In this document: piece by piece, positions 1 through 64,000 of the stretch | Layout of the letters: each line of letters starts with the position of its first letter | How positions within the stretch are numbered: position 1 is the stretch's first letter | From: a virus | Taxonomy: Duplodnaviria > Caudoviricetes | Direction: 5' to 3' (one strand) | IMG/VR virus record: IMGVR_UViG_3300027971_000001 | DNA length: 64,000 nt | The notes under the pieces: model-generated | Database searches by the model: none | Told to the model about the DNA's origin: nothing | Seen by the model: the letters and a program-made list of their open reading frames with translations, nothing else | Made by a program: the position numbers and the translations under genes

Positions 1-443
1 TTTGCTTTCCGGATATATTCCTGATCCTGTTTTATTTTGTTTATGCTTTCAGAAACATCCAAGGGTTTTGCAGGTTTGACCTGTGCTTTACTAGTTTCAA
101 CTATCAGTTGTTTCTTTTCAGGAAGCTTGAATGAATCCGCAACAGATGTTTCACCTTTTGGATTAAAGGTTGAAAATGGAGTTTCTCCTTTTTCATTTAA
201 AATTACCTGAAACTTTACATTTTTGTATGTTTGACCATCCGGAGTAGTAACATCCGTAATAATATATTTTTTATTATTTTCAGTTACGTATTTATGTACA
301 AAATCTTTATCCTTTGTGCTAAAATTGCCTGTTTCAAACAGTTCATCTCTAAAGCTTTTACAAAATATAACATTTTGACCATTAACATCTTGTATAAGAT
401 TAATGGGTATTCGTTTATCTAAAACTACCTTGATATGATCCAC
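1..443 (-). CDS. Hypothetical protein, runs off the window start
   Basis: Manual translation from GTG at 443 gives MDHIKVVLDKRIPINLIQDVNG... open to position 1. Not in the ORF track. Confidence 0.7.
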   Translation of the reverse strand, partial: MDHIKVVLDKRIPINLIQDVNGQNVIFCKSFRDELFETGNFSTKDKDFVHKYVTENNKKYIITDVTTPDGQTYKNVKFQVILNEKGETPFSTFNPKGETSVADSFKLPEKKQLIVETSKAQVKPAKPLDVSESINKIKQDQEYIRKA

Positions 444-480
444 TTGGTTATTTATATATTTTATTCATGTTTCAAGGCTA

Positions 481-514
481 TTGACATTATATCTTAATAG
501 TTTATAAAAGAATC
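481..514 (+). promoter_or_regulatory. Sigma70-like promoter abutting start codon
   Basis: TTGACA(481-486)-N16-TATAAA(503-508)-N6-ATG(515). Confidence 0.7.
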
Positions 515-670
515 ATGAGTGAAACATTTAAGGTAAAAAAACACAAAGATGGTGGTTGGGAAATCTTTGGAATAGATTCCAAAACCAAAACAGAAATGCA
601 AATTGGTTATATCGGAGAAAATCTTCCTGTGGAAGCTTATGCGCCTCCTGGTTCTCAAATTCAAAAATGA
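515..670 (+). CDS. Small hypothetical protein (51 aa)
   Basis: MSETFKVKKHKDGGWEIFGID..., directly after a promoter motif; its TGA overlaps the next ATG (ATGA). Below the ORF-track cutoff. Confidence 0.7.
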   Translation: MSETFKVKKHKDGGWEIFGIDSKTKTEMQIGYIGENLPVEAYAPPGSQIQK

Positions 671-798
671 GATGGATGGTGCTGGCTTTGACTTTTGCAT
701 TGGCTGGCTGTTCTACAACCGCTAATTCCAAAAAAAGAATGGGTCCGGGAATGCATGAAGATTCCCAGGATTTACGGGTGGGTGGATATGTTAACTGA
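667..798 (+). CDS. Small lipoprotein (43 aa)
   Basis: MRWMVLALTFALAGC: hydrophobic stretch plus LAGC lipobox; ATGA coupling supports start 667 rather than 556. Confidence 0.65.
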   Translation: MRWMVLALTFALAGCSTTANSKKRMGPGMHEDSQDLRVGGYVN

Positions 799-904
799 TA
801 TCCTTATATAATTTCTTATAAGGATTATCGCCAAAATAATCGTTCAGATCTTCAGCATATTCATCATTATCAAATGATGATAACGGTTCATTTACTGTTG
901 TCAT
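791..904 (-). CDS. Possible small acidic protein (37 aa)
   Basis: MTTVNEPLSSFDNDEYAEDLNDYFGDNPYKKLYKDIS fills the gap between neighbours; short, so uncertain. Confidence 0.3.
   Translation of the reverse strand: MTTVNEPLSSFDNDEYAEDLNDYFGDNPYKKLYKDIS
800..825. terminator. Hairpin between convergent genes, possible terminator
   Basis: ATCCTTATA(800-808)/TATAAGGAT(817-825), 9-bp stem, 8-nt loop; AT-rich, so weak. Confidence 0.3.
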
Positions 905-1325
905 AATCATCCCAGTTTTGTTTTTTGTCGCCGTAATATTCCCGGGCATATTTGTTTTCCAATAGTAGTTGTCGAAGACTTTTACCGTCCATTATAACAT
1001 CGCCCAGCAATCTTCCTCCATACTTGTCCCAGGATAACACTTTAATTTTAATATCTTTGGCATTTTGCAAAAGATTCTTTGTGAAAGAACTGGCCTGTTC
1101 CCCCATCTTTCTTTCATGATCATCTTGCGCCCTCCATCCTTTTTCAGGTGTATCCACACCATATACCCTGATATATAAATGATTACTCAGTTCAACTGGT
1201 AAAAAGTCTACCTGCACTTCCACAGTATCGCCATCCACGGCTTTTATCACTTTCCATGAGTAAAGATTGTCTGGTTCAGCATGACATAAGCATGCAAAAC
1301 CTATTATTAACAAAAACTTTTTCAT
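888..1325 (-). CDS. Thermonuclease (staphylococcal nuclease family) with signal peptide
   Basis: VDGDT, IRVYGVDTPE and DKYGGRLLG motifs; N-terminal MKKFLLIIGFACLCHA signal-like peptide. Confidence 0.9.
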   Translation of the reverse strand: MKKFLLIIGFACLCHAEPDNLYSWKVIKAVDGDTVEVQVDFLPVELSNHLYIRVYGVDTPEKGWRAQDDHERKMGEQASSFTKNLLQNAKDIKIKVLSWDKYGGRLLGDVIMDGKSLRQLLLENKYAREYYGDKKQNWDDYDNSK

Positions 1326-1332
1326 TATTAAT

Positions 1333-1353
1333 TATTTACAAAATAACTAAATA
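1333..1353. promoter_or_regulatory. Back-to-back late-promoter motifs (TAAATA)
   Basis: TAAATA on - (1333-1338, 7 nt before ATG 1325) and on + (1348-1353, 5 nt before GTG 1359). Confidence 0.55.
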
Positions 1354-1358
1354 ATAGA

Positions 1359-2198
1359 GTGAGGTTCGAACAATTATTATATAAAAATTATTTGGCTATT
1401 AATGAGGATACATTCTCGTCTGAGAACGATTGTACACTACTCAGCATTTCTAAACCGAATAGCAAAATACCGTTTTATAACCTAAATCTTCCGGCTGGTT
1501 ATACTTGTCCGTTTGCTGACAAATGCTTGAGCAAAGCAGATCGGGAAACAGGTAAAATCAAAGAAGGTGAAAAAGGTGAAGATGAGTACCGTTGCTATGC
1601 AGCTTCACAAGAAGCTGTTTATTCCAACACAAGAAATCAACGCCACAATAATTTTGATCTGCTTCTTTCCAAAAAAACATCAGATGAAATGGCAGATTTG
1701 ATCGTAGATTCTATTCAAGCTGAAATACCTATGCGGGAAAAGATTTTCCGTATTCATAGCAGTGGAGACTTTTTTAACCTGCAATATCTACAAGCTTGGA
1801 TCAAAGTGGCGGAACGCATGCCCAATATAAAATTTTATGCTTATACCAAAAGCATTCCGTATTGGGTTGCTTTAAAAGATCAAATACCAAACAATCTTAT
1901 CCTGACAGCATCTTTAGGAAGCAAACATGACAAATTGATCATGGATAATAATTTAAAATATTCAGTAGTTGTGTTTAGTAATGAAGAAGCTGAAAATTAT
2001 GTGTTGCCCAAATATTGGCAGGAAAAGCTTGGTCGAGAAAAAGGTTTGGTGGTTGATCATGATGACCATATGGCATATGAAAACAACGAACCGTTTGCAT
2101 TGTTGATACATGGTGTTCAACCCAAAGGGACGGTGGCAGCTGCAGCTTTAAAGAAATTGGGTGGTATTGGTGGTATCAGCAGTTACAGCAAGAAATAA
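1359..2198 (+). CDS. GP88-family (radical-SAM-like) protein
   Basis: LPAGYTCPFADKC...CYA, FRIHSSGDFF and FYAYTK motifs typical of the Gene product 88 family. Confidence 0.75.
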   Translation: MRFEQLLYKNYLAINEDTFSSENDCTLLSISKPNSKIPFYNLNLPAGYTCPFADKCLSKADRETGKIKEGEKGEDEYRCYAASQEAVYSNTRNQRHNNFDLLLSKKTSDEMADLIVDSIQAEIPMREKIFRIHSSGDFFNLQYLQAWIKVAERMPNIKFYAYTKSIPYWVALKDQIPNNLILTASLGSKHDKLIMDNNLKYSVVVFSNEEAENYVLPKYWQEKLGREKGLVVDHDDHMAYENNEPFALLIHGVQPKGTVAAAALKKLGGIGGISSYSKK

Positions 2199-2211
2199 TA
2201 TAAATATTAAT

Positions 2212-2436
2212 ATGGGCTGGGAATACTTTTTAATCGGTATTGGAATACTTGGATGTGTATTTTTGGCTGTTTGTAAGTTTCTTTTTTCAAAAGACAATGA
2301 AAATCTTGATGTGTATTACACCAAAGAAGTACAGGAAACTGAGGAATTTTTACAAGCCAAACAAGTGTTTGTCAGGGATCCTAGTGAATATCACGACAAG
2401 GATAAAGATGGTGTGGATGATATTTTGGAAAACTAA
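2212..2436 (+). CDS. Small membrane protein
   Basis: MGWEYFLIGIGILGCVFLAVCKFLF single TM; TATAAATA at 2199-2206 supports start 2212. Confidence 0.65.
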   Translation: MGWEYFLIGIGILGCVFLAVCKFLFSKDNENLDVYYTKEVQETEEFLQAKQVFVRDPSEYHDKDKDGVDDILEN

Positions 2437-2748
2437 CTATTGCTTTTCAAAACAATCTTTACCGGCTTGATGCTCAAAAGTCAATAATCCGCAACGGGCA
2501 GATTTGATATTGGTACAAACTCCATAATCGCAGTCAATCTGTGTTTTTATATTATATAAAGGTCTGAAATGTTTGCATCCACAACTGCAATCAGGATAAT
2601 CTTCTTTTTCGTTTTCCCAACGTTTCACCTTTCCCCACGGCAAATAATCAGTTGCCCGTTTGCAAAGAACGGTTTGAAGGTTTAATTCTGGTTTGTTTAT
2701 ATTATTTGGTTTCAGAATTTCCAGAATCTTCTTCATCCGTATCCTCAT
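2437..2748 (-). CDS. Cys-rich protein, DUF3027-like
   Basis: CSCGCKHFRPL...DYGVCTN...GLLTFEH pattern resembles DUF3027-type metal-binding proteins. Confidence 0.5.
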   Translation of the reverse strand: MRIRMKKILEILKPNNINKPELNLQTVLCKRATDYLPWGKVKRWENEKEDYPDCSCGCKHFRPLYNIKTQIDCDYGVCTNIKSARCGLLTFEHQAGKDCFEKQ

Positions 2749-2908
2749 CGTTATAATCCTCTACTGCATCATGTAATATGATTTGAATAAGAAAAAATAC
2801 TGCCAATGCCCACCACCAACCGCTTACAGGATTTTCTTTAATGAAAGTCACATAAGCAAAAAGTCCCATGACAAAACAAGCCAGAAATGTTGCACTCCAT
2901 GTTCTCAT
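2702..2908 (-). CDS. Small membrane protein (2 TM, acidic tail)
   Basis: Two hydrophobic segments; overlaps flanking genes in an operon. Confidence 0.6.
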   Translation of the reverse strand: MRTWSATFLACFVMGLFAYVTFIKENPVSGWWWALAVFFLIQIILHDAVEDYNDEDTDEEDSGNSETK

Positions 2909-3243
2909 AGTTTTTTTCTCCTTTTAACATGGATATGGTTGATCATAGTATTTGCCATGTCAATCACACCATTAACATAACCAGAGTTTACATTATTATA
3001 CATACACAACAAACCAAACTTTTCTTTCACCTGAGTAAATTCCACTTGAGGGTATTTGTCAGAAATATGTTTATTATTGTCAGTCATGGTTTGAATACAT
3101 TGACAAGCAGCATATATCACATCAAACCATTCATCCGGACATTCAATGCCCCAACACATGCAGGTCACACTCATGTCTTCATCTTTTTGAGCAAACAACT
3201 TGGGAAAATCTTTAAACAGTTTGTCTTGTAATTCTTGTTTCAT
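2905..3243 (-). CDS. Conserved phage hypothetical protein
   Basis: QVKEKFGLLCMY resembles the widespread phage QIKEKFGxLRFY motif. Confidence 0.7.
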   Translation of the reverse strand: MKQELQDKLFKDFPKLFAQKDEDMSVTCMCWGIECPDEWFDVIYAACQCIQTMTDNNKHISDKYPQVEFTQVKEKFGLLCMYNNVNSGYVNGVIDMANTMINHIHVKRRKKL

Positions 3244-3548
3244 AATGCTTCCACAAGTTCTTCTTCATTCACATTTTCAAATTCCACCTCTTCAAGAGGA
3301 GCAAATCGTTCACTGTTGAAACCCAGTTCCTGGGGTCCACTTTTACAGGTGGGATCAATTGGATTTTTTACTTCATTCAAAATAATACCCACGCTTCCTC
3401 CGTCTTTGTCTTTAAGATCTTCTTTTCCTATATAAACATCTCGAACAGTGTATGTGATATCCTTTTTAGGCAATTGAGCATACAATTTATAAACCCAAGC
3501 TTCAAAAGCATCGTTTATGCATACAACCTGTTGACCTTTCATAAACAT
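3240..3548 (-). CDS. Hypothetical protein
   Basis: GQQVVCIND N-terminus; first gene after a promoter motif. Confidence 0.7.
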   Translation of the reverse strand: MFMKGQQVVCINDAFEAWVYKLYAQLPKKDITYTVRDVYIGKEDLKDKDGGSVGIILNEVKNPIDPTCKSGPQELGFNSERFAPLEEVEFENVNEEELVEAL

Positions 3549-3618
3549 GAAAGGATAGTATCAAAATGTTTTATTTTGTCAACAGATTGAATTAATAAAA
3601 AGAATGATAAGATAAATC
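3549..3618. promoter_or_regulatory. Divergent sigma70-like promoter pair
   Basis: Minus: TTGACA(3577-3582)-N16-TACTAT(3555-3560)-N6-ATG(3548). Plus: TTGAAT(3587-3592)-N15-TAAGAT(3608-3613)-N5-ATG(3619). Both have an extended TG. Confidence 0.7.
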
Positions 3619-4602
3619 ATGATTAAACACGTAGACATAGTATTTGGACTTTGTTGGGGAGATGAAGGTAAAGGAAAGATAACTTACAATCTCTCAAAGA
3701 ATTATGATTATGTCTGCAGATGGAATGGGGGAAGCAATGCAGGTCACACCATTTATAAAGATGGTAAAATGTATAAAACCCATCTTGTACCTTCTGGTAT
3801 TTTCAATGAAAAGAAATGTATTATTGGTCCCAACTGTATTGTGCATCCTGAATCATTTTACAAGGAAATCGAATATCTTAAAGATGTGGGTGTGGATACA
3901 CATCTCATCAAGATTGCGCCAAATGCCCATGTTATCACAGACAAGCATATTGAATATGACAACAAACATTTAAAGGAAAAGCTTGGAACAACCGGTAAAG
4001 GTATTGCTCCATGTTATTCTGATAAAATGCTTCGTTGCGGAACTCTTGCCAAAGATGCAATTGATGCAAAATATATCTGGGATGGTGAATTGAAAGGGAA
4101 CGTTCTTTGTGAAGGTGCCCAATCATTCTGGCTAGACATTAACTTTGGTGTTTATCCTTATGTTACCAGCAGTGAAACCCTTCCTTATGCTGCTTGTAGT
4201 CTTGGATTTTCACCTCGCAAGATCCGGGATATCATAGGCGTTTGTAAGGCATATGATACCAAGAGTGGTTTGGATCCAAGATTCCCGGAAGATTCAGTCA
4301 AGGATCCAATGTTCAGCAAAATCATTGAAATCGGACATGAATATGGAACAACCACGAACCGCAAGCGCAAGGTGAATTGGCTGAATCTTACTCTTCTTAA
4401 TTATGCGATTGAGAAATCAGGCTGTGACATCATTTACAGCAACAAATGGGATGTGCTGGATAAGGTTAAAATGTATAAAATTATTCACAATCACACTGTG
4501 ATTGAATTAGAGAACAAGGAAAAAATGATTCAATTCTTCCAGGAGAATTTATCTAAAGAAATTAAGAAGATTCATTATTCGGCGGATCCTGAAAATATCT
4601 GA
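3619..4602 (+). CDS. purA: Adenylosuccinate synthetase (short form)
   Basis: WGDEGKGK, GGSNAGHT, GTTGKGIAPCYSDK, EGAQ...YPYVTSS, GTTT motifs; catalytic Asp of GDEGKG retained. Confidence 0.93.
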   Translation: MIKHVDIVFGLCWGDEGKGKITYNLSKNYDYVCRWNGGSNAGHTIYKDGKMYKTHLVPSGIFNEKKCIIGPNCIVHPESFYKEIEYLKDVGVDTHLIKIAPNAHVITDKHIEYDNKHLKEKLGTTGKGIAPCYSDKMLRCGTLAKDAIDAKYIWDGELKGNVLCEGAQSFWLDINFGVYPYVTSSETLPYAACSLGFSPRKIRDIIGVCKAYDTKSGLDPRFPEDSVKDPMFSKIIEIGHEYGTTTNRKRKVNWLNLTLLNYAIEKSGCDIIYSNKWDVLDKVKMYKIIHNHTVIELENKEKMIQFFQENLSKEIKKIHYSADPENI

Positions 4603-4770
4603 TTTGTTTTTTCTGCGATTAATCTCATCAAGAATTATTACCTGTACTTCACATAGATAACTCTTGGGTATGCAACTGCCATCCCCATTTTCAATTTTTT
4701 GATCTTGCCATGCTTGGGCAATACCTAACCCAAAATATATTGTCTCAAGTTGTTCTGTTGTAACCTTCAT
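4549..4770 (-). CDS. Hypothetical protein
   Basis: 73-aa ORF with genome-like composition; overlaps the purA 3' end convergently. Confidence 0.5.
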   Translation of the reverse strand: MKVTTEQLETIYFGLGIAQAWQDQKIENGDGSCIPKSYLCEVQVIILDEINRRKNKSDIFRIRRIMNLLNFFR

Positions 4771-4791
4771 CCCTACAGGATACCAGAACTA

Positions 4792-5016
4792 TTATTTTGT
4801 CAATCTATCTATCCACTTAGTCCTATGATTACAAACCCAATCCAAAAGAGCCCGTTCAAACCCTACATCCCTTCCTTCCCGTTCACTCATATACCATTTA
4901 TTTTTTAAAATCTCTTCCCTTTCTTCTGAGAATCTTTTATATAAATCAGAGTTTTTAATCATTTCTGAAATTCCACCTATCACACCAGCACCGCCACTTT
5001 GATTGCTTATATACAT
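4792..5016 (-). CDS. DUF4032-like small protein
   Basis: KNSDLYKRFSEEREEILKNKWYMSEREGRDVGFERALLDW matches the DUF4032-type motif as recalled. Confidence 0.7.
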   Translation of the reverse strand: MYISNQSGGAGVIGGISEMIKNSDLYKRFSEEREEILKNKWYMSEREGRDVGFERALLDWVCNHRTKWIDRLTK

Positions 5017-5022
5017 ATTTAC

Positions 5023-5178
5023 TCACTTTTTCTTCAAAATTATACCTTTGCAGTCTATTTTTGTAAATTTATTGGGTTGACCGATATAATATAAAAGTTT
5101 CACAACATCTTTCAGCTCTTCCACTTCTTTTTCAAGCTTGGTAATTCGTTCCAGAATCTTTTCTTTCTTTAGATTCAC
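5023..5178 (-). CDS. Small hypothetical coiled-coil protein (51 aa)
   Basis: GTG start, MNLKKEKILERITKLEKEVEELKDVVK...; fills the gap in the minus-strand operon. Confidence 0.55.
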   Translation of the reverse strand: MNLKKEKILERITKLEKEVEELKDVVKLLYYIGQPNKFTKIDCKGIILKKK

Positions 5179-5186
5179 TTTAAGAT

Positions 5187-5816
5187 TTAATATAAAATCT
5201 TTTGTTCCAGTTTAAACAATAAACTGGGAATTCTTTGGCTATATTTATGGGCCAATCTTAAAGCTAATTTTACAGGCTTGTTATAAACATTATTCAAGAT
5301 TTTATAAGATAGTTTGCTTACCTTTTCGCTATGAAGTCGCATTTCTTCTGCCCACTTATGTTCCACCATTAATCTTTCAGAGTAAGTCGTATCATCTTCT
5401 CGTTTAGCATTTACCAATTTTATGCTTTTAACTTTTCCTTTGATTACATTGGCTTTATAATCAATGCTGTAATAACGACCATCTTGCTTTGCTTTTTCAT
5501 AAGCATAAAACTCCACATCACCCGTATGATTTGTTTTTTCCCATATTCTGCTGTTTACTTTTAATCGAAAAGATCCGAATTGTTTACCATATGTTTTAAT
5601 ATCCTGCTTTTTTTCTTCAGGAGTGCTGTCCCGGTATTCAATACGTTCCACAAACAAATCTCCGTTCTTTTTAATTGTATAGGTAAGAAGTGCATTTTCC
5701 AAATCTTTGGTTTGATATTCCAATCGTGTCAGATCGAAATCCTTTCCCAGAAATTTTTCAATCAGCTTGTTTGTAGGCAACTTGGTTTCTACTTTGATGG
5801 TGTCGAACATTCCCAT
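5187..5816 (-). CDS. Conserved phage hypothetical protein
   Basis: MGMFDTI...LP...YQTKDLENAL motif; AAGGAG Shine-Dalgarno upstream. Confidence 0.75.
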   Translation of the reverse strand: MGMFDTIKVETKLPTNKLIEKFLGKDFDLTRLEYQTKDLENALLTYTIKKNGDLFVERIEYRDSTPEEKKQDIKTYGKQFGSFRLKVNSRIWEKTNHTGDVEFYAYEKAKQDGRYYSIDYKANVIKGKVKSIKLVNAKREDDTTYSERLMVEHKWAEEMRLHSEKVSKLSYKILNNVYNKPVKLALRLAHKYSQRIPSLLFKLEQKILY

Positions 5817-6790
5817 GGTATTTCTCCTTTTTGTTTATTTAGCGGTAAAATATAACTTTCAACTGTCTGTTTCAAATATTGTAAAAATCTTTGCTCATCA
5901 TATTTTGGTAAATTAACAATACTACGTGTTTTTGCACTATTCAGTTTATAACAAATATCATGACCAAGCCGATCCTCCACAAAACTGATAAGACTTTCTG
6001 GTTTGTTTAATATTTTTAAAATATGTTTAGCCAAAGAAATGTTATCTAATCTATAGGCAGAACCAATATTATATATTTCTCCAATTTTACCCTTTTCACT
6101 GAGATCAATAATGGCATTGGCATGATCATCCACATATATCCATTCCCTCACATTCATTCCATTACCATAAACCGGTATGTTTCTGTCATTCAAAGCACTG
6201 TTTAAAACAACCGGTATGAATTTTTCAGAATGTTGTCCAGGCCCATAGTTGTTGCAACACCGAGTAACTATCACTGGAAATTTGTTGGTGTGATAAGAAG
6301 CCAGAACAATAAGATCTGAACTTGCCTTCGTCGAGCTGTATATGCTACTAGGTTTGAGATGGTCTGTTTCCTTGCTTGGATCTGAATCAATATTCAACGA
6401 TCCGTACACCTCATCAGTGCTGACATGCATAAACTTTTTATATTTGTTTTGAAGACCAAAAAGAATATTGAATGTACCTGTTACATTTGAATCTACAAAA
6501 CCATTAGGAGAAGTGATGCTTCGATCCACATGACTTTCAGCTGCAAGATGAAACACACAATCTATCGGTTCAGAAACAGTAGCACAAAACACACCTAGCC
6601 ATTTTCTATCGGATAGATCCAGTTCAATAAATTCAACATCATAGGATCTAAGACTTTTTTTGTCAGACCCTATTCCAAGCTTGTCCAAAACAATAATATG
6701 AGAATCTGGATACCTGTTGCGCAGATTCTTGACCAGATGTCGGCCAATGAATCCTGCTCCTCCTGTTACAATAAATGTCATTTTAGCCAT
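5789..6790 (-). CDS. rfbB: dTDP-glucose 4,6-dehydratase (extended SDR)
   Basis: TGGAGFIG, HLAAESHVDRSI, STDEVYG, YSSTK (YxxxK), NNYGP, REWIYVDDH. Confidence 0.92.
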   Translation of the reverse strand: MAKMTFIVTGGAGFIGRHLVKNLRNRYPDSHIIVLDKLGIGSDKKSLRSYDVEFIELDLSDRKWLGVFCATVSEPIDCVFHLAAESHVDRSITSPNGFVDSNVTGTFNILFGLQNKYKKFMHVSTDEVYGSLNIDSDPSKETDHLKPSSIYSSTKASSDLIVLASYHTNKFPVIVTRCCNNYGPGQHSEKFIPVVLNSALNDRNIPVYGNGMNVREWIYVDDHANAIIDLSEKGKIGEIYNIGSAYRLDNISLAKHILKILNKPESLISFVEDRLGHDICYKLNSAKTRSIVNLPKYDEQRFLQYLKQTVESYILPLNKQKGEIPWECSTPSK

Positions 6791-7389
6791 ATGCTTGTTG
6801 GATCAAAAGTTTGTGTATCTAGGAAATCCCATACTTTCCATTTATTCGTTCCTTTCATACTTTCAATAACATTATTAATTAATGCACAAATATCTTCCAA
6901 ATGCCATACATCATCCATCAGTTTTTTTCCATGATATCGGCTACGATGAGCTACATGATCTGCATAACTGTATGCAAAACCACAGAAAGGAGGAATTACA
7001 CAACCCAAACCGCAAAGAACACCTTGAATTCTGCTTGCAACTTCTTGACCTCCCACAGAGTGCATTGTCACAATTGCTCCTGCAGGTTTTCCTAAAAGAT
7101 GTTTCTTTCCTTCCAATTCAGTCATTTTTTCAAAAAGACTTTGCATGGGACTTCCCCAGCTTTGCCAGTATGTTCCTGTACAAAAAACAAACGCATCACT
7201 GGTTTTTATGTATTTTCTCACAAGGAGCCAATTAAAACTGGGTGTGAGATGAATAACCCGTACTTTTATTTCTGGATCGATTTTATTAATGGTTTTACGT
7301 AATTTCTTAATAAGATTATGTGTATTTCCAGTCCGACCTCCAAGAGATCCATTAATGATTGAAATGGTATATTTCTTTCCTTCGGTCAT
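6778..7389 (-). CDS. NAD(P)H-dependent FMN reductase / flavodoxin-like protein
   Basis: INGSLGGRTGNT phosphate loop, DAFVFCTGTYW, LGKPAGAIVTMHSVGG. Confidence 0.8.
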   Translation of the reverse strand: MTEGKKYTISIINGSLGGRTGNTHNLIKKLRKTINKIDPEIKVRVIHLTPSFNWLLVRKYIKTSDAFVFCTGTYWQSWGSPMQSLFEKMTELEGKKHLLGKPAGAIVTMHSVGGQEVASRIQGVLCGLGCVIPPFCGFAYSYADHVAHRSRYHGKKLMDDVWHLEDICALINNVIESMKGTNKWKVWDFLDTQTFDPTSIWLK

Positions 7390-7423
7390 GCTTCTTTTAT
7401 AGCAATATGGTTTACATAAGCAA
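7390..7423 (-). promoter_or_regulatory. Sigma70-like promoter abutting start codon
   Basis: TTGCTT(7418-7423)-N16-TATAAA(7396-7401)-N6-ATG(7389). Confidence 0.55.
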
Positions 7424-7525
7424 CATTTTTATAAATAATAAAATGGTACAAGCATGGTTATGGGGTTTATTGCTAAAAATTGAAGAAACTGCTGAAAAAT
7501 TTGTATCAATTGTTATAAAAATAAA

Positions 7526-7750
7526 ATGATTAAAAATAAAGCAGATTTCATTATGGGTATTGGTTATGTCTATCACGATGACAAAGGCAGGCGGTATGTT
7601 TTTGACACAAAACATGAAATGAATAAATTTATACAAGAATTAAGGAATAAGAAAGAAAAGCCCAAGCCCAAAGATGATTATGATAAAATACGAATTGCCA
7701 ACTTTAAACCTCAAATAGAATTGTTGCACCGCAGGGGTATTGGAATTTAA
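7526..7750 (+). CDS. Small hypothetical protein
   Basis: 74-aa ORF; TG-T-TATAAA(7514-7519) 6 nt upstream. Confidence 0.65.
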   Translation: MIKNKADFIMGIGYVYHDDKGRRYVFDTKHEMNKFIQELRNKKEKPKPKDDYDKIRIANFKPQIELLHRRGIGI

Positions 7751-7784
7751 TTGACACAACATTCATTGTCTGTATAACAAAAGA
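7751..7784 (+). promoter_or_regulatory. Sigma70-like promoter abutting start codon
   Basis: TTGACA(7751-7756)-N16-TATAAC(7773-7778)-N6-ATG(7785). Confidence 0.7.
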
Positions 7785-8684
7785 ATGCGTCGAGGCATTT
7801 GTTGTATTGTTCTTAGCTTGCAGGATATGGTTGAACCTAAAAAGTTCAAAACCATGACTTATAAAAAGTTCAGCAGCATGAACCGCAAAGATGGTTTGCA
7901 AGATCTGGGTAATCGCATTCTTAACAATATGATGGTGACAGGTGAAGCCATCAAATTCTGTTATCAAAACAATTACACTTATCGTCTGAGCAGTGATTTG
8001 TTTCCGCTTATCACATATGACAAAGCCAAAATACGATTGGAAGATTTGCCTAATTATATGGAAATATCTGATACCATTCTGCTTATTCGGGATTATCTAA
8101 AAGAGCATCCTGTTCGCTTATCATCCCATCCCAGTGAATTTAATGTGTTGGCCACCGAGAACAAAGATGCATTGAATCGCACCATTAATGAACTGAACTT
8201 CACTGGTTGGTTTCTTACCCAATTGGGTTGTCCTTTGGATTACAACAGCCCCATCAACATTCACATCAACAACAGTAGGGGCAACTTTGATGATATTGCT
8301 AAACGGTTTGTGGATAATCTAGGATCATTAACAGAGGATGCTCGTAAACGATTGGTTGTGGAAAATGATGATAAAGGCAAATGCTGGAGTGTACGCAAAC
8401 TTACCCGTCATCTTTATCCTGTGTTTCAAATGCCTTTGACGTTTGATTATCTGCATCACAAATGCCATCCGGATGACATGATTGAAAAAGATGCATTTGG
8501 TTTGTGCAAGGACACTTGGCGGGGATATCGTCCTTTATTTCATTATAGCGAAAGCAGGGAAGGCAAAAATCCTCGGGCTCATGCTGATTATGTGAAACAA
8601 CTTCCTGATACCTACGGACTGGATGATATTGATATTGATTTTGAATTTAAAATGAAAGACAAAGCTTTTATTAATATAAATTAA
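7785..8684 (+). CDS. uvsE: UV damage endonuclease
   Basis: MRRGICC N-terminus, YRLSSDLFP, LSSHPSEF, LVVENDD, FDYLHH, HYSES, HADY. Confidence 0.92.
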   Translation: MRRGICCIVLSLQDMVEPKKFKTMTYKKFSSMNRKDGLQDLGNRILNNMMVTGEAIKFCYQNNYTYRLSSDLFPLITYDKAKIRLEDLPNYMEISDTILLIRDYLKEHPVRLSSHPSEFNVLATENKDALNRTINELNFTGWFLTQLGCPLDYNSPINIHINNSRGNFDDIAKRFVDNLGSLTEDARKRLVVENDDKGKCWSVRKLTRHLYPVFQMPLTFDYLHHKCHPDDMIEKDAFGLCKDTWRGYRPLFHYSESREGKNPRAHADYVKQLPDTYGLDDIDIDFEFKMKDKAFININ

Positions 8685-8709
8685 ATCGCTTCAATAATAT
8701 TCATTGATG

Positions 8710-9597
8710 CTAAAAAATGCCTATTGTCATCGCTGTCCATAAATCTAATTTAGTTGCGCTATCCAATCTTTGAACACACATAGTTAAAGTTTTTCCATTT
8801 GCAGACAATGGTATGTTGCTTAATGTACTCTCAGCTTCTGAGTTCTTACCAATCACAATGCCACTATGTCTTTTTGTTCCACCTGTAAAACCGTTGGGAG
8901 TATTGCTTCCAAATGCATCAGTATAGAATCGGTATTCAGCATCTGTATTTACAGAAGAAAAAGCTGGTACTGTGCCCGTTATTGTTGCATCCTCATACCA
9001 CACATACCCTATAGTGCTTGAATTGGCATTATTGTTGCCTAATTCATATTCTAATATTTTTACAATTTTAGATGCAGTGTTTTTAGCTCTTATTGTAATC
9101 ATAGGAATTAAATCATCAGACATGGTCCAACCACGATGAGTAAAAATACCGAAATTATGAAATGTATAAATTTCTGGTACTTGTTCTAATATAGTGGCAG
9201 TTACATTTCCAGACACCGGAGACACACCATATGTTTTTACTGCAACAGCACCTACTCTCGTTATTCCTATCGTGTCGATTTGTGTTACCTGTGCATAAAC
9301 ATCATTTCCTGTGCTATGATCAATGATGCCTACATCCCCGATGTTTACATTGCTTGCACTAAGTGTTATGTTGAAATCCTCTGGATTAGCAATATAACTT
9401 AAAACTGCATATTTTGGAAATACATCAACTGAAGAAATTGGAGGATACGAACAACCTGGAGGAAAAAGGGTACTATCAAGATATCTTAACTTTGTTACAG
9501 AAATTGCAGGATACCGAGTGTCACCCGGACTGTATTGTACAAATTTACCATACTCAGCCGTCTGATAATTAGACACTACATTGGTGGTGTAACTCAC
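8710..9597 (-). CDS. Probable virion structural protein (beta-rich)
   Basis: T/S/V/G-rich 295 aa; TAAATA at 9603-9608, 5 nt before GTG 9597 (TTG 9600 alternative). Confidence 0.6.
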   Translation of the reverse strand: MSYTTNVVSNYQTAEYGKFVQYSPGDTRYPAISVTKLRYLDSTLFPPGCSYPPISSVDVFPKYAVLSYIANPEDFNITLSASNVNIGDVGIIDHSTGNDVYAQVTQIDTIGITRVGAVAVKTYGVSPVSGNVTATILEQVPEIYTFHNFGIFTHRGWTMSDDLIPMITIRAKNTASKIVKILEYELGNNNANSSTIGYVWYEDATITGTVPAFSSVNTDAEYRFYTDAFGSNTPNGFTGGTKRHSGIVIGKNSEAESTLSNIPLSANGKTLTMCVQRLDSATKLDLWTAMTIGIF

Positions 9598-9625
9598 CAA
9601 AATATTTAATAAATTAAATTATTAA

Positions 9626-10057
9626 TTACTGAATTTCGCCAGGATTATAACCCAGCTCTTTGGACACATCAATCTCATCTTCACCAGTATCTTCATCGCT
9701 GTCTAGAGTTTCTACTTCCTTGGGTTCTTCAGTTTCAGGAGCGGCTTCGCCTTTTTTGGTTAATATGCCAAAAGCTACAAGATCATCCAATATGGCTTTT
9801 TCTTGCTTTCCGGCAGGAACATCTGGAAGTTGTTTGGTTTGAGAATCTTCCCTATAATTCTGAAGGGAGCGAACAATATCACCCAAAGATTCTGATCCAG
9901 GAATTTCATCCGGAAGATATTTTGCAAAACTGCGATAAAACTTTTGAAGACCAACTGGGATTTTAGCAAAATTAACGTTTAGATTCTTTTCAAAATCCGA
10001 TACGGCCAGCTTTTTGCTGATATAAGCTTCAAAAATAAGTTTGCTGTCATTGTTCAT
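9626..10057 (-). CDS. Probable head-internal protein, acidic C-terminus
   Basis: MNNDSKLIFEAY N-terminus with IxE; TAAATA at 10069-10074. Confidence 0.55.
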   Translation of the reverse strand: MNNDSKLIFEAYISKKLAVSDFEKNLNVNFAKIPVGLQKFYRSFAKYLPDEIPGSESLGDIVRSLQNYREDSQTKQLPDVPAGKQEKAILDDLVAFGILTKKGEAAPETEEPKEVETLDSDEDTGEDEIDVSKELGYNPGEIQ

Positions 10058-10071
10058 TTCTTATAATATAT

Positions 10072-11211
10072 TTAGTCTTGTTCCGCATCAGAAGCTGTTT
10101 TTTTGGATTTAAGAATTAATCCCTGAACAATACGTTCTCCTTCTTTATCTCCTTTGAATACCTTTTTGATATCTTCAATAGGAAGGGCAAGAACGCTTTG
10201 ATACACAAAAGGAATATACTTTTGATCTTCAGTGCCTACCAATTCAAATATTTTGTTCCAAAGTTCAGGTCCAGCAATCGTATCTGTAACTTCCTGTTCA
10301 ATCACATCCTTCTTGAGTTTACGTTCCACTGCAGCTTCTGGAACACTCTTGTCCGGATCAATTGCCAAATATTCATAAATTCCTTTAACAATCTCATGAA
10401 CCAAATAAGGAAATGTTTTGGCTAATGCTTTGATTGTATAAATGTCACCTTCTGGAACAACTTCTTCACTTCCTTGGGCAGCAGCTTCAATCATGGGCAA
10501 GCTGAAATTTTCAATTGGAGGTGCAACAAAATAAAACAATTGAGCAACAGTTGTTATTAATCCATAATTGTAAATTAAACTTTTGTCCATTTCGTCCAGT
10601 TGATTTTTAACAAGATTAAAAAGATAAAGTTTGCTGACAGCATTTCCCTGCATGAGTGTGTTGGCCAAACGACGACGCAATTTGGTTTCAGTATCATCAA
10701 AAAGATTTTCTGCCACAATTTGATTCAGTTCTTCCAAATCAGAAAGTCCTTCCACATCTGGAAGCAGTTTGTCTTGGGCTTCTTGTTCAGATTGTGTGAC
10801 TGCATTTTTGAGATCAGGTGTTCCCAGTTTGGCAACAATCTTGAGACGGTTAGAATCCACCAGCTTTTTAACAAATTCAAATTCAGGAAGATCCAGCACA
10901 ACTTGAACAGCCATCTTTTCCAACTTGGCTTTGTTTGCACTTTCCACTTCACTGATTTTATTGAATGCAGCAAAAACCTTGGATACCAATTGAGGAAAAT
11001 TTTGTTGTGTTACCGGAGCTTTGGTATAATGCTGTATTCTCTCTAGCAATTTCTGATAAGCATCTGAAACAATCAATTCATAATAATCCTGTGCTTTTTC
11101 CGGAAGCACACCCAATATTTCTTCGGTTCCAGCTTCAAGCTGTTTGCGTTTCTCTGGATCGATCAGATCAGGTTGTTCACCTGTTTCAATTGCTTCCCGG
11201 AAGTTTTTCAT
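10072..11211 (-). CDS. Conserved helical phage protein, probable head-internal
   Basis: 379 aa; begins MKNFREAIE, resembling a T4 capsid-targeting peptide. Confidence 0.6.
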   Translation of the reverse strand: MKNFREAIETGEQPDLIDPEKRKQLEAGTEEILGVLPEKAQDYYELIVSDAYQKLLERIQHYTKAPVTQQNFPQLVSKVFAAFNKISEVESANKAKLEKMAVQVVLDLPEFEFVKKLVDSNRLKIVAKLGTPDLKNAVTQSEQEAQDKLLPDVEGLSDLEELNQIVAENLFDDTETKLRRRLANTLMQGNAVSKLYLFNLVKNQLDEMDKSLIYNYGLITTVAQLFYFVAPPIENFSLPMIEAAAQGSEEVVPEGDIYTIKALAKTFPYLVHEIVKGIYEYLAIDPDKSVPEAAVERKLKKDVIEQEVTDTIAGPELWNKIFELVGTEDQKYIPFVYQSVLALPIEDIKKVFKGDKEGERIVQGLILKSKKTASDAEQD

Positions 11212-11213
11212 TA

Positions 11214-11492
11214 TCAGGATAGGTTTTTGCGATATTTGAAAAACAGATTAACGTCAGGATTGCGTTTCTTTTCTTCAGCTTCTTCCTCTTCTTCGCTTCC
11301 TTTTGGAACAAGACCTTTTGGACGAGGTTGAAAACCAGGACGCGGTTCAAGAGGGTTGCGACGAGGCGGAGATTTGGGTTCAGTGCTGGGCTTTTCAGTA
11401 TCAGGCTTCACATCCGGCTTTTCAGTAGGAGGTGCTGCCGGAGCAGGTTGCTCTGTTAAATATTTTGTAAATAAATCCTTGAAGCTTTTCAT
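11214..11492 (-). CDS. Pro-rich small protein, probable head-internal
   Basis: MKSFKDLFTKYLTE then a PAAP/EKP-rich stretch; TAAATA 6 nt upstream. Confidence 0.65.
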   Translation of the reverse strand: MKSFKDLFTKYLTEQPAPAAPPTEKPDVKPDTEKPSTEPKSPPRRNPLEPRPGFQPRPKGLVPKGSEEEEEAEEKKRNPDVNLFFKYRKNLS

Positions 11493-11526
11493 TAATATTA
11501 TTTAATCTTTTTAAACTAAAATAAGG

Positions 11527-11946
11527 TCAATTAACCTTATCAATTACCTTATCAACAATGCTATCGGCAGGTTTACCTTCTTTACGCCAACTGTTAAGAA
11601 TTGCATAATACACCAAGTATTGAGGATCCATGATATACAGCTTGTTTCCTTTTTTATCACTAAATTCTGTGACACCATCATTTTCTTTCAATTCCACACC
11701 TTTATAACTCTTGAATTTAACGTGATATGCTTTGACAAGAGTATTGTATCGCAAAACACCAAAGGCGGTTAATATTCCTTTACCATCATCAGTAAATCCG
11801 ATAAAACCGCTGTTTTGCACATCATAACCTGTGGGTGTACTGGCATCATAACTGGCCACTTCATCCTTGATCTTGTCAGGTGTCACAGTGCTACACCCTG
11901 CAATCAAAAGACTACTCAGAGAGAAGATTGCGAATTTCTTTAACAT
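11527..11946 (-). CDS. Lipoprotein, o-spanin candidate
   Basis: MLKKFAIFSLSSLLIAGC lipobox; overlaps the upstream ORF by 35 nt. Confidence 0.6.
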   Translation of the reverse strand: MLKKFAIFSLSSLLIAGCSTVTPDKIKDEVASYDASTPTGYDVQNSGFIGFTDDGKGILTAFGVLRYNTLVKAYHVKFKSYKGVELKENDGVTEFSDKKGNKLYIMDPQYLVYYAILNSWRKEGKPADSIVDKVIDKVN

Positions 11947-12112
11947 CCTTTTCCTTTATGGCTTTTTCTGTTTTGCTTGTGTAATCCACTTCTTTTTGTT
12001 TTTCGTGACGATCCTTCATTTCAGGAGTGTTCTTGGCATTAAACAAATTATTGATTGCACTGAATACTTGGGTTATGGCCGTAAGCACTGCGGTTACTAT
12101 GTTTGTGGGCAT
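11912..12112 (-). CDS. Small membrane-anchored helical protein, i-spanin candidate
   Basis: Hydrophobic N-terminal helix plus charged helix, between holin-like and lipoprotein genes. Confidence 0.45.
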   Translation of the reverse strand: MPTNIVTAVLTAITQVFSAINNLFNAKNTPEMKDRHEKQKEVDYTSKTEKAIKEKDVKEIRNLLSE

Positions 12113-12116
12113 ATTG

Positions 12117-12380
12117 TTACTTATCGCTTATTTTAGGCAAATCAACTTTAGGTTCTTCATCTCTTTTAACATCACTGATGGTTTGATCAATAAATGCCCG
12201 CCATGCTATGAATCCTTGTAAAAAAAAGTTTATAATTATTTGTGCATATATTACGGGGCTTATTTCATTAAATTGCTTAAAACCGCTCAGATCTGACATA
12301 AGGGCTGTCAGAGATGCTATGCTTATGTAAAGAAAACCCCTTAAGAATATTTTTTTAATTTTGAATCTCTTTGCCATCAA
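12117..12380 (-). CDS. Holin-like 2-TM membrane protein
   Basis: Basic N-terminus, two hydrophobic helices, charged C-terminus. Confidence 0.5.
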   Translation of the reverse strand: MMAKRFKIKKIFLRGFLYISIASLTALMSDLSGFKQFNEISPVIYAQIIINFFLQGFIAWRAFIDQTISDVKRDEEPKVDLPKISDK

Positions 12381-13098
12381 TAGTATTTAGCAAAGAAATT
12401 ACCTCATCTTCAAGAAATGGCATGCCTATTTTTTTCCAAATTCCTTCAAAGCTTTCATAATTTTTTATATTTTTTCTTTTGAGCCAATACACTGTTAAAC
12501 GACTGGGTTTCTTTCCGGTCATTTTGGAAAATATATGAGCATATAAACTCAACTGAAGAGCATATGTGAAATATTCGTTGCAAGGCAAATGACTAATAGG
12601 ATCCATGAAATGACTGCTTTCCCACTGACTTGTTGAATATGAAAACTTTTTGTTTGTTTTATAATCAATCACTTCAAAGAAATTATTATCGATATATTCT
12701 GCAATAAGATCTGCTGTTCCTGCAATATGATGATCCATGTCATAAATCATGGTTTCACTCAATACTTTTTTATCCTGAAGCCGATGATCCAGGTTCATTT
12801 TTTTCACAAAAGGTTTCAGGCTGTCATCACATTCTTTTCCTTCCAAATGATTTTGGATGTTGTTATGAATACGGGTGCCAAAACTTGTTCCTTTGTTTTT
12901 AATTTCTTCCCATTCATTCAAAACTTCCTGTTTTACAACTCCTCGTCGCAAGGCTATGCGTTCCGCTATTTTCTCAAAATCAGTTTTTGGTTTAAATTCT
13001 CCAATAAAAGTTGTTACACTTTTAAACAATTGACCATCTGATATTCTTGTATATGAATGTTTCTCTGCATCAAAAATAATTGGACAAGAAATTGACAT
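12355..13098 (-). CDS. PD-(D/E)XK exonuclease (Cas4-like phage family)
   Basis: SVTTFI, GTRIH, SETMIY, AGTADL, IDYKTNK, YALQLSLY. Confidence 0.88.
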   Translation of the reverse strand: MSISCPIIFDAEKHSYTRISDGQLFKSVTTFIGEFKPKTDFEKIAERIALRRGVVKQEVLNEWEEIKNKGTSFGTRIHNNIQNHLEGKECDDSLKPFVKKMNLDHRLQDKKVLSETMIYDMDHHIAGTADLIAEYIDNNFFEVIDYKTNKKFSYSTSQWESSHFMDPISHLPCNEYFTYALQLSLYAHIFSKMTGKKPSRLTVYWLKRKNIKNYESFEGIWKKIGMPFLEDEVISLLNTIDGKEIQN

Positions 13099-13132
13099 CC
13101 ATCGTTTATAACATAAGATAATTTAAATTCAA
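13092..13132. promoter_or_regulatory. Overlapping divergent sigma70-like promoters
   Basis: Minus: TTGAAT(13127-13132)-N16-TATAAA(13105-13110)-N6-ATG(13098). Plus: TTGACA(13092-13097)-N16-TAAGAT(13114-13119). Confidence 0.65.
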
Positions 13133-13138
13133 TGGCAC

Positions 13139-13465
13139 ATGGCACATCGTATACCAAAAACATCAAAAAATTTAAAGGTTGCAAAATCGGCACCTTCAAC
13201 AGAACAAGTCTCAAAACTCGCTTACTCCTTGGTAAAGCATGTAATGACCGCATGCCTGGATTCAGAAAAGCATTATTCTGGGGAGTGGTATGCAGAGGGA
13301 TACAAATGGCACCTGACACGCTCCATCAGGCATGCAACAAACTCGTTGATGCTGGTAGAGAATTTGGACAAAGACTGCAGCAACGAAACCGCCCTTGATC
13401 ATGCCAAAGGTGCTGCCATACGAGCATTGATGGCAGTTGTTTGTTTACAAAACAAGATCAAATAA
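13139..13465 (+). CDS. Possible dATP/dGTP diphosphohydrolase-domain protein (DUF5664-like)
   Basis: KHY...W..G.....SIRH.........D...E..LDHA pattern resembles the DUF5664 KY..NW.KG...RH...D.ESG..HLAHA signature. Confidence 0.45.
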   Translation: MAHRIPKTSKNLKVAKSAPSTEQVSKLAYSLVKHVMTACLDSEKHYSGEWYAEGYKWHLTRSIRHATNSLMLVENLDKDCSNETALDHAKGAAIRALMAVVCLQNKIK

Positions 13466-13865
13466 TTTTACGGACTTTCACGCCGTAAAAATCAAATATC
13501 TCCAAACCTTCTGGATCTGTTATATAATCCTCACCATATATCACTTCTGGAACACCCCACGCACATATCATACGGGCACAATAATTGCAGGGTAAAAGTG
13601 TGCTGGCTATTAATCGGCATTCACCCCGTTCAAAAAGACTAAGAAGATTTGTTTCGGCATGTATCATGTATTTTCTTCGTTCATCTCGATCATTCCAAAA
13701 ATTTTCATCCACATTTTTTCCGGATGCAAGACCATTATAAGCCACACCCAGAACACGATTGTCGAAAGAAAGAGCACATGCTCCTACTTTTTTGTGAGGA
13801 TCCTCACTTCTTTTGCTTGCTTCGATTGCAAGATTCAGAGCATATTTATCCCAACTTAAACGCAT
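13458..13865 (-). CDS. cd: dCMP deaminase
   Basis: RSEDPHKKVGAC, YNG, HAE and PCNYC zinc motifs. Confidence 0.9.
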   Translation of the reverse strand: MRLSWDKYALNLAIEASKRSEDPHKKVGACALSFDNRVLGVAYNGLASGKNVDENFWNDRDERRKYMIHAETNLLSLFERGECRLIASTLLPCNYCARMICAWGVPEVIYGEDYITDPEGLEIFDFYGVKVRKII

Positions 13866-13897
13866 GCTGAATTATAACATATAAAATATATTTTCAA
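13866..13897 (-). promoter_or_regulatory. Sigma70-like promoter abutting start codon
   Basis: TTGAAA(13892-13897)-N15-TATAAT(13871-13876)-N5-ATG(13865), extended TG. Confidence 0.7.
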
Positions 13898-13929
13898 CAA
13901 ACACCACCAAAAGTTATCTAAATACTATT

Positions 13930-14136
13930 ATGGAATCGGTTGCAAAAATACTGACAGAAAACAACAAGCATCTTTCTGATGCACTATATGTTGGGTATGA
14001 TGATGAGAATGATACCGTTCTATTGGTATGTGAACATGCATTTATTGAAAAATTTCAAAAGATGTTCAGCAAATATGGCAATCAGAGTGTTTATTTCGAG
14101 GAAACTGAATCAGCAGGGATAATGGTTTATATATAA
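13930..14136 (+). CDS. Small hypothetical protein
   Basis: 68 aa; TAAATA at 13919-13924, 5 nt upstream. Confidence 0.6.
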   Translation: MESVAKILTENNKHLSDALYVGYDDENDTVLLVCEHAFIEKFQKMFSKYGNQSVYFEETESAGIMVYI

Positions 14137-14137
14137 A

Positions 14138-14311
14138 TTATTCCAAGTCTTCCAAAAATTTTTCCCCTATACCAAAAGTTTTTTCTAGAATTTGTTTTTC
14201 TTCCTTGTTTAAAAACAATCTGCCCACATTGTTTCCTTCAATATACAAATCTGCATGTACTATCCCGTTGGATAGTTTGGAAATAATGTCTAATTTTACC
14301 GATTGGTTCAA
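14138..14311 (-). CDS. Small hypothetical protein (57 aa)
   Basis: TTG start, MNQSVKLDIISKLSNGIVHADLYIEG...; fills the gap; not in the ORF track. Confidence 0.5.
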   Translation of the reverse strand: MNQSVKLDIISKLSNGIVHADLYIEGNNVGRLFLNKEEKQILEKTFGIGEKFLEDLE

Positions 14312-14321
14312 TTTAAAAACT

Positions 14322-17300
14322 TTATGCTTGAGCTTCAGTCCAAGATAATCGGGATTGTACAGGGATTGTTAAAGAAGTATTAAAACCACTGGAAAGTGGT
14401 GTTACTAATACGTGCAACACGTCAGGACCGTCTGGATATACGTCTTGTGCAGAGGATGAAACAAAATTGCTTATTCCACCTCCCAAAATACTGTTACCCA
14501 AATCTCTTACAACTGTAAGATCCTCAACCTGTCTGGGACCTGCTGCAAAAAATCCATAAATTGATTCACCACCGACTACTGAAACAGCAGCAGTTCCTGT
14601 ATAATAACTGATTTGTGCAAGGCTTGATCCTCCAATGGACTGCCAAGGATAATTGACAGGTCCTGCAGGAGTTAACAGTTTTCCATTCAAATTAAGTTCA
14701 ACACGAGCAATTGGATTATTGGATACATTATTAAACACAGGCAAACTAATATCCATGGATTGAAGTTTCAATTGCATTCTGTTGATCACTTCTTTAACTC
14801 CCAATGCACCAGTTCTTCCACTGTCAACACTAGGGGCAAGACGCAAACTCATAATAGCATTTCTTATTCCAGGAACTATAGATGTTGGAGCAGTATTTCC
14901 TGCATTAAATGAATAAGACAAATCATTATCAAATCTTCCATCCATGATAACACTGCTTCCCCAATGACTGATTACAGCTGCGGGTGTTCCTGAAATTGCA
15001 GGGGTTGTATTGTTAAGAGCTGCAAGTTCTATTACAACAGGAGCTGTTGGTGAATATGTGAATGTGGTTGCTACGGTTCCTCCAGCTTGTGCTCTGGTTA
15101 GTCCTGTGAATGTTGTGGCCGTTTTTCCTGTGTATGCAATATATTCAATTGCAGCGGATCCACTTGGGAATGTTGTAGCATCTGTTACACGCAATAATCC
15201 TGTTGATGGGAAATTGCTAGCATCGGCAACATTCATTGTGGTTGTTTCAGAACTGGCAAGTGTAGAAGCCAATGATGTTGAATTAAGGAAAGAATTTACT
15301 TCATATCGGGCCGGTAAATTTCCAGAACGGAAATATGCCTCGGTATTAACATTGTTATTAACCATTTTATGGCAATAACTGACATTTCCATTTGCAGATC
15401 TCATTCCCCATCTTATGAATCCTGCTCCATACCATGAGTAGTCAATATAAAGCATCTGCATTTTTGATAAGTCAACAGTATAACCACTTGGACCTGTTCC
15501 GTTAAATTTGTCAATGTTCCAAGCACTTTGAGGAACTTTAGTATCTATAGTTTTACTAACAACCGCAAACGATGGAGATACAATTGAAGGACCTCTGTAT
15601 TCAGGACTAATCAATAATTGCGTTTGACTTATAATGCTTGTTACGCGATAGCTGATTCCTTTTATTACAATAAAATCTCCGAACTTCAATTGATCAGCAA
15701 ATCTTGTATTTGTTCCGGTAACAATATTTTGTCCGCTTAATACGCTTACATTTCCTTGAATTTGATATGTACTGTTTCTACGAACAACATAAAGATTTTG
15801 TCCGTCAAATTCAAAAAATGCACCGTTTTGATTATCAAACATTCCAACACGAACAGTTCCATTATACCAAGAATTTGCTCCTGCAATTATAAAATTATTT
15901 CCGGATGCTGAAGCAGGAGAAGTTGGTGTTCCAGCAATAGTATATGTAAATGAAAGATCATTCGGAACCGAAGCAACTGTGAATATTCCGTTATAATCGG
16001 ATTGAGCAGCACCAGAAAGATAAATTTGAGATCCTGGAACCATTCCGTGAAGATTTTTTGTATTCACAGTTACCACCCCACCTGAATATGTGACTTGATC
16101 TAAATTGAAATTGGGCTTTAAAAGGGTTCCTGTGCTGAATTGAATTCCTTTTCCGGATTGATAACGGAAATATCTACGGGTTTGACGAATGTGTTGTGCA
16201 TTCGGTGTATAAGCTCCATTTGAAAATTGTATTCCACCATCATATGCACGATGAAGAGAGAACCCTGCAGGACGAGAATACACGCAATTTGCTGGTGAAG
16301 TTGTAACTGCGGTGCCTGTTCCAATTGCAACTGTAGGTGTATCATTTGCACTAAATGTGAATGATCTGGTATTTGGTGTTGTTAATACAACGTGAGAACC
16401 AGATGGTCCAGGTGAAGTTGCACAGTAAACGTTTGAAACGAAAATTAAATCGCCAACATACAAATTATGTGCTGAAACTGTAGTACAAGTGATTATACGA
16501 GGATCTGCCGGTGCTGCACCTGCATTAAAAGTAAAAGCTGTGCTATTTCCAGTATTCACCGGAATAGAAGCGCCAGAATAAAAACTACAAGGGAATGTTA
16601 AAGTTTTTGTGTAATCATAAATCGTTCCAGGTGCTATTGAATTTTTAACTGTATATTTGTATGCCGATGTATATCCAGGTCCTACCGTATAATATTCAGA
16701 TAGATAAAAACCGTTTGCATTATAATCTGTGGCATCCTGAACATAAATTACAACAGGATAATTATTTGTTCCGTATGATACTCCTCCTGTAGGAATGCTT
16801 CTATCAAAAAAACCACCAAAAACGGGTTGACCTGTTAACGATACAGACCTTGAACCGTTTGCGGAAAGTGACCAAGTATTGTTTGGTATAATAAACGGAG
16901 TTGTTGAATCATAAAAAACTGTTGGTTTATTATTCAGAAGTTGAACAAATTCCCATTTGGTGCTTTGTAACCCATATTCAAAATCGGTATCAATCAAAGA
17001 TTGTGGTTGGCTAACTCTGCTTTTGTTGACTGGATCAAAATATTCCTCTTGAGGAACAATTGCCATGGTAGGTGTATCGTAAATTACTTGAAGTTGATCC
17101 GCAGAATTATAACCTCCTGTTGTTGTATCCAATTGAAGTGTTAAAGTTTTTCCATTCGCATCCCATGTACCACCCAATCCCGATATGCTTTCTGCATAAA
17201 GAATATTGTTTGTTGTTTGATCTACAACAACCATCAACCTATTATTTGTAAAATTAGGAACAGCAGAGAAACTAAGTGTTTTTGTGCTGGGTGTAAAAAC

Positions 17301-17327
17301 CGGATTTGTTGTTAAAACAGATTTCAT
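14322..17327 (-). CDS. Large virion structural protein (fibre/baseplate-associated, 1001 aa)
   Basis: S/T/G/N-rich beta-sandwich composition, repeated HxL..G..I.(L/V)S module; TATAAATA at 17337-17344. Confidence 0.75.
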   Translation of the reverse strand: MKSVLTTNPVFTPSTKTLSFSAVPNFTNNRLMVVVDQTTNNILYAESISGLGGTWDANGKTLTLQLDTTTGGYNSADQLQVIYDTPTMAIVPQEEYFDPVNKSRVSQPQSLIDTDFEYGLQSTKWEFVQLLNNKPTVFYDSTTPFIIPNNTWSLSANGSRSVSLTGQPVFGGFFDRSIPTGGVSYGTNNYPVVIYVQDATDYNANGFYLSEYYTVGPGYTSAYKYTVKNSIAPGTIYDYTKTLTFPCSFYSGASIPVNTGNSTAFTFNAGAAPADPRIITCTTVSAHNLYVGDLIFVSNVYCATSPGPSGSHVVLTTPNTRSFTFSANDTPTVAIGTGTAVTTSPANCVYSRPAGFSLHRAYDGGIQFSNGAYTPNAQHIRQTRRYFRYQSGKGIQFSTGTLLKPNFNLDQVTYSGGVVTVNTKNLHGMVPGSQIYLSGAAQSDYNGIFTVASVPNDLSFTYTIAGTPTSPASASGNNFIIAGANSWYNGTVRVGMFDNQNGAFFEFDGQNLYVVRRNSTYQIQGNVSVLSGQNIVTGTNTRFADQLKFGDFIVIKGISYRVTSIISQTQLLISPEYRGPSIVSPSFAVVSKTIDTKVPQSAWNIDKFNGTGPSGYTVDLSKMQMLYIDYSWYGAGFIRWGMRSANGNVSYCHKMVNNNVNTEAYFRSGNLPARYEVNSFLNSTSLASTLASSETTTMNVADASNFPSTGLLRVTDATTFPSGSAAIEYIAYTGKTATTFTGLTRAQAGGTVATTFTYSPTAPVVIELAALNNTTPAISGTPAAVISHWGSSVIMDGRFDNDLSYSFNAGNTAPTSIVPGIRNAIMSLRLAPSVDSGRTGALGVKEVINRMQLKLQSMDISLPVFNNVSNNPIARVELNLNGKLLTPAGPVNYPWQSIGGSSLAQISYYTGTAAVSVVGGESIYGFFAAGPRQVEDLTVVRDLGNSILGGGISNFVSSSAQDVYPDGPDVLHVLVTPLSSGFNTSLTIPVQSRLSWTEAQA

Positions 17328-17336
17328 TTCTTATAT

Positions 17337-17344
17337 TATTTATA
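17337..17344 (-). promoter_or_regulatory. T4-type late promoter TATAAATA
   Basis: Exact T4 late consensus 9 nt before ATG 17327; gp55 is encoded in this window. Confidence 0.7.
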
Positions 17345-17347
17345 TAT

Positions 17348-17659
17348 TTAGCTGAATAAGACTGCGGATATAAATCCATATAAAGCACTATTGCTGTTTA
17401 AGTTAGTATATGCTGACTCATATTTGGAACTATTTGCATTAAGACTTGTATAAGCACTGTTTCCGCCCTGCCAGCTTGCACTATTAGCATTAACTGTGGT
17501 GTATGTTCCTGCTGAAAAGCTGCTTAATCCTGATGCCAAAGTGGTGGTTAAGTCATTATAACCTATCCTTGTTTCACTTATATTTCTATAACCAACAAGG
17601 AAATCTGTAGCTCCCAGACCGCTTATTTGCTGAAATGTTGCGAAAGTATCGTTGGCCAT
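17348..17659 (-). CDS. Short fibre-like structural protein
   Basis: N-terminus (F..F.....L...D.LVGY) and YT..NANSA repeats shared with 44169-45677. Confidence 0.65.
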   Translation of the reverse strand: MANDTFATFQQISGLGATDFLVGYRNISETRIGYNDLTTTLASGLSSFSAGTYTTVNANSASWQGGNSAYTSLNANSSKYESAYTNLNSNSALYGFISAVLFS

Positions 17660-17660
17660 A

Positions 17661-18614
17661 TTACATTCCCATTCCTCTTTGTTGTTGTTCCTTGTATATC
17701 ACCTTTTCTTTTTCTATAATCTTGGGTTTTTCAACAATATGGTGTTTTTCAATAATTTTAGGTTCAACAAAGGTTTCAACAATATTTAGCTTAGTTTTTT
17801 CCAAATATTGATATAAAAGAACCAATGACAATGCCATAGGATCAAAAACAAAGATTAATACCAAAATAAAATAACGCACTGTTCGGTCCAAATCCAATCC
17901 CAATCCATCTGCAATAAACTTGAATGTCAAAATATCACTCTTTTTGGCTTGAGTTTGACGACTGTTTAATATCTGATTTTCCAAATCCAATATCTCTTTT
18001 TGAATAATATCATATTGTTGCATCAAATTTGAATATTCAGTATTTGCATTTTGAATTGCATCTGATGAAATCTGGATCATTTTGTCTTTTGTTTGTTGGG
18101 CTTTTTTATCGTTATAAACAATCTTTTCACCATCCCGATCTTTTCCTTCTACCATTGTGGTGCTTTTTACAGCATCATTCAAACGCAGTTCTTGTTCTTT
18201 TTTGCTATCATTTAATTTTTTAAGACGATCATCGTATTGAACAAGCATTTCCTTTTTCTTGCTTTTGATACTTTCCAGATTTATTATTTTTCCTTCATCA
18301 ATACTATATTCTGCTTTACTGACAGTATAAGCTGAACTAAGAAATCCATAAATTCCAAGACTTGTAATAATTGAAAGAGCAACCACTCCTGCAAACAAGT
18401 ACGTTTTTAAGAATTTGTTAAGATTTCCCCAAAGATTATGAAGTCCTACAGTTGCTGTAAACTTAGCTGCTTCAAGACCTAATCCCAAAATAATAATGCT
18501 TATAAACTGGCTTTTGAAAAGATGTGCCATTCCATAAACAGAAAAGAATGCAGCACTACCTGCAAGAATGAATATGCTTCCAAGAAGCGAAGGCTTGAAC
18601 CAATTCTGCTTCAC
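17661..18614 (-). CDS. Membrane protein with 3+1 TM helices and coiled coil
   Basis: AAFFSVYGMAHLF, LEAAKF N-terminal TMs, long coiled coil, IFVFDPMALSL TM. Confidence 0.7.
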   Translation of the reverse strand: MKQNWFKPSLLGSIFILAGSAAFFSVYGMAHLFKSQFISIIILGLGLEAAKFTATVGLHNLWGNLNKFLKTYLFAGVVALSIITSLGIYGFLSSAYTVSKAEYSIDEGKIINLESIKSKKKEMLVQYDDRLKKLNDSKKEQELRLNDAVKSTTMVEGKDRDGEKIVYNDKKAQQTKDKMIQISSDAIQNANTEYSNLMQQYDIIQKEILDLENQILNSRQTQAKKSDILTFKFIADGLGLDLDRTVRYFILVLIFVFDPMALSLVLLYQYLEKTKLNIVETFVEPKIIEKHHIVEKPKIIEKEKVIYKEQQQRGMGM

Positions 18615-19054
18615 GAAAGGAATGTAATATCACCAGAAGAAGGAGCAGCTCCACCTGCTGTTACTCTTGCACCATTTGCATTGATGGGAAGAATACCAAC
18701 AGGAACTGTTCCGAAACTTATCCATTGTCCTCCTATATAAAAATCATAAGCTTTGCTGGCTCCAACAAAAACATTGGCTCCTGCTGAAACCGGATCCAGA
18801 ACAGTGTTTACAGTGATGGGAATAGCTTTTGTGAATCCCGCTGGAGTTGTTACAACGGCATATCGATTATAAACATATGGCTGAATGTCTATAAATGCAG
18901 GATTGGCACAAACGCTGGGGTTTAGTGACGAATTTAGTATATTTTGCTTGTAAGATGTTACAGGAGGAAAAGCAGTGCTACTTGCTAGCTCTTTAAACTT
19001 TCCTTCTTCAAACGTTTGGTAATATCTGACTACATTTGCTGGTAAATATGCCAT
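18611..19054 (-). CDS. Probable structural protein
   Basis: 147 aa, beta-rich; TAAATA 5 nt upstream (19060-19065). Confidence 0.6.
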   Translation of the reverse strand: MAYLPANVVRYYQTFEEGKFKELASSTAFPPVTSYKQNILNSSLNPSVCANPAFIDIQPYVYNRYAVVTTPAGFTKAIPITVNTVLDPVSAGANVFVGASKAYDFYIGGQWISFGTVPVGILPINANGARVTAGGAAPSSGDITFLS

Positions 19055-19077
19055 GCAAATATTTAGTAAAAATGGCT

Positions 19078-19275
19078 TTAATTAATAAAACCATTTTTCA
19101 AATTATATACACTATTTCCTTCTTGGTCTGTTATTTCCAGGATTTCATCCGTATAACAATTTATTTTTTCAAAAATACTTTTGTGGGCTTCATGAGCATC
19201 CAACGCACTCACGTCTTGAGTATGAATCTGTTTCTTTTCATTGTTAATGATCTTTACAGTGTACTTTTCATTCAT
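19078..19275 (-). CDS. Small hypothetical protein
   Basis: Start corrected to MNEKYTVK (19275): TAAATA at 19281-19286 is 5 nt upstream, and the longer ORF would overlap the upstream gene. Confidence 0.6.
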   Translation of the reverse strand: MNEKYTVKIINNEKKQIHTQDVSALDAHEAHKSIFEKINCYTDEILEITDQEGNSVYNLKNGFIN

Positions 19276-19303
19276 AAAACTATTTACAACCTTGTTTGAA
19301 TTT

Positions 19304-19519
19304 TTAAAGCTGGGAAGGACGCTTAATATGTAATGTAAAATTCTCACAGCCAACACAATCTTCAATATTAAAGCAACGAAATCTTCCGTCATTTAGCTGA
19401 ACAATAAACATAGGAGAATGGTCTAGACCATAATCAATCAATACTATTGCACGACCTTCACCATGTTCTTTGGCTTGAACCCATATTGGCGGTTCAAGCT
19501 GCAACAATGTTTGCCTCAT
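19304..19519 (-). CDS. Conserved small phage protein
   Basis: LQLEPPIWV...G...LIDYG..H...IVQL resembles a widespread phage family. Confidence 0.7.
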   Translation of the reverse strand: MRQTLLQLEPPIWVQAKEHGEGRAIVLIDYGLDHSPMFIVQLNDGRFRCFNIEDCVGCENFTLHIKRPSQL

Positions 19520-19878
19520 TAGAAACTACCCAGATGTTCAATACCTGTTTTTTTATTTAATATATTATTTTCTGTCAGAATAAAATTGCCATATACATTT
19601 GTTTGCAAAATATTTTTATTTTGCAAATTAATACTGCGTCCCATGTTTTTATCAGCTATTGCTTCAATTATCAAACAAGGAGAAAAGCCATTTAAAAACA
19701 TGCTATTACTTTTCCATTCATAAACATACCGATTTCCATGTACTTGCTTAAGGAAAAGAACAGGTCTTTTTTCACAAAATAGGCTTAAATAAGCATCAAT
19801 TTTTGCAAAATTCTCTTGAATATGCCTATTTCCTGTATACAATGATGCAATATTTTTATAGTCCTGTGCAAGCTTCAT
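19519..19878 (-). CDS. Hypothetical late protein
   Basis: 119 aa; TAAATA 6 nt upstream. Confidence 0.6.
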   Translation of the reverse strand: MKLAQDYKNIASLYTGNRHIQENFAKIDAYLSLFCEKRPVLFLKQVHGNRYVYEWKSNSMFLNGFSPCLIIEAIADKNMGRSINLQNKNILQTNVYGNFILTENNILNKKTGIEHLGSF

Positions 19879-19911
19879 CCTTATTATTTAGTAATATAAA
19901 TATTATATAAA

Positions 19912-20352
19912 ATGAGTTTAAAACTTTGTTTTACTCGTAGGTTCAACAGGTTACTAAGCGAACTTAAGATTGATGATGGTTTTTTAAGAAAAGAGATATT
20001 AAACCTTTTCAAAGGTATAAAGAAAAAAATACGTTCTAAACGATTATTTTTCGATACTCATGGCAACCTTAAGAATTCGTGTTATGTGCATTGTTTGATA
20101 CGCATTCAAACATATTCAATTGATAATTGTCACTTTAATAAAAAGCGACGTAATTTTTTACGAGATCTACTGCATGAATTAAGGCATTTCCAACAACACA
20201 TAATTTACCAAATGGATATGAATGAGTATAGCTTAAAAGACATGAATGAAATAACAAAAGAGTATTACAACAGCAAAATTGAAATCGATGCCAGAAAATA
20301 CGAAAAACGTTACGTCAAAATTTATAAACGTCTCAGAAAACTTTACGGTTGA
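19912..20352 (+). CDS. HExxH zincin-like metallopeptidase-motif protein
   Basis: LLHELRHFQQ followed by EIDAR; TATAAATA at 19895-19902. Confidence 0.6.
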   Translation: MSLKLCFTRRFNRLLSELKIDDGFLRKEILNLFKGIKKKIRSKRLFFDTHGNLKNSCYVHCLIRIQTYSIDNCHFNKKRRNFLRDLLHELRHFQQHIIYQMDMNEYSLKDMNEITKEYYNSKIEIDARKYEKRYVKIYKRLRKLYG

Positions 20353-20623
20353 TAAGGTAAAGAGTTCCAGGGATGCAAAAAAATAACCATCCCAGATCAA
20401 AAAGAAATCCGGCAATAAACAAACTCAACCAAAAACTAATGCATATATGGCAACCGTTTAGTTTTGCCAGCAATGGATATTTTAATGAAAGATAATCTTG
20501 CAAAGGAATTTTTGTAAAAATTTGAAAATGTTCCTGAATAGGACTTTTAAACCATATAACCAAAAGGGTTTCAACAATCAAACCCGCAAGAAAAATTGAT
20601 TCAAGCAGCATTTTCCAAAACAA
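20333..20623 (-). CDS. Membrane protein with CxxC (DUF1360-like)
   Basis: Hydrophobic helices flanking LNGCHICISFW. Confidence 0.55.
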   Translation of the reverse strand: MFWKMLLESIFLAGLIVETLLVIWFKSPIQEHFQIFTKIPLQDYLSLKYPLLAKLNGCHICISFWLSLFIAGFLFDLGWLFFCIPGTLYLINRKVF

Positions 20624-20846
20624 GATTTTTTTTGATTGCTTGAATAGTGTTGGTTCTTAAATTATTATGCATGCAAGGATAACATCCACCTTGCTTTTTC
20701 AAATTGGCATTGGCCGTGATATAATTGTTTCTTAACGATTGGCAATTCTGAATTTCACTTGGACAAGGTTCTTCCATAATGAAAAACTGGTTTATTATAT
20801 TATATTCCCGAACAATATCCATAAACTTATAATCCAAAAGTGGCAC
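20601..20846 (-). CDS. Small Cys-containing hypothetical protein
   Basis: PCPSEIQNC...GGCYPC; coupled to neighbours. Confidence 0.6.
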   Translation of the reverse strand: MPLLDYKFMDIVREYNIINQFFIMEEPCPSEIQNCQSLRNNYITANANLKKQGGCYPCMHNNLRTNTIQAIKKNLVLENAA

Positions 20847-21912
20847 TAAATGCGCTAGTCAAAGTGGTAAATGTCTGAGTTACTGGATTATATTTTTTAA
20901 ATGCTATTGTATCAACATAAGCATCATACCCGTCATCCACATTGATAAATGTACCCGCATGTACAAATACATCTTTGCTATTTTCTCCTTGGAAAAATGC
21001 ATTATATGAAATGGGCAAGATGGTTTCCACTGCACTCAAAGCAGCCACAAGAATAGCATCTGTAGCTATCTTCATTCTTGAAGCATATGTCCCACCTTGA
21101 GTAGGAGATGCGGCAGTTAATGCATTTCTTGTGGTTCGGTTTGAATATAATGTATTAACAAGTGTATATTGTTGAAAATCATTAATAGTAAATTCTGCAC
21201 TAGGGAATGTTGGTGCGGTTGCACTCAAAGGACCAACGATTCGAGCTTGAGCTGCATTTACAGCTCCACATGTTTGGCTAAGATTTCCACCTTGACCTCG
21301 ACGCTTCATGAAACCTACTTGACCACTCTTTGTAATTCCAATATGAGGATGCACATATATGAACAATGCACCCGTTTCAGTTACGTGACTCATCCATGCG
21401 AAAAGACCAACTATTCCTGGGAAAGGATATCCACCAATTCCTCCTGCAAAGAATGGACCACTGAATTGTTGCAGAGATTCTGGATATTGCCCAAACGTGT
21501 TATTGGGGAATATGGGTGCATTTTTATCATCAGAACAAATACAAGCCGCCGTGATCACATCATCTGGGGTATAACCACAAAGAGTTTGTATAAATGTGGC
21601 ACATCTACTTCCAAATGTTTCTGCCAAAACAGCATTAGGATATGTAATTCTTACAGTGCTCGTATAAGCACTTTGATCGGCAGTAGCAGGTGATGTTTGG
21701 GTAGTATTGAATAAAGGAATATAATATGTTGCTCCATTGATCAAAACAGGCAATCCGGTAGAACCTTGGCTAATAGTTAGCCCAGTTGTGTAATTAGAAG
21801 CACTTGTCGGAAAACCGTATGTGCTATCAATTAAATTTTTAAAATCATTAGAAGAAGGTGTATGACCTGCTGAAAACGAATCGTATAGTGCATCTTTGCT
21901 TACAATTGACAT
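20827..21912 (-). CDS. LCIB-family beta-carbonic anhydrase fused to a fibre-type N-terminal module
   Basis: CSDD, GPFFAGGIGGYPFPGIVG, HPHIGIT, R.GQ...TCGA, DFQQ, GTFIN follow the LCIB/C signature with Cys/His/Cys zinc ligands; N-terminal SKDALYDSFSAGHTPSSNDFKNLIDS. Confidence 0.85.
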   Translation of the reverse strand: MSIVSKDALYDSFSAGHTPSSNDFKNLIDSTYGFPTSASNYTTGLTISQGSTGLPVLINGATYYIPLFNTTQTSPATADQSAYTSTVRITYPNAVLAETFGSRCATFIQTLCGYTPDDVITAACICSDDKNAPIFPNNTFGQYPESLQQFSGPFFAGGIGGYPFPGIVGLFAWMSHVTETGALFIYVHPHIGITKSGQVGFMKRRGQGGNLSQTCGAVNAAQARIVGPLSATAPTFPSAEFTINDFQQYTLVNTLYSNRTTRNALTAASPTQGGTYASRMKIATDAILVAALSAVETILPISYNAFFQGENSKDVFVHAGTFINVDDGYDAYVDTIAFKKYNPVTQTFTTLTSAFSATFGL

Positions 21913-21920
21913 AATATTAT

Positions 21921-23717
21921 TTATGCAGGGGTTGGTGTTTCTCCACCTGTTGTTTCAGGTGTTTCTGGAGCTTCAGGTGCTTCTGGAGGAGCTTCCCCAC
22001 CGGCTTCAGGGGCTTCAGGGGCTGGTGTGGGTCCTCCTGGTGTTGGGCCAAATTCAGGAGGGGTTTCCGCTCCTCCACCTGCTTTTGGCTGCTTTTCACC
22101 ACTTTCAAACTGTTTACGCCAATCTGGACCTGCTCCTGAGATTTGATCAATCTCCCACTTGAGTTCGGCATCTTTACGAAGGAATTCACGATTGGCAAGA
22201 ACCATACGGTCAGTCCATCCCAAAATCTTCTTTTGCATGTAAATCTTGCTAATACTGTCATTATTAGTGATATTATTGAATCCTTCTGTACGCATCTGCA
22301 TTTTTTGCAATTCACGCATTTCATAAAAATTAGAGGGAACATTAAAAGTAAGATCAATATGATTCTCTTTCAAACCATACTCACTCCACATTCTTTTTAG
22401 TTTAAGATTTGTGATAAATCCATTCTTAAGACCATCAGCAAAACGAAGCTGTTGACGAATGATAAATTTGGAAAATTTAAGTTCTTCCCGAAGAATTTCT
22501 GTTCCATCCTTATATGTGTCTTCTGGATTCAAACGAGAAGAAGGAACTTTCAAACTTCTGTACAACTTTTTCATGAAGTACATTAAGTCATTCAATTCAC
22601 CCAGATTCTGACCACCTTGTAGTTGTGTTACATTGGTTCCTTCTTGACCAGTGCGCTTGGCAAACCAAAAACTATCTAACATGCTTTGTGGATTGAATTT
22701 CTGTACTGTTGCATCTTGACTGGAATCAAACGTTTTGCGATTCCAATACTGTTGCATGAGACGACGCATGTATCCTTCTGCTTTGGCCGGACTCATGTTT
22801 CCAACATCCACATTAAAAACAAGCTTTTCTGGAGCACGAACCAAACGATAAATTACAATACTATCTTCAATCAATGAAAGCTGGCGATAAGCTCGACGTG
22901 CATTTTCAAGAAAAGGAAGACGAACTGTTTTGTTTTCATTCCATATTCCGCTATTAATATAAGTTACCTGATTCTTATCCAAAGGAACGATTTGATAATC
23001 CACAACCTTAGTTGGATTTGTTTTATCAAAAATAGGTTTTCTTAAAACGAAACCTTTAACCAAAAGATTCTGCACATTTCCAAAAACAGGATCTATCAAC
23101 TCCGGAGGAATACTGACAACACCAAGAATACCTTCTTGGGGATAATCTCTATGAATGATATGCTCGAAATAAATTTCTGCATCCACAAGCAAATGACGGA
23201 AATATTCCCATCCCCTATGCTCTAATTCAAAAAGATTAATATAACGACGAAATTCCTTTTCAATTTCTTCTCTCTGAATATCTGTCAATTCAGAATCATG
23301 AAAACGCAGCTTTACAATTCTTCCTTCTTCATCGACATTTATAACTTCATCACAAATTTCATCCAATGCATCTGCAACTTCTGAAAAAGCTGCCATCGTT
23401 CTATAATCTCGGATTCTTGCTGCTTTATCTGATTGTATATTTGCATACAAATAAGTTGATAAACTGTTATCACTTGCAATTGCTCCAATGCTAGTTTCAT
23501 TTACGCTTGTGCTACTGCTTATACTATGTTTGGCAATTGCTTCTGTACGACGACTTCCAGTATCTTGAAAAAGAGAGAACTTAGGATTTAGTTGGGACAA
23601 AACATCAACAACAGAATAATTGTTGTATGGAAGACGTTCACTTATAAACTTTTGCAACCCACGACCAAAAGTTGTTGATCCACGATCATTTGTGGATGAG
23701 TAATCCGGTTGAGCCAT
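21921..23717 (-). CDS. 20: Portal protein (T4 gp20-like)
   Basis: YRLVRAPEKLVFNVDVGNM, SMLDSFWF, LYRSLKVPSSRL, ILREELKFSKFI; Pro/Glu-rich tail; TATAAATA at 23724-23731. Confidence 0.96.
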   Translation of the reverse strand: MAQPDYSSTNDRGSTTFGRGLQKFISERLPYNNYSVVDVLSQLNPKFSLFQDTGSRRTEAIAKHSISSSTSVNETSIGAIASDNSLSTYLYANIQSDKAARIRDYRTMAAFSEVADALDEICDEVINVDEEGRIVKLRFHDSELTDIQREEIEKEFRRYINLFELEHRGWEYFRHLLVDAEIYFEHIIHRDYPQEGILGVVSIPPELIDPVFGNVQNLLVKGFVLRKPIFDKTNPTKVVDYQIVPLDKNQVTYINSGIWNENKTVRLPFLENARRAYRQLSLIEDSIVIYRLVRAPEKLVFNVDVGNMSPAKAEGYMRRLMQQYWNRKTFDSSQDATVQKFNPQSMLDSFWFAKRTGQEGTNVTQLQGGQNLGELNDLMYFMKKLYRSLKVPSSRLNPEDTYKDGTEILREELKFSKFIIRQQLRFADGLKNGFITNLKLKRMWSEYGLKENHIDLTFNVPSNFYEMRELQKMQMRTEGFNNITNNDSISKIYMQKKILGWTDRMVLANREFLRKDAELKWEIDQISGAGPDWRKQFESGEKQPKAGGGAETPPEFGPTPGGPTPAPEAPEAGGEAPPEAPEAPETPETTGGETPTPA

Positions 23718-23723
23718 ATTATT

Positions 23724-23731
23724 TATTTATA
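23724..23731 (-). promoter_or_regulatory. T4-type late promoter TATAAATA
   Basis: Exact consensus 6 nt before the portal ATG (23717). Confidence 0.75.
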
Positions 23732-23783
23732 AAATCAGGTAAATTTTCAATGCTAAATATTATTTTACAAATATTTGTATAAA

Positions 23784-24245
23784 CTAAGGATTATAAGCCA
23801 GATTACTGCCTGTATATGTTAGATAATTAAACAAATAGGTTAAAACAGAAACATTCTCACCTGCAGATATCATTTGCACATATGTAAATCGGCTGCTTTG
23901 ACTAGCCAGTGCGTAACCTGCGTCATTTGCAAAAACAAAATCAATTTTACAATTTCCCAGATAAACACTAGGCATTCTGAATCTTAATATATTATTATTT
24001 AAAACCTCATAACTGGTTATTGGATATCCTTTGAATGCCGGGAATTTTGCACTAATACTTTTTATATTTGAATAAAAATTATAACTAGAAAGTATAGGGT
24101 TTGTTACATTTGCTGAAAGATAAAGCCCATTTCCTGTTATGTAATCAAACATGTCTCCCTGAAATGTAAAAATAGCGGCGCTGGAACCTTGTACTATTGT
24201 AAGTGTAGGTTCCTGATTTAATTCGGGATAAAATCTTTTAATCAT
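23784..24245 (-). CDS. Probable structural protein (Ig-like beta-rich)
   Basis: 153 aa, downstream of gp15. Confidence 0.55.
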   Translation of the reverse strand: MIKRFYPELNQEPTLTIVQGSSAAIFTFQGDMFDYITGNGLYLSANVTNPILSSYNFYSNIKSISAKFPAFKGYPITSYEVLNNNILRFRMPSVYLGNCKIDFVFANDAGYALASQSSRFTYVQMISAGENVSVLTYLFNYLTYTGSNLAYNP

Positions 24246-24248
24246 ATA

Positions 24249-25064
24249 TTAATCAATCGTTACACTTACCGGTCCAACAAATTTCGGATTTGCACTTAGA
24301 CTGATTACGTCAGTGTTATAGAATGCACTTTGAGGTGAATTTAATGTATATGCCTCGGATTTTAGAGCATAATAATTATCATATTCAAGCAATGCTTTGG
24401 AAGAAGAAGCTGTAATATACGTATTGATGTAAAATATATTTTTGACTGGATCTGTTTCTTGTGGAAAGATCCAACCTTTTATTGTGAAGCTTGTGTCCGC
24501 CACAATTAATGCTTTTGCTGTGGGGTCTTGTTCTACAGGATATTGAAGATTAACATTACCACTCCACAATACTTCGCTTCTTATTTCCTGAATAACACCC
24601 AAATCATATGAAGATGGTATCTGCCAAGAAAGAATGATATAAGGATTGTTAAAAGGAATAAAATTACTCAAAATCTGATCCATATCGCTTTGATATCTTG
24701 TAAGAATTGACATATTAATTCCAATATCAATCGGAACAGGAGTTCTGAAAAAAGTTGTTTTCTCTTTTCGTTTACTATCCGCATCACCTTGTGGAACATA
24801 AAAACCTGCAATTTTATTAAAAACTCTGCTTTCATCCCGATTAAGACCTGTGATTGTTACGGATACAACAGGAAGTGTAAGATTTTGACCAGGAGTTACA
24901 ATATCAAACAATACCCTTTGTTTTGGGGCATAAAGATAACGAACCTTGACTTCTTTTTCAGCATCCCGATTTTGATTGAATCTTTTGATAACTGTGCCAT
25001 CAAAAGCATCTATAAAGGATGCTATAAGGTCTTTTACTTCAAAGTGATACGATTGTTGCAGCAT
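24249..25064 (-). CDS. 15: Tail terminator / sheath stabiliser (T4 gp15-like)
   Basis: VRYLYAPKQR, LPVVSV, PVPIDIGINMSILTRYQSDMDQILSNFIPF, FTIKGWIF. Confidence 0.88.
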   Translation of the reverse strand: MLQQSYHFEVKDLIASFIDAFDGTVIKRFNQNRDAEKEVKVRYLYAPKQRVLFDIVTPGQNLTLPVVSVTITGLNRDESRVFNKIAGFYVPQGDADSKRKEKTTFFRTPVPIDIGINMSILTRYQSDMDQILSNFIPFNNPYIILSWQIPSSYDLGVIQEIRSEVLWSGNVNLQYPVEQDPTAKALIVADTSFTIKGWIFPQETDPVKNIFYINTYITASSSKALLEYDNYYALKSEAYTLNSPQSAFYNTDVISLSANPKFVGPVSVTID

Positions 25065-25087
25065 AAGTGTACCTTAAAGTATTTACT

Positions 25088-25432
25088 TTAAGATAAAGCA
25101 CTTAGAACCATATTTATATTATAATATTTTTTCTTCTTTGGAATCGGTAGTGTTTTCAAAACAGATGAAATGCTATGCATACCTTTAGAAAGGTTGTTTA
25201 AATGAAAATCAAATTCCAAATGATTCTTTTTAACACGAAATTCAAAAGGATAAGGTATTTCAAAAATCTTACGTTCTTTTCTGTCACAGGTTATAGTGAA
25301 GTTTAGGTAAAAGTCTTTTACCGAAAAAAGAAGCAGTCTTCCCTCCCGATATTGTTTATTCTCCGAAATAAAAACAACTTTTTTCTGAAGATAATCCAAA
25401 ATAGTTTTTTCGATATCTTCAGGAAGTTTCAT
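25088..25432 (-). CDS. Hypothetical protein
   Basis: 114 aa, coupled to upstream gene. Confidence 0.65.
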   Translation of the reverse strand: MKLPEDIEKTILDYLQKKVVFISENKQYREGRLLLFSVKDFYLNFTITCDRKERKIFEIPYPFEFRVKKNHLEFDFHLNNLSKGMHSISSVLKTLPIPKKKKYYNINMVLSALS

Positions 25433-25811
25433 GTATCCATATACCTCATTTTTTCACCCGCCGAAAGAACTGCTAGCTTCTTCTCAAAGAAATCCCAAAA
25501 CTTGTCAGAAGGAATAATTTGAATCAGATCACAATCATCCATACTAATGTTTCGATAATCCTGCATGATGATATCCCAAACATTTAAAATGTTTTTTGCA
25601 GTTCGGTTAAAATATGGAACAGGCTTGCTTACGCTTATAGGTCTGAAATTAAGTGTGATTCTTCCGGCTGGACTATTCAGAAACCTTTTATCGTTGCTGC
25701 AAATCATTCTTCGTTCTGCGGGATGACCGGCTTTTGGCCGTCTCCGTGCAAATCGGATTTCAGCGACGTTGTTTTCTAGAATTGTTTTTAGAGCTTGTAA
25801 TGCTATTTTCA
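25429..25811 (-). CDS. SH3/Sm-like protein (DUF2693/WYL_2-like)
   Basis: L.NNVAEIRF...RRMICS...VWDI...YRNI; ATG 25811 preferred over TTG 25836. Confidence 0.55.
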
Positions 25812-26206
25812 TTTTTTCGGGGTTGGCATACGCCAAAAATTCTTTGTTCGTTTATGAAAAGACCATGCTTAACCAAGCCGTGATCAACCACATCAATTTT
25901 ATTTATTTGTACGCCCATGTTATTTGGGAACATGATAATATCATTCTTTTTAACAAGCTTACAATTAGGACCAAGAAGAATGACTTTTGCCAAACGCCAA
26001 GCATTTGTCATGGCATTTGTTTTTACAATAATACCATTTCTTACAATTTCATCCTTTTCACCAGCCAAATCTGTAAATTCTGCTAAAATCACATCATCCA
26101 ATATTTTTTCAAGATTGTATCCTGTAAAAATACTATCAAATGAACTTCCGGAATGACTGCTTAAATCAATTATGCTTTTGCTTACTGGAATTTTATCTAT
26201 ATTCAC
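25760..26206 (-). CDS. GroES-like co-chaperonin
   Basis: LDDVILAE...NGII...AKVILLGPNCKLVKKNDIIMF...E..IFG follows the Cpn10 pattern. Confidence 0.75.
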   Translation of the reverse strand: MNIDKIPVSKSIIDLSSHSGSSFDSIFTGYNLEKILDDVILAEFTDLAGEKDEIVRNGIIVKTNAMTNAWRLAKVILLGPNCKLVKKNDIIMFPNNMGVQINKIDVVDHGLVKHGLFINEQRIFGVCQPRKNENSITSSKNNSRKQRR

Positions 26207-26214
26207 AGTAGTAA

Positions 26215-26616
26215 TTATGAATCAGAATAAATTTGCAATAGATTTTCTAAATCTTTTGAATTTACTGTTTTCAGTATAAGTTCGGCATCTCGTGTGCCCA
26301 TTTCCATATTTTTTGTCAAAATTTTAATAGGATTTTGCTTTTTCTCCTTGTCTTTGCTTTTGCTTAGATAGTTGATTTTTCTATAAGATTTTTTTGGCAA
26401 AAATACAAATAATATTTTTGATAATAAATCAAAGTCTTCAGTTAAATGTTGTTTATTGGTTATTTTATTAACAATTTGACATGCTTCTTTATCATAAAAA
26501 CTAATCCATCTATTGAGCATAAAGCTGCCCAAATTATCACTACAATGTTCCTTCCCAACATTATTTTTGTTTTTACTAAAAAGAATGTTGTTAATGTACT
26601 GAAAGAAATTTAACAT
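26215..26616 (-). CDS. 62: Clamp loader small subunit (T4 gp62-like)
   Basis: FFQYINNI, FMLNRWIS, LPKK...YL pattern of gp62 homologues. Confidence 0.7.
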   Translation of the reverse strand: MLNFFQYINNILFSKNKNNVGKEHCSDNLGSFMLNRWISFYDKEACQIVNKITNKQHLTEDFDLLSKILFVFLPKKSYRKINYLSKSKDKEKKQNPIKILTKNMEMGTRDAELILKTVNSKDLENLLQIYSDS

Positions 26617-27176
26617 GCTGTGGATTTTAAAAATACAGAATCTGTTATCTTATAGAACATATCCACAATTGTTTGGGACAGCTTATTCATCTGTTCTTCA
26701 TTTAAATTCATTTCATATGTATATGCAGGAGAATTTTCCCCAGCAATATTACACAATGCTATATGACCCAAACCACAACCATTCAAAATTCTGTATCTTG
26801 CAATATTCAAAACACCTTGATTTTGAATAAGCCCTTTTCGTTTGAATTCCCGATTCACAATAATGTTATCCATATTCACGGCTAAAGGAATCTTTAGAAA
26901 TTCCTGGGAAAGCACGTTGGCTATTGAACTGACCAAGAAATGTGAAAATAACGCACCAGATACCGAATCATGAACAAGAGGATTCTCATAAACAATATTC
27001 AATGCTTCCTGCATTTCATCAATTCCAAATTGAGAAAAGTCATATCCTTTACCTGGATTTACAGTACCTGTGAAAACAATAACATTTCCACTAGGAAGTG
27101 CTTTGTCTCTGAAATAGGAATGCACAAACCTTTTGTTGATTATTTCGACATTAAAATTTTGTTTTGGTAGTATCAT
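26610..27176 (-). CDS. DUF366-like protein (BPL/LplA-fold family)
   Basis: GNVIVFTG, DNIIV and LGHIA segments align with the DUF366 layout as recalled. Confidence 0.5.
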   Translation of the reverse strand: MILPKQNFNVEIINKRFVHSYFRDKALPSGNVIVFTGTVNPGKGYDFSQFGIDEMQEALNIVYENPLVHDSVSGALFSHFLVSSIANVLSQEFLKIPLAVNMDNIIVNREFKRKGLIQNQGVLNIARYRILNGCGLGHIALCNIAGENSPAYTYEMNLNEEQMNKLSQTIVDMFYKITDSVFLKSTAC

Positions 27177-28171
27177 ATGATTCTATAGTTTGTATGGGAC
27201 AGGTCAGTAATATTATACCCTCCTGAATAGGAAATGCTACTCTGCAAATCCTGTTCTATTTCTGAAAGCATTTGCAGATACGTTTTTCCATTTTCTTCAA
27301 CTAAAATGGTTGTGCCTTCTATGTTTTCAACAGAAAGATTATTGATAACTTTATTCTCATAACTGGCAGAACCGAAATATTTTTTATATATATTAAATTT
27401 TTTGAATTCTGGATCACTTTTTGAATCTGTAACAGGATATTCAACAATTGTATCGGCTGGACTATCTGAGCATGCAGCAAACATGCTTCCTATCATATTG
27501 ATAGTCGAACCTGCCACAATACTTTTGGCAATGTCTCCATGACAACGAACACCACCATCCGCCATAATTGGAATATCTATTTCTGCGCATTCCTGTATAC
27601 AAGTGAAAACAGGAAGAGTAAATCCTGTTTTATCTTTGGTTATACAAGCTTTTCCTGTTCCAATCGCAACCTTTACCATATCCGCACCCCAATCTTTAAG
27701 ATCTTGTGTTCCTTCTTTTGTTGTTACGTTTCCTGCAATAACGAATGTATCAGGAAAATCTCTTTTAATCTTTTTTATAGCTTCTTTTACTAGCAGATGA
27801 TGTCCATGGGCCACATCAATAAGAATAGAATCCACTTTAAGATTCTGTTCTTTTAACTGATCAAGAATTTTATCACACTTTTCCCTTACACCTACCGAAA
27901 TAGAGATGAACTTCCAATTTTCCTCATTTGCCCTTTTCACAAAACCAAGAGTATCACCAAATCTGTGCATCACATAAAAATACATATTTTCAGACAGTAG
28001 CTTTCCCAAGTCTTCATTGATGGTGCAAACCATATTTGAAGGGCTTACCGGCAACTTAAAAACATTATTTCCAATACAAACCTTTGTATCTGCACCTTTT
28101 CGGGTTTCCAATTCACTATACTTTGGAATTAAAACCACATCTTCAAACCCTAATGCTTTTTCAGTTTTCAT
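27173..28171 (-). CDS. guaC: GMP reductase (type 2)
   Basis: YVMHRF, IDVAHGH, GKACITK, ADGGVRCHGDIAKS, YFGSAS, EQDLQSSISYSGG; no CBS domains. Confidence 0.92.
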   Translation of the reverse strand: MKTEKALGFEDVVLIPKYSELETRKGADTKVCIGNNVFKLPVSPSNMVCTINEDLGKLLSENMYFYVMHRFGDTLGFVKRANEENWKFISISVGVREKCDKILDQLKEQNLKVDSILIDVAHGHHLLVKEAIKKIKRDFPDTFVIAGNVTTKEGTQDLKDWGADMVKVAIGTGKACITKDKTGFTLPVFTCIQECAEIDIPIMADGGVRCHGDIAKSIVAGSTINMIGSMFAACSDSPADTIVEYPVTDSKSDPEFKKFNIYKKYFGSASYENKVINNLSVENIEGTTILVEENGKTYLQMLSEIEQDLQSSISYSGGYNITDLSHTNYRII

Positions 28172-28947
28172 CGACGGCTATTATAATAATCAGTTAGCAA
28201 TTGTAAAGAGTTATCTGATATTTTAACTTTATCTTTCAAGCGTTCTAAGTTTCTGGCTTCTGTATTTCTTCCCAAAATGTTATAATTTATAAAAAAAGAA
28301 GTGTCTGTTATGTATCGGCTTGCTCTATTATTTTCAAATTTATGTTTAAGATAATGTTCAGCATTCCATATGTCAGGATAATTGAAATAATTGCTATCAA
28401 AAATTTCACGCAATCTTTGATGGGAACAAACAAAACAGGAATCATCAAAACCCCAAAGTCCACTGTCCCGAAAGTCAAAGGTGTCTGTATCATAAAGTTT
28501 AAATGATTCTGTTTTATATAACACATTTCTATGCTTCTCGGTCCATTTACCCTTTTCCACAAGATATTCGATTTTGTATGAAAGATTGATCATTTCATAA
28601 TCGGTATTGAAAACCATATTTTTCAAATCATCCCGGTTTTGTTCTGTTGCTTCATAAGAAAAAGTATCGTCCTGATAAAAGAAAAATTTGTTAATTTGTT
28701 TGCTTTCCAGAAAATTCATCAGGTAACGAATACAATCGCAATAGGTATTATTACTAAAAACAAATAAAGTGGAATTCTTTAGTATCTTGTTGTTCAAAAC
28801 ATAATTTTTAACCTCATCAGAAGGATTATGAAGCGATATGATGTTCATATCAAAATTAGAAATGAAGTCCTGAAAATACCTATCCTCTGCCCTTATCTTA
28901 AGCAAAGGCAAACGATCACCGTATGTTTGAAAAAAAGATACGTTCAC
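28168..28947 (-). CDS. Putative glycosyltransferase-like protein (GT-A-like)
   Basis: FFFYQDD acidic motif; glyco-island context. Confidence 0.45.
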   Translation of the reverse strand: MNVSFFQTYGDRLPLLKIRAEDRYFQDFISNFDMNIISLHNPSDEVKNYVLNNKILKNSTLFVFSNNTYCDCIRYLMNFLESKQINKFFFYQDDTFSYEATEQNRDDLKNMVFNTDYEMINLSYKIEYLVEKGKWTEKHRNVLYKTESFKLYDTDTFDFRDSGLWGFDDSCFVCSHQRLREIFDSNYFNYPDIWNAEHYLKHKFENNRASRYITDTSFFINYNILGRNTEARNLERLKDKVKISDNSLQLLTDYYNSRR

Positions 28948-29870
28948 CCTGCGCTTTTTTTAATATTATCTGCTGCTGCTATTGCCACGTTGCTGTCATT
29001 CTGTTCCAAGTGTCGCATGTTTGTTGGATTGAATCCTCGTTCCATGGGATAATCCCCAGGATATTCCAGCATGAATGTGGCATCAATATTATGCAAAGGA
29101 ATGTCTCTCATGGTATTTCTTACATGATGATCTACATAAAACTCGGTGGATTCATCATTTCCTGCTAGCTTTGCATAGTCCTCTACCAAATTAAACATTT
29201 CACAATAACGACGCATCACTTCATGATTACCCATGGCAAATCGGTCATTTAATTTTCCATCCCGAGATACCGTAGAAAGATAATGTTGAGGTGTTAATAA
29301 TACATTCTGTTTTGCTACAAACTCCAAATCAGCATCCTGAAGACAATCAAACCAAAATTCATCTGGTCTTCCTCGCACAATCACATCATACTGAAAACCA
29401 TTCTTCTTTTCATATTCTTCAATAAGATCATAACATCCTTTTATATTATAAAGTTGTCCCAAAACATGATCGGCCACTTCCATTCCCCAACCATGACTTA
29501 CATGAACTGGATACTTGTGGTGCATCACTTCCGGAACCGGTATCTTGATTTTGCTACGATCCTGAATGTTAAATGCTCTAATATTGTGATATCCCATGAC
29601 AGTTTCTGAATCTTTTTCAATACCATCTTTGCTACACCATCCATGAACAAAAACATCTGCTTTGATTGGATCGATCATGAATTTGTTGGCCCATTCCTGA
29701 GTTATCGCAAAATTCCGTAGTCCACCCGATAAAAGAACTGCAATTTTAAGGTTGGTTTTGGTTTCTGGAACATTTATTTTAAAAAACTCCCTATTAACAA
29801 ATTGATAAACATATCGCATTCTGCTTCGGGTTGCATGCCGGACTTGATCCTGCATTTGTTCGGGTGTCAT
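28944..29870 (-). CDS. Putative glycosyltransferase-like protein
   Basis: IAVLLSGGLR...DVFVHGW...YDVIVRGRPD...NDRFAMG, a pattern common in viral glyco-clusters. Confidence 0.6.
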   Translation of the reverse strand: MTPEQMQDQVRHATRSRMRYVYQFVNREFFKINVPETKTNLKIAVLLSGGLRNFAITQEWANKFMIDPIKADVFVHGWCSKDGIEKDSETVMGYHNIRAFNIQDRSKIKIPVPEVMHHKYPVHVSHGWGMEVADHVLGQLYNIKGCYDLIEEYEKKNGFQYDVIVRGRPDEFWFDCLQDADLEFVAKQNVLLTPQHYLSTVSRDGKLNDRFAMGNHEVMRRYCEMFNLVEDYAKLAGNDESTEFYVDHHVRNTMRDIPLHNIDATFMLEYPGDYPMERGFNPTNMRHLEQNDSNVAIAAADNIKKSAG

Positions 29871-29942
29871 ATGCTTATCTTACGATGAAAGATAATTTTT
29901 CAACAATAGTTGAATTATAAAAACAAATGATTAATTAGATTC
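29871..29942. promoter_or_regulatory. Divergent sigma70-like promoter pair
   Basis: Minus: TTGAAA(29898-29903)-N15-TAAGAT(29877-29882)-N6-ATG(29870). Plus: TTGAAT(29910-29915) with a weaker -10 before ATG 29943. Confidence 0.55.
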
Positions 29943-30578
29943 ATGGATGTAAACTTTATTGTTACTTGCTATAATCGGGAAAATTATTGGCCATATTTGA
30001 AAGAAATCATTAATTCTTACAAAATAATCAAACCCCATATCGCTTATTGTTATAATGGAGTAAACCAGGATGAGGTTTGTGATTTTCGTTGTGGAAATCG
30101 GGGACATATTGAAGGGGACACCGACATGATGATTGGAGGATACAATCTTTTAAAAGATAATGGAGTTAAGAATTGGATCAAATTGAGTGTAGATAGCTGG
30201 CTTCTTGATGAAGAAAAGGTTTTGGATATTCTTAAATTGATGGAAGAAAAGGATTATGTTTATGCGGGATGTCGTTGGACTGGTGATCCGTGGTTCAGTA
30301 CTGATGTTTTCTTTGCCAGAGAAAACGATTTTCATTTCATGCATAAATTCACAAAATGGGCCATTCATTATATTGAAAAGGTTGATTACTCAATCGAAAG
30401 GTGTATTGCCGATCTTGCAAAACAAAGCGGAAAGTATTACATGATTCCAGAACGTGATCCAGTTCCAGGAAATCATGGTACCCGTTATGTTGTGGAAAAG
30501 CTAGGATGGGCCATGTACCACGAACTTGATAAGAATCTGAAGATGTGGGAAGATTACAAGAAATCTAAAGTTTTGTAA
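29943..30578 (+). CDS. Putative glycosyltransferase-like protein (GT-A-like)
   Basis: FIVTCYNRE N-terminus and LSVDSW; only plus-strand gene in the island. Confidence 0.5.
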   Translation: MDVNFIVTCYNRENYWPYLKEIINSYKIIKPHIAYCYNGVNQDEVCDFRCGNRGHIEGDTDMMIGGYNLLKDNGVKNWIKLSVDSWLLDEEKVLDILKLMEEKDYVYAGCRWTGDPWFSTDVFFARENDFHFMHKFTKWAIHYIEKVDYSIERCIADLAKQSGKYYMIPERDPVPGNHGTRYVVEKLGWAMYHELDKNLKMWEDYKKSKVL

Positions 30579-31003
30579 TTTTCTATAATATCTGAACAGA
30601 TACCAGCGCATCCTGAAACAAAATCATTATTAAGCTCGGGCATTACTGAAATACTGTTTTTAACAGGTTGTTTTCCGGGATAAACCCAAATATATCCATG
30701 GCTTGTAAGAGTCATGGTATCATTTTCATGCCAAAAATAATTAAGCTCTTTGTGTTTCTGCATTAATTCTATTGAAGCAACGTCTTTGCAATGCACCCAA
30801 ACATGTTCTTTTCTTTCTTTAAGCCAATTTAATCCCACAGGATAAACCGGATTGTCATGGCCAAGATGAACGATTCCTTCTATTGTATGAACGTCTATTT
30901 CACAATCATATCCATTTTTTAATACATTATCGATAACATGCGGATTGTTTTCCGTTTCGGAATTCTTTCCGTTTAGATTACCTCGATGCGATATAAGAAT
31001 CAT
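30554..31003 (-). CDS. Glycerophosphodiester phosphodiesterase-like protein
   Basis: ISHRGN, EN, DCEIDV, LGHD, WVHCK, ICSD. Confidence 0.75.
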   Translation of the reverse strand: MILISHRGNLNGKNSETENNPHVIDNVLKNGYDCEIDVHTIEGIVHLGHDNPVYPVGLNWLKERKEHVWVHCKDVASIELMQKHKELNYFWHENDTMTLTSHGYIWVYPGKQPVKNSISVMPELNNDFVSGCAGICSDIIENYKTLDFL

Positions 31004-32376
31004 TCTGGACGATTTTTAAGATAATAATCCAAATCTTCAGGTGTGCCCAATCCCCACATCTTTTCAATATTGAATACTTTTATCTTTTTATTGTCTTCTA
31101 TTGCCTGGTTGAATACTGGACAAACATAAAATTCATTATTGACCCGGATATTTTTATGTATCATTTGTTCTGCATATTTGACATAATCAGAACCTTTTTT
31201 CCAATAATAAACACCCACAGTTGCAATATTACTGATTGGATTTTTCTCGGCCACTTCACAAACAAATCCATCATCATTCACCTTGGCATAACTCCATTTA
31301 GGATGGGTAGAATTAAAAGTCAGTATTCCTGCATCAATATCATCTGCAATCATAGAATACATGAATTCGTTGCTGTCCCATTCAATAAACTGATCAGAAT
31401 TGGCTATAATGAGGCTTTTATCATCGTTAAAATACTCTTTAGCGAGAAGAGTGGTACAAGCAGCACCCTCAGTGATTCCTTCTGTTTGTACAATCTTACA
31501 ATTAGGAGATATTATATTTAAAAGATTTTTTAAATTATATTTTTCATAATGTTCCTTTTGTACTATGAAAACATGTTCTGCATCAATATTCAAGTTTTCA
31601 ATAACAACCTGAATCATGGGCTTTCCTCGCACCTCAATAAGAGGTTTCGGGAATGTATAGCCTGCTTTTTCAAATCTGGATCCTGCTCCTGCCATTGGAA
31701 TCAGAACCCTAACATCTCCTCGACCTTGCCATTTTGGTTTAATCATATGTGTTTCCTTTCGGTTAATGAATTCTTTTAATTTATCATAATTGAGATCAGA
31801 ACTATTTTTTACTGGAAAAAGATATGCTCCAGATCTTTGTGCTGCTTTTCTTCCTATGTGTGAATCTTCAATGATAACAGTTTCATCCGGACTTGCATGA
31901 CACGCCAGCATAGCCCTTAGATACATTTCTGCACTAGGTTTTGGATTGTTTACGTCTTCATTTGAAAACAAATAATCAATATATTCAAAAAAACCTTTTC
32001 TTAAAAGCTGAATCTTGGCTGTTTCTCTTATTGAATTGGTGCAACAGCATATTTTCTTACCATCTTTTTTTATTTTAAATAAAATATCCTTTATGCGTTC
32101 ATCTTCTTTGAAATTGTTTATAATTTCTGTTGTATATTTTTGCTTTAATTGCCATATTTTTTTATGCAGTTCGATTGGTAGATTCTTTTTCTCAGAAAGA
32201 ATATTCAGCTTTTTAGTTGTGCTAAGACCATCATATGTGGAAAGATGCTCTTCTTTTGATATTATATATTTTGTATCAATCTGCTCCAAAGCTTTATTAA
32301 GTGACAAAAAATGCAGTTCTCTTGAGTCCACAAGAACACCGTCCAGATCAAATATAACCAATTTGATTTGGCTCAT
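31000..32376 (-). CDS. Fusion: HAD phosphatase + sugar-phosphate nucleotidyltransferase
   Basis: N-terminal FDLDGVLVDS, KP, IIEDS; C-terminal IPMAGAGSRF...PKPLI, IANSDQ, WGLGTPEDL. Confidence 0.88.
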   Translation of the reverse strand: MSQIKLVIFDLDGVLVDSRELHFLSLNKALEQIDTKYIISKEEHLSTYDGLSTTKKLNILSEKKNLPIELHKKIWQLKQKYTTEIINNFKEDERIKDILFKIKKDGKKICCCTNSIRETAKIQLLRKGFFEYIDYLFSNEDVNNPKPSAEMYLRAMLACHASPDETVIIEDSHIGRKAAQRSGAYLFPVKNSSDLNYDKLKEFINRKETHMIKPKWQGRGDVRVLIPMAGAGSRFEKAGYTFPKPLIEVRGKPMIQVVIENLNIDAEHVFIVQKEHYEKYNLKNLLNIISPNCKIVQTEGITEGAACTTLLAKEYFNDDKSLIIANSDQFIEWDSNEFMYSMIADDIDAGILTFNSTHPKWSYAKVNDDGFVCEVAEKNPISNIATVGVYYWKKGSDYVKYAEQMIHKNIRVNNEFYVCPVFNQAIEDNKKIKVFNIEKMWGLGTPEDLDYYLKNRPE

Positions 32377-33110
32377 AAATTAGGTGTTGTCACTCCCTGG
32401 TGTTGGGCCACTTCTGAAGCACAAATATTTGCAAATTCTATGGATTTTTCAATATCATTTGATTTGATATATTCCACAACTAGTCCTGATAAGAACGTAT
32501 CTCCGCATCCAGAGGTGTCTTTTACTTCGATTCTTTTTGTAGGATATACTTTTCCATTATAAACACAACCATCTCCTCCTTTTGTGCGTATGATTTTCTT
32601 TTCCAACTCTGGAGTTATGGTTTCTTTGCTTCTTTCATATTCGTAATTGTTTATTTTTATAAATTTTGCTTTATTTGCCCATGAACCAAGTTTCTTTTTT
32701 GTGTCAATAAAAACATTTGGATGCCAAAAGCATATGCTTTCAATATCACTTTCTTTTAAAAATCCCTTGTTGTAATCAGAAATAACAATCAACTTATAAT
32801 CATATCGAAGTAAAGATGTATCTACTCTGTCAATGTTGTGGTCAGTATCAACTCGCATGAACATGTGATTAGTTTGTTCGTGTACATATCTTGTTTTAGT
32901 AACATATGGCCAATTTGTATTTGTGATAATATCACAATCACCACCCAAAGACACAATATTTCTCTGGACATTTTTTGCCATTCCTTCATTTTCTTTTTGA
33001 TGAAGAACTTTTAACGCCGGAACAGGAATATCGGGACACAAACGAGTACAATCACAATAAACAAAAATGTCCCTACAACTTTCACCGATGATGAGAATAT
33101 CTTTGTTCAT
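32373..33110 (-). CDS. PfkB-family sugar kinase (HldE/RfaE kinase-like)
   Basis: GMAKNV, SDYNKG, KIN..E, DTSGCGDTF. Confidence 0.85.
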   Translation of the reverse strand: MNKDILIIGESCRDIFVYCDCTRLCPDIPVPALKVLHQKENEGMAKNVQRNIVSLGGDCDIITNTNWPYVTKTRYVHEQTNHMFMRVDTDHNIDRVDTSLLRYDYKLIVISDYNKGFLKESDIESICFWHPNVFIDTKKKLGSWANKAKFIKINNYEYERSKETITPELEKKIIRTKGGDGCVYNGKVYPTKRIEVKDTSGCGDTFLSGLVVEYIKSNDIEKSIEFANICASEVAQHQGVTTPNL

Positions 33111-33115
33111 TCATT

Positions 33116-34300
33116 TCAAAAACAGCTTTTCTTTTCCACAATCATGCTGGGACGGTTAGAATTCATAGCATTTTTATATGCAACTATGGCTTCTTTACCG
33201 TTTGTGGGCACATAAATGGGGAAATCTACCATGTTTCTGAATCCTTCGGTGAAATCCTGTGAATGTGTAGGACCAGAATAAAAAGGTCCAGAATCTGCAA
33301 CCACAGATCGAAGAATCACTGGAACTTGATATTCTCCATGGGAAATTCTTTCAATATGATTCACATGATTCACAATGGCATCGGCAGCTACCATCATGAA
33401 ATCATGCCGCTCATAATAGATAACAGGCTTGAATCCTTCAAATGACATGCCAATTCCAAGACCAGTCATAAGATTTTCTGCTACTGGAGTTTCAATCTTT
33501 TGTGATTTATCGACATTTTTTAATGTTCCCATGGCATCACCATTGGTCACATTGTATCCAATAAACACTGAATTCATTTTTCCAATTTCTGTCATCATTT
33601 GATTGATGGCATCTTTGAACTTGATGTCTTCTGTTATATCAACTGAAGGAAGAACTTCTTTTGGAAGGGGTGGAAAATAATCATCATGAGTCTTTGTTTT
33701 AGTCTTACCCAAATTAATCATATCTTCTGTTCTGGCATGGGGCCATGTAATATTATAATAATATTTTCTAACACAAGGAAAGAAGGTTGGATCAAGAGCT
33801 TTGCCCCAACGCTCTGTTTTATCTGTGTTTACAGAACGATTGTTATCTTCAACTACAAATGTACAAGGCAAATCAAAACCATGAACATAACGGGCTGCTT
33901 CAAAAAGATGACCGGAATCCTCGGTTCCATCCCCTACAAAACACCATACCTTCTGTTTGGATCCTTTTCTTTTAAGAGCCAAAGCAATTCCTGCTGCAAT
34001 TGCAGCAGTTCCACCGATAATTGCTGAAGTAAAGAAGTTACGCTTACGATCATAAATGAACATGCTCCTTCCATTTTTAATACGATCTTCCAACACATCT
34101 GCAGGAACTCCATGTAAAAGTGCATGATAATGATTTCGGTGAGTAGCCAATACATAATCACCTTCTTTGATTTCTTTGAAAATATCCAGCAATTGTTCCT
34201 CGTTTCCTCCTGACAAATGAAACAGGAAAGGAAGCTGAGAGTCTCTGTAAAGATCCGCTATGCGGTTTTCAAAATTTAATAAATCATCTTTTGTAAGCAT
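33116..34300 (-). CDS. Fused TPP-dependent E1-alpha/E1-beta-like enzyme
   Basis: HLSGGNE, THRNH, GDG...EDNN TPP motif, then TPVAENLMTGLGIG and GPTHSQ of a beta-type domain; lacks the beta C-terminal domain. Confidence 0.85.
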   Translation of the reverse strand: MLTKDDLLNFENRIADLYRDSQLPFLFHLSGGNEEQLLDIFKEIKEGDYVLATHRNHYHALLHGVPADVLEDRIKNGRSMFIYDRKRNFFTSAIIGGTAAIAAGIALALKRKGSKQKVWCFVGDGTEDSGHLFEAARYVHGFDLPCTFVVEDNNRSVNTDKTERWGKALDPTFFPCVRKYYYNITWPHARTEDMINLGKTKTKTHDDYFPPLPKEVLPSVDITEDIKFKDAINQMMTEIGKMNSVFIGYNVTNGDAMGTLKNVDKSQKIETPVAENLMTGLGIGMSFEGFKPVIYYERHDFMMVAADAIVNHVNHIERISHGEYQVPVILRSVVADSGPFYSGPTHSQDFTEGFRNMVDFPIYVPTNGKEAIVAYKNAMNSNRPSMIVEKKSCF

Positions 34301-34313
34301 AAAAACTATTTTA

Positions 34314-35315
34314 TCAGGGACAAATCATAATTCTACCGGCTTTTCCATTTTTTACCAAATCTATGGCTTTGTTAACATCGTCCAGACTGAAATGGTGTGT
34401 TATCATTTTTTCAAAATTAATCTTTCTTTTATTATATAAATTAACATATCGAGGAAAATCTTCACTGGGATTCACATTCCCGCCCTGTGTGGAACGAATA
34501 ATTTGACCATTTCCTGCAAAGAAATTGGTTGGGTTCTTTATTTCCAAATTATTGTGCTTGCTAGGTTGGCTAACAATTATGCATCTTCCTCTGTTGGATA
34601 GTAAAGGCAAATAGTGGGAAACTACATTCATGTTTCCTGTTGTGTCAACAATACAATCTATTTTTTCATGAATTTGGTTTGATCCTTCAACAAATCGGGC
34701 TCCTAGTTCTTCTACCATGTTTTGTTTTTCATTCGAAATGTCCACCCCATAAATGTTTCCGGAACCTGCTAAATTTGATGCCATAATGATATTAAGACCC
34801 ACACCCCCGCAACCAATTACAAGAACAGTCTCCCCAAACTTTATGTTGGCATCATAATTAACAATTCCAAGTGCGGTACTCAGTCCACATCCCAGTAAAG
34901 CACAAAATTCATCTGGAATATTCTGAGGAACCGGTGTAAGCCGATTTTCTGACACGATGCTTTTTTCACTCAATGTGGTTATTTTTCCACTACTGATCTT
35001 TCTTCCATCGTAAATGTATTCCGGAAAAGGGGATTCAATACCTTCTCCTTTTTTCCAATGCAATATAACTTTGTCTCCGACTTTTACCCGAGTAACCCCT
35101 TCTCCAACACATTCCACAATTCCACACCCTTCATGCCCCAAAAGATGCGGAACAAATTTGGCATTTCCTTTTTGTCCGGCAATTTCCTGAAGTTGAGCAC
35201 CACAAACCCCACTAACAATTATTTTTACAGCGACCTGACCAAATTTGATTTCAGTAAGGGCAACATCCGCCACCACCAGCGGATGGTCAATTTTTTCCAA
35301 TATAGCCGCTTTCAT
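34314..35315 (-). CDS. Zn-dependent alcohol dehydrogenase (MDR)
   Basis: GVCG, LGHEGCG, ALLGCG, GCGGVG. Confidence 0.9.
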   Translation of the reverse strand: MKAAILEKIDHPLVVADVALTEIKFGQVAVKIIVSGVCGAQLQEIAGQKGNAKFVPHLLGHEGCGIVECVGEGVTRVKVGDKVILHWKKGEGIESPFPEYIYDGRKISSGKITTLSEKSIVSENRLTPVPQNIPDEFCALLGCGLSTALGIVNYDANIKFGETVLVIGCGGVGLNIIMASNLAGSGNIYGVDISNEKQNMVEELGARFVEGSNQIHEKIDCIVDTTGNMNVVSHYLPLLSNRGRCIIVSQPSKHNNLEIKNPTNFFAGNGQIIRSTQGGNVNPSEDFPRYVNLYNKRKINFEKMITHHFSLDDVNKAIDLVKNGKAGRIMICP

Positions 35316-36037
35316 TTCTTTTTGCCTATATAAATTAATGTTGCATAATGTGCTTTTTCTTCCCCGGCATATCTAATTCTTCCTTCCTGACGACTTAAAA
35401 CTTTTTCTGAGATAATTTCATATTTTGATAAAAAAGGTTTAATATCGTTATAATCAAACCGAATAGGATGCATCATTCCATTTGGATCATCTTTAGGTGT
35501 TCCTTCAAAATCTTCCTGATTCGTAAGATCATTACCCAAAATAAGAACTCCACCCTTTTTAAGATTATTATATATTGATTCCATGCATTTGGGCATGCTA
35601 TAAACATGATCCAATACATTAATACAAACAATCATATCCACTGGTTCTTTTAAAATCCATTCTTCAAGAGGCTTGGAACTGAGCTTTGCTTGCACTTCCA
35701 TGGCAAAATTAGAAACAGGTCGTCCCATGTTTACATATTCTTTCAACAAAGGATCACTTAAAAAATATTTGGTTGGTTTTGTTTGTAATGCTTGAATCAC
35801 ATATTGTATGTTTTTTGCAATTGGACCACAACCAACTTCAGCAATTGAATCAATTTTTTCATTTGCAATTGCAGAAAAATGATCAAATTTCATTTTCCAC
35901 CACATGTTCCAATCATCGTCAATATTATTGGCTTCCCATAATTTAAGTTCCATTTTCTGGGATTCATTTGCCCAAGCTTCTTTGGGTATTTCCTGATATC
36001 TTTCAGTTATATTCATTTTGCATATAACATTCCCCAT
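35312..36037 (-). CDS. Class I SAM-dependent methyltransferase
   Basis: AEVGCGP motif I, DMIVCINVLDHV, LKKGGVL. Confidence 0.85.
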   Translation of the reverse strand: MGNVICKMNITERYQEIPKEAWANESQKMELKLWEANNIDDDWNMWWKMKFDHFSAIANEKIDSIAEVGCGPIAKNIQYVIQALQTKPTKYFLSDPLLKEYVNMGRPVSNFAMEVQAKLSSKPLEEWILKEPVDMIVCINVLDHVYSMPKCMESIYNNLKKGGVLILGNDLTNQEDFEGTPKDDPNGMMHPIRFDYNDIKPFLSKYEIISEKVLSRQEGRIRYAGEEKAHYATLIYIGKKK

Positions 36038-36672
36038 CGCTTTTTACGCTCTGGTTCAATGTCCTCATCTTTTATAAGATCATTCCAGGTTTTATATTCT
36101 AAAGCCGGATTGAATTCTTGTATTGTTTCGTTTGTTCCTTCCCAATGACTGTCATTGGAAAACATGTTATAGCCAAGTTTTCTTAATATTTCAACACATT
36201 TTAATGTATCTTGGAAAAATTCCTCACACCATTCCAAAAGAACTGTTCCGCATTTTTGTGATAATCCACTCAACGCAATAGATTCGGCACCTTCAATATC
36301 CAATTTTATAATATCCGGAACACCATAAACACTTATCATTTTGTCCAAAGTTGTGGATCTTACTTTTATTTCCCGTTTTGTTTGCTGAAAATAATGATTA
36401 TGCCGTATTTTTTCAATCCAATTTGGGTTTATTGAATTGATGCCTGGATTGCAATCACATATGAAAAGGGATACATCTTGTTTGTAAACATCTGAAACAA
36501 CACCATGCACATACTCAACATTAGGCAGAGGATTTCTATCAAACATTTCTTTGTAAGTAGGATGACCATCCACACCTATGATTTTTGCATTTGGATATAT
36601 TCCTAGTATGCACCGGGAAAAATTGCCCACATTATATCCAATATCAAAAACAAGAGGAGGTTTATCGCTCAT
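36013..36672 (-). CDS. FkbM-family methyltransferase
   Basis: VFDIGYNVG, TLD, PDIIKLDIEGAE. Confidence 0.88.
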   Translation of the reverse strand: MSDKPPLVFDIGYNVGNFSRCILGIYPNAKIIGVDGHPTYKEMFDRNPLPNVEYVHGVVSDVYKQDVSLFICDCNPGINSINPNWIEKIRHNHYFQQTKREIKVRSTTLDKMISVYGVPDIIKLDIEGAESIALSGLSQKCGTVLLEWCEEFFQDTLKCVEILRKLGYNMFSNDSHWEGTNETIQEFNPALEYKTWNDLIKDEDIEPERKKRWGMLYAK

Positions 36673-37354
36673 AAATATGCCAATTTAATTTGTTTGTTGG
36701 ATATTCCCATGGTTCTATAGGTTTTGTATATCTATGCATATACAAAGGTTTATCCAGTGTTTTAAAAACCAAATCAACCATGAACATGACACAAGATTCT
36801 ATAACATGAACTTCTTTTGCATTCTCAATTATTTTACAATAATCAAATATATTGTTTGTATATTCAGGTTTGACCCTGAATATTTTTAAATTTTTGTCAG
36901 CTATTTTGGTTGTATCAACTATTTGATTTCTTGCAATATCATCATGAATAAAAACATATTCATTTGGTTCAAACCCGAAACTTGAATATAATTTATTTTC
37001 CCGTTCATGATCTCTTTCCACATGAAAGCTTTCCCATTTCTTGTTAAAATCCACTCCTGCTTGAGCATAAAAGCTTTTTTCAACAGTGTCCGCTCCTCCC
37101 ATTCCCAATTTATAAAAATTCTTTATTCCATGCAGATTTACAAAATATTGTGCTCCGCTTTCTTCAATCGGGAAAACTTTAAGATTGGGTAGATCCCGAT
37201 ACATGAATTCGATATTATAATAATATTTCAACTTGCTATACACATACAATTTGGGATGACGCTTGTATAGTTCTCTGACAAGACCATTGCATGTGACTTG
37301 ATCTCCTAATCCCAAATGAGTTAAAACATGACCTTCCTCGGACTTTATGATCAT
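36662..37354 (-). CDS. Putative GT-B glycosyltransferase-like protein
   Basis: HLGLGD N-terminus and AKEVHVIES C-terminal motif. Confidence 0.55.
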   Translation of the reverse strand: MIIKSEEGHVLTHLGLGDQVTCNGLVRELYKRHPKLYVYSKLKYYYNIEFMYRDLPNLKVFPIEESGAQYFVNLHGIKNFYKLGMGGADTVEKSFYAQAGVDFNKKWESFHVERDHERENKLYSSFGFEPNEYVFIHDDIARNQIVDTTKIADKNLKIFRVKPEYTNNIFDYCKIIENAKEVHVIESCVMFMVDLVFKTLDKPLYMHRYTKPIEPWEYPTNKLNWHIYER

Positions 37355-38199
37355 AGAGTTTGTACGTATTTTATAAGACTCTTGGCCCTGTTTTTGAAAG
37401 TATGTTTCTTTCGAACAAATTCTTCTCCCTTAATACCAACATCCTTGGCAACCAATGGATTGGCTTTGAGATAATTTATCTTTTCAATTGCTTCATCCAA
37501 GCTTTTGTATGAGAAAAAGGTTTCTCCTTCTTTGAATCCCAGATCATTATATTGATCGTCATAACTGGTAAGAAGACATGTTCCACATCCGGCGGTTTCA
37601 AAGCTTCGATAATTTATATCATTAAAAATGTTTTTATTAAACAAAACCATATATGAATTGATGGCCCGAATCATATGGATTCCTCGCACATCAATATCCA
37701 TTTTGAATTCAGGGAAACGATTCTGGATTGCATCAAACAATGGCTTTCGGTTGCAATAGTTTCCACAAAATCCCAAAAATGTGTTTTTTTCTATTTCTTT
37801 TATAGGTGTTATGAAATCTGAATCATAACAGTTTGGAAACCATACACTGTTTTCGTCAATAAAATATCTTGTTGCTTCCAGTATTTTTCTATATTTTCCT
37901 TTATTAAAAATGTTTAGATAATATTGTTTGCCCTGACAATGACTGTCGATTGCCCAAAGAAGCTTGATAGGTTTGTTATATTCTGAAAGATCAGGAACCC
38001 ATCCCACATCATAATTTTCTAAATTTATAATCACATCATATGAATTATAGTCTGGTTTCTTTTCAAAATTATCATGACCCAAACCCCAAACATCACATTC
38101 TTCCCCATGAAACCAAAGTGCACGTTGAAGACTGTTACATTCCCGTAAATGCTTGCTAACGATATGTCTTCCGTTTTCCTGTATGATCAAGAATTTCAT
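37351..38199 (-). CDS. CgeB/YkvP-type GT-B glycosyltransferase
   Basis: LGFCG, NYRSFETAGCGTCLLT, EAIEKI..L, KHTF..R. Confidence 0.8.
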   Translation of the reverse strand: MKFLIIQENGRHIVSKHLRECNSLQRALWFHGEECDVWGLGHDNFEKKPDYNSYDVIINLENYDVGWVPDLSEYNKPIKLLWAIDSHCQGKQYYLNIFNKGKYRKILEATRYFIDENSVWFPNCYDSDFITPIKEIEKNTFLGFCGNYCNRKPLFDAIQNRFPEFKMDIDVRGIHMIRAINSYMVLFNKNIFNDINYRSFETAGCGTCLLTSYDDQYNDLGFKEGETFFSYKSLDEAIEKINYLKANPLVAKDVGIKGEEFVRKKHTFKNRAKSLIKYVQTL

Positions 38200-38939
38200 A
38201 TGTAATACTTCCTCCGGTGGTGAAAAAACAATTGTTTATAGGGTGAATTTTGTTTGATTTTATGATTGCCCCATTGAGATGGATCCCGTTGAATGGTTAT
38301 TTTATATCTTATTGAAAGCAAGGACAGAATGGATTGGTCATGACGATGATCTTGAAAGTCTTTATTAAAATTTTCAGTTATATTTGGAGCATCCGAGATT
38401 ATATTATAATTCTGACAAACATCAAGATAACAATCAAAGAACTTTTTGCTAAAATCAGTTTTACGAAAAACAATATAAGATGCATTTACCTGATTGCCAT
38501 ACAGATATTCATCTGTCTTTAATCCCATGATATTAAAACAATCAGATTTTGTCCATTGATTATTTTTCCAAACATTACCATTTGGTTCACCATCTGTGTT
38601 TTCAAATAAAATAATTCCTTTTTCATCTTTTTTGCACAAATCATACAAAGGAGACAGGTCACCAATCACTTCATTTCCTGAATCAACATACATAAAAACA
38701 TCATCATCAGATGCTTTATCCAAGAACTTTTTTATAAAATAACCTTTCCAAACCCAATAACCAAATCCCCTCTTTTCATTGAAATGCCGAATATTCTTTT
38801 TATAAAATTCAGATTCAATATCTGGTTCTTTCAAAATATGAATCTGATTCACATTTGCATGCTCTTCAGCACTGGCTTTTAAAGCATCTAAAGTTGGATA
38901 ATATTTCCAGTTTCCGAAACTAAACAACGCTTTTTTCAT
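38196..38939 (-). CDS. Putative glycosyltransferase
   Basis: GYWVWK, YVDSG, HRHDQSILSLL. Confidence 0.65.
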   Translation of the reverse strand: MKKALFSFGNWKYYPTLDALKASAEEHANVNQIHILKEPDIESEFYKKNIRHFNEKRGFGYWVWKGYFIKKFLDKASDDDVFMYVDSGNEVIGDLSPLYDLCKKDEKGIILFENTDGEPNGNVWKNNQWTKSDCFNIMGLKTDEYLYGNQVNASYIVFRKTDFSKKFFDCYLDVCQNYNIISDAPNITENFNKDFQDHRHDQSILSLLSIRYKITIQRDPSQWGNHKIKQNSPYKQLFFHHRRKYYI

Positions 38940-39676
38940 TGAATCTTACTTAAATCAGCTTTGATTCCCAGTATCTGTTCCCATTTTTTGGCTTCTTCGA
39001 TACGAGCATCTCTCAGCTTGGGCCAAATAAGATCGGAATGTTCTTTGTTTTCACCTTCATGTTTACGCATATCGTCGGCCACCTTGTCATATTTGCTGGT
39101 TCCAAACACCCAATGATTATGTGTGATGGTGATATCTGAACGATAAACCTTTCGCCCAAATGCCGTATACATGTTGTCCAGCCATTGATCAATCCAATTA
39201 CGACTAAATTCTTTTCGCATGAAATAACCAGTTACTTCCATGTAACGACGATGAATAAACAACCATGCAGCAAATTGATCATTGCGATGGCCATCATATC
39301 CGCAAACAAGCTTGAACTTGTCCGGGCATTTTTCAGCAGAGAACTCTTCCAGGATTTTCTCATCCCAACCATCTGTGCTGAATACCATGTCATCTCCAAG
39401 CATGCTGATAATTTCTTCGGTACTGTTTTCTGCTAATGTGTTCCAAAGATAACCAAGGCTGAATTTTCCTTCAGGATTGGGAGGAATCACAACGATTTTC
39501 AAATTGCTTATTGCTTTTGCCATTTTTTGACAACGTTCCAATGTAGGATCATCTTTGTCTATTCCCATGTAAAGTGTGTAGTTATCTGGATTCTTGCATC
39601 GAGACAATGCACTCATCATGAAACTGATTTTATTGTTTAATCGTTCCCGTGTTGGAAGTAATAATGCTATTTTCAT
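38936..39676 (-). CDS. GT2-like glycosyltransferase
   Basis: LLLPTRER, GIDKDD, LGDDMVF (DxD-like), W.D.W. Confidence 0.75.
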   Translation of the reverse strand: MKIALLLPTRERLNNKISFMMSALSRCKNPDNYTLYMGIDKDDPTLERCQKMAKAISNLKIVVIPPNPEGKFSLGYLWNTLAENSTEEIISMLGDDMVFSTDGWDEKILEEFSAEKCPDKFKLVCGYDGHRNDQFAAWLFIHRRYMEVTGYFMRKEFSRNWIDQWLDNMYTAFGRKVYRSDITITHNHWVFGTSKYDKVADDMRKHEGENKEHSDLIWPKLRDARIEEAKKWEQILGIKADLSKIQ

Positions 39677-40473
39677 GCTTTACCCTCCTTTTTGATTTTC
39701 TTCATAATCTGTAGAACCTTTTCTTTTGAAGAATCTGGTACGCAATTTTGCCATGCCGGATTATAACCATGCTTTTTATAAAATAAAGAGCATCCTTTCT
39801 GAATATTTTCTCGCCAATCATTACGAGGACGAATGGAACTGCTGTGTTCAGAACACATTAGTTCATCAATATAATCCATGCTATTGGCCAGATCAGGCCA
39901 GTTCCAATAAGGAGTTGTATATCCTGCAAGGGCTATGCGATAACTGTGTTCCACATGCTCAAAAGCATTTAGAAAATCCTCATCAAACAATCCAATCTTT
40001 TCAAGAACCTCCCTTGTATAATAACAAAAACTACCCACACAGCCCTGAACTATGGCAATTCTTGTATTTTCTGGATATTCCACAATAAACCGGGGACAGG
40101 CAGGACCGCCAGAAACTCCATTTTTGTTGGCAGGACCATGATAAGCAAACATAAAATGCTGAATTCCTGTAATATCTCTTGCCTGTATATAAGCATCAAA
40201 AACTTCAGGTTTTTTGATCAACATGTCATCTTCAACTATAAAAATGTGTTCACACCCCTTTTCCAAAAGCTTTTTAAATAATATATTTTTACATTTTCCT
40301 ACCCCTAAATTTGTTTTATTTTGTATAAAAGTGTGGTTTTGGCGTTCCGGAACCTGAAATTGCTTTCCATCATTGACAGTAACAGTATAAATCTCTTCAG
40401 GAATGCTGTTTAAGCATTTATTGTAAAAATCTGGTCGATTGCAAGTAACTATGCCAATTCCAATATTTTTCAC
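39673..40473 (-). CDS. GT2-family glycosyltransferase
   Basis: IVTCNR, VNDG, NLGVGKCKN, IVEDDM, GLFDEDF...EHVE; GTG start. Confidence 0.85.
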   Translation of the reverse strand: MKNIGIGIVTCNRPDFYNKCLNSIPEEIYTVTVNDGKQFQVPERQNHTFIQNKTNLGVGKCKNILFKKLLEKGCEHIFIVEDDMLIKKPEVFDAYIQARDITGIQHFMFAYHGPANKNGVSGGPACPRFIVEYPENTRIAIVQGCVGSFCYYTREVLEKIGLFDEDFLNAFEHVEHSYRIALAGYTTPYWNWPDLANSMDYIDELMCSEHSSSIRPRNDWRENIQKGCSLFYKKHGYNPAWQNCVPDSSKEKVLQIMKKIKKEGKA

Positions 40474-40506
40474 TTGTATTGATTTACTTTAAAATAAATA
40501 ATATCA

Positions 40507-41148
40507 ATGGCCGATCCTAATGTAATTAATATCAAAACATTGCCTCGTGTAGAAGAAGTTGTTAATGGCAATCTTTTGATAGTTGAAACTGAACAAGGCA
40601 CAAACACAATTGATTTTTCTAATTTTGTTGTTGGTCCAAATAATGTTAGTTTTTACACACAAATAACAAATCTTTCTGCACAAAACATTTCGCTCAGTGC
40701 AAGCACAACAACTCAAATTGCTAATCTTTCCACCACAACAAACCAACAAATCACAGCTTTAAACACCCGGATAGATTCGCTTTCAGCAACTGTTTCAAAT
40801 GCCGTATCATCTGTTTTCTATGCAGCAAGTGCAATATTCATAGGTTATGGGTCAACTGCCAGCAATTTGATCACAATAACAAAACCAACCAATTTTAACC
40901 TGCAGGCAAATGATTTTGTGCTAACTCTTGCAACAAGTGCGCAACCTGCTCCTTTGGGTGGTTCGCCTAATTTTCCAACCGGAGCATCTGGATTTGATCT
41001 TATCAGTGCTTTCCCGTTACCGTTTGTTCGGGACCAGGATGTGGCGAATGTGGGAAATACTTGTCAGTTCACAATTCGTTTGACACATACACCCAAAATA
41101 AGTGCAGTGGGTGTGCGATATCTTATTAGTCGTCCTTACGGAATCTGA
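40507..41148 (+). CDS. Probable fibre-associated structural protein
   Basis: INIKTLP...LLIVE...T..IDF fibre-type N-terminus, S/T-rich heptads; TAAATA 6 nt upstream. Confidence 0.6.
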   Translation: MADPNVINIKTLPRVEEVVNGNLLIVETEQGTNTIDFSNFVVGPNNVSFYTQITNLSAQNISLSASTTTQIANLSTTTNQQITALNTRIDSLSATVSNAVSSVFYAASAIFIGYGSTASNLITITKPTNFNLQANDFVLTLATSAQPAPLGGSPNFPTGASGFDLISAFPLPFVRDQDVANVGNTCQFTIRLTHTPKISAVGVRYLISRPYGI

Positions 41149-44100
41149 TTATTTTGCTCTTGCGTATTTAAAAGGGGATTCTGCGAAAGCTGCAAATATA
41201 ATTGTACCATTATTACTTGCAGTTGTGTTGCTTCTTAACTTAAATCCATTTGAAACATAGTCCATGATTGGAGGGGAGTAGGGACCTCCCTCTGTATTTG
41301 AATAGTTTGGGTAAATCTCAACATCATAACCATTGTAAATAGACCTTGCCGTGTCCTTAATAATCCAAGGTTCGGCAGAGTCCGTTCTTTTTATCATTAA
41401 AAATCTCGGTCTAAACCCACAATAAACAAACGGACCATCTGTCGAGGCATTTCCTGCGTAGCTTCCGAACTTTGAATAGCCGTCTATTTCAGCGAAGCAG
41501 TAGGCAATCATATTCACACTTGCTACCGATAATCCACCGCCAGTAACACCAAAGACTGATGGTGTGGGAAGGCTAGCTCCCCACACGGTGGAAAATGTTA
41601 CAACTGCATCAGTAGTGTTTAGTCGTAAGAATTTTGATGTAGTATCACAAACTGAAGAATGATAAACACCCCAATTATTGACATTTGTATCCCTGTTTTT
41701 TGCAATTATCATTTTTGGTACAACGCCAAGACCGTGACCAACAGTTTCTTGATTTGTTCCAGATGCGTTGACAAAACTCACAATACTAAACCCAGCCTGC
41801 GGATTTGCCCTGACGGTGCTGGTGATAGAGCCATTAGTGTTAGTGGAGCTAGTTGAACTTGCTTGCCAAGCCCAAGCAACATAAGTTGAACCACTATTGT
41901 TGGCTGTTATACTGGTATTCAGGGTAAATCCATCCTGATTAAAATTAGTCAAAAATGAATCAGGCGAGCCTGCTCTTGTGTTATTAGAACACAACACTTC
42001 TCCCGTTCCCCTTACAGTATCCGACAAAACATGACTTATATTCTGTGATCTGCTTTTGACCCAAACCAGATCAGGAGCAAATGCCAATCCAGAAGGTGAA
42101 ACAAACGTTGACCCTGTTCCATTATATGTTACGGCATCAAATGCAGATTTGGATTTTTTAATTGTCGGAGTTGTTAAGTTTTGAGTGCAGAGTGCCTTGA
42201 AGCCAGTTGGTGCGGTGTAGGCAAATGGGCGTTGGCCGAAGTTTGCAACTGCCTGATCTCCAGAATAAGTGTTGCAAGCAAAGTAGTAGGATAGCCCAGA
42301 AAGTATAGAATATGTTTCTGTTGTTCCAGATGCTGGGTTCCCGCTGTTAGCCCAAGACCCATTCCTACCAAACCACACCTTGTTGTTATCTAGATCAAGA
42401 GCAACCATATAAATATCGTTAACAACTGGGGAGCTGCCTCCAAAGTTTGTTATAGTCGAATAGATATTGTTATTTTCTTTATATGTCCCGCCACCAACAT
42501 AAGCGGAGTACCCATCAGCATATTGACTGATGTATGGATTACCGCTGGTCACAATTGAGGTGTTTGCAGAACTGATAATTCCAATTCTGAATGGGTTTGA
42601 CGCGGCGGTATTTGTAAACTCGCAGTACCACTTTCCAGTAGACATTGCAATTGAGGATACGCCTAAAGCATTCTTACCGTTAGCCCCACCAGTATGGGTT
42701 AACGTAAGGTTCCCATCCGTTATAATACCTCCAATATTTCCAAATAATGGGTTAAGTGTCGCGTAGTTCCCTCTCACCTCACCACCCAATCCTGTATCAT
42801 TTCCATAATCTGTTGGACTATCCAAAAGACTGTCATTGCCTGCTCCTGATGTGACGGAGAGATTGGTAGCTACCCAATTATTATAACCTCCAGTAGGAAG
42901 AGATCTGTCTTCTCCCAGCGCCAAAGTAGGATTTTGAACGGATGTCACCGTATACATATAAGGTCCTGCTGATGATCCTTGTTCAAGTTGTGCACCCCAA
43001 ATGTAACTTCCTTTTACGCCGTCTCCGCTAACAGCATTAAACTGATAGTTTACAGTGAATGTTGTGCCCGCTCCTGTTCCAAGATTCACAGTACATGTGA
43101 CACGATACCATCCATCCCCTACTGAAGTTATTGTTCCGGTTGCTCCATTTATTCCATCAGTTATATTTCCAGTAGCTAAATCAAAACCTATATAAGCATA
43201 AGAGGTATCTTTCTTTTGTATATAAAGTACTCCTGTAGTAAAATCCAAAGCTTTCAAATAAACAGAACTGGTCCATACTTGATTATCTGTTGCACTTCCT
43301 GTCGTGTTAAATTGACCCAGAATCTGCCCGTTATTAATGACCATCTTATCTGCTGTGTTTGTTCCATTTGGAGCAGTGGTTGCATTAGTAACACATGTGC
43401 TTTGATACTTTGTCCAAAATACGTTTGAAAAATCCTCTGAATACGTAAAATAATTTGCTGTAGTAGATTGATTTTGAAAAGGCAAATAAAAACCATTTGT
43501 TCCATATGTTCCAACATATTTTTTGGGCATCCAAGATCCTGTAATTGAATCGGTATAACCAAAGCTGGAAGAATCCAACGCTTGACCATCAATGAAGTTA
43601 ACTTCAGACATATAACCGTCAAAGTAATTACCATTATACGTCCCAAGTCTTCCAATAGCCATTTCAACAGATGCCTGATTAAACCTTCCATCGACGTTCT
43701 GAGGAGTTGGGTAAGTACTAGCTCCGTCGAATGCGGTTAGTCTAACTCCATTAACGTATAGCTTCACTCTCTCGGATGCCGTGGCTTGAGTTGTGTCGTA
43801 TTGGGCAACCACATGATACCAAGCAGAAGTATCTCGGTACAGACTTGACGATAGAACATACCAATCCCACCCACTTGTTGCGTAGTCCCCAAAGAATAAT
43901 GTATCAGAACCAAACCCAAGATATATACCATTAGTCCCAGTAGGGGCTTGAGCATTTCCAAGAAAATAATAAGACGCCGACCCAATTGTTGTTCTCTTCA
44001 CCCAAGCGCTAAATGTCCAAGTCTTGCGATTACCCGCAGCCGAAGGTATTCTGCTTAAATACGCTGAGTCCAAAGGATTAAACCGCAGACTTCTGGATAT

Positions 44101-44169
44101 TTTATAGCTGCTTGAACTACTGCTATAAGGTATTACAGAAGCGGATCCGAATGTGCTTTTGGCTGGCAT
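41149..44169 (-). CDS. Multi-domain lectin-type tail fibre/spike (LamG/ConA, CBM-like, SPRY-like)
   Basis: WTFSAWVKR...FDGYMSEVNFIDG (LamG), WGAQLE (CBM-like), GKWYCEF...LDLDN...G.NG.W (SPRY-like), YVAWAW...GFSIV...HGLG..P module. Confidence 0.82.
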   Translation of the reverse strand: MPAKSTFGSASVIPYSSSSSSYKISRSLRFNPLDSAYLSRIPSAAGNRKTWTFSAWVKRTTIGSASYYFLGNAQAPTGTNGIYLGFGSDTLFFGDYATSGWDWYVLSSSLYRDTSAWYHVVAQYDTTQATASERVKLYVNGVRLTAFDGASTYPTPQNVDGRFNQASVEMAIGRLGTYNGNYFDGYMSEVNFIDGQALDSSSFGYTDSITGSWMPKKYVGTYGTNGFYLPFQNQSTTANYFTYSEDFSNVFWTKYQSTCVTNATTAPNGTNTADKMVINNGQILGQFNTTGSATDNQVWTSSVYLKALDFTTGVLYIQKKDTSYAYIGFDLATGNITDGINGATGTITSVGDGWYRVTCTVNLGTGAGTTFTVNYQFNAVSGDGVKGSYIWGAQLEQGSSAGPYMYTVTSVQNPTLALGEDRSLPTGGYNNWVATNLSVTSGAGNDSLLDSPTDYGNDTGLGGEVRGNYATLNPLFGNIGGIITDGNLTLTHTGGANGKNALGVSSIAMSTGKWYCEFTNTAASNPFRIGIISSANTSIVTSGNPYISQYADGYSAYVGGGTYKENNNIYSTITNFGGSSPVVNDIYMVALDLDNNKVWFGRNGSWANSGNPASGTTETYSILSGLSYYFACNTYSGDQAVANFGQRPFAYTAPTGFKALCTQNLTTPTIKKSKSAFDAVTYNGTGSTFVSPSGLAFAPDLVWVKSRSQNISHVLSDTVRGTGEVLCSNNTRAGSPDSFLTNFNQDGFTLNTSITANNSGSTYVAWAWQASSTSSTNTNGSITSTVRANPQAGFSIVSFVNASGTNQETVGHGLGVVPKMIIAKNRDTNVNNWGVYHSSVCDTTSKFLRLNTTDAVVTFSTVWGASLPTPSVFGVTGGGLSVASVNMIAYCFAEIDGYSKFGSYAGNASTDGPFVYCGFRPRFLMIKRTDSAEPWIIKDTARSIYNGYDVEIYPNYSNTEGGPYSPPIMDYVSNGFKLRSNTTASNNGTIIFAAFAESPFKYARAK

Positions 44170-45677
44170 TAATAATATTCATTCACTGAGGCTAAAACAT
44201 TAAACACGGCATTGCCTCGTTTGATGATTGTATAAGCGTAATTTTGCAAAGCTCTTGTGTTGGAAACCACTGCTTGAGGAGTCAGACCATTCAGATAAAG
44301 TGGAGTAAATGTTGTTCCATCAATTTGAACGGCGCTATTATAATAAACTGTGGTTCCTGTTGAAACGATTGATACACAGGTGAAACTTTGACCTGCACTC
44401 ATGATACTGTTCAAGCTTGTATTATTATCTCCACGGAAATTAACTATCCAGTTACCTGAAGAACTTAAAGTAAGGAAAAGAACAGATTGTGTGAGTATGT
44501 CAAAATTAACTGTACTGTTGGCCCGAGAAGCTGAAAGTGTCACCTTTTCTTTGATTTCCTCCACGTATGTGGTTCCTGCTACAAAAAGCAGAGTATCTGG
44601 ATTTGCTGTACCTATTCCGATTCTTCCATTGTTTGCAATATAAAGTGCATCACCGCTTTCACTGTCGAAGAATCTTGCAACGGGTTCATTTCCTGTTTGT
44701 TGAACTGTCAAAGCAGGACCAGTACCTGCATTGTAAACGCTGAGTGCACTTGTAACTGTAACAATAGTATCCAAAAATGTAAAAGTGCCGAGAGCGGTCA
44801 GATTACCTGATACTGTCAAATCACCATTTATGTTTCCCCCGGAAATTGGAACAAAATTTCCATTTACGAAACCTATGGTTGCATAAGTTGCGCTGTTGCT
44901 GCTGAATTGGGTATATGTATTGTTCCAATTCGCACTGTTAACAGAAACTGATGTATATGTGTTGTTCCAATTCGATGAAAGTGTTGGAATGTCTCCTAAA
45001 TTTACTGCTGTTCCTGTAAGATAATTAGAGCTGTTTCCTACAAGATTGGTGTATGCCAAAGTCCAATAGGATGAAAGTGTTGGAATATTTCCTAAATTTA
45101 CCGCTGTTCCTGTAAGATAATTAGAGCTGTTTCCTACAAGATTGGTGTATGCCAAAGACCAGAAAGCACTATTCACATTTGTTGTGGAATAAACACTATT
45201 CCAATTCGGATTGTTTGCGCTAACAGTTACGCTTCCTACATTTCCACTGATAAGTATATTTTCTCCGGCAATGATTTGGGCAACACTTCCTGAAACGGCG
45301 GCATTCCAAGTTGCGCTATTCACATTTGTTGTTGTATAAACACTGTTCCATGAAGACGAGGCATTTCTGACTGAAGTGTATGTACTGTCCAAGGTGTCTG
45401 ATAATGATGTTACTGTGCTATATACACTATTCCAATTGGATGATGTGTTATAGACTGAAGTGTATGTACTGTTCCAATTTGCACTGTTTGAATATAAAAT
45501 AGTATAAAGGTCATTACCGCTATTGGTTTCAAGAAAAGTGATAAGGTCCGCAACCGTTATCTTCAGTTCTTGCCGATTTCCATCAAAATCTGTGGTATAT
45601 CCTACAATATAATCGGAAGCAGAAAGACTGGTTCCGGTTTTATTTTCAAAATCACTAAAATTTACAATAAGACCCAT
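44169..45677 (-). CDS. Tail-fibre-like protein with 14-residue W/Y-S/T/N repeats
   Basis: WNSxYTxVxxNSA repeats, GDLTVSGNL, GRIGIGTANP; TAAATA 6 nt upstream. Confidence 0.8.
   Translation of the reverse strand: MGLIVNFSDFENKTGTSLSASDYIVGYTTDFDGNRQELKITVADLITFLETNSGNDLYTILYSNSANWNSTYTSVYNTSSNWNSVYSTVTSLSDTLDSTYTSVRNASSSWNSVYTTTNVNSATWNAAVSGSVAQIIAGENILISGNVGSVTVSANNPNWNSVYSTTNVNSAFWSLAYTNLVGNSSNYLTGTAVNLGNIPTLSSYWTLAYTNLVGNSSNYLTGTAVNLGDIPTLSSNWNNTYTSVSVNSANWNNTYTQFSSNSATYATIGFVNGNFVPISGGNINGDLTVSGNLTALGTFTFLDTIVTVTSALSVYNAGTGPALTVQQTGNEPVARFFDSESGDALYIANNGRIGIGTANPDTLLFVAGTTYVEEIKEKVTLSASRANSTVNFDILTQSVLFLTLSSSGNWIVNFRGDNNTSLNSIMSAGQSFTCVSIVSTGTTVYYNSAVQIDGTTFTPLYLNGLTPQAVVSNTRALQNYAYTIIKRGNAVFNVLASVNEYY
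44974..45161. repeat. Tandem duplication, 96-bp period, in frame
   Basis: 44974-45065 versus 45070-45161: 88/92 identical by manual alignment. Confidence 0.9.
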
Positions 45678-45707
45678 TTGTAATATTTACAAAAATGGGA
45701 TGGAATA

Positions 45708-46430
45708 TTAGATACCAAATTTTCTGTATAATTCTTTTTCTTTGTTTTCTGCTGCCAAAGCTTGTTTTTGATCCTTAAGAAGATCCTCCATTTTAAGAAG
45801 ATCTTGTGGATTGAATATGGCTTGATCTTCACCATATGAACCGCCTTCTGGAGTGATATAAAGCTTGGCAATTGCTATTCTTTCTTCAGGTGCTCCATGC
45901 AGATCAATAACTGCCGGAGAATCATTTTTTGGAAAAAATGCAAAACAACCATCTTTCCGATATCTGCTGTAAATTTCTTTGAAAATAACATCAATTTCTT
46001 CCAGATATTTCAAATCTTTTTTGGTATCAGTTTCCCTCAACACAATCTTGTTGGCTGGACTTGTGACCAATAAAAATATAATATCCAGTGAACGCATGCT
46101 TTCTATGACTAATGGAATGGTTTTTTCCAAAAGATAAGGATCACACCCTTTGTTTCCTTTTTCATGACCCCACATGCTGTATACAAGATTGTCCAAAGGA
46201 CAACGATCATGAATCACATTGTCATCCTTTTTATAACTTGAAACCTGTTCAACCAGTTGGTTTAAAACCCGCAATTGTGTTTTGCCATCCGTGTTCTGAC
46301 TGTGTTTGTTCTTTTTAATTTCAGACCTATAAGTTTTTTCAGGGGTTTTATACTCAGGCCACTGTTTTATAAAGTCATTAACAAATGTGGTTTTACCCAA
46401 CCTGCCTGCACCGCTTACAGCTATACGCAT
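45708..46430 (-). CDS. P-loop nucleotide-kinase-like protein (AAA_28/dNMP kinase-like)
   Basis: GAGRLGKTT Walker A, IHDRCPLD. Confidence 0.75.
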   Translation of the reverse strand: MRIAVSGAGRLGKTTFVNDFIKQWPEYKTPEKTYRSEIKKNKHSQNTDGKTQLRVLNQLVEQVSSYKKDDNVIHDRCPLDNLVYSMWGHEKGNKGCDPYLLEKTIPLVIESMRSLDIIFLLVTSPANKIVLRETDTKKDLKYLEEIDVIFKEIYSRYRKDGCFAFFPKNDSPAVIDLHGAPEERIAIAKLYITPEGGSYGEDQAIFNPQDLLKMEDLLKDQKQALAAENKEKELYRKFGI

Positions 46431-46463
46431 AAGATTATCTTACCTTATGCCTTTATTATTCAA
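46431..46463 (-). promoter_or_regulatory. Sigma70-like promoter abutting start codon
   Basis: TTGAAT(46458-46463)-N15-TAAGAT(46437-46442)-N6-ATG(46430). Confidence 0.65.
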
Positions 46464-46467
46464 TAAT

Positions 46468-47211
46468 TTATTTTACTTTTATTGAAGCAATTATTTTGAC
46501 AATAAATTTCAAAAGTTTGCTTCGTGTAATATCTTCTTCAGTGAAATGAAAAGCATGTATTCCGTTTTTGTTGCTTTCATCCGTATCAAAAGCCCGCATA
46601 ATTTTTTCAAAGCCGGATTTTTGAATATCAGATTGAAGGCTGTCTCCTATGATGAATAATTTACAATTTTTTCCAAAACGTGTAAGAATTGTTACCAATT
46701 CACTATGTTCTAGATTTTGTGCTTCGTCCACAATAACCACATTGTTTGTGAATGTGGCTCCTCGAAGAAAATTAACAGGTATGCTTTTTAGATAATTGCT
46801 TTCAAAAAGCATGGTTGTGATTTGTTTGCCCACAAGTTCATCGCATTTTTCTATCAAAGGAATGCTCCAAGGTTTAAATTTATCATCCACTTCACCAGGA
46901 AGACTTCCTAATTTTCTGGTGGCTGATTCCACAATGCTTCGAATATAAACAATTTCGTCTATTTTTTTTTCTTTCAGCATGGAAAGAGCAACAAAAACAG
47001 CAAGATATGTTTTGCTGCTTCCGGCTGGACCGTCACAAAAAAGGATCTGGGAATCCTCTTCCATGGCTTTTTCCACAAAAGCTTTGTGATGATCGTTAAG
47101 ATGAAACTTTTGATCGATTCTAAAATTTAAAAAAATATCAGGTCGAATAATACCATCTTCATCACGGGCAACTTTTGCAGACTTTTTAGCCTGCTTGTTC
47201 TTTTTTCCCAT
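46468..47211 (-). CDS. phoH: PhoH-family ATPase
   Basis: GPAGSSKT, GSLPG...KF.PW, FLRGATF, IVDEAQN, IGDSLQSD, DITRS; ATG 47211 lies 6 nt after TAAATA. Confidence 0.92.
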   Translation of the reverse strand: MGKKNKQAKKSAKVARDEDGIIRPDIFLNFRIDQKFHLNDHHKAFVEKAMEEDSQILFCDGPAGSSKTYLAVFVALSMLKEKKIDEIVYIRSIVESATRKLGSLPGEVDDKFKPWSIPLIEKCDELVGKQITTMLFESNYLKSIPVNFLRGATFTNNVVIVDEAQNLEHSELVTILTRFGKNCKLFIIGDSLQSDIQKSGFEKIMRAFDTDESNKNGIHAFHFTEEDITRSKLLKFIVKIIASIKVK

Positions 47212-47223
47212 CAATATTATTTA

Positions 47224-47409
47224 TCAATTTTTAACCTGTAATTGAAGTAATTCTTTTACTGCATCTTCAAAGCTTACCTGTTTTAAATTGCTTTTAGGGA
47301 TTATTTGTTCAGGAGGATCAAACTGTTGAACAATCTGAGAAAGTTGATTGAGAATTTTATTCTCAAACTGTTTTCCTTTAATATCGGGTATTTTTTCAAC
47401 CCAATCCAT
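47224..47409 (-). CDS. Small hypothetical protein
   Basis: 61 aa, coupled to upstream gene. Confidence 0.55.
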   Translation of the reverse strand: MDWVEKIPDIKGKQFENKILNQLSQIVQQFDPPEQIIPKSNLKQVSFEDAVKELLQLQVKN

Positions 47410-47730
47410 TTAATTTTCCCAGCTTGTTCCAGCAAAAGGATTGCCAAAACCACTTGTTATCTTATTTCCTACTTGTGCAGGTCTTGGACCATCTTGATTG
47501 ATCTGTTGTTGAACAGGTTTAGGTTCTTCCTTTTTCTGTTCATTCAAAAGAACTTGATTGCTTGTGGAACTTTTATTGTCATGATTTTCATAAATGATTT
47601 CACCCCCTTCATTACCTGAAACTTTGAAGATTCCCAGTTCTAAACCAAGTGAGAAGAAATCTTTTATCTTTTTAAGTGATATCTTTTTATCTTTTACTTT
47701 GTTATATATTTCATTAATTTTATATATCAT
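47410..47730 (-). CDS. Hypothetical protein
   Basis: 106 aa with Q/P-rich C-terminus. Confidence 0.55.
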   Translation of the reverse strand: MIYKINEIYNKVKDKKISLKKIKDFFSLGLELGIFKVSGNEGGEIIYENHDNKSSTSNQVLLNEQKKEEPKPVQQQINQDGPRPAQVGNKITSGFGNPFAGTSWEN

Positions 47731-47869
47731 ATAGTATATCTTATATCCTTATTATATTAATCAATATATTATCTATATTACTTTATATTAGTATTATTAA
47801 TATTATATATTATATAATGTCCTTGGATTTAACCAAGTTTATTTAATTTTTCGACAAAAAAAGTCAAGT
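47731..47869. other. Extremely AT-rich intergenic tract with repeated TATATT
   Basis: 47731-47820 has 9 G/C in 90 nt; TATATT at 47753, 47765, 47774, 47784, 47806. Confidence 0.7.
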
Positions 47870-48094
47870 TTATTTCTTGAACTGATATGTTTCAGACAGA
47901 AGTTGGTTTACAAGATCATCAAACTTAACTTCTTCTTTCATAGCTTGCTTAGTAGCAGTAGCATACATGACTTCTTTGGCACGTTTTCCATAGCGTTCTT
48001 TCATGCCCTTCAATCCTTTTTTCATACCTTTAACAATTTTTTCGCGTTTTGTTTTTTGAGCAGAAGTCATCTTTTTTTCATTAATTGTACTCAT
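47870..48094 (-). CDS. Basic small protein, probable head-internal
   Basis: KREKIVKGMKK...RYG..A..VMYATATKQAM module; INE and LSE motifs; TAAATA 5 nt upstream. Confidence 0.7.
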   Translation of the reverse strand: MSTINEKKMTSAQKTKREKIVKGMKKGLKGMKERYGKRAKEVMYATATKQAMKEEVKFDDLVNQLLSETYQFKK

Positions 48095-48098
48095 AGTT

Positions 48099-49322
48099 TT
48101 ATTTAGCTTTTTTTATCATTTTTGTATCGAAATTAACAGGATTTTGATTTGGATTATTTGCTAAAACAGCAGGGATATATGTTTTACCATTTTTTGCTTG
48201 AAATTCAGGTCCCACAATTGTATAGCTTTTACCTTTCCAAACAATTTCTCCTTTTTTAGTTTGTTCAGCATATTCAGCAGAAGATGGTTCATTTTCATCA
48301 TCCATTTTTTTAGGTTCGGCAGAATCTGTAGCTTGCCAAGTTTTTGTAGTAGGATCATATTGCAATTTTGCAGAAAATTGATCTTTTAATTTGTTTTGAT
48401 CGTCATAAACAAAAAAGTTTGCAGAAGGACTACGAAGACCAAATTTAACAAGAATCGAATTGACCTTTTCATAATCTTCAAAAGGAGGATTTACCCGTAC
48501 ATTTTTTAATTGTACAAATGATTCGCCTCCTGATTGCTTATCACCCAGTACAGATCCTGTAATAACGTGATTTGCACCTTTCTTATCATATTCAATACTG
48601 AATTGCTGACCAGTACGAGGACGATCTTTATGAAACATGCTGCTTCTTTGTTTGAAATCAAAATCACCTATGTTTGTTTTTTGAAGTGTTTTTCCAATTC
48701 GACCCATGATATTATATGCACCAGCAACTTTTTGACCAAGGGTTTTGGCATCTTTACCAAATGCCACATCCTTTCCTATGTCTGCTGCTTTGCCAAGAGT
48801 TCTGCGAACAAATCCTCCGCTTTTTGCTCCAGGAATTTTACTTGCAACAGAAGCAAGAGTATCTGTTGCTTTTTGCGCAGCTTTTCCTAAAGGTCCTTGT
48901 TCATTTAATGCGGACTCTGTATTAAAAGAACGATATGCATTTTTAATATCATCATCCGTTCCTCCATTTTGTTTGGCCAACAATTCAACTTCATCAAATG
49001 TGGAAGAATTTTGTATCTGTTGCAAAACTTGTTCAGGTACTTTGTTAAGAATCAAACGAATAAGATTACGTTTAAATTCATTAAGATTATTTGAAAGAAC
49101 ATTCAATCCTTTGGCAAAAACAGCAGTTTGACGAACCTGATTGTTAGGATCCACAACAAGAATATTCAATACACCTTCGTTCTCATTCAAAACATAACCT
49201 TCATAGCTAGTGTTTCCGTCGAAATCTTCAAGGTTACTAATGGCTGGATCAATTTTAAAACGCATGCGGCGAAGCTTCAGCTTCTCTGTAATTGTTTGCA
49301 AAATGCTATTTTCGAATTTCAC
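48099..49322 (-). CDS. Probable head-internal/ejected protein
   Basis: MKFENSILQTITE N-terminus, G/A/K-rich amphipathic middle; TAAATA 5 nt before GTG. Confidence 0.6.
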   Translation of the reverse strand: MKFENSILQTITEKLKLRRMRFKIDPAISNLEDFDGNTSYEGYVLNENEGVLNILVVDPNNQVRQTAVFAKGLNVLSNNLNEFKRNLIRLILNKVPEQVLQQIQNSSTFDEVELLAKQNGGTDDDIKNAYRSFNTESALNEQGPLGKAAQKATDTLASVASKIPGAKSGGFVRRTLGKAADIGKDVAFGKDAKTLGQKVAGAYNIMGRIGKTLQKTNIGDFDFKQRSSMFHKDRPRTGQQFSIEYDKKGANHVITGSVLGDKQSGGESFVQLKNVRVNPPFEDYEKVNSILVKFGLRSPSANFFVYDDQNKLKDQFSAKLQYDPTTKTWQATDSAEPKKMDDENEPSSAEYAEQTKKGEIVWKGKSYTIVGPEFQAKNGKTYIPAVLANNPNQNPVNFDTKMIKKAK

Positions 49323-49365
49323 AATATTATTTAGTAAATATTTATGTGCTTATGGGATACAAAAT

Positions 49366-50151
49366 TTAAGCAATGTCCCGACCAACAGTATTTCCACCAC
49401 CAACATTAGCCGGAGGTGTAGCAACATAATTCAAACTAGGCTTTTCGCTAAATTGACCTTTCTTTTCATTATAAGCAGGCAATACATATTCTTTGTTCAC
49501 ATCAATAACAATACCTAATTGTGAAATAAATTTTTTACCAATAAGAACAGGTTGATCGTTTTGTGTTCTGTCTCCTATGCTGAAAGGAACCATCTTGTAT
49601 AAGACACCCCCAAAAACGATGTCTAATGCCACTAGGGGACGTTTTTCCTGCTCACCCGCCCCGATATGTATGCTGACCATGTCCAGAAGAGGTCTGGTCA
49701 GTTCTACATCATTTACACTTGTGAATTTTGCGTACTTATAGCCATTCTTTTCAATGATCTCAGCATTTACACCGCAAAGCACATTGTTGCTGTCGTTTCC
49801 GCTATCGATTTTGGCATCTACGTTTCCCAGACCATCAATATAAACCTTTTCAACTAAACCTATGGTTTGATATTGAAATTTTTCAAAAAAGAAACGAAAA
49901 GGTTTGAAGCTTTCCTTATTCAATTGAATTTCTGTTTTTTCCAGCTTGTCACCTTTGTTCCAATTTTTACCACCATTGGTGGCTTTATATTCAACTTTAT
50001 TACCAACAATATTTCCTTTTTTACCTTTTATTTTGGTAACTTTGGTAACCTTTCCCTTGCTCTTGTAATGCTTGCAGCTTGGATTGGTATTTTTGATAGT
50101 ATCACCCTTATGCAGTTCATTAGGAGCCAGCTTGCAAATACCTTTCTTCAT
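49366..50151 (-). CDS. Basic N-terminal module + retropepsin-like aspartic protease (RimK-associated type)
   Basis: AKIDSG catalytic motif, EKRPLV, FSIGDR...PVLIGK; internal NKESFKPFRFFFE linker. Confidence 0.8.
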   Translation of the reverse strand: MKKGICKLAPNELHKGDTIKNTNPSCKHYKSKGKVTKVTKIKGKKGNIVGNKVEYKATNGGKNWNKGDKLEKTEIQLNKESFKPFRFFFEKFQYQTIGLVEKVYIDGLGNVDAKIDSGNDSNNVLCGVNAEIIEKNGYKYAKFTSVNDVELTRPLLDMVSIHIGAGEQEKRPLVALDIVFGGVLYKMVPFSIGDRTQNDQPVLIGKKFISQLGIVIDVNKEYVLPAYNEKKGQFSEKPSLNYVATPPANVGGGNTVGRDIA

Positions 50152-50163
50152 AAAGATATTTAA

Positions 50164-50412
50164 TTATTTGGTAGGTGCGCCTTTTTTCCAGCTAATGCGT
50201 TTGCCACTCTTTTTAAGCCGCTTACGGCTGCTGCACATGCTTTTGGTAGGACGACAAGCAGGATAACCTTTACGTTTTTCACCCTTTTGACGACCACAAG
50301 GCTTTCCAGTTTTACAATCTATCCATCCTTTGCCTTTGTTGTGACCAAACCAGTCTCGAAGAGATTCTTCCTTTATGATCTCAAGTATTCGATTGTCAAA
50401 CAAAGTGGTCAT
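50164..50412 (-). CDS. Basic Cys-containing small protein, probable head-internal
   Basis: LRDWF...WIDC.TGKPCGR...YPACRP module. Confidence 0.7.
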   Translation of the reverse strand: MTTLFDNRILEIIKEESLRDWFGHNKGKGWIDCKTGKPCGRQKGEKRKGYPACRPTKSMCSSRKRLKKSGKRISWKKGAPTK

Positions 50413-50594
50413 TTCTTTTTGGATTTACCCCAGTTTTTTGATCCTACTTTTCTACATTTACTCAAAGCTCCACTGGCATATGCGCTAGGCCAAACTTTAT
50501 AACGACGTTTAACTTTGTGATAACAAGCATCTCGTTTGGCTTTTTTCTTGGTGGCTTCTTCAAGAAGCTGACTTACTAGATCGTTGAAATTCAT
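50409..50594 (-). CDS. Basic small protein, probable head-internal
   Basis: MNFNDLVSQLLEE, then DACYHKVK.RYKVWPSAYASGAL.KCRK.G..NWG. Confidence 0.7.
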   Translation of the reverse strand: MNFNDLVSQLLEEATKKKAKRDACYHKVKRRYKVWPSAYASGALSKCRKVGSKNWGKSKKK

Positions 50595-50599
50595 TATGT

Positions 50600-51757
50600 T
50601 CACCAATTTTTACAACTAAAGTATTTGGCTGTACCTGGTTTTGCGCTGGAACATTTGTGTCTGGCACGAAAACTTTTTCGTTTTTTTGGATTGCTTTTTT
50701 TGATGCGCAATTTAGGATCACCATAATGAACCCTCTTTAATTTTCCATCAACCCGTGTACAACGCATATATTTTTTGTCAGAACGTGTAGATTGTTGTTG
50801 GCCAGTAACCTTGGTGCATCTTGCACCTTTCTTTTCCATAACAACACCTTCTTTTATTTCTTCGTTGTCTTCGTTCCCACCGTAATATCCATAATCTTCA
50901 TCTGTACCAAGACCTGCACTGGCAAGAGCTTCTGCATCATCACTCATATCATCAGAACCTCTTGGTTCAGAATCTTCAGACCGATCTTCTTCTTTTTTAA
51001 GATTTTCAAGATAATCGGATATGGTAGTAATATAATCATCAGCAAGAGTTATTTTGCTTTGAACCCAACCTTCAAATTGATCGTTGTTTTGAATCATTCC
51101 TATCATATGATCAATTTTATCCCGCATGCTCTTTAATTGATAAAGTGCCATTCTTCCTTCATCATCACCTTCAGGAGAATGATTTTCATTCAAATTGCTC
51201 ATGATTTTGTCAAAAGCATTACTGAAACTGCTTTCTTCTCTCATGCTTTCGGGATCACTTTCAATATCATGTGGCTCATCTTCAAATTGATTAACTTCTT
51301 TTTCGGCACGATATGCCAGTTTAAACGCTTCAGGACCAATAGCGTTTTTTATAAATTGTAATACTTCGCTATCTCCCCGAAATTTATAAGGAAATAGATT
51401 TCTGGTTTGAAGAAGCAAATTGATTAAATCGGGTTGGGCATCTATTATTTTTGTCTTTTCCTGATTATTTTTTTCTAAATCTTTTATTGCTTGTTTTGCT
51501 TTATCCAAAGCAGCTTTTGGACTCATAGATACAGCAGTGCCTGATTCTTCGCCTTCATTTGGAGCATATTCATATCCTTCAGGAATGCTGTCCAAAGTCT
51601 TTTTGATTACATGAGGTCTGAAAACAGAAAGCAATTGACTGTAATTTTCGAAAATATATGCAAGAGATGGCTTTTTCTTATGCTCTTTAACGATATCTTT
51701 TAAAATAATATCCAGATCATTTTCATCCATATCATATTCTACATTAATGTTTTTCAT
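50600..51757 (-). CDS. Modular acidic/basic protein with C-terminal DUF6321-like module
   Basis: EGWVQSKITLADDYI module and HYGDP...KSNPKKRKSFRARHKC...KYFSC..W module separated by acidic linkers. Confidence 0.7.
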   Translation of the reverse strand: MKNINVEYDMDENDLDIILKDIVKEHKKKPSLAYIFENYSQLLSVFRPHVIKKTLDSIPEGYEYAPNEGEESGTAVSMSPKAALDKAKQAIKDLEKNNQEKTKIIDAQPDLINLLLQTRNLFPYKFRGDSEVLQFIKNAIGPEAFKLAYRAEKEVNQFEDEPHDIESDPESMREESSFSNAFDKIMSNLNENHSPEGDDEGRMALYQLKSMRDKIDHMIGMIQNNDQFEGWVQSKITLADDYITTISDYLENLKKEEDRSEDSEPRGSDDMSDDAEALASAGLGTDEDYGYYGGNEDNEEIKEGVVMEKKGARCTKVTGQQQSTRSDKKYMRCTRVDGKLKRVHYGDPKLRIKKSNPKKRKSFRARHKCSSAKPGTAKYFSCKNW

Positions 51758-52923
51758 ATATTTGTGTTTTTTTGCTCCACATAGTTATTTATATATTCTA
51801 TAAGGGTTTTTGCAGTATCTTTAATAACATTAAAATTGCTGGTTATATGTTCCGGATCAATCTGCCAAAGAGCCAAATACTTCTCAGTATGAGGTGCCGG
51901 AATATCATATTCACTCAGAACAAAATTAGCTACTCCTTCTGCCTGAAGCTCCCGGATTTTTCTTTCTGGGACATTATCCCGATCTTTCCAGTGTAGCATT
52001 TCATGAGCAACTTCATGAACTAGTGTGCTTAGACTTTCACTAACAAGTTCAATTGTTCCACCTTTACTAACACCACGAGCACCGCCTAACTCATCTTCGC
52101 TTTTTATATCTACAACAATATTATTGTCTTTGGCATATTGTTTTACAGCTTCGAATATGGTTTTCATGCGCTCATCCAAAGGAGCATCATCAAACCATTG
52201 AATTTCTTCAGGTATTTCCTTTTCTCTTCCAGGAATAGGTTCAGTTTGGGAAATATCAAATACAGGAACCAAACGAAAACGCATGATTTTTGAAGATTCG
52301 CCACTAGTGGGATCCACTCCTACTGTCACATCTGCATCTTTTTGTTTCACCATGATTGGTGCATAAATCAGAATGGATTTTTCTCCTGGTTTAATTTTCC
52401 GACCAAACTGACGAAACCACATATTCTTTCCTCCTACTCGGGAAGCATTTCTTCTTTGAAGAAAGATAAGAATTTGATTGTTGAAAGAATAGTTCCTAAA
52501 ACGCTTTTGGAATTGAACATATTCTTGATATTCTTTGCTATTTTTAACATTTAGAACACCGCTTTTTAAAAGTTCCACAAATTTTTTGAATCGATCTTCC
52601 AAATTTTCACCGCCAAATTCAGAAACGGTTGTGTCAGAAGATTCTTCTTTATTGAATTCGTTTAGTTTCTTGATTGTATTTTTTACAAAATCATTAGATT
52701 GAGTTTCATCTAAAGGAGATGTTTCCCATCGACGTTCCAATGCATTCCATTTAAATCCTAACGTTTTGATAAAGTCTTTATTTTTAAAAGTTTCATTGCC
52801 TGCTTCTTTAGGATCTGCAAGATCACTACTTGCTATAAAAATAGTCTTTCCTTCAGGACCTGGTCTTTTTTTCAAAATAAGTTTTTCACTTAAAAGACTT
52901 TTTATATTTTTAAAAGATATCAT
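51754..52923 (-). CDS. ArdC-like anti-restriction protein (ssDNA-binding domain + HExxH domain)
   Basis: YSFNNQILI.LQ, W...GRK.KPGEK.I.I.AP, VPVFDISQT, HEVAH, ELQAEGVA; N-terminal KDFIKTLGFKW module. Confidence 0.85.
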   Translation of the reverse strand: MISFKNIKSLLSEKLILKKRPGPEGKTIFIASSDLADPKEAGNETFKNKDFIKTLGFKWNALERRWETSPLDETQSNDFVKNTIKKLNEFNKEESSDTTVSEFGGENLEDRFKKFVELLKSGVLNVKNSKEYQEYVQFQKRFRNYSFNNQILIFLQRRNASRVGGKNMWFRQFGRKIKPGEKSILIYAPIMVKQKDADVTVGVDPTSGESSKIMRFRLVPVFDISQTEPIPGREKEIPEEIQWFDDAPLDERMKTIFEAVKQYAKDNNIVVDIKSEDELGGARGVSKGGTIELVSESLSTLVHEVAHEMLHWKDRDNVPERKIRELQAEGVANFVLSEYDIPAPHTEKYLALWQIDPEHITSNFNVIKDTAKTLIEYINNYVEQKNTNI

Positions 52924-52930
52924 GTTTTAT

Positions 52931-52942
52931 TAAATATTTATA
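52931..52942. promoter_or_regulatory. Palindromic bidirectional late promoter TAAATATTTA
   Basis: Palindrome 52931-52940 serves minus ATG 52923 (TATAAATA 52935-52942) and plus ATG 52942; same palindrome at 49335-49344. Confidence 0.6.
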
Positions 52943-53166
52943 TGGGAATGAGCAATGATCTTAAGAAATTAGGTGATCTTTATTGTGAAAATCTAGGTCT
53001 AGGACCTCAAGCCAACAGTGCTTTGAATCCAGCTGCCGACATGCCAACAGTGGTTAAAAACGATCCAGAGAAGGTTTTAAACGAGTTTTTGACGTTTTTA
53101 AGAGGTATACAAGGACCAGATATTCGTAAAAAGGTAGTTTTACGTGTTTTGGAAACTATTCTTTAA
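52942..53166 (+). CDS. Small protein, probable head-internal
   Basis: MSNDLKKLGDLYCE N-terminus. Confidence 0.55.
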   Translation: MGMSNDLKKLGDLYCENLGLGPQANSALNPAADMPTVVKNDPEKVLNEFLTFLRGIQGPDIRKKVVLRVLETIL

Positions 53167-53620
53167 GACGATAAAATTTTATACAAGTTACGTGTCCAGT
53201 TTGGTCAACAATGCTACCTCTAAAAACTTCTAGTTTATTATTTTTTCTTAAAACATCTAAAGCACGTCGAGTAGTTTCTTGATTAGTTTTCATTTCTCTA
53301 CAAAGCTGAATGATTGTTTTCCAATCTTTACCTTCAGGAAGTTTTTCACGGCTTTTAGCATAATCATAGTAAAGATTTTGCCAATTTTTTTTAAGTGGGT
53401 TATAGAAAATTTTACTGGTAATAGATTTCCTACATGTTAATGATGTTCCTACACTTTTTTTAATTTTTTCTGTTTCTTCACACCATTTTAAAAATTTAAG
53501 AGACGTATTTCCACTGCATTTGATAATGTCCATGATTTCCAATCTGGTATTCCAATTACCAGATGGTCTGAGTTCTTTTTTTCTTACTATGGATTCTAAC
53601 TGTTTAACCCATTTAGACAT
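53156..53620 (-). CDS. Tandem winged-HTH-like repeat protein
   Basis: Two ~60-aa repeats of P.G..W.T..(E/Q)...G.......FY. Confidence 0.6.
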   Translation of the reverse strand: MSKWVKQLESIVRKKELRPSGNWNTRLEIMDIIKCSGNTSLKFLKWCEETEKIKKSVGTSLTCRKSITSKIFYNPLKKNWQNLYYDYAKSREKLPEGKDWKTIIQLCREMKTNQETTRRALDVLRKNNKLEVFRGSIVDQTGHVTCIKFYRLKE

Positions 53621-54150
53621 AATTTATACCAGATTTTACGAGTTAAAAATTTTCTTTTGCTATCGTATTTGTATCCGTCAAAAATTTGAACTTGTTTGTT
53701 TAATTTATTTTCCCTAATAAGTCTTAAAATTTTTGTTCTGGCTAAACCTGTTTTTTGTGACAATTCACCTACAGTAAACCAATTTTTACCATTAGGAATT
53801 CTTTGTCTTTTGATTTTATACGAATTATTTTTAAAAATATTTTTCCAAGTATCATTTTTTAAACGATACCAGACAGCTTTTTTAATATATCCATTTTCAG
53901 ATCTTTCATTACCAACAAACATTTCGCATTGTTTTTTCTGAATCATTTCAGAAATCACAAGACGAACCACATGTAGCGATTTGTTGGTAGCCCTATGAAT
54001 TTGATTTATATTCATCCAACCCAGACCATTTGGAAGATTTTCGTCTTTACGCATTTCTTGAAAAAGAAACTTAGCCCAATCATCTTTTTGAAGATTTTTT
54101 ATTTTGAACTTCTTGTTACTCATAACCCGATAATATCGGATACAAAACAA
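53596..54150 (-). CDS. Tandem winged-HTH-like repeat protein (paralogue of 53156-53620)
   Basis: LPNGLGW...F.G...WYRLK and IPNGKNW...FDG...WYKL repeats. Confidence 0.6.
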   Translation of the reverse strand: MFCIRYYRVMSNKKFKIKNLQKDDWAKFLFQEMRKDENLPNGLGWMNINQIHRATNKSLHVVRLVISEMIQKKQCEMFVGNERSENGYIKKAVWYRLKNDTWKNIFKNNSYKIKRQRIPNGKNWFTVGELSQKTGLARTKILRLIRENKLNKQVQIFDGYKYDSKRKFLTRKIWYKLCLNGLNS

Positions 54151-54153
54151 TTG

Positions 54154-54903
54154 TCAACTATATACTTTTATATTTGTAGGAATGATATATTTGCGATTAC
54201 GCTCTTTTGCCTGATAAACTTCATGGGTTCCATCACCATGAATAAGACCAAATGCCCATCCATGTTGCCATCTTAAACGACGCATTTGATTCCTATTGTA
54301 ACTTGGATTCAGATTGCTAAGACAACCTATATTCCAACATTCTCGAACATCAATACTCACACTTCTGAAATAATCGATTGCATGTGTGTGACCGAATAAA
54401 ACATTTCCGTATGTGTCTGCATGTTGTTTTGAACCATGAATATTGTGTCCATAACCGTGAACAAATGAAAGGGATCCACATTTGTAGACACCTTGTTTGG
54501 AATCATAAGGAAACATTTGAACACGATATTTCTTAACAAGATCCTCAATTTCTTCTGTTCCTTGTGATGCATAATCCCTTTTCAAGCCACTTCCTGCATT
54601 ACTTAAAAGATCATAAATTCTTTCATCGTGATTTCCTCGTAGAAATACGCGCTCTTGACCGAATGAAAAAAACTTTTTGAAGAAATCTTTTCCAGCATCC
54701 CAATCTTCTGTCATGCTTTGACTTTCTTCATAATCAGCACTCGCATTTTTTCTAATGGCACGAAAATCCCATACGTCACCGATACAAACCGTAAGATCCG
54801 GTTTATAATCGCGCATAAAATTATACAAACATTTTAATGCAACTGGGTCTGACTCATCTCCGTGTATATCTCCCGCTGCAACAAACTTAATAGGTTTGGC
54901 CAT
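54154..54903 (-). CDS. Calcineurin-like metallophosphoesterase
   Basis: GDIHG, GDVWD, GNHDER, VHG, GHTH. Confidence 0.9.
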   Translation of the reverse strand: MAKPIKFVAAGDIHGDESDPVALKCLYNFMRDYKPDLTVCIGDVWDFRAIRKNASADYEESQSMTEDWDAGKDFFKKFFSFGQERVFLRGNHDERIYDLLSNAGSGLKRDYASQGTEEIEDLVKKYRVQMFPYDSKQGVYKCGSLSFVHGYGHNIHGSKQHADTYGNVLFGHTHAIDYFRSVSIDVRECWNIGCLSNLNPSYNRNQMRRLRWQHGWAFGLIHGDGTHEVYQAKERNRKYIIPTNIKVYS

Positions 54904-54936
54904 AAATTTATATTACATGTAAAAGCGTAATTTCAA
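54904..54936 (-). promoter_or_regulatory. Sigma70-like promoter abutting start codon
   Basis: TTGAAA(54931-54936)-N15-TAATAT(54910-54915)-N6-ATG(54903). Confidence 0.65.
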
Positions 54937-55250
54937 GCAGTAGTTTCAGGAATATATTTATTAAGGATTGGTAAAATTTTATTTTCTAAATTATTAAATG
55001 CATTTTTTGCATCAATTGTTAAATTGATCAAATCAGCTTTTTCACGATCATCTAATTTATCAATCAAAAGAGCTTTGCGAATCAGATCTACCAGATATTG
55101 AACACCTTGCGTTTCAAGCTGTGGATTTTCCCCTGAAGTTTCTTCAGGAGCAGCAGCTTCTGGTGTTTCTGTTTCAGGAGCATCCAAAACAGCAGGAGGA
55201 GCTTCGCTTAAAAGAGAATATTTATTTTTTAAAATTTGTTCGAATTTCAT
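54933..55250 (-). CDS. Probable head-internal protein
   Basis: MKFEQILKNKYSLLSE then PETETPEAAAPEE. Confidence 0.6.
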   Translation of the reverse strand: MKFEQILKNKYSLLSEAPPAVLDAPETETPEAAAPEETSGENPQLETQGVQYLVDLIRKALLIDKLDDREKADLINLTIDAKNAFNNLENKILPILNKYIPETTA

Positions 55251-55672
55251 GATGTTGTTGTTAATTTTTTTGTTAAAGTATCAGCATATTTTGCAAAAGC
55301 ATTAACCACTCCTTGTGTTACAGTGTCCACAACTCGTTTTTGTTGAGGATTCATTAATGTACGAAGAACGCCTATGTCAGATTGAGACATGGATTTAGGA
55401 TCATAACCACCGGTTGATGATTCTTGATCTTCCTCCTCTTCTTGAGAATCAGCATGTGGAGTAACAGCGCCTTTTTGATCTATTTTATATTTTCCTTTTT
55501 TTCCATCCACATCATAACTAATAATTCCACACATTTTTTCCATTCCTTCATATTTGGCTTTTCCGGAAGAAACCATTTTATCAATTAAATTTTTTTGAAT
55601 ATCATTTAATTCATCACCTTTAATGTCCAATTTAAGATATTCTTGTTCAAGTAGTTTATGAAAACGAGGCAT
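55247..55672 (-). CDS. Probable head-internal protein
   Basis: MPRFHKLLEQE; TAAATA 5 nt upstream. Confidence 0.55.
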   Translation of the reverse strand: MPRFHKLLEQEYLKLDIKGDELNDIQKNLIDKMVSSGKAKYEGMEKMCGIISYDVDGKKGKYKIDQKGAVTPHADSQEEEEDQESSTGGYDPKSMSQSDIGVLRTLMNPQQKRVVDTVTQGVVNAFAKYADTLTKKLTTTS

Positions 55673-55680
55673 AAAAGTAT

Positions 55681-56220
55681 TTATTCTAATTTCATAGCAT
55701 AATTACGCTTTAAAACGGAATTAGACAGGTTATATTCTTTCAAAATCTTGTGTATGTTCTTCATGCTGAAATTCTTACTACTTTGATTTAACAATGAATT
55801 TATAATTTTACTGGCAATCTTTTTATAAAATATTTTGTCTGAAACAACCAATTTACTAAATTCCGGAAACGAACCCTCATATTCAATCACTGTAAAGCTT
55901 AGATATTTTTCAAATTTATTCAGTATTTTAAGACAAGCAGTATACAGTTCTTTTTGGTCAAAATGTTCTGCAATTTCCAAGTCTTTTACAGGTTTTTCAC
56001 TTACCACAAAAACAATATCTTCTTTTTGACGTTTGATTACAAAATTTGAAAGGATCAGATTGGCCAATTGATAAACAAGAATATTTTTGGCATCCTTGTT
56101 TTTACTCAAAGGTTTTTCCAGTAGTTTGTATTTGTGGCAAGAATTTAGAATTTTGGTTTCAATTTTGTTTGAAAACGCATCCCAGAAATCGACAAATACG
56201 ATGTTATCCTTCTTTTGCAT
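55681..56220 (-). CDS. Hypothetical protein
   Basis: Start MQKKD (56220) preferred because 56271 would overlap the GIY-YIG gene by 68 nt. Confidence 0.6.
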   Translation of the reverse strand: MQKKDNIVFVDFWDAFSNKIETKILNSCHKYKLLEKPLSKNKDAKNILVYQLANLILSNFVIKRQKEDIVFVVSEKPVKDLEIAEHFDQKELYTACLKILNKFEKYLSFTVIEYEGSFPEFSKLVVSDKIFYKKIASKIINSLLNQSSKNFSMKNIHKILKEYNLSNSVLKRNYAMKLE

Positions 56221-56623
56221 CTTTAAACCAATATTCCTTTGGTTTTCCAATTCTAATATTAATGATTCCATTGTAGTACTCTGGAGTTTTTATCACTTCA
56301 TTTTGAATTTGCAATTTTATTTCTTCATATGCCAGTTCCCATTTACTTCTGCAAAACCTTAAAATTTCAAATTTAAAATTTTCTTTTCCGTATTTTTCAA
56401 TATCCTCATTCAGTTCCCGGCAACTTCCTGTATAAGTTTTCCAATCGCTTTCAGAATATGTTATTTTACTATTTTTACGACTTTTCAGTTTTCTTTTTTT
56501 GCGAAACTGAAGTTGTTTCTTTCCAATATATTTTCGGTTATTTTTTAAATTGGTGATCAAATAAATGAAGCCGAAACTTTCATCTTCAAATTTTTCACAA
56601 ATCCAATGACCATAATCATTCAT
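56204..56623 (-). CDS. GIY-YIG nuclease-domain protein
   Basis: GFIYLITN...RKYIGKK, YTGS, FEIL, E..LQ, YYNG.I. Confidence 0.85.
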   Translation of the reverse strand: MNDYGHWICEKFEDESFGFIYLITNLKNNRKYIGKKQLQFRKKRKLKSRKNSKITYSESDWKTYTGSCRELNEDIEKYGKENFKFEILRFCRSKWELAYEEIKLQIQNEVIKTPEYYNGIINIRIGKPKEYWFKDAKEG

Positions 56624-56865
56624 TTAAGATTTCTTCGTTGAATCAGGACTTTTTTCTTTTTTCTTTTACCCTTTTTGGTTTTTTTCCAAGATCCAAAAGC
56701 AAAAGGAATCCTTGCATCACCCGGTGCATATCCATCTCCACTAGAAATAGTTCCAGGCGGGTTAAAGATAGTTCCTATGCTAGGTCCGGCACCAAATACA
56801 CCTCCCGGTCCTGCTGTATTATCTTCATTTAAGATTTTACTAAAAATATTTGAAAAAAGACCCAT
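56620..56865 (-). CDS. Small protein, probable head-internal
   Basis: MGLFSNIFSKILNE, G-rich, D..APGDAR.P, basic tail; TAAATA 6 nt upstream. Confidence 0.65.
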   Translation of the reverse strand: MGLFSNIFSKILNEDNTAGPGGVFGAGPSIGTIFNPPGTISSGDGYAPGDARIPFAFGSWKKTKKGKRKKKKVLIQRRNLK

Positions 56866-56883
56866 ATAAAGTATTTATGAATA

Positions 56884-57276
56884 ATGGAACCCGAAAAACT
56901 ATTAGAAGAAATAAAACAATTTTTGCAATTTGATGAATTGAATTTGAAAGAAAAACAATTAATGCTTCCTAGCATTAAACACAGATATGCCACCATTTAT
57001 ATCAAAACTAAAATGGAAATAGGCAACTTATACGTTGAACGCAAACGCATGATCAAAGTTATAGTTGAAGAAATCAATCGTGAATCTGCTGTTAGATTAT
57101 CAATTCCTGCTGCCGAAAAACTTGCAAGTGATCATGAAACTATTTTTGAAATAGATAACAAAATTAAAAATTGTGAAATGATTTTAGAAATATGTGAGAA
57201 ATCTGAAAAAATTTTAAGTTCAGCTAGTTATGATATCAAAAATCTGGTGGAACTAATCAAAATGGAAACAAATTGA
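56884..57276 (+). CDS. uvsY: Recombination mediator UvsY
   Basis: Coiled-coil, DELNL...P..KH.Y and YDIKNLVE..K; immediately before UvsW. Confidence 0.8.
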   Translation: MEPEKLLEEIKQFLQFDELNLKEKQLMLPSIKHRYATIYIKTKMEIGNLYVERKRMIKVIVEEINRESAVRLSIPAAEKLASDHETIFEIDNKIKNCEMILEICEKSEKILSSASYDIKNLVELIKMETN

Positions 57277-58688
57277 ACCGTATTTTTCTGGATAAATCTA
57301 AAAAGTTTGGAATGATAGAATCACCGCACATTCGGATGATTCGAAATCATTTTTCGTGTGAAAATAAAACTGCACGGCATATGCGCAGAAAAGGTTATTT
57401 TGTGGCAGATCGTTTATATGCCATAACACCTTCCGGTAGATTTGATTTGGGTCTTTTCTATTCCATTTACAAATACATGTCAGAAACAATAGGCTTGGAG
57501 GATATTGTAGTAGAAAAGGATGTTTTAGAAAAAGCCAACCCTATTCGGCTTAAAACTGAAATTCAATACTTGGAATATGAACCTAGAGATTATCAAAAGG
57601 AAATGTGCGAAAAAGCATTTAAATTTGGACGAGGAATTTTTGAAGTTGCTACTGGTGGAGGAAAAACATATGTCATGGCAACAATCAGCCATAATCTTAT
57701 AAAAAACAATTTGGCTAAAAAAATATTGATTATAGAACCTGATCTTGGATTGGTTGAACAAGTTTATGATGAATTCAAGAAAACTGGTGTAAAAAATCAG
57801 ATTAAAAAATACACAGGAGATAATGATTTTGACGGAGACTCGGAGATTATCATTGCCAATATAGGTGTTTTAAATTCTAGGGGAGAAGAAAAAATTGAGG
57901 ATTGTGATGCAATAATAATTGATGAGGCGCACAAATATAAAAGAGGAAACAAAATTAATAAAGTTTTGGACAAATTACCGGCATGTATTCGATTTGGATT
58001 CACAGGAACCCTTCCAGATGAAAAAGAAGACGTTTTGTGTATTGAAGGTAAATTTGGTCCAGTAATTTACAAAAAAACATCGGTAGATTTGAAAAAGTAT
58101 CTGACTCAAGCTCAATGTACAGTTATTGAATTGGATTATCAAAATCAACCAGAATGGTTAGATCCAGATGATTTGAAAAGATATCGTCAAGAATATGAAT
58201 TTGTAATAAACAATTCTTCCAGAAACAATATTATTAGCAAATTGAGTTGTAATTTACAAAATAATACATTGGTGTTGATTGATAGAATTCAACATGGGTT
58301 GGATCTTCAAAATGTTTTGGAAAAAATATGTGAAAATAAAAAAGTCTTTTTTATACGAGGAGATGTTGAAGTGGAATCTCGAAATGAAATTAGAAAAATA
58401 ATGGAAAACGCTAACAATGTCGTTTGCATTGCTATAAGCAGTATTTTTGCAACAGGTGTTGATATTAAAAATCTTCACAATATTATTTTGGCAAATGCAG
58501 GAAAAGCTAAGATTCGTCTATTGCAAAGCATAGGTCGTGGGTTAAGATTACATCCCACCAAAGAAAAACTTATGCTTATTGATTTAGCCGACCAACTTTA
58601 TTATGGAAAAAAACACTTTGAAAAAAGATTTGAAATTTACAATCGAGAACAAATAGAAACCAAGAAAACACAATATAAAATAATATGA
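57273..58688 (+). CDS. uvsW: UvsW helicase (SF2)
   Basis: PRDYQ, ATGGGKT, IIDEAH, GFTGT, FATGVDIKNL, QSIGRGLR. Confidence 0.95.
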   Translation: MNRIFLDKSKKFGMIESPHIRMIRNHFSCENKTARHMRRKGYFVADRLYAITPSGRFDLGLFYSIYKYMSETIGLEDIVVEKDVLEKANPIRLKTEIQYLEYEPRDYQKEMCEKAFKFGRGIFEVATGGGKTYVMATISHNLIKNNLAKKILIIEPDLGLVEQVYDEFKKTGVKNQIKKYTGDNDFDGDSEIIIANIGVLNSRGEEKIEDCDAIIIDEAHKYKRGNKINKVLDKLPACIRFGFTGTLPDEKEDVLCIEGKFGPVIYKKTSVDLKKYLTQAQCTVIELDYQNQPEWLDPDDLKRYRQEYEFVINNSSRNNIISKLSCNLQNNTLVLIDRIQHGLDLQNVLEKICENKKVFFIRGDVEVESRNEIRKIMENANNVVCIAISSIFATGVDIKNLHNIILANAGKAKIRLLQSIGRGLRLHPTKEKLMLIDLADQLYYGKKHFEKRFEIYNREQIETKKTQYKII

Positions 58689-59206
58689 AAAAGAAAAGAG
58701 GACGTAAACCAAAAAATCAAAATCCGGATATGGATATATCCGAAGATCAGGAAAAAATCAAAAAAATTGCTGCAAAAGTAAAAAAAGAAAAGATTCACTA
58801 TGTAAATGCAAAAGAATTTGAGGAAGGCATTCGATCATTTTATGCATCTGAAATTCTTACCCAATATTTGGGTGAAAGTGTAAGTAAGATTGCCAATGGT
58901 CTGAGCTATGCTCCAAACTTCATAAATTATAGCTATCGAGATGAAATGGTGGGTGATGCTATTGTTAAAATGATGACAGCATTGAAACATAAGAAATTCA
59001 ATCTGGATTCTGGTTATAGTCCGTTCAGTTATTTCACAACCATAGCATTCCATGCTTTTATTAATCGAATTAAAAAAGAAAAGAAGCATCACGAAACATT
59101 AGAACAGTATCGTGAAAAAATGTATACAGATAAAATGATTGAAGGTACTGCTAACACAGGTGCTCATGTTTATATAGATCCAGATAATAATGACGACAAC
59201 GATTGA
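58685..59206 (+). CDS. 55: Late-transcription sigma factor (T4 gp55-like)
   Basis: HYVN..EF, IANGLSYAPNFINYSYRDEMVGDA, PFSYFTTIAFHAFINRIKKEKK. Confidence 0.92.
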   Translation: MKKKRGRKPKNQNPDMDISEDQEKIKKIAAKVKKEKIHYVNAKEFEEGIRSFYASEILTQYLGESVSKIANGLSYAPNFINYSYRDEMVGDAIVKMMTALKHKKFNLDSGYSPFSYFTTIAFHAFINRIKKEKKHHETLEQYREKMYTDKMIEGTANTGAHVYIDPDNNDDND

Positions 59207-60213
59207 AAACATTAACTCAAAAATCTCTTCTTTTTGCAGATTTACATCTAGGAGTTCATCAGAATAGTCCTAGATGGCATCAGCTTGCCTTAGATTGGGC
59301 AAAATGGAGCAAGGAAATAGCTGTAAAGGAAGGTGCAGAGTCGGTCATTTGTTTGGGTGATTACTTTCATGATCGGGATCAGATTGATGTTTCGACTCTT
59401 GATATAGCAAGAAAAGTTTTGGATATATTTTCTGATTTCAAAGTTTATTTGATAACCGGAAATCACGATATTTATTTTAAAGAAAAGAATGACGTAACAT
59501 CTCTTCACATTTTCAAAGGATATCCTTATGTTAATGTTGTCAATAATACGACATTGTTCAAATACCAAGACAAACAAATTAATATGGTTCCTTGGACAGA
59601 TTCTAATGAAGCAAAGAACTTTGAAGGAGATGTTATATTAACACATGCCGAATTTAAAAATTTTAGAATGAATAACAGCAAATTCTGTGAAGAAGGTGTT
59701 GATTTGGAAAAATACCAAAATAATGAAAGGTTTATATTGGCAGGACATTTTCATATAAGCGATATTCGTAATCATGGAAAATTAAAAGCAGGATATCTAG
59801 GAAATCCATTCCAACATAGTTTTGCAGACATCAACAATAACAAATATGTTTATATTCTAGATTTGGAAAACATGGGATTGAAAAATTTTGAAAATGAATT
59901 TTCACCCCGGCATGAAATAATAAGATATTCGAAAAAAGAAGAACCCAAAAGAAAAAATTCAATTGTACGGGTCATTTTTGATGTTTCAGATACAACCGAG
60001 AAATACACAAGCTTTGCAAGCCAAATTCAAGAAGAGCACAAACCTTTCACTCTTTTGACGCAAACAGATTTTGAATTGAAAAGCGATGATATCAAAACCG
60101 ACACAAACATATCATTTGAGCAAATGCTGGAACAATTCATTGATGGAATGGATATTGAAAATAAAAAAGAAACCCAGGAATATTGCTCGAATCTTTATAA
60201 AAGGTGCAACTAA
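59203..60213 (+). CDS. 47: Recombination endonuclease subunit (T4 gp47 / Mre11-like)
   Basis: ADLHLG, LGDYFHDR, GNHD, AGHFH, YLGNP. Confidence 0.93.
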   Translation: MKTLTQKSLLFADLHLGVHQNSPRWHQLALDWAKWSKEIAVKEGAESVICLGDYFHDRDQIDVSTLDIARKVLDIFSDFKVYLITGNHDIYFKEKNDVTSLHIFKGYPYVNVVNNTTLFKYQDKQINMVPWTDSNEAKNFEGDVILTHAEFKNFRMNNSKFCEEGVDLEKYQNNERFILAGHFHISDIRNHGKLKAGYLGNPFQHSFADINNNKYVYILDLENMGLKNFENEFSPRHEIIRYSKKEEPKRKNSIVRVIFDVSDTTEKYTSFASQIQEEHKPFTLLTQTDFELKSDDIKTDTNISFEQMLEQFIDGMDIENKKETQEYCSNLYKRCN

Positions 60214-61991
60214 TGCATACTATAAACTTTAAAACTGTTTATATAAAAAATTTTCTATCAGTGGGTGAGAAACCTATTACAGTTAATTTTGAAAAGGGAA
60301 TGTGTTTAATTACAGGTCAGAATCTGGATAAACCAGAAAGATCGAATGGTGTGGGAAAAAGTACAATTGCCGATGCTATTCATTTTGCTTTGTTTGGAGA
60401 AACTATCCGAGAAATCAAAAAAGATCTGATTCCAAATTATTACACAAATGGGAAAACATTGGTTCAAATAACTTTTGATATAGGAAATGACAGCTATGAA
60501 ATAGCTAGAACGGTGAATCCAACCACAACAAAATTGATAAAAAACACAGTGGATGAAACAAAAGATACTATAGCCAATACAAATGAGACCATAGAAAACC
60601 TTGTTCGTTGTACTAGTAAAATATTCAACAATTGCATATCATTGGGTATTAATTCCAGCAACTGTTTCATGAACATGAAAAAGTCGGAAAAGCGGGAATA
60701 TATAGAATCTATTTTGGATTTGGACATTTTCTCCGAAATGACTGATATTTGTAAAACTGAATTGTCCGAAGAACGTAAACTAAGGGAAGGATTGTCTGCC
60801 AAAAAAGAAACCTATGAATCCATTCTAGAGGATTATAAAAAACAAAAAGAAGAATTTGAGAATAAGAAAAAGAAAAACATATCTGAACTTGAACAAAAAA
60901 TAAAAGTATTAAAAGAAAAAATCTATATTTTAAACCAAGAAATCGAATCATTAATGGAACATTTATCTGTCGATCATTCTGAAAAGATAAACCAGGCTAA
61001 ATCTGTTTTAAAAATAATTGAAGCAAAAATAAGCGAAACAGAAAAACTTATAGCTTCCAAGCAATCTGAAATACGCTCTATTCAAAAAAATCTTAATGAA
61101 ATTAAAGAGAATATTGATACATGTCCATCTTGTTTGAGGGAAATAGACGAATCCTGTAAAGATCATGTTGAAAATCGTAAAAAAGAAATGCTTCAACAGA
61201 TAACAAATATTGAAAATGAAATTAAAAAGGAAAAGGACAAAAGAGAAAAATTTTTGGATAAGAAGTCAGAAGCTGAAAAAATAATAGATAATTTACAAAA
61301 AAAGGAAAAGCAATCCGAAAGAGACAATTCCAAGAAAGAACAAAACAAAAAACTCATAGAACAAATCAATTCTTCAATTGATGATATTGAAAAACAAATA
61401 GAAAAAGAAACAAATCGAACAGAGAATTTTGACAAATTGATTGAAGAAAATGAAAAGAAAAAGCAAGATTTGGAAAAAAAGATCACCGAATCTGATAAAA
61501 ATATATATATTTTAAATAACAGTAAATTTATATTAAGTGATGAAGGATTAAAAAGTGTCTTTATTTCAAAAATTATAAATCTTTTAAACAGTAAAATAAA
61601 CCATTATTTGAATAAATTAGATGCCAATTCACGAATAAATTTTGATAGTTATTTTGAAGATACCTTAACAGATTCGGTGGGTAAGGTTGCTAGCTATGCG
61701 AATCTTTCTGGTGCTGAAAAGAAGGCGGTTGATCTTGCCTGCATGTTTTCATTCATGGAAATGCGAGAGCTTCAGAACTTTCCAGTATTCAATTTTGTGC
61801 TTTTTGATGAGATTTTTGATAGTAGTTTCGATAAAAAGAGCGTTCAACTTATAACTGATATTTGTGAAGAAATATCCCTGAATAAGTGTGTATTCATTAT
61901 AAGTCACCGAAAAGATGCGATTTATTCAAATAATTTTAAAACATTAAGCTTACAAAAGAAAAATGGCATAACAACAGTGCTTGAAAATTAA
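60213..61991 (+). CDS. 46: Recombination ATPase subunit (T4 gp46 / Rad50-like)
   Basis: NGVGKST, coiled coil with CPSC hook, LSGAEK, FDEIFDSS; TAATG coupling supports start 60213. Confidence 0.95.
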   Translation: MHTINFKTVYIKNFLSVGEKPITVNFEKGMCLITGQNLDKPERSNGVGKSTIADAIHFALFGETIREIKKDLIPNYYTNGKTLVQITFDIGNDSYEIARTVNPTTTKLIKNTVDETKDTIANTNETIENLVRCTSKIFNNCISLGINSSNCFMNMKKSEKREYIESILDLDIFSEMTDICKTELSEERKLREGLSAKKETYESILEDYKKQKEEFENKKKKNISELEQKIKVLKEKIYILNQEIESLMEHLSVDHSEKINQAKSVLKIIEAKISETEKLIASKQSEIRSIQKNLNEIKENIDTCPSCLREIDESCKDHVENRKKEMLQQITNIENEIKKEKDKREKFLDKKSEAEKIIDNLQKKEKQSERDNSKKEQNKKLIEQINSSIDDIEKQIEKETNRTENFDKLIEENEKKKQDLEKKITESDKNIYILNNSKFILSDEGLKSVFISKIINLLNSKINHYLNKLDANSRINFDSYFEDTLTDSVGKVASYANLSGAEKKAVDLACMFSFMEMRELQNFPVFNFVLFDEIFDSSFDKKSVQLITDICEEISLNKCVFIISHRKDAIYSNNFKTLSLQKKNGITTVLEN

Positions 61992-62012
61992 AATAATATA
62001 TTAATTAGATTT

Positions 62013-63236
62013 ATGTTTAATACTGGTAATCCATTTGCTGCAAATCCTCTTCTTCAAGCAGTAGGTCAATATTCTAATACTATAGCACCAAGACCTGCGT
62101 TGGCACCCACATCACCACAGCCTGACAATATGCCAGATCGTGGAATCAATTATCTTGCAGATTATAGCGGTTGCGGTCATTGGCGTTTGATTTGGCCCGA
62201 AATGATTCTTAATGCCCATAATAAAATGACCATGCATAGCACAACAGTCATGTGCCTTGATCCTCGTTATTATATCAATACCAAGGCAGTTCGTGTTCAA
62301 CGTCAGGCAACAGAACATCAACTAAAGTTTGTTCAGTTTTTAAAGCAGTTGGGACAACAGAATGGTTTTCGTCTTCTTTATGAAATTGACGATCTTGTGT
62401 TTCATGAAGATATTCCCGATTATAACAAATTTAAAACTGCATTTATTGATCCTAATATCCGAAAACAAGCTCAAGCTATCATGAATGAATGTGATGAAAT
62501 CACAGTAACATGTAAATTCATGAAAGATTATTATGCGGAAAAGACAGGTCATAAAAAAATCACAGTTATTCCTAACTATCCTCCAAAGTTTTGGATGGGT
62601 AATTACTATAATCTTAAAAAAATTAGTGAAAATTATGATACCTGTGAAAAGAAACCAAGAATTTTATATGCAGGAAGCGGTGCACATTTTGATGTGGAGA
62701 ATCGTGTAGGACAAAATGATGATTTTGCACACGTTTTACAGGCAATTGCAGATACAAAAGACAAATATCAGTGGGTTTTCTTTGGTGCATTTCCTATGAT
62801 GTTCCGACCTCTCGTTGAAAAAGGCATATTTGAATATCATCCTTGGCAAGATCTTTATCATTATCCAGGCAAGATCAATGATTTGAGAATCAATATGATG
62901 ATTGCACCATTACAAAATAATAATTTCAATAAAAGCAAGAGTGATTTGAAGTATATTGAAGCTTGCTGTTATGGTCTTCCTATTGCTTGCCAAAATCTTT
63001 GCACATATGAAGATGCTCCATTCAAATTTGATACCGGAGATGAAATGATTAAGGTAATTAATGAAGTTTTAGGTAAAAAATCAAAATATATGACTCATTG
63101 TGAACGGGCCAGATCTGCTTCAGAAAAGCGTTGGCTTGAAAATGAGGATAATATTAACAAATATGTTGAATTGTACAAATATCCTTATGGGGATGAACGC
63201 CGGGTGTTGCTAAACAAGGTGAATGGGTTAACATAG
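62013..63236 (+). CDS. GT-B fold glycosyltransferase
   Basis: DYSGCGHWRL, YEIDD, CDEITVT, APLQNNNFNKSKSDLKYIEA. Confidence 0.8.
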   Translation: MFNTGNPFAANPLLQAVGQYSNTIAPRPALAPTSPQPDNMPDRGINYLADYSGCGHWRLIWPEMILNAHNKMTMHSTTVMCLDPRYYINTKAVRVQRQATEHQLKFVQFLKQLGQQNGFRLLYEIDDLVFHEDIPDYNKFKTAFIDPNIRKQAQAIMNECDEITVTCKFMKDYYAEKTGHKKITVIPNYPPKFWMGNYYNLKKISENYDTCEKKPRILYAGSGAHFDVENRVGQNDDFAHVLQAIADTKDKYQWVFFGAFPMMFRPLVEKGIFEYHPWQDLYHYPGKINDLRINMMIAPLQNNNFNKSKSDLKYIEACCYGLPIACQNLCTYEDAPFKFDTGDEMIKVINEVLGKKSKYMTHCERARSASEKRWLENEDNINKYVELYKYPYGDERRVLLNKVNGLT

Positions 63237-63241
63237 TTGGC
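63207..63241 (+). promoter_or_regulatory. Sigma70-like promoter for DNA polymerase
   Basis: TTGCTA(63207-63212)-N16-TAACAT(63229-63234)-N7-GTG(63242). Confidence 0.5.
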
Positions 63242-64000
63242 GTGTATAGGCATGCCACATACGATCCTTTAAATCACGCTATTCGTCTGGCCACATGGTC
63301 AGAAACAGGTGAGCGAGTAACAGTAAGTCGCACCTATTATCCGTATTTGTATGTAGAAACAAGTGGTCAGCACGACGAAATATCATTATATAATACAAAA
63401 TTAAAGAAAAAGACATTTAGTTCATCGAAAGAACGGCGTATTTTCTCTGAAAAAGATGAAAACAAACGCATTTATCATAATTTCACTTGTTCCCAACAGT
63501 TTTTAATCGATGAATTTTCATCAGAAATAGATAGTCCAGATTTTGTTAAGCATCCTTTAAAAATATTTTATTTGGATATTGAAACTTACAGTCCAGATGA
63601 GTTTCCAGAACCATCTTTGGCAAAAGCACCTGTCAATATGATAACCATATATGACAATCTTTCAGAAAAGTTTCATAGTTTCGGATTGGGTGAATATGAT
63701 TCCCATGACAATATAATCTATCATAATTGTAAAACTGAAATAGTTTTATTGGAAAGGTTTTTGGATTTCTTTCAAAAAGATTATCCTGATATTGTGGCAA
63801 CCTGGAACGGAGAAGTTTTCGATATTCCTTATCTTGTGCATCGTATAGGAAGAGTTTTGGGAGAGGATCAGGCAAAAAGACTTAGTCCATATAATAATAT
63901 TATTTCAAAAGAGATATTCACCAAATTCGGAAAGAAAGCAGAAAAGTTTTATATTGAAGGAATCGCCAATTTGGATTACATGAATGTTTATAAAAAGTTT
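63242..64000 (+). CDS. 43: Family B DNA polymerase (T4 gp43-like), 5' part; runs off window end
   Basis: Manual translation from GTG 63242 (not in ORF track): YYPYLY, LDIETYS (ExoI), TWNGEVFDIPYL (ExoII), LDYMNVYKKF. Confidence 0.95.
   Translation, partial: MYRHATYDPLNHAIRLATWSETGERVTVSRTYYPYLYVETSGQHDEISLYNTKLKKKTFSSSKERRIFSEKDENKRIYHNFTCSQQFLIDEFSSEIDSPDFVKHPLKIFYLDIETYSPDEFPEPSLAKAPVNMITIYDNLSEKFHSFGLGEYDSHDNIIYHNCKTEIVLLERFLDFFQKDYPDIVATWNGEVFDIPYLVHRIGRVLGEDQAKRLSPYNNIISKEIFTKFGKKAEKFYIEGIANLDYMNVYKKF

Follow-up and report, generated by a model that had tools for sequence, protein, structure and literature searches.

The window, a 64,000-nucleotide stretch of DNA, comes from a T4-like phage from freshwater and encodes a 361-residue protein whose residues ~83 to 361 are, by sequence, profile and predicted fold, a true LCIB-family beta-carbonic anhydrase (CA). 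By sequence comparison, the protein belongs to a large phage-only LCIB clade, of which we found no description in the literature, and going by its conserved residues it is probably an active CA. The LCIB/theta CAs are known to take part in the handling of inorganic carbon in algae and possibly in bacteria. The gene (P0001) runs from position 20827 to 21912 on the minus strand, with an ATG start and a stop codon at 20827 to 20829, as given by the open reading frame list and its translation. An open reading frame on the opposite strand (21169 to 21693) was rejected as a shadow of this gene.

Carbonic anhydrase domain and predicted active site

The LCIB/theta-type domain starts at about residue 83 and extends to residue 361 (positions 20830 to 21666, minus strand), as delimited by pLDDT, Foldseek and the profile comparison with the PDB. 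The match to the LCIB_C_CA family (Pfam ID PF18599) reaches 89.3 bits (E 2.9e-25), well above the Pfam gathering threshold of 25 bits, and the LCIB signature is present in order, with CSDD at residues 126 to 129, GPFFAGGIGGYPFPGIVG at 152 to 169, HPHIGI at 188 to 193, RRGQ at 204 to 207, CGA at 215 to 217, DFQQ at 245 to 248, and GTFIN at 320 to 324. The AF2 model of the domain has a block-mean pLDDT of mostly 82 to 96, dipping to 59 to 75 at residues ~121 to 180. The Foldseek search with this model matched PtLCIB4 (PDB ID 5b5y; E 1.9e-13, TM 0.81) and PDB ID 6kfs (TM 0.85), with TM scores normalised to the target throughout, and LCIB-family chains take all of the first eight places among the PDB matches (E 1.9e-13 to 9e-6, TM 0.71 to 0.85), the canonical beta-CAs ranking below them at E values above 0.01. 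The structure search of the AFDB clusters had the same LCIB-family outcome, and the profile search against the PDB returned 6kfs (1.5e-24) and PtLCIB4 (1.6e-23). Sequence, profile and fold agree with the original prediction of an LCIB-type beta-CA with the Cys, His and Cys zinc ligands and the Asp intact.

The residue roles described here were taken from PDB entry titles, alignments and reviews. The alignment to wild-type and S47R PtLCIB4, with the codons read directly, places the predicted first zinc ligand, a Ser and the predicted catalytic Asp at C126, S127 and D128 (21529 to 21537, minus strand as for all codons below). Alignment and conservation point to H190 in the PHIG motif (21343 to 21345) as the second zinc ligand and C215 in the TCGA motif (21268 to 21270) as the third; in PtLCIB4 and 6kfs, the counterparts of C126, H190 and C215 in the alignment are the C(S)D, HVG and C-G positions. 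H176 (21385 to 21387) is the equivalent of PtLCIB4 His88, which is mutated in the H88A chain (PDB ID 5b5z), and R204 (21301 to 21303), the first Arg of an RRG motif that aligns to those of PtLCIB4 and 6kfs, is the likely dyad partner of the Asp, judging from its position in this motif. C126, D128, H176, H190, R204 and C215 are invariant in all 174 distinct phage relatives, the identity of which goes down to ~34%. Position 127, which is the S47R site of PtLCIB4, is Ser in 148 and Ala in 26 of these sequences and Arg in none. All residues of recognised importance in the active diatom enzyme PtLCIB4 occur in the window protein.

The closest known systems are PtLCIB4 and PtLCIB3, theta-CAs from Phaeodactylum tricornutum, together with 6kfs. 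They share with the window protein the fold, the Cys-His-Cys site, the Asp, the His88 equivalent, the RRG motif, the Ser after the first Cys, and the glycine-rich segment GG..G.PF.G, but the identity is ~20%, and the window protein is phage-encoded and carries an additional N-terminal module and linker of 80 residues. Moreover, where cellular LCIBs have the Arg of the "EVxRP" segment, every phage member has Ala or Gly, and the C-terminal motif GTFINVDD is invariant in, and specific to, the phage clade. The Chlamydomonas LCIB/LCIC hetero-oligomer (PDB IDs 5k5w and 5b5x) belongs to the same family but gives weaker matches (E 1e-5 to 1e-8), and next to the first Cys, where CrLCIB and LCIC reportedly have an Arg (Jin et al. 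2016), Ser or Ala is found in the phage proteins.

PtLCIB3/4 were reported to be constitutively active (PMC9614477). CrLCIB and LCIC keep the fold, the zinc site and the same residues but show no activity in vitro, and have been put forward as a structural barrier; an Arg of CrLCIB in the region matching R204 was named as important (PMC5876011).

Phage relatives and gene context

The phage LCIB relatives were found at 58 loci in IMG/VR and in more than 147 clusters from metagenomes, and their contigs are no longer than 217 kb. All relatives found are located on phage-sized contigs from freshwater metagenomes, the atlas clusters being mostly labelled viral; PF18599 is carried by 147 of 147 relatives, and the branch occurs in lake metagenomes from at least 17 studies. 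Neither the protein nor the locus had a tblastn or megablast match among phage isolates, no protein of the BFVD matched the LCIB fold at E <= 0.001 (a Pandoravirus CA came closest, with E 0.066), and the nearest record, of 17 kb, does not contain the LCIB gene. Scanning 185,579 species genomes for phage-specific patterns, which are not expected to find distant cellular LCIBs, gave 108 matches, none of which was confirmed. The literature yielded no virion-anchored or LCIB-type phage CA, in agreement with the statement of the original prediction. Known alpha-, beta- and gamma-CAs of viruses are described as auxiliary genes with conserved active-site residues (bioRxiv 10.64898/2026.01.21.700432). 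These genes and the Pandoravirus beta-CA are likewise virus-borne with a conserved active site, but they belong to canonical classes, have no N-terminal address modules and are not tied to a late or structural context. The LCIB family appears to have a large, strongly constrained, phage-only branch with late-type boxes and N-terminal modules that change with the lineage.

The gene adjoins the portal gene, as had been proposed. The portal gene (21921 to 23717, minus strand) is gp20-like, matching phrog_213 with E 3.4e-108 and cyanophage g20 in tblastn with ~32% identity; it lies upstream on the same strand, separated from the LCIB gene by 8 nt, and a terminator scan of the minus strand in the interval between the two genes found none. 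Among the relatives, the LCIB gene follows on the same strand directly after the portal gene in 12 cases and after the major capsid gene in 5. Other related phages (lineages L003 to L005 and L035 to L042) carry a long and a short LCIB paralogue in tandem, the second gene being without the N-terminal extension, and here the LCIB genes are found amid non-structural, opposite-strand genes of nucleotide-metabolism type.

A CATAAATA box (21918 to 21925, minus strand), which matches the T4 late consensus TATAAATA at 7 of 8 positions, overlaps the portal stop codon TAA (21921 to 21923), and 5 nt separate its end from the ATG of the LCIB gene. The TAAATA motif of the original prediction is found at this place, the portal TAA forming the start of the hexamer. 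TAAATA followed by ATG after 5 or 6 nt occurs 19 times in the window, compared with 4.4 +/- 2.1 times in shuffled sequences, and none of 100 shuffles reaches 19. The portal gene has a perfect TATAAATA octamer 6 nt before its ATG, and late-type boxes are also located 5' of the genes for a fibre-like 502-residue protein and a 1001-residue structural protein (gap of 9 nt); no such box was seen before the helicase, SbcC and dCMP deaminase genes. Among 55 distinct regions upstream of LCIB genes, 22 retain both the box and its gap, irrespective of the neighbouring gene. The octamers of the portal, LCIB and structural genes resemble the gp55-dependent late promoters of T4 type, with the difference that here the box ends 5 to 6 nt before the start codon. 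Because of this short distance, and because only 11 of 84 genes have a Shine-Dalgarno-like motif, we infer leaderless or near-leaderless mRNAs, and the sequence suggests that the LCIB gene is transcribed late, possibly into a leaderless mRNA. Short metatranscriptome contigs from four lake RNA libraries cover positions 21134 to 21633, which is a weak indication of transcription, as the runs were chosen for containing the LCIB gene and DNA carry-over is possible.

N-terminal module and the leaders of sister clades

The N-terminal module (residues 1 to 66; 21715 to 21912, minus strand) is predicted to consist of two short helices and a beta-hairpin (TGLPV.I.G.TYYIP), according to the AF2 secondary structure with a pLDDT of 46 to 60. 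It is followed by a Ser/Thr/Pro-rich linker (residues 67 to 82, FNTTQTSPATADQSAY; 21667 to 21714, minus strand), for which the pLDDT is below 50 at residues 68 to 76 and which varies in length and sequence across the clade alignment. The module has 21 invariant columns among eight members of the window-type clade and is conserved only in this clade; as judged by sequence searches, residues 1 to 80 are an orphan region with no match beyond it.

The original prediction had likened residues 1 to 35 and LPVLINGATYYIPL to the N-termini of phage fibre proteins. Both peptides occur in the protein, but none of the searches with Pfam, PHROGs, tblastn, phmmer and hhalign reproduced the resemblance, and a fibre-type N-terminal anchor is not supported by homology. 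The module has no match in Pfam, its best match in PHROGs is a family of unknown function (E 0.038), and tblastn against 50,697 phage records gave nothing below E 2. The exhaustive phmmer search of 1.84e9 proteins found solely a 71-residue fragment from the own clade and low-complexity repeats; the phmmer matches P0055 and P0056 are low-complexity repeat open reading frames and were discarded as junk. No paralogue was found by phmmer among the open reading frames of the 64-kb window, no other carrier by the clade HMM among ~4,400 locus open reading frames, and no sibling in four partial related records of 42 to 85 kb (G002, G003, G009 and G010). The hhalign comparison with three other N-terminal types gave probabilities below 1%, and the ESM Atlas score of 0.76 is below the useful level.

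Across the phage proteins, the N-terminal type tracks the clade of the CA domain. The sister-clade leader of ~35 residues (MPNVPNF.DL.R.QR) is common to 3 to 7 other proteins per phage, which are encoded nearby in the same gene cluster and include proteins with RCC1 and phrog_677, BspA-type LRR proteins with Pro/Thr linkers and baseplate-connector-like proteins. Some of the leader-bearing proteins have a gp9-like C-terminus, possibly an anchor of their own, and the leader could serve a purpose other than tethering. The fibre-looking N-termini of lineages L055, L059 and L064 gave no match in phage isolates, so that their fibre-like look derives from the sharing of modules within their own loci rather than from annotated homologues. 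The arrangement resembles that of modular appendage proteins, such as branched tailspike and fibre sets or the N-terminal attachment of fibritin, in that the sister-clade CAs likewise share an N-terminal leader and Pro/Thr linkers. In contrast to these systems, no homology to described adaptors and no partner of the window N-terminal module were found, and attachment is predicted by analogy. Because the window-type module is without a detectable sibling, the analogy with the sister clades is what makes a tethering of the window protein plausible.

Proposed role and alternatives

We propose that the protein is a late-made LCIB/theta beta-CA of a phage-specific clade, with the N-terminal module as an address and the enzyme as its cargo, and we give this reading about an even chance. 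The zinc-dependent enzyme would form the dimer or oligomer customary for beta-CAs and interconvert CO2 and bicarbonate, and its gene would be transcribed late, possibly leaderless, from its own copy of ATAAATA-N5-ATG. As a weaker part of the proposal, the order of N-terminal module (residues 1 to 66), Ser/Thr/Pro linker and enzyme may represent address plus cargo, the module perhaps tethering the enzyme to a partner, which would most likely be a structure of the virion or of its assembly. In a wider reading, freshwater T4-like phages might mount an active CA on the virion via interchangeable N-terminal addresses, beside the LRR and RCC1 binders as swappable distal cargo, and the particle would bring its own chemistry of CO2/bicarbonate (local pH) to the surface of the host or, at infection, into its interior; we consider this wider idea doubtful. 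An active enzyme would mean that phages influence the chemistry of CO2/bicarbonate at the start of infection or in its course, an effect outside the current auxiliary-gene lists, and a virion-borne one would represent a particle-associated enzyme of a new type. Small and soluble-looking, the protein would offer a compact case of phage late proteins built modularly from an address and a cargo. Observations that stand against the proposal are the inactivity of CrLCIB/LCIC in vitro, the Ala or Gly in place of the cellular "EVxRP" Arg, and the location of the tandem-pair genes amid non-structural genes.

A possible, though not a probable, alternative is that the protein acts as a free cytoplasmic, AMG-like CA that makes CO2 and bicarbonate equilibrate faster in the infected cell, providing bicarbonate for carboxylations, buffering the pH late in infection or dissipating the inorganic-carbon pool of the host, with the N-terminal module being just an oligomerisation or regulatory addition. 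The fully conserved catalytic site suits such a role, as do the earlier interpretation of virus alpha-, beta- and gamma-CAs as auxiliary genes (bioRxiv 10.64898/2026.01.21.700432), the lack of a sibling of the module in the 64-kb window, four related records and 1.84e9 proteins, and the tandem-pair relatives with their nucleotide-metabolism-type neighbours and a second gene without the extension. However, metabolic takeover genes are usually early, whereas the LCIB gene has a late-type box and in two sub-clades follows head genes, and the sister-clade leader is common to fibre-like proteins. Furthermore, psbA is absent from two complete relatives, which does not point to a cyanobacterial carbon-concentrating mechanism as the target. 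The idea of a CA that short-circuits the cyanobacterial carbon-concentrating mechanism was down-weighted on these grounds and on the ~32% identity of the portal to g20.

It is improbable that the CA fold has been reused without catalysis, for binding or as a structural element (for instance as a receptor-binding tip or a decoration), with zinc only stabilising it. CrLCIB/LCIC do combine the fold and zinc site with no measurable activity and a proposed barrier function (PMC5876011), sister-clade proteins with the same leader bear LRR and RCC1 binding domains, and the conserved cellular Arg is Ala or Gly in the phage clade, but the zinc ligands, Asp128, His176 and Arg204 are the same in all 174 sequences, even where the identity falls to ~34%. 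Binding domains also normally vary fastest distally, whereas here the enzyme domain is conserved and the N-terminus varies.

The least probable reading, which we regard as very unlikely, is a head-internal cargo that the N-terminal module targets to the capsid and that is injected with the DNA like the internal proteins of T4: the position after the portal or major capsid gene would fit, but the module, with 66 residues and a beta-hairpin, is far longer than the T4 targeting peptide, and residues 1 to 97 contain no Glu and hence no T4-type L/I-x-E protease site, for which reason a T4-type capsid-targeting leader was rejected.

The window phage has a single LCIB gene, whereas the tandem long and short pairs of the related phages recall the two-subunit complex of Chlamydomonas LCIB/LCIC.

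The carbonic anhydrase domain and its phage relatives

The ATG-started gene of 361 codons on the minus strand (20827..21912) encodes a protein that matches the LCIB_C_CA family (Pfam ID PF18599) at 89.3 bits (cut-off, 25), and every motif quoted in the original prediction belongs to this frame, in the correct order. The phmmer search of PDB sequences matches exclusively LCIB-family proteins, namely, 6kfs (5.5e-14), PtLCIB4 (2e-10) and, more weakly, CrLCIC and CrLCIB, while a family profile of 53 sequences improves the first two matches to 1.5e-24 and 1.6e-23. The AlphaFold2 model built from the alignment of these 53 sequences has a pTM of 0.73, and its block-mean pLDDT is mostly 82-96 for residues 80-361, falling to 59-75 near residues 121-180, and 46-60 for residues 1-78. 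The first eight Foldseek matches in the PDB are LCIB-family chains (E 1.9e-13 to 9e-6; target-normalised TM 0.71-0.85), with canonical beta-carbonic anhydrases ranking after them at E > 0.01, and the matched AlphaFold DB clusters are mostly algal LCIB-domain proteins with 17-22% identity. Profile match and predicted fold together bear out the LCIB-type carbonic anhydrase (CA) assignment, which we consider secure.

Aligning the profile with PtLCIB4 and the two mutants deposited for it gave the residue equivalences. C126 and D128 align to the first Cys, a zinc ligand, and the Asp of the C(S)D segment, and S127 aligns to Ser47, which is Arg in the S47R chain (PDB ID 5b60). H176 corresponds to His88, which is Ala in the H88A chain (PDB ID 5b5z), H190 to the zinc His of the HVG/HIG motif, R204-R205 to the RRG motif, and C215 to the last zinc Cys in the C-G segment. 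C126, D128, D129, H176, H190, R204, and C215 are each conserved in 174/174 distinct family members, some having as little as ~34% identity to the window protein, and position 127 is Ser in 148 of them, Ala in 26, and Arg in none. The zinc ligands (Cys, His, and Cys) and the Asp are thus intact, as had been predicted. Cellular LCIB members carry an Arg in the "EVxRP" segment that closely follows the first Cys; in phage members this position is Ala or Gly throughout. Reviews describe PtLCIB3/4 as constitutively active (PMC9614477) but CrLCIB and LCIC as inactive in vitro (PMC5876011), so an intact site makes activity likely without proving it; judged by its residues, the window CA is probably catalytically active.

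The word-indexed search returned 52 clusters for the single-protein query and 147 for the profile query, all with PF18599 and all on contigs of <= 217 kb. IMG/VR contains 58 loci, two of them in CheckV-complete records of 203 kb (with terminal repeats) and 217 kb, and in the ESM Atlas PF18599 is found on 36 of the nearest clusters, the best three being 69-93% viral-labelled. The LCIB gene was not found in any INPHARED phage isolate, BFVD yielded no LCIB fold at E <= 0.001, and no match was confirmed when 185,579 species genomes were scanned with patterns reaching as far as close relatives. Portal and CA identities rise and fall together (61%/68%, 59%/69%, and 47%/49%), which fits a long residence of the CA gene in this phage group. 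A cyanobacterial carbon-concentrating target is not indicated, as psbA is absent from the two complete relatives and the window portal is distant from cyanophage g20 (~32% identity).

Late box and gene position

The window is a T4-like myovirus stretch (GC 32-41%) encoding, among others, a tail-sheath stabiliser, large virion and fibre-like proteins, a helicase, SbcC, a dCMP deaminase, and glycosylation genes, and its DNA recurs in the freshwater and lake metagenomes of 17 studies. The gp20-type portal gene (598 aa; phrog_213, E 3.4e-108) lies 8 nt upstream of the CA gene on the same strand, and the sequence 5' of the CA start reads ...CCTGCATAAATAATATT-ATG. As originally described, a TAAATA late box begins at the portal stop TAA and ends 5 nt before the ATG. 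The window holds 62 TAAATA sites on both strands, 15 of which lie exactly 5-6 nt before one of the 84 called starts (for example, 23715-23729, 45675-45689, 19052-19065, and 55670-55683), and TAAATA-N5/6-ATG is enriched window-wide, with 19 occurrences versus 4.4 +/- 2.1 in shuffles. A perfect box, TATAAATA, precedes the portal, and the genes of a fibre-like protein (502 aa) and of a 1001-aa virion structural protein also carry one, the latter with a gap of 9; none is seen before the window's helicase, SbcC, exonuclease, and dCMP deaminase genes. Shine-Dalgarno-like motifs precede only 11/84 genes. The pattern suggests late, gene-by-gene transcription, which, we infer, may be leaderless.

Among related phages, the box precedes the LCIB gene with the same gap in 22/55 distinct upstream regions, next to upstream neighbours as varied as the portal, the major capsid gene, a 443-aa protein, and opposite-strand genes. 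In two related loci (L013 and L016) the box and the portal stop no longer overlap, indicating that the conserved element is the box and not the overlap. Four lake metatranscriptome libraries, picked using the CA gene, contain assembled contigs of 156-210 nt on 21134-21633 with 0-7 mismatches each, which carry no information on timing and are compatible with, but no proof of, transcription of the CA gene. Its upstream sequence makes late expression quite likely.

The CA gene comes after the portal in 12 close relatives; in five relatives with ~80% identity its predecessors are the prohead protease, scaffold, and major capsid genes, and in the leader clade described below they are long fibre-like genes. 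In tandem-pair lineages it lies amid opposite-strand, nucleotide-metabolism-type genes. The association with late or structural genes is therefore frequent, not universal.

Variable N-termini and possible functions

Residues 1-66 of the window protein are predicted to form two short helices and a beta-hairpin, followed by a Ser/Thr/Pro-rich linker (residues 67-82). Within the window-type clade this N-terminal module is kept (21 columns are invariant among 8 members) and diverges faster than the enzyme domain (~43-80% identity versus 73-95% for the whole protein). The original prediction saw a resemblance to phage fibre proteins here, which is unsupported, since every homology test of the module for a fibre-type anchor was negative (window ORFs, phages, Pfam, PHROGs, exhaustive phmmer, and hhalign).

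Across the family, variation is concentrated in the N-terminus, whose type agrees with the CA-domain tree. The window-type clade (29 sequences, support 0.987) is sister to and nested among CA proteins with a ~35-residue leader, M(P/A)N(V/P)PNF.DL.R.QR. In a database of 4,300 ORFs, this leader also heads other proteins of the same gene clusters (42-65% identity, E 4e-5 to 5e-7), including 784-847-aa proteins that combine RCC1 beta-propellers with a phrog_677 match (baseplate wedge tail-fibre connector) at the C-terminus, BspA-type LRR proteins, and further proteins (195-550 aa) containing long Pro/Thr linkers. Three such genes in record G004 and four in G005 lie on a single strand within 4-9 kb. 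The leader is a candidate for a common docking or targeting tag. It occurs on 3-7 otherwise unrelated proteins per phage, among them RCC1 types with a gp9-like C-terminus and unknown proteins, and is usually followed by Pro/Thr-rich linkers (L006:3480-4526, 8001-9005, 10198-10785, and 10904-12139; L028:8915-10567; L032:4012-6555; L065:4233-6587; G004:148199-152119; G005:115734-124494).

In L055, L057, and L064, the CA N-termini are common to a 776-aa Ser/Thr-rich protein and to small stand-alone ORFs. ORFs of 67-89 aa directly 5' of some CA genes duplicate the CA N-terminal module (L055:6621-6830, L057:5678-5881, L061:158-367, L063:652-873, and L064:749-1018) and so represent stand-alone address modules. 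The CA proteins of L059:7767-8891 and L062:5769-6893 start with the first 73 residues (70-75% identity) of a 307-aa neighbour protein, which is a separate upstream gene in the sister loci L056:6902-7825 and L060:1222-2142; a deletion seems to have fused the two genes. In several lineages two LCIB genes lie in tandem, separated by 3-8 nt; the longer (361-406 aa) has an N-extension and the late-type box, and the shorter (285-314 aa) has neither (L003:6889-8903, L004:4782-6790, L035:7605-9729, L037:7602-9668, L039:6859-8921, L040:6898-8948, L041:6887-8948, and L042:7680-9735), recalling the two-subunit LCIB/LCIC complex. With clade-following N-termini on a common CA domain, the phage family resembles a conserved enzyme cargo to which different N-terminal addresses can be fitted. 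Searches of the window and of four related records found no partner protein for the window's own address.

Because the argument draws on analogy with sister clades, tethering to the virion or to assembly through the N-terminal module is proposed tentatively, as a possibility somewhat short of probable. The leading alternative is an auxiliary enzyme that acts free in the cytoplasm; viruses are reported to carry CAs of the alpha, beta, and gamma classes as auxiliary genes (bioRxiv 10.64898/2026.01.21.700432), and our literature search found no paper on phage LCIB-type CAs. We consider a non-catalytic reuse of the fold unlikely, given the variable N-terminus alongside invariant catalytic residues.

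Further observations in the window

The 3' end of the CA gene shares 20 nt with an 81-aa ORF (20601-20846, minus strand) that contains the cysteine pattern C-x7-C ... C-x2-C. Only the nearest relatives, L010-L012, retain this ORF. In L013-L019 (CA 91-93% identical), the CA gene is directly followed by homologues of window genes at 11912, 11527, 11214, and 10072, so that the placement of ~9 kb (window ~12000-20800, with the 1001-aa structural protein) differs in the window phage. The 147-aa (18611-19054) and 296-aa (8710-9600) proteins, both on the minus strand, have their first ~52 residues in common (38% identity, E 1e-6); homologues of the latter flank the CA gene in L008, one with PKD/Laminin_G_3 domains. 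A 327-aa protein (3619-4602, plus strand) matches phrog_1211 (E 1.1e-71), labelled "2-aminooxy adenylosuccinate synthetase", and we guess that it is a short enzyme of the PurA or PurZ kind.

What the first reader, a model, noticed from the sequence alone, without database searches (positions are those of the whole stretch)
51754..52923. ArdC-like anti-restriction protein that appears to be packaged in the capsid
Seen: ArdC-type ssDNA-binding domain and HEVAH...ELQAE metallo-domain behind MISFKNIKSLLSE, with exact TATAAATA upstream. Known: plasmid ArdC protects incoming DNA from restriction; P1 DarA/DarB and T4 IPI are anti-restriction proteins injected from the head. Late expression would be too late to protect the genome of the same infection. 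Inference: ArdC repurposed as a co-injected shield for the next infection, an undescribed combination to my knowledge.
Basis: partly seen in the sequence, partly recalled or inferred. Interest (0 to 1): 0.75.

Follow-up and report, generated by a model that had tools for sequence, protein, structure and literature searches.

The report
ArdC-like protein with head-targeting leader
An uncultured freshwater T4-like phage encodes a real ArdC-type DNA-binding metalloprotease that carries a short N-terminal tag like the one phage T4 uses to load proteins into its head, so it is probably delivered with the DNA, though no experiment shows this yet.

Summary
ORF 51754-52923 (-) encodes a 389-aa protein with an ArdC-N domain, an intact gluzincin site (HEVAH, ExxA, conserved Tyr) and R388 ArdC as its best solved fold match. 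An exact TATAAATA lies 11 nt before the ATG.

The packaging idea is supported only by comparison.
- In 95% of 40 homologues (25-89% identical) a leader of variable sequence, 6 to about 25 residues long in the loci I read, ends in hydrophobic-x-Glu just before the first strand of a conserved N-terminal domain.
- AlphaFold gives residues 1-11 low confidence.
- Homologues with other N-terminal bodies keep such a leader. Short plasmid-like ArdC forms in other viral contigs lack it.
- All 8 leader-bearing contigs searched encode a T4 gp21-type (S77) prohead protease.
- Unrelated neighbouring genes carry similar leaders.
- The window encodes a gp55 late-sigma homologue.

Not shown: late-only expression, cleavage, presence in virions, or any anti-restriction activity. 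An early-type promoter 1.2 kb upstream, with no terminator found, could read through.

The concept is not new in kind: T4 IPI*, P1 Dar, and the Iyer 2017 prediction for ArdC-N/MPTase proteins. The combination of ArdC with a T4-type tag is unreported in the papers I searched. First-reader notes of this scan list this leader family in this genome, and follow-ups report similar tags on other DNA.

The parts
52935..52942 (-). TATAAATA late-promoter-type box, 11 nt before the ATG. Its core is part of a palindrome TAAATATTTA shared with the divergent + strand ORF.
   Evidence: The TAAATA core is conserved in relatives L001, L007, L010, L011 and L013 while flanking bases vary.
52885..52923 (-). Codons 1-13: leader MISFKNIKSLLSE, ending in L11-S12-E13, the candidate capsid-targeting propeptide and prohead-protease site.
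   Evidence: pLDDT is below 50 for residues 1-11 or 1-12. E13 is present in 97% and [LIVMF]-x-E in 95% of 40 homologues. F4 and I7 match the hydrophobic positions 4 and 7 of the T4 CTS.
52639..52884 (-). Residues 14-95: N-terminal alpha/beta domain specific to this phage clade (strands 15-21, 27-33, 58-60, 65-67; helices 38-54, 73-91). No assigned family.
   Evidence: No clear fold match: best VIA Z 5.6, Atlas TM about 0.5.
52588..52638 (-). Residues 96-112: low-confidence linker with a second, semi-conserved V-S-E102 site.
   Evidence: pLDDT below 50 for 96-106. [LIVMF]xE is present at E102 in 70% of homologues.
52258..52587 (-). Residues 113-222: ArdC-N (ssDNA-binding type) domain.
   Evidence: Pfam PF08401 above the gathering score. 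Foldseek top hits are R388 ArdC 6sna/6i89, probability 1.0.
51757..52191 (-). Residues about 245-389: gluzincin metallopeptidase domain with H303-E304-x-x-H307, E325-x-x-A328 and Y349.
   Evidence: These residues are invariant in A2. They correspond to R388 ArdC H201/E202/H205, E229 and Y255 (PMC7213743).
50164..51757 (-). Three downstream genes without own promoter boxes: a 385-aa protein overlapping by ATGA, a 61-aa protein starting MNFNDLVSQLLEE, and an 82-aa protein starting MTTLFDNRILEIIKE. They are probably co-transcribed with the ArdC-like gene.
52942..53166 (+). Divergent conserved 74-aa ORF, whose start abuts the box. It separates the ArdC-like gene from the upstream minus-strand genes.
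   Evidence: 81% protein identity in L010 despite DNA divergence.
54130..54157 (-). Sigma-70-like promoter TTGACA-16-TATTAT (11 of 12 matches) upstream of two small genes. It is a possible source of early read-through into the ArdC-like gene.
   Evidence: No terminator-like site was found on the minus strand between 53156 and 52923.
58685..59206 (+). Homologue of T4 gp55, the late sigma factor that reads TATAAATA in T4.
   Evidence: 33% identity over 113 aa to T4 gp55, E 2e-12.

Best explanation
The gene encodes a genuine ArdC-family protein (ArdC-N DNA-binding domain plus an intact gluzincin metallopeptidase). In a broad clade of uncultured T4-like myoviruses it has gained an extra N-terminal domain and, in front of it, a short head-targeting propeptide. 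Proposed course: (1) transcription from a gp55-type late box (inferred from the motif and a gp55 homologue); (2) the 13-residue leader directs the precursor into the scaffolding core of the prohead, as the T4 capsid-targeting sequence does (inferred by analogy); (3) the gp21-type S77 prohead protease cuts after L11-S12-E13, leaving a 43-kDa protein that starts KLILKK (inferred from motif conservation); (4) the protein is ejected with the DNA at the next infection. There it binds DNA and/or cleaves a host protein, so the genome is protected before any phage gene is expressed (inferred from the functions of plasmid ArdC and of T4 IPI* and P1 Dar). The stated confidence is for steps 1-3 plus packaging. 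The anti-restriction role on entry is less certain, about 0.35.
For: Family: Pfam ArdcN, phrog_7245, Foldseek top three hits R388 ArdC, and invariant H303/E304/H307, E325/A328 and Y349 matching the R388 catalytic set.

Leader:
- E13 is present in 97% and [LIVMF]-x-E in 95% of 40 homologues at 25-89% identity. In the 28-sequence N-terminal alignment E13 is invariant and P3 is always L/I/V/M/F by my reading. Leader length varies from 6 to about 25 residues.
- AF2 gives pLDDT below 50 for residues 1-11 and places the first strand at residue 15.
- Homologues with different N-terminal bodies (L051, L052, L055 of 821-991 aa; L059; L079) still begin with a leader ending in hydrophobic-x-E (I-x-E in four, F-K-E in L059).
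- Short ArdC forms of 269-288 aa in other viral contigs have neither the leader nor the N-domain.
- The leaders resemble T4 leaders read from NC_000866: IPII/III MKTYQEFIAE, gp24 MAKINELLRE, Alt MELITE. F4 and I7 match the T4 targeting positions 4 and 7, and L11 and E13 match the processing positions (PMC9026906).

Protease: an S77 prohead protease is present in 8 of 8 leader-bearing related contigs. It is absent from the one 95%-complete contig whose ArdC domain sits inside a 1355-aa protein with no such leader.

Shared tag: unrelated neighbouring genes carry similar, in several lineages lineage-specific, leaders. In the window the pattern M-x(1-3)-[FY]-x(1-11)-[LIVMF]-x-E occurs in 12 of 91 N-termini against 4.2 +/- 1.9 after shuffling, and is associated with the TAAATA box (Fisher p = 0.016). 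The pattern was defined after looking at the sequences.

Late signal: the TAAATA box is positionally enriched, also in front of the portal and virion genes. The box is conserved in close relatives. A gp55 homologue lies in the window.
Against: There are no proteomic, N-terminal or transcript-start data, so everything past the domain assignment is inference.
- E13, L15 and L17 could be conserved because they begin the folded N-domain rather than as a cleavage site.
- [LIVMF]-x-E alone is common: 36% of internal 21-residue windows contain one.
- The promoter box is 11 nt from the ATG, not the usual 5-6 nt, and is half of a palindrome that also serves the divergent gene.
- Across 37 homologous loci a sense box is no commoner than an antisense one (17 against 15). 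In one lineage (L057-L071) the gene sits in an operon with DNA-metabolism genes.
- A strong sigma-70-like promoter upstream, with no terminator found, allows early read-through.
- T4-like phages inject dsDNA, so the classical ssDNA-coating role of ArdC does not transfer directly.
- The R388 protease site was dispensable for its known function.
- The mature protein is not basic (pI 6.1), unlike the T4 internal proteins.
Confidence: 0.55

Rival explanations
1. Late-expressed but not packaged. The ArdC-like DNA-binding metalloprotease works inside the producing cell late in infection. It could remove DNA-protein adducts or protect single-stranded replication and recombination intermediates (Spartan/IrrE-like), or cleave a host factor. 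On this reading the conserved N-terminus is simply part of its fold.
For: Structural kinship of the ArdC protease domain with Spartan and IrrE. E13-x-L-x-L continues directly into the first strand. The late-type box is present.
Against: It does not explain why the pre-E13 segment varies from 6 to about 25 residues while P3 and P1 stay fixed. It does not explain why homologues with other N-terminal bodies keep a leader, or why unrelated neighbours share it.
Confidence: 0.22
2. Conventional early anti-restriction protein. The gene is transcribed early by read-through from the sigma-70-like promoter at 54157..54130 and acts in the same infection, as R388 ArdC acts when expressed in the recipient cell. 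The TATAAATA then belongs to the divergent gene's palindrome, and the leader has no targeting role.
For: An 11-of-12 sigma-70-like promoter upstream with no terminator detected. R388 ardC is needed in the recipient, not the donor (abstract, PMC7213743). The gene lies among non-structural genes. The L057-L071 lineage has it in a DNA-metabolism operon.
Against: The minus-strand TAAATA is perfectly kept in L007, where the plus-strand box is degenerate. An opposing conserved ORF lies between the early genes and the ArdC-like gene. The leader conservation and the co-occurrence with an S77 protease are left unexplained.
Confidence: 0.13
3. Targeted to the prohead but not an ejected effector. The protein could be a core or scaffold-associated protease or DNA-handling factor that is degraded or stays in the capsid.
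For: A second semi-conserved V-S-E102 site in the disordered linker could mean further processing, as for T4 core proteins.
Against: An intact, strongly conserved catalytic site and DNA-binding domain argue for a working mature protein. The gene is absent from cultured T4-like phages in GenBank at tblastn E below 1e-5, so it is accessory.
Confidence: 0.08

Closest known systems
ArdC of IncW plasmids R388/pSa (PDB 6I89, 6SNA; PMC7213743)
   Same: ArdC-N domain followed by a gluzincin metallopeptidase with HExxH, a glutamate-helix ligand and a conserved Tyr. Best solved fold match.
   Different: About 15% sequence identity and a different inter-domain arrangement in the model (TM 0.22-0.34). It has an extra 100-residue N-terminal region (leader, novel domain, linker). 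It is encoded by a dsDNA T4-like phage, not a conjugative plasmid that transfers ssDNA.
Phage T4 internal proteins IPI*/IPII/IPIII and Alt, with their capsid-targeting sequence cut by gp21 (PMC3012670, PMC9026906)
   Same: Short N-terminal leader ending in L/I-x-E, hydrophobic residues at positions 4 and 7, a late-type TATAAATA box, an accessory gene outside the structural module, and an S77 protease in relatives. IPI* is itself an injected anti-restriction protein.
   Different: No sequence homology of the mature parts. The leader is 13 residues rather than 10. The mature protein is acidic to neutral and 43 kDa. Packaging and cleavage are not shown here.
Phage P1 Dar system (DarA, DarB, DdrB)
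   Same: Head-packaged proteins that protect the incoming DNA from restriction. DdrB carries an MPTase-type peptidase domain (PMC5512222).
   Different: No homology was tested or seen. P1 uses a different head assembly and different targeting.
Polyvalent proteins of phages and conjugative elements (Iyer et al. 2017, PMC5512222)
   Same: ArdC-N plus MPTase is their commonest domain pair. The authors predict delivery together with the DNA, and head packaging for the phage versions.
   Different: They find ArdC-N mostly in conjugative elements and propose autoproteolysis by the MPTase. They describe no T4-type leader or gp21 site. This protein is small, with a three-domain architecture.
ArdC homologues of huge phages (bioRxiv 10.1101/2025.02.27.640493)
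   Same: Phage-encoded ArdC with conserved key residues, proposed to protect against host defence.
   Different: That work concerns genomes over 200 kb and says nothing about leaders, processing or packaging.

Membership tests
ArdC (Pfam PF08401 ArdC-N plus gluzincin MPD) | ArdC-N domain above the curated threshold | tested here: met
   25.1 bits against a cut-off of 22.6, residues 113-222. Many homologues carry precomputed PF08401.
ArdC (Pfam PF08401 ArdC-N plus gluzincin MPD) | C-terminal gluzincin site: HExxH, a glutamate-helix ExxA ligand and a conserved Tyr | tested here: met
   H303, E304, H307, E325, A328 and Y349 are invariant in 40 sequences. The features are defined in PMC7213743.
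ArdC (Pfam PF08401 ArdC-N plus gluzincin MPD) | Fold like solved ArdC | tested here: met
   Foldseek ranks 1-3 are 6sna_F, 6sna_A and 6i89, E 2e-5 to 7e-5, probability 1.0. Global TM is low because the domain orientation differs. The sequence profile found no PDB hit.
ArdC (Pfam PF08401 ArdC-N plus gluzincin MPD) | ssDNA binding and alleviation of type I restriction | not testable with these tools
   Needs EMSA and restriction-alleviation assays.
T4-type capsid-targeted, gp21-processed head cargo | N-terminal leader of about 6-25 residues ending in L/I-x-E, with hydrophobic targeting positions | tested here: met
   MISFKNIKSLLSE with F4, I7, L11 and E13. The junction is conserved in 95% of homologues. 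Criteria from PMC9026906.
T4-type capsid-targeted, gp21-processed head cargo | Phage encodes a gp21-type (Peptidase_S77) prohead protease | tested here: met
   Present in 8 of 8 related contigs with leader-bearing ArdC, including the close relative G002 (87% identical ArdC). The window's own genome is not held, so this is by proxy.
T4-type capsid-targeted, gp21-processed head cargo | Late transcription (TATAAATA read by gp55) | tested here: inconclusive
   The box and a gp55 homologue are present. Against that, the spacing is atypical, the box is palindromic and early read-through is possible. The one RNA run held only contigs and did not cover the gene.
T4-type capsid-targeted, gp21-processed head cargo | Processed protein present in virions and ejected | not testable with these tools
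   Needs virion proteomics on a cultured relative.
Polyvalent proteins (Iyer 2017) | Several effector domains in one polypeptide, encoded next to virion or transfer genes | tested here: inconclusive
   It has three domains, including the typical ArdC-N plus MPTase pair. It is small and not adjacent to structural genes in the window.

The most novel reading that the evidence does not exclude
A whole clade of uncultured T4-like phages, with contigs of 80 to 360 kb, pre-loads its capsids with an ArdC-type DNA-dependent metalloprotease by means of a T4-style address tag. The enzyme would be injected with the genome and would disable host nucleases or other DNA-sensing defences by proteolysis or DNA shielding, before any phage gene is expressed. 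This would be a plasmid anti-restriction module converted into a virion-delivered effector.
Probability: 0.3. Interest if true: 0.75.

Novelty: new variant of a known kind. Interest (0 to 1): 0.55.

Why it matters
If true, it links two known solutions to the same problem: plasmid ArdC, and the head-delivered anti-restriction proteins of T4 and P1. It would show that the T4 address tag is used in nature to recruit horizontally acquired defence-breaking enzymes as capsid cargo. It also gives a sequence rule (a leader ending in hydrophobic-x-Glu, plus an S77 protease) for predicting injected proteins in uncultured T4-like phages. Finally, it offers a phage system in which to look for the still unknown substrate of the ArdC protease domain.

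Tried and rejected
- DNA search of the phage collection with 15 kb of the window found no match.
- tblastn of the protein against GenBank phages gave only 7 distant hits, all to the ArdC core and none in T4-like phages.
- No whole genome is held for the window. The nearest record, G001, is a 17-kb fragment without a head module.
- A sequence profile against PDB found nothing.
- The N-terminal domain folded alone gave no convincing match in PDB (best Z 5.6). In the ESM Atlas it gave only TM of about 0.5 to N-terminal modules of RadC, ERF, LPD29 and DUF3560 proteins. The feature search of the Atlas gave nothing.
- One lake metatranscriptome (held as contigs only) holds pieces of neighbouring genes but none over the ArdC-like gene, and contigs cannot show transcript starts.
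- The bare motif [LIVMF]-x-E at residues 6-26 does not separate late-box genes from the others (Fisher p = 0.15), so I used a stricter, post hoc pattern and conservation instead.
- Unbiased pairwise comparison of N-termini in the window gave only a modest excess: 20 pairs scoring at least 26, against 8 after shuffling.
- Alignment of the relative's capsid protein with T4 gp23 is too loose at the N-arm to fix the cleavage site. The T4 site aligns 13 residues after INE|D.
- I did not run complex prediction, because no defined partner was worth the job.
Full report
**The observation**

The ORF lies on the minus strand at 51754..52923. It encodes 389 residues beginning MISFKNIKSLLSEKLILKK.
- Pfam assigns ArdC-N to residues 113-222, above its gathering score.
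- PHROGs assigns the 'anti-restriction protein' family phrog_7245 to residues 127-387.
- HEVAH (303-307) and ELQAE (325-329) are present as described.
- An exact TATAAATA lies at 52942..52935 on the same strand, 11 nt before the ATG.

**What phage this is**

The window belongs to an uncultured, AT-rich (about 35% GC) T4-like myovirus.
- It carries a gp20-type portal (32-34% identical to cyanophage portals), a tail sheath stabiliser, a gp41-type helicase, gp46/gp47, PhoH and large virion proteins.
- ORF 58685-59206 is a homologue of the T4 late sigma factor gp55 (33% identity, E 2e-12).
- No whole genome is held for the window.
- The protein has 146 homologues in metagenomes. Full-length ones occur in viral contigs of up to 362 kb.

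**Family membership**

- An AlphaFold2 model built from 40 homologues (mean pLDDT 76.5) has R388 ArdC (6sna, 6i89) as its three top Foldseek matches, at probability 1.0. The global TM-score is low because the two domains sit differently.
- H303, E304, H307, E325, A328 and Y349 are invariant in the 40-sequence alignment.
- They correspond to the R388 ArdC metal ligands H201, H205 and E229, the catalytic base E202, and Y255, within the gluzincin pattern HExxH ... (E,H)xx(A,F,T,S,G) (PMC7213743).

The protein is therefore an ArdC-family member with an apparently active peptidase site.

**The extra N-terminal region**

Residues 1 to about 112 are not found in plasmid ArdC.
- The models give residues 1-11 (or 1-12) pLDDT below 50.
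- A small alpha/beta domain follows, with strands at 15-21, 27-33, 58-60 and 65-67 and helices at 38-54 and 73-91.
- A low-confidence linker then leads to ArdC-N.
- The domain has no convincing solved relative.

**The leader**

- Across 40 homologues at 25-89% identity, E13 is present in 97% and the pattern [LIVMF]-x-E in 95%.
- In the 28-sequence N-terminal alignment E13 is invariant, and by my reading P3 is always L, I, V, M or F.
- The segment before it varies in sequence and in length. Examples are MKYRLLE, MKDLLKKLLRE, MKNFIKKFLEE, MSFYEFYNSIINE and MRDVDTIILENLYKELLNPTETIEE.
- The T4 leaders, read directly from NC_000866, are MKTYQEFIAE|A (IPII, IPIII), MAKINELLRE|S (gp24) and MELITE|L (Alt).
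- In the IPIII capsid-targeting sequence, residues 4 and 7 carry targeting and residues 8 and 10 carry processing (PMC9026906). The window protein has F4, I7, L11 and E13.

Three further observations argue that the leader is a module rather than part of the ArdC fold:
- Homologues whose ArdC core follows a quite different N-terminal body still start with a leader ending in hydrophobic-x-E. These are L051, L052 and L055 (821-991 aa), L059 (MTYKDFFKE) and L079 (MIISFKEWLKIAE).
- Short ArdC forms of 269-288 aa in other viral contigs have neither the leader nor the N-domain.
- Unrelated neighbouring genes carry similar leaders, and in several lineages these follow a lineage-specific form. L029 has MRDVDTIILENLY on ArdC and MRDNDTLILETLY on a neighbour. 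L027 has MKNDALILENIY and MYDKDSIILESLY. L024 has MSFYEFYNSIINE and MKSFENFYENY. The window has MKSFKDLFTKYLTE, MKFEQILKNKYSLLSE, MKFENSILQTITE and MGLFSNIFSKILNE.

In a scoring test, the ArdC leader matched the N-termini of its own locus better than their internal segments in five of ten lineages. Its own locus ranked first to third in those five.

In the window, the pattern M-x(1-3)-[FY]-x(1-11)-[LIVMF]-x-E fits 12 of 91 N-termini. Shuffling gives 4.2 +/- 1.9, and internal Met windows give 3.4%. The pattern is associated with the TAAATA box (p = 0.016). Because I defined the pattern after seeing the sequences, these figures are generous.

**The protease**

- A Peptidase_S77 (T4 gp21-type) gene is present in all eight related contigs with a leader-bearing ArdC that I searched. 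These include G002, whose ArdC is 87% identical and syntenic with the window.
- It was not found in the one 95%-complete contig whose ArdC domain is embedded in a 1355-aa protein without such a leader. That is a single contrast only.
- In G002 the scaffold protein is full of L-x-E sites.
- The G002 capsid protein reads ...CMINE|DNTAGNGG. This junction is copied behind a short leader by the window's 81-aa ORF at 56620-56865.

**Timing of expression**

For late expression:
- TAAATA lies within 30 nt upstream, in sense, of 25 of 90 genes, against 9 in antisense. The spacing peaks sharply at 5-6 nt.
- It precedes the portal, a 1001-aa virion protein, the sheath stabiliser and most leader-bearing genes. 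Genes with TTGACA-type promoters lack it.
- The ArdC box is conserved in five relatives at 84-100% protein identity while its flanks vary. In L007 it is intact where the opposite-strand box is degenerate.

Against late-only expression:
- The spacing here is 11 nt.
- The box is half of a palindrome shared with the divergent 74-aa ORF.
- Over all 37 homologous loci, sense boxes (17) are not commoner than antisense ones (15).
- In the L057-L071 lineage the gene lies in an operon with DNA-metabolism genes.
- A strong sigma-70-like promoter at 54157..54130 has no detectable terminator before the gene.
- The one RNA run available did not cover the gene.

Late expression is therefore likely but not shown, and early read-through is not excluded.

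**Mechanism and rivals**

The best-supported reading has four steps.
1. The precursor is made from a late promoter.
2. Its leader directs it into the prohead core.
3. The S77 protease cuts after E13.
4. The 43-kDa mature protein (pI 6.1) is delivered with the DNA.

What it does on arrival is the weakest step.
- T4-like phages inject double-stranded DNA.
- R388 ArdC acts when expressed in the recipient cell, and its protease site was dispensable there.
- DNA-dependent proteolysis of a host defence factor, or protection of DNA ends or single-stranded stretches, are both possible.

The rivals are a late intracellular role, an ordinary early anti-restriction role, and a non-ejected core role. They are listed with their evidence in the rival explanations.

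**Comparison with what is known**

- Injected anti-restriction proteins are classical: T4 IPI* with its capsid-targeting sequence, and P1 DarA/DarB (PMC3012670; PMC5512222).
- Iyer et al. 2017 predicted that proteins containing ArdC-N and MPTase domains travel with the DNA, and that phage polyvalent proteins are head-packaged. They found ArdC-N mainly in conjugative elements and did not describe a T4-type leader.
- A 2025 preprint reports ArdC genes in huge phages without addressing packaging.
- No paper in the searched library combines ArdC with capsid targeting.

I therefore class this as a new variant of a known kind.

Within this scan, first-reader notes already list this leader family in this genome, and follow-up reports describe similar tags in other phage genomes. 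Those notes are not independent evidence.

Noticed in passing
window, e.g. 23724-23731 (-), 17337-17344 (-), 19895-19902 (+), and about 20 other gene starts: The late-type box TAAATA ends 5-6 nt before the ATG of about 15 genes, with no Shine-Dalgarno sequence. With T4-like start-site spacing, the late mRNAs would begin at or next to the AUG (leaderless). The same layout occurs in relatives G002 and G003.
   Followed up: partly
window 56620-56865 (-): An 81-aa ORF, MGLFSNIFSKILNE|DNTAGPGGVFGAGPSIG..., is 73% identical over 44 residues to residues 59-102 of the major capsid protein of relative L084. The match includes the putative cleavage junction INE|D.
   Followed up: partly
window 58685-59206 (+): Homologue of the T4 late sigma factor gp55 (33% identity, E 2e-12), placed next to gp47/gp46 as in T4.
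   Followed up: yes
window 49366-50151 (-) and 1359-2198 (+): A Pfam Zn_protease (PF05618) domain protein under its own TAAATA box. Also a Pfam GP88-family protein that begins with a CTS-like leader, MRFEQLLYKNYLAINE.
   Followed up: no
window 50164-50606 (-) and the C-terminus of 50600-51757 (-): Two small, basic, Cys-containing proteins (61 and 82 aa) with CTS-like leaders sit downstream of the ArdC-like gene. A similar basic Cys-rich tail ends the 385-aa protein. They are reminiscent of the small basic internal proteins of T4.
   Followed up: no
G003 (contig of L024), about 124.8-134.4 kb: Six late-box genes share a second, different N-terminal leader (MNNFHY..D.LY.AAA.IL....L.E). This suggests more than one tag family in one phage.
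   Followed up: no
window 52618-52626 (-), residues 100-102: A second semi-conserved hydrophobic-x-Glu site (V-S-E102, present in 70% of homologues) lies in the disordered linker between the N-domain and ArdC-N. It could be a further protease site.
   Followed up: partly
window 52926-52942: The palindrome TAAATATTTA lies between the ArdC-like start and the divergent, conserved 74-aa ORF 52942-53166 (+). It gives each gene a late-type box: 5 nt before the + ATG and 11 nt before the - ATG.
   Followed up: partly
window 53156-54150 (-): Two small paralogous-looking genes (154 and about 173 aa, no family hit) sit behind a near-consensus sigma-70 promoter, TTGACA-16-TATTAT, at 54157..54130.
   Followed up: no
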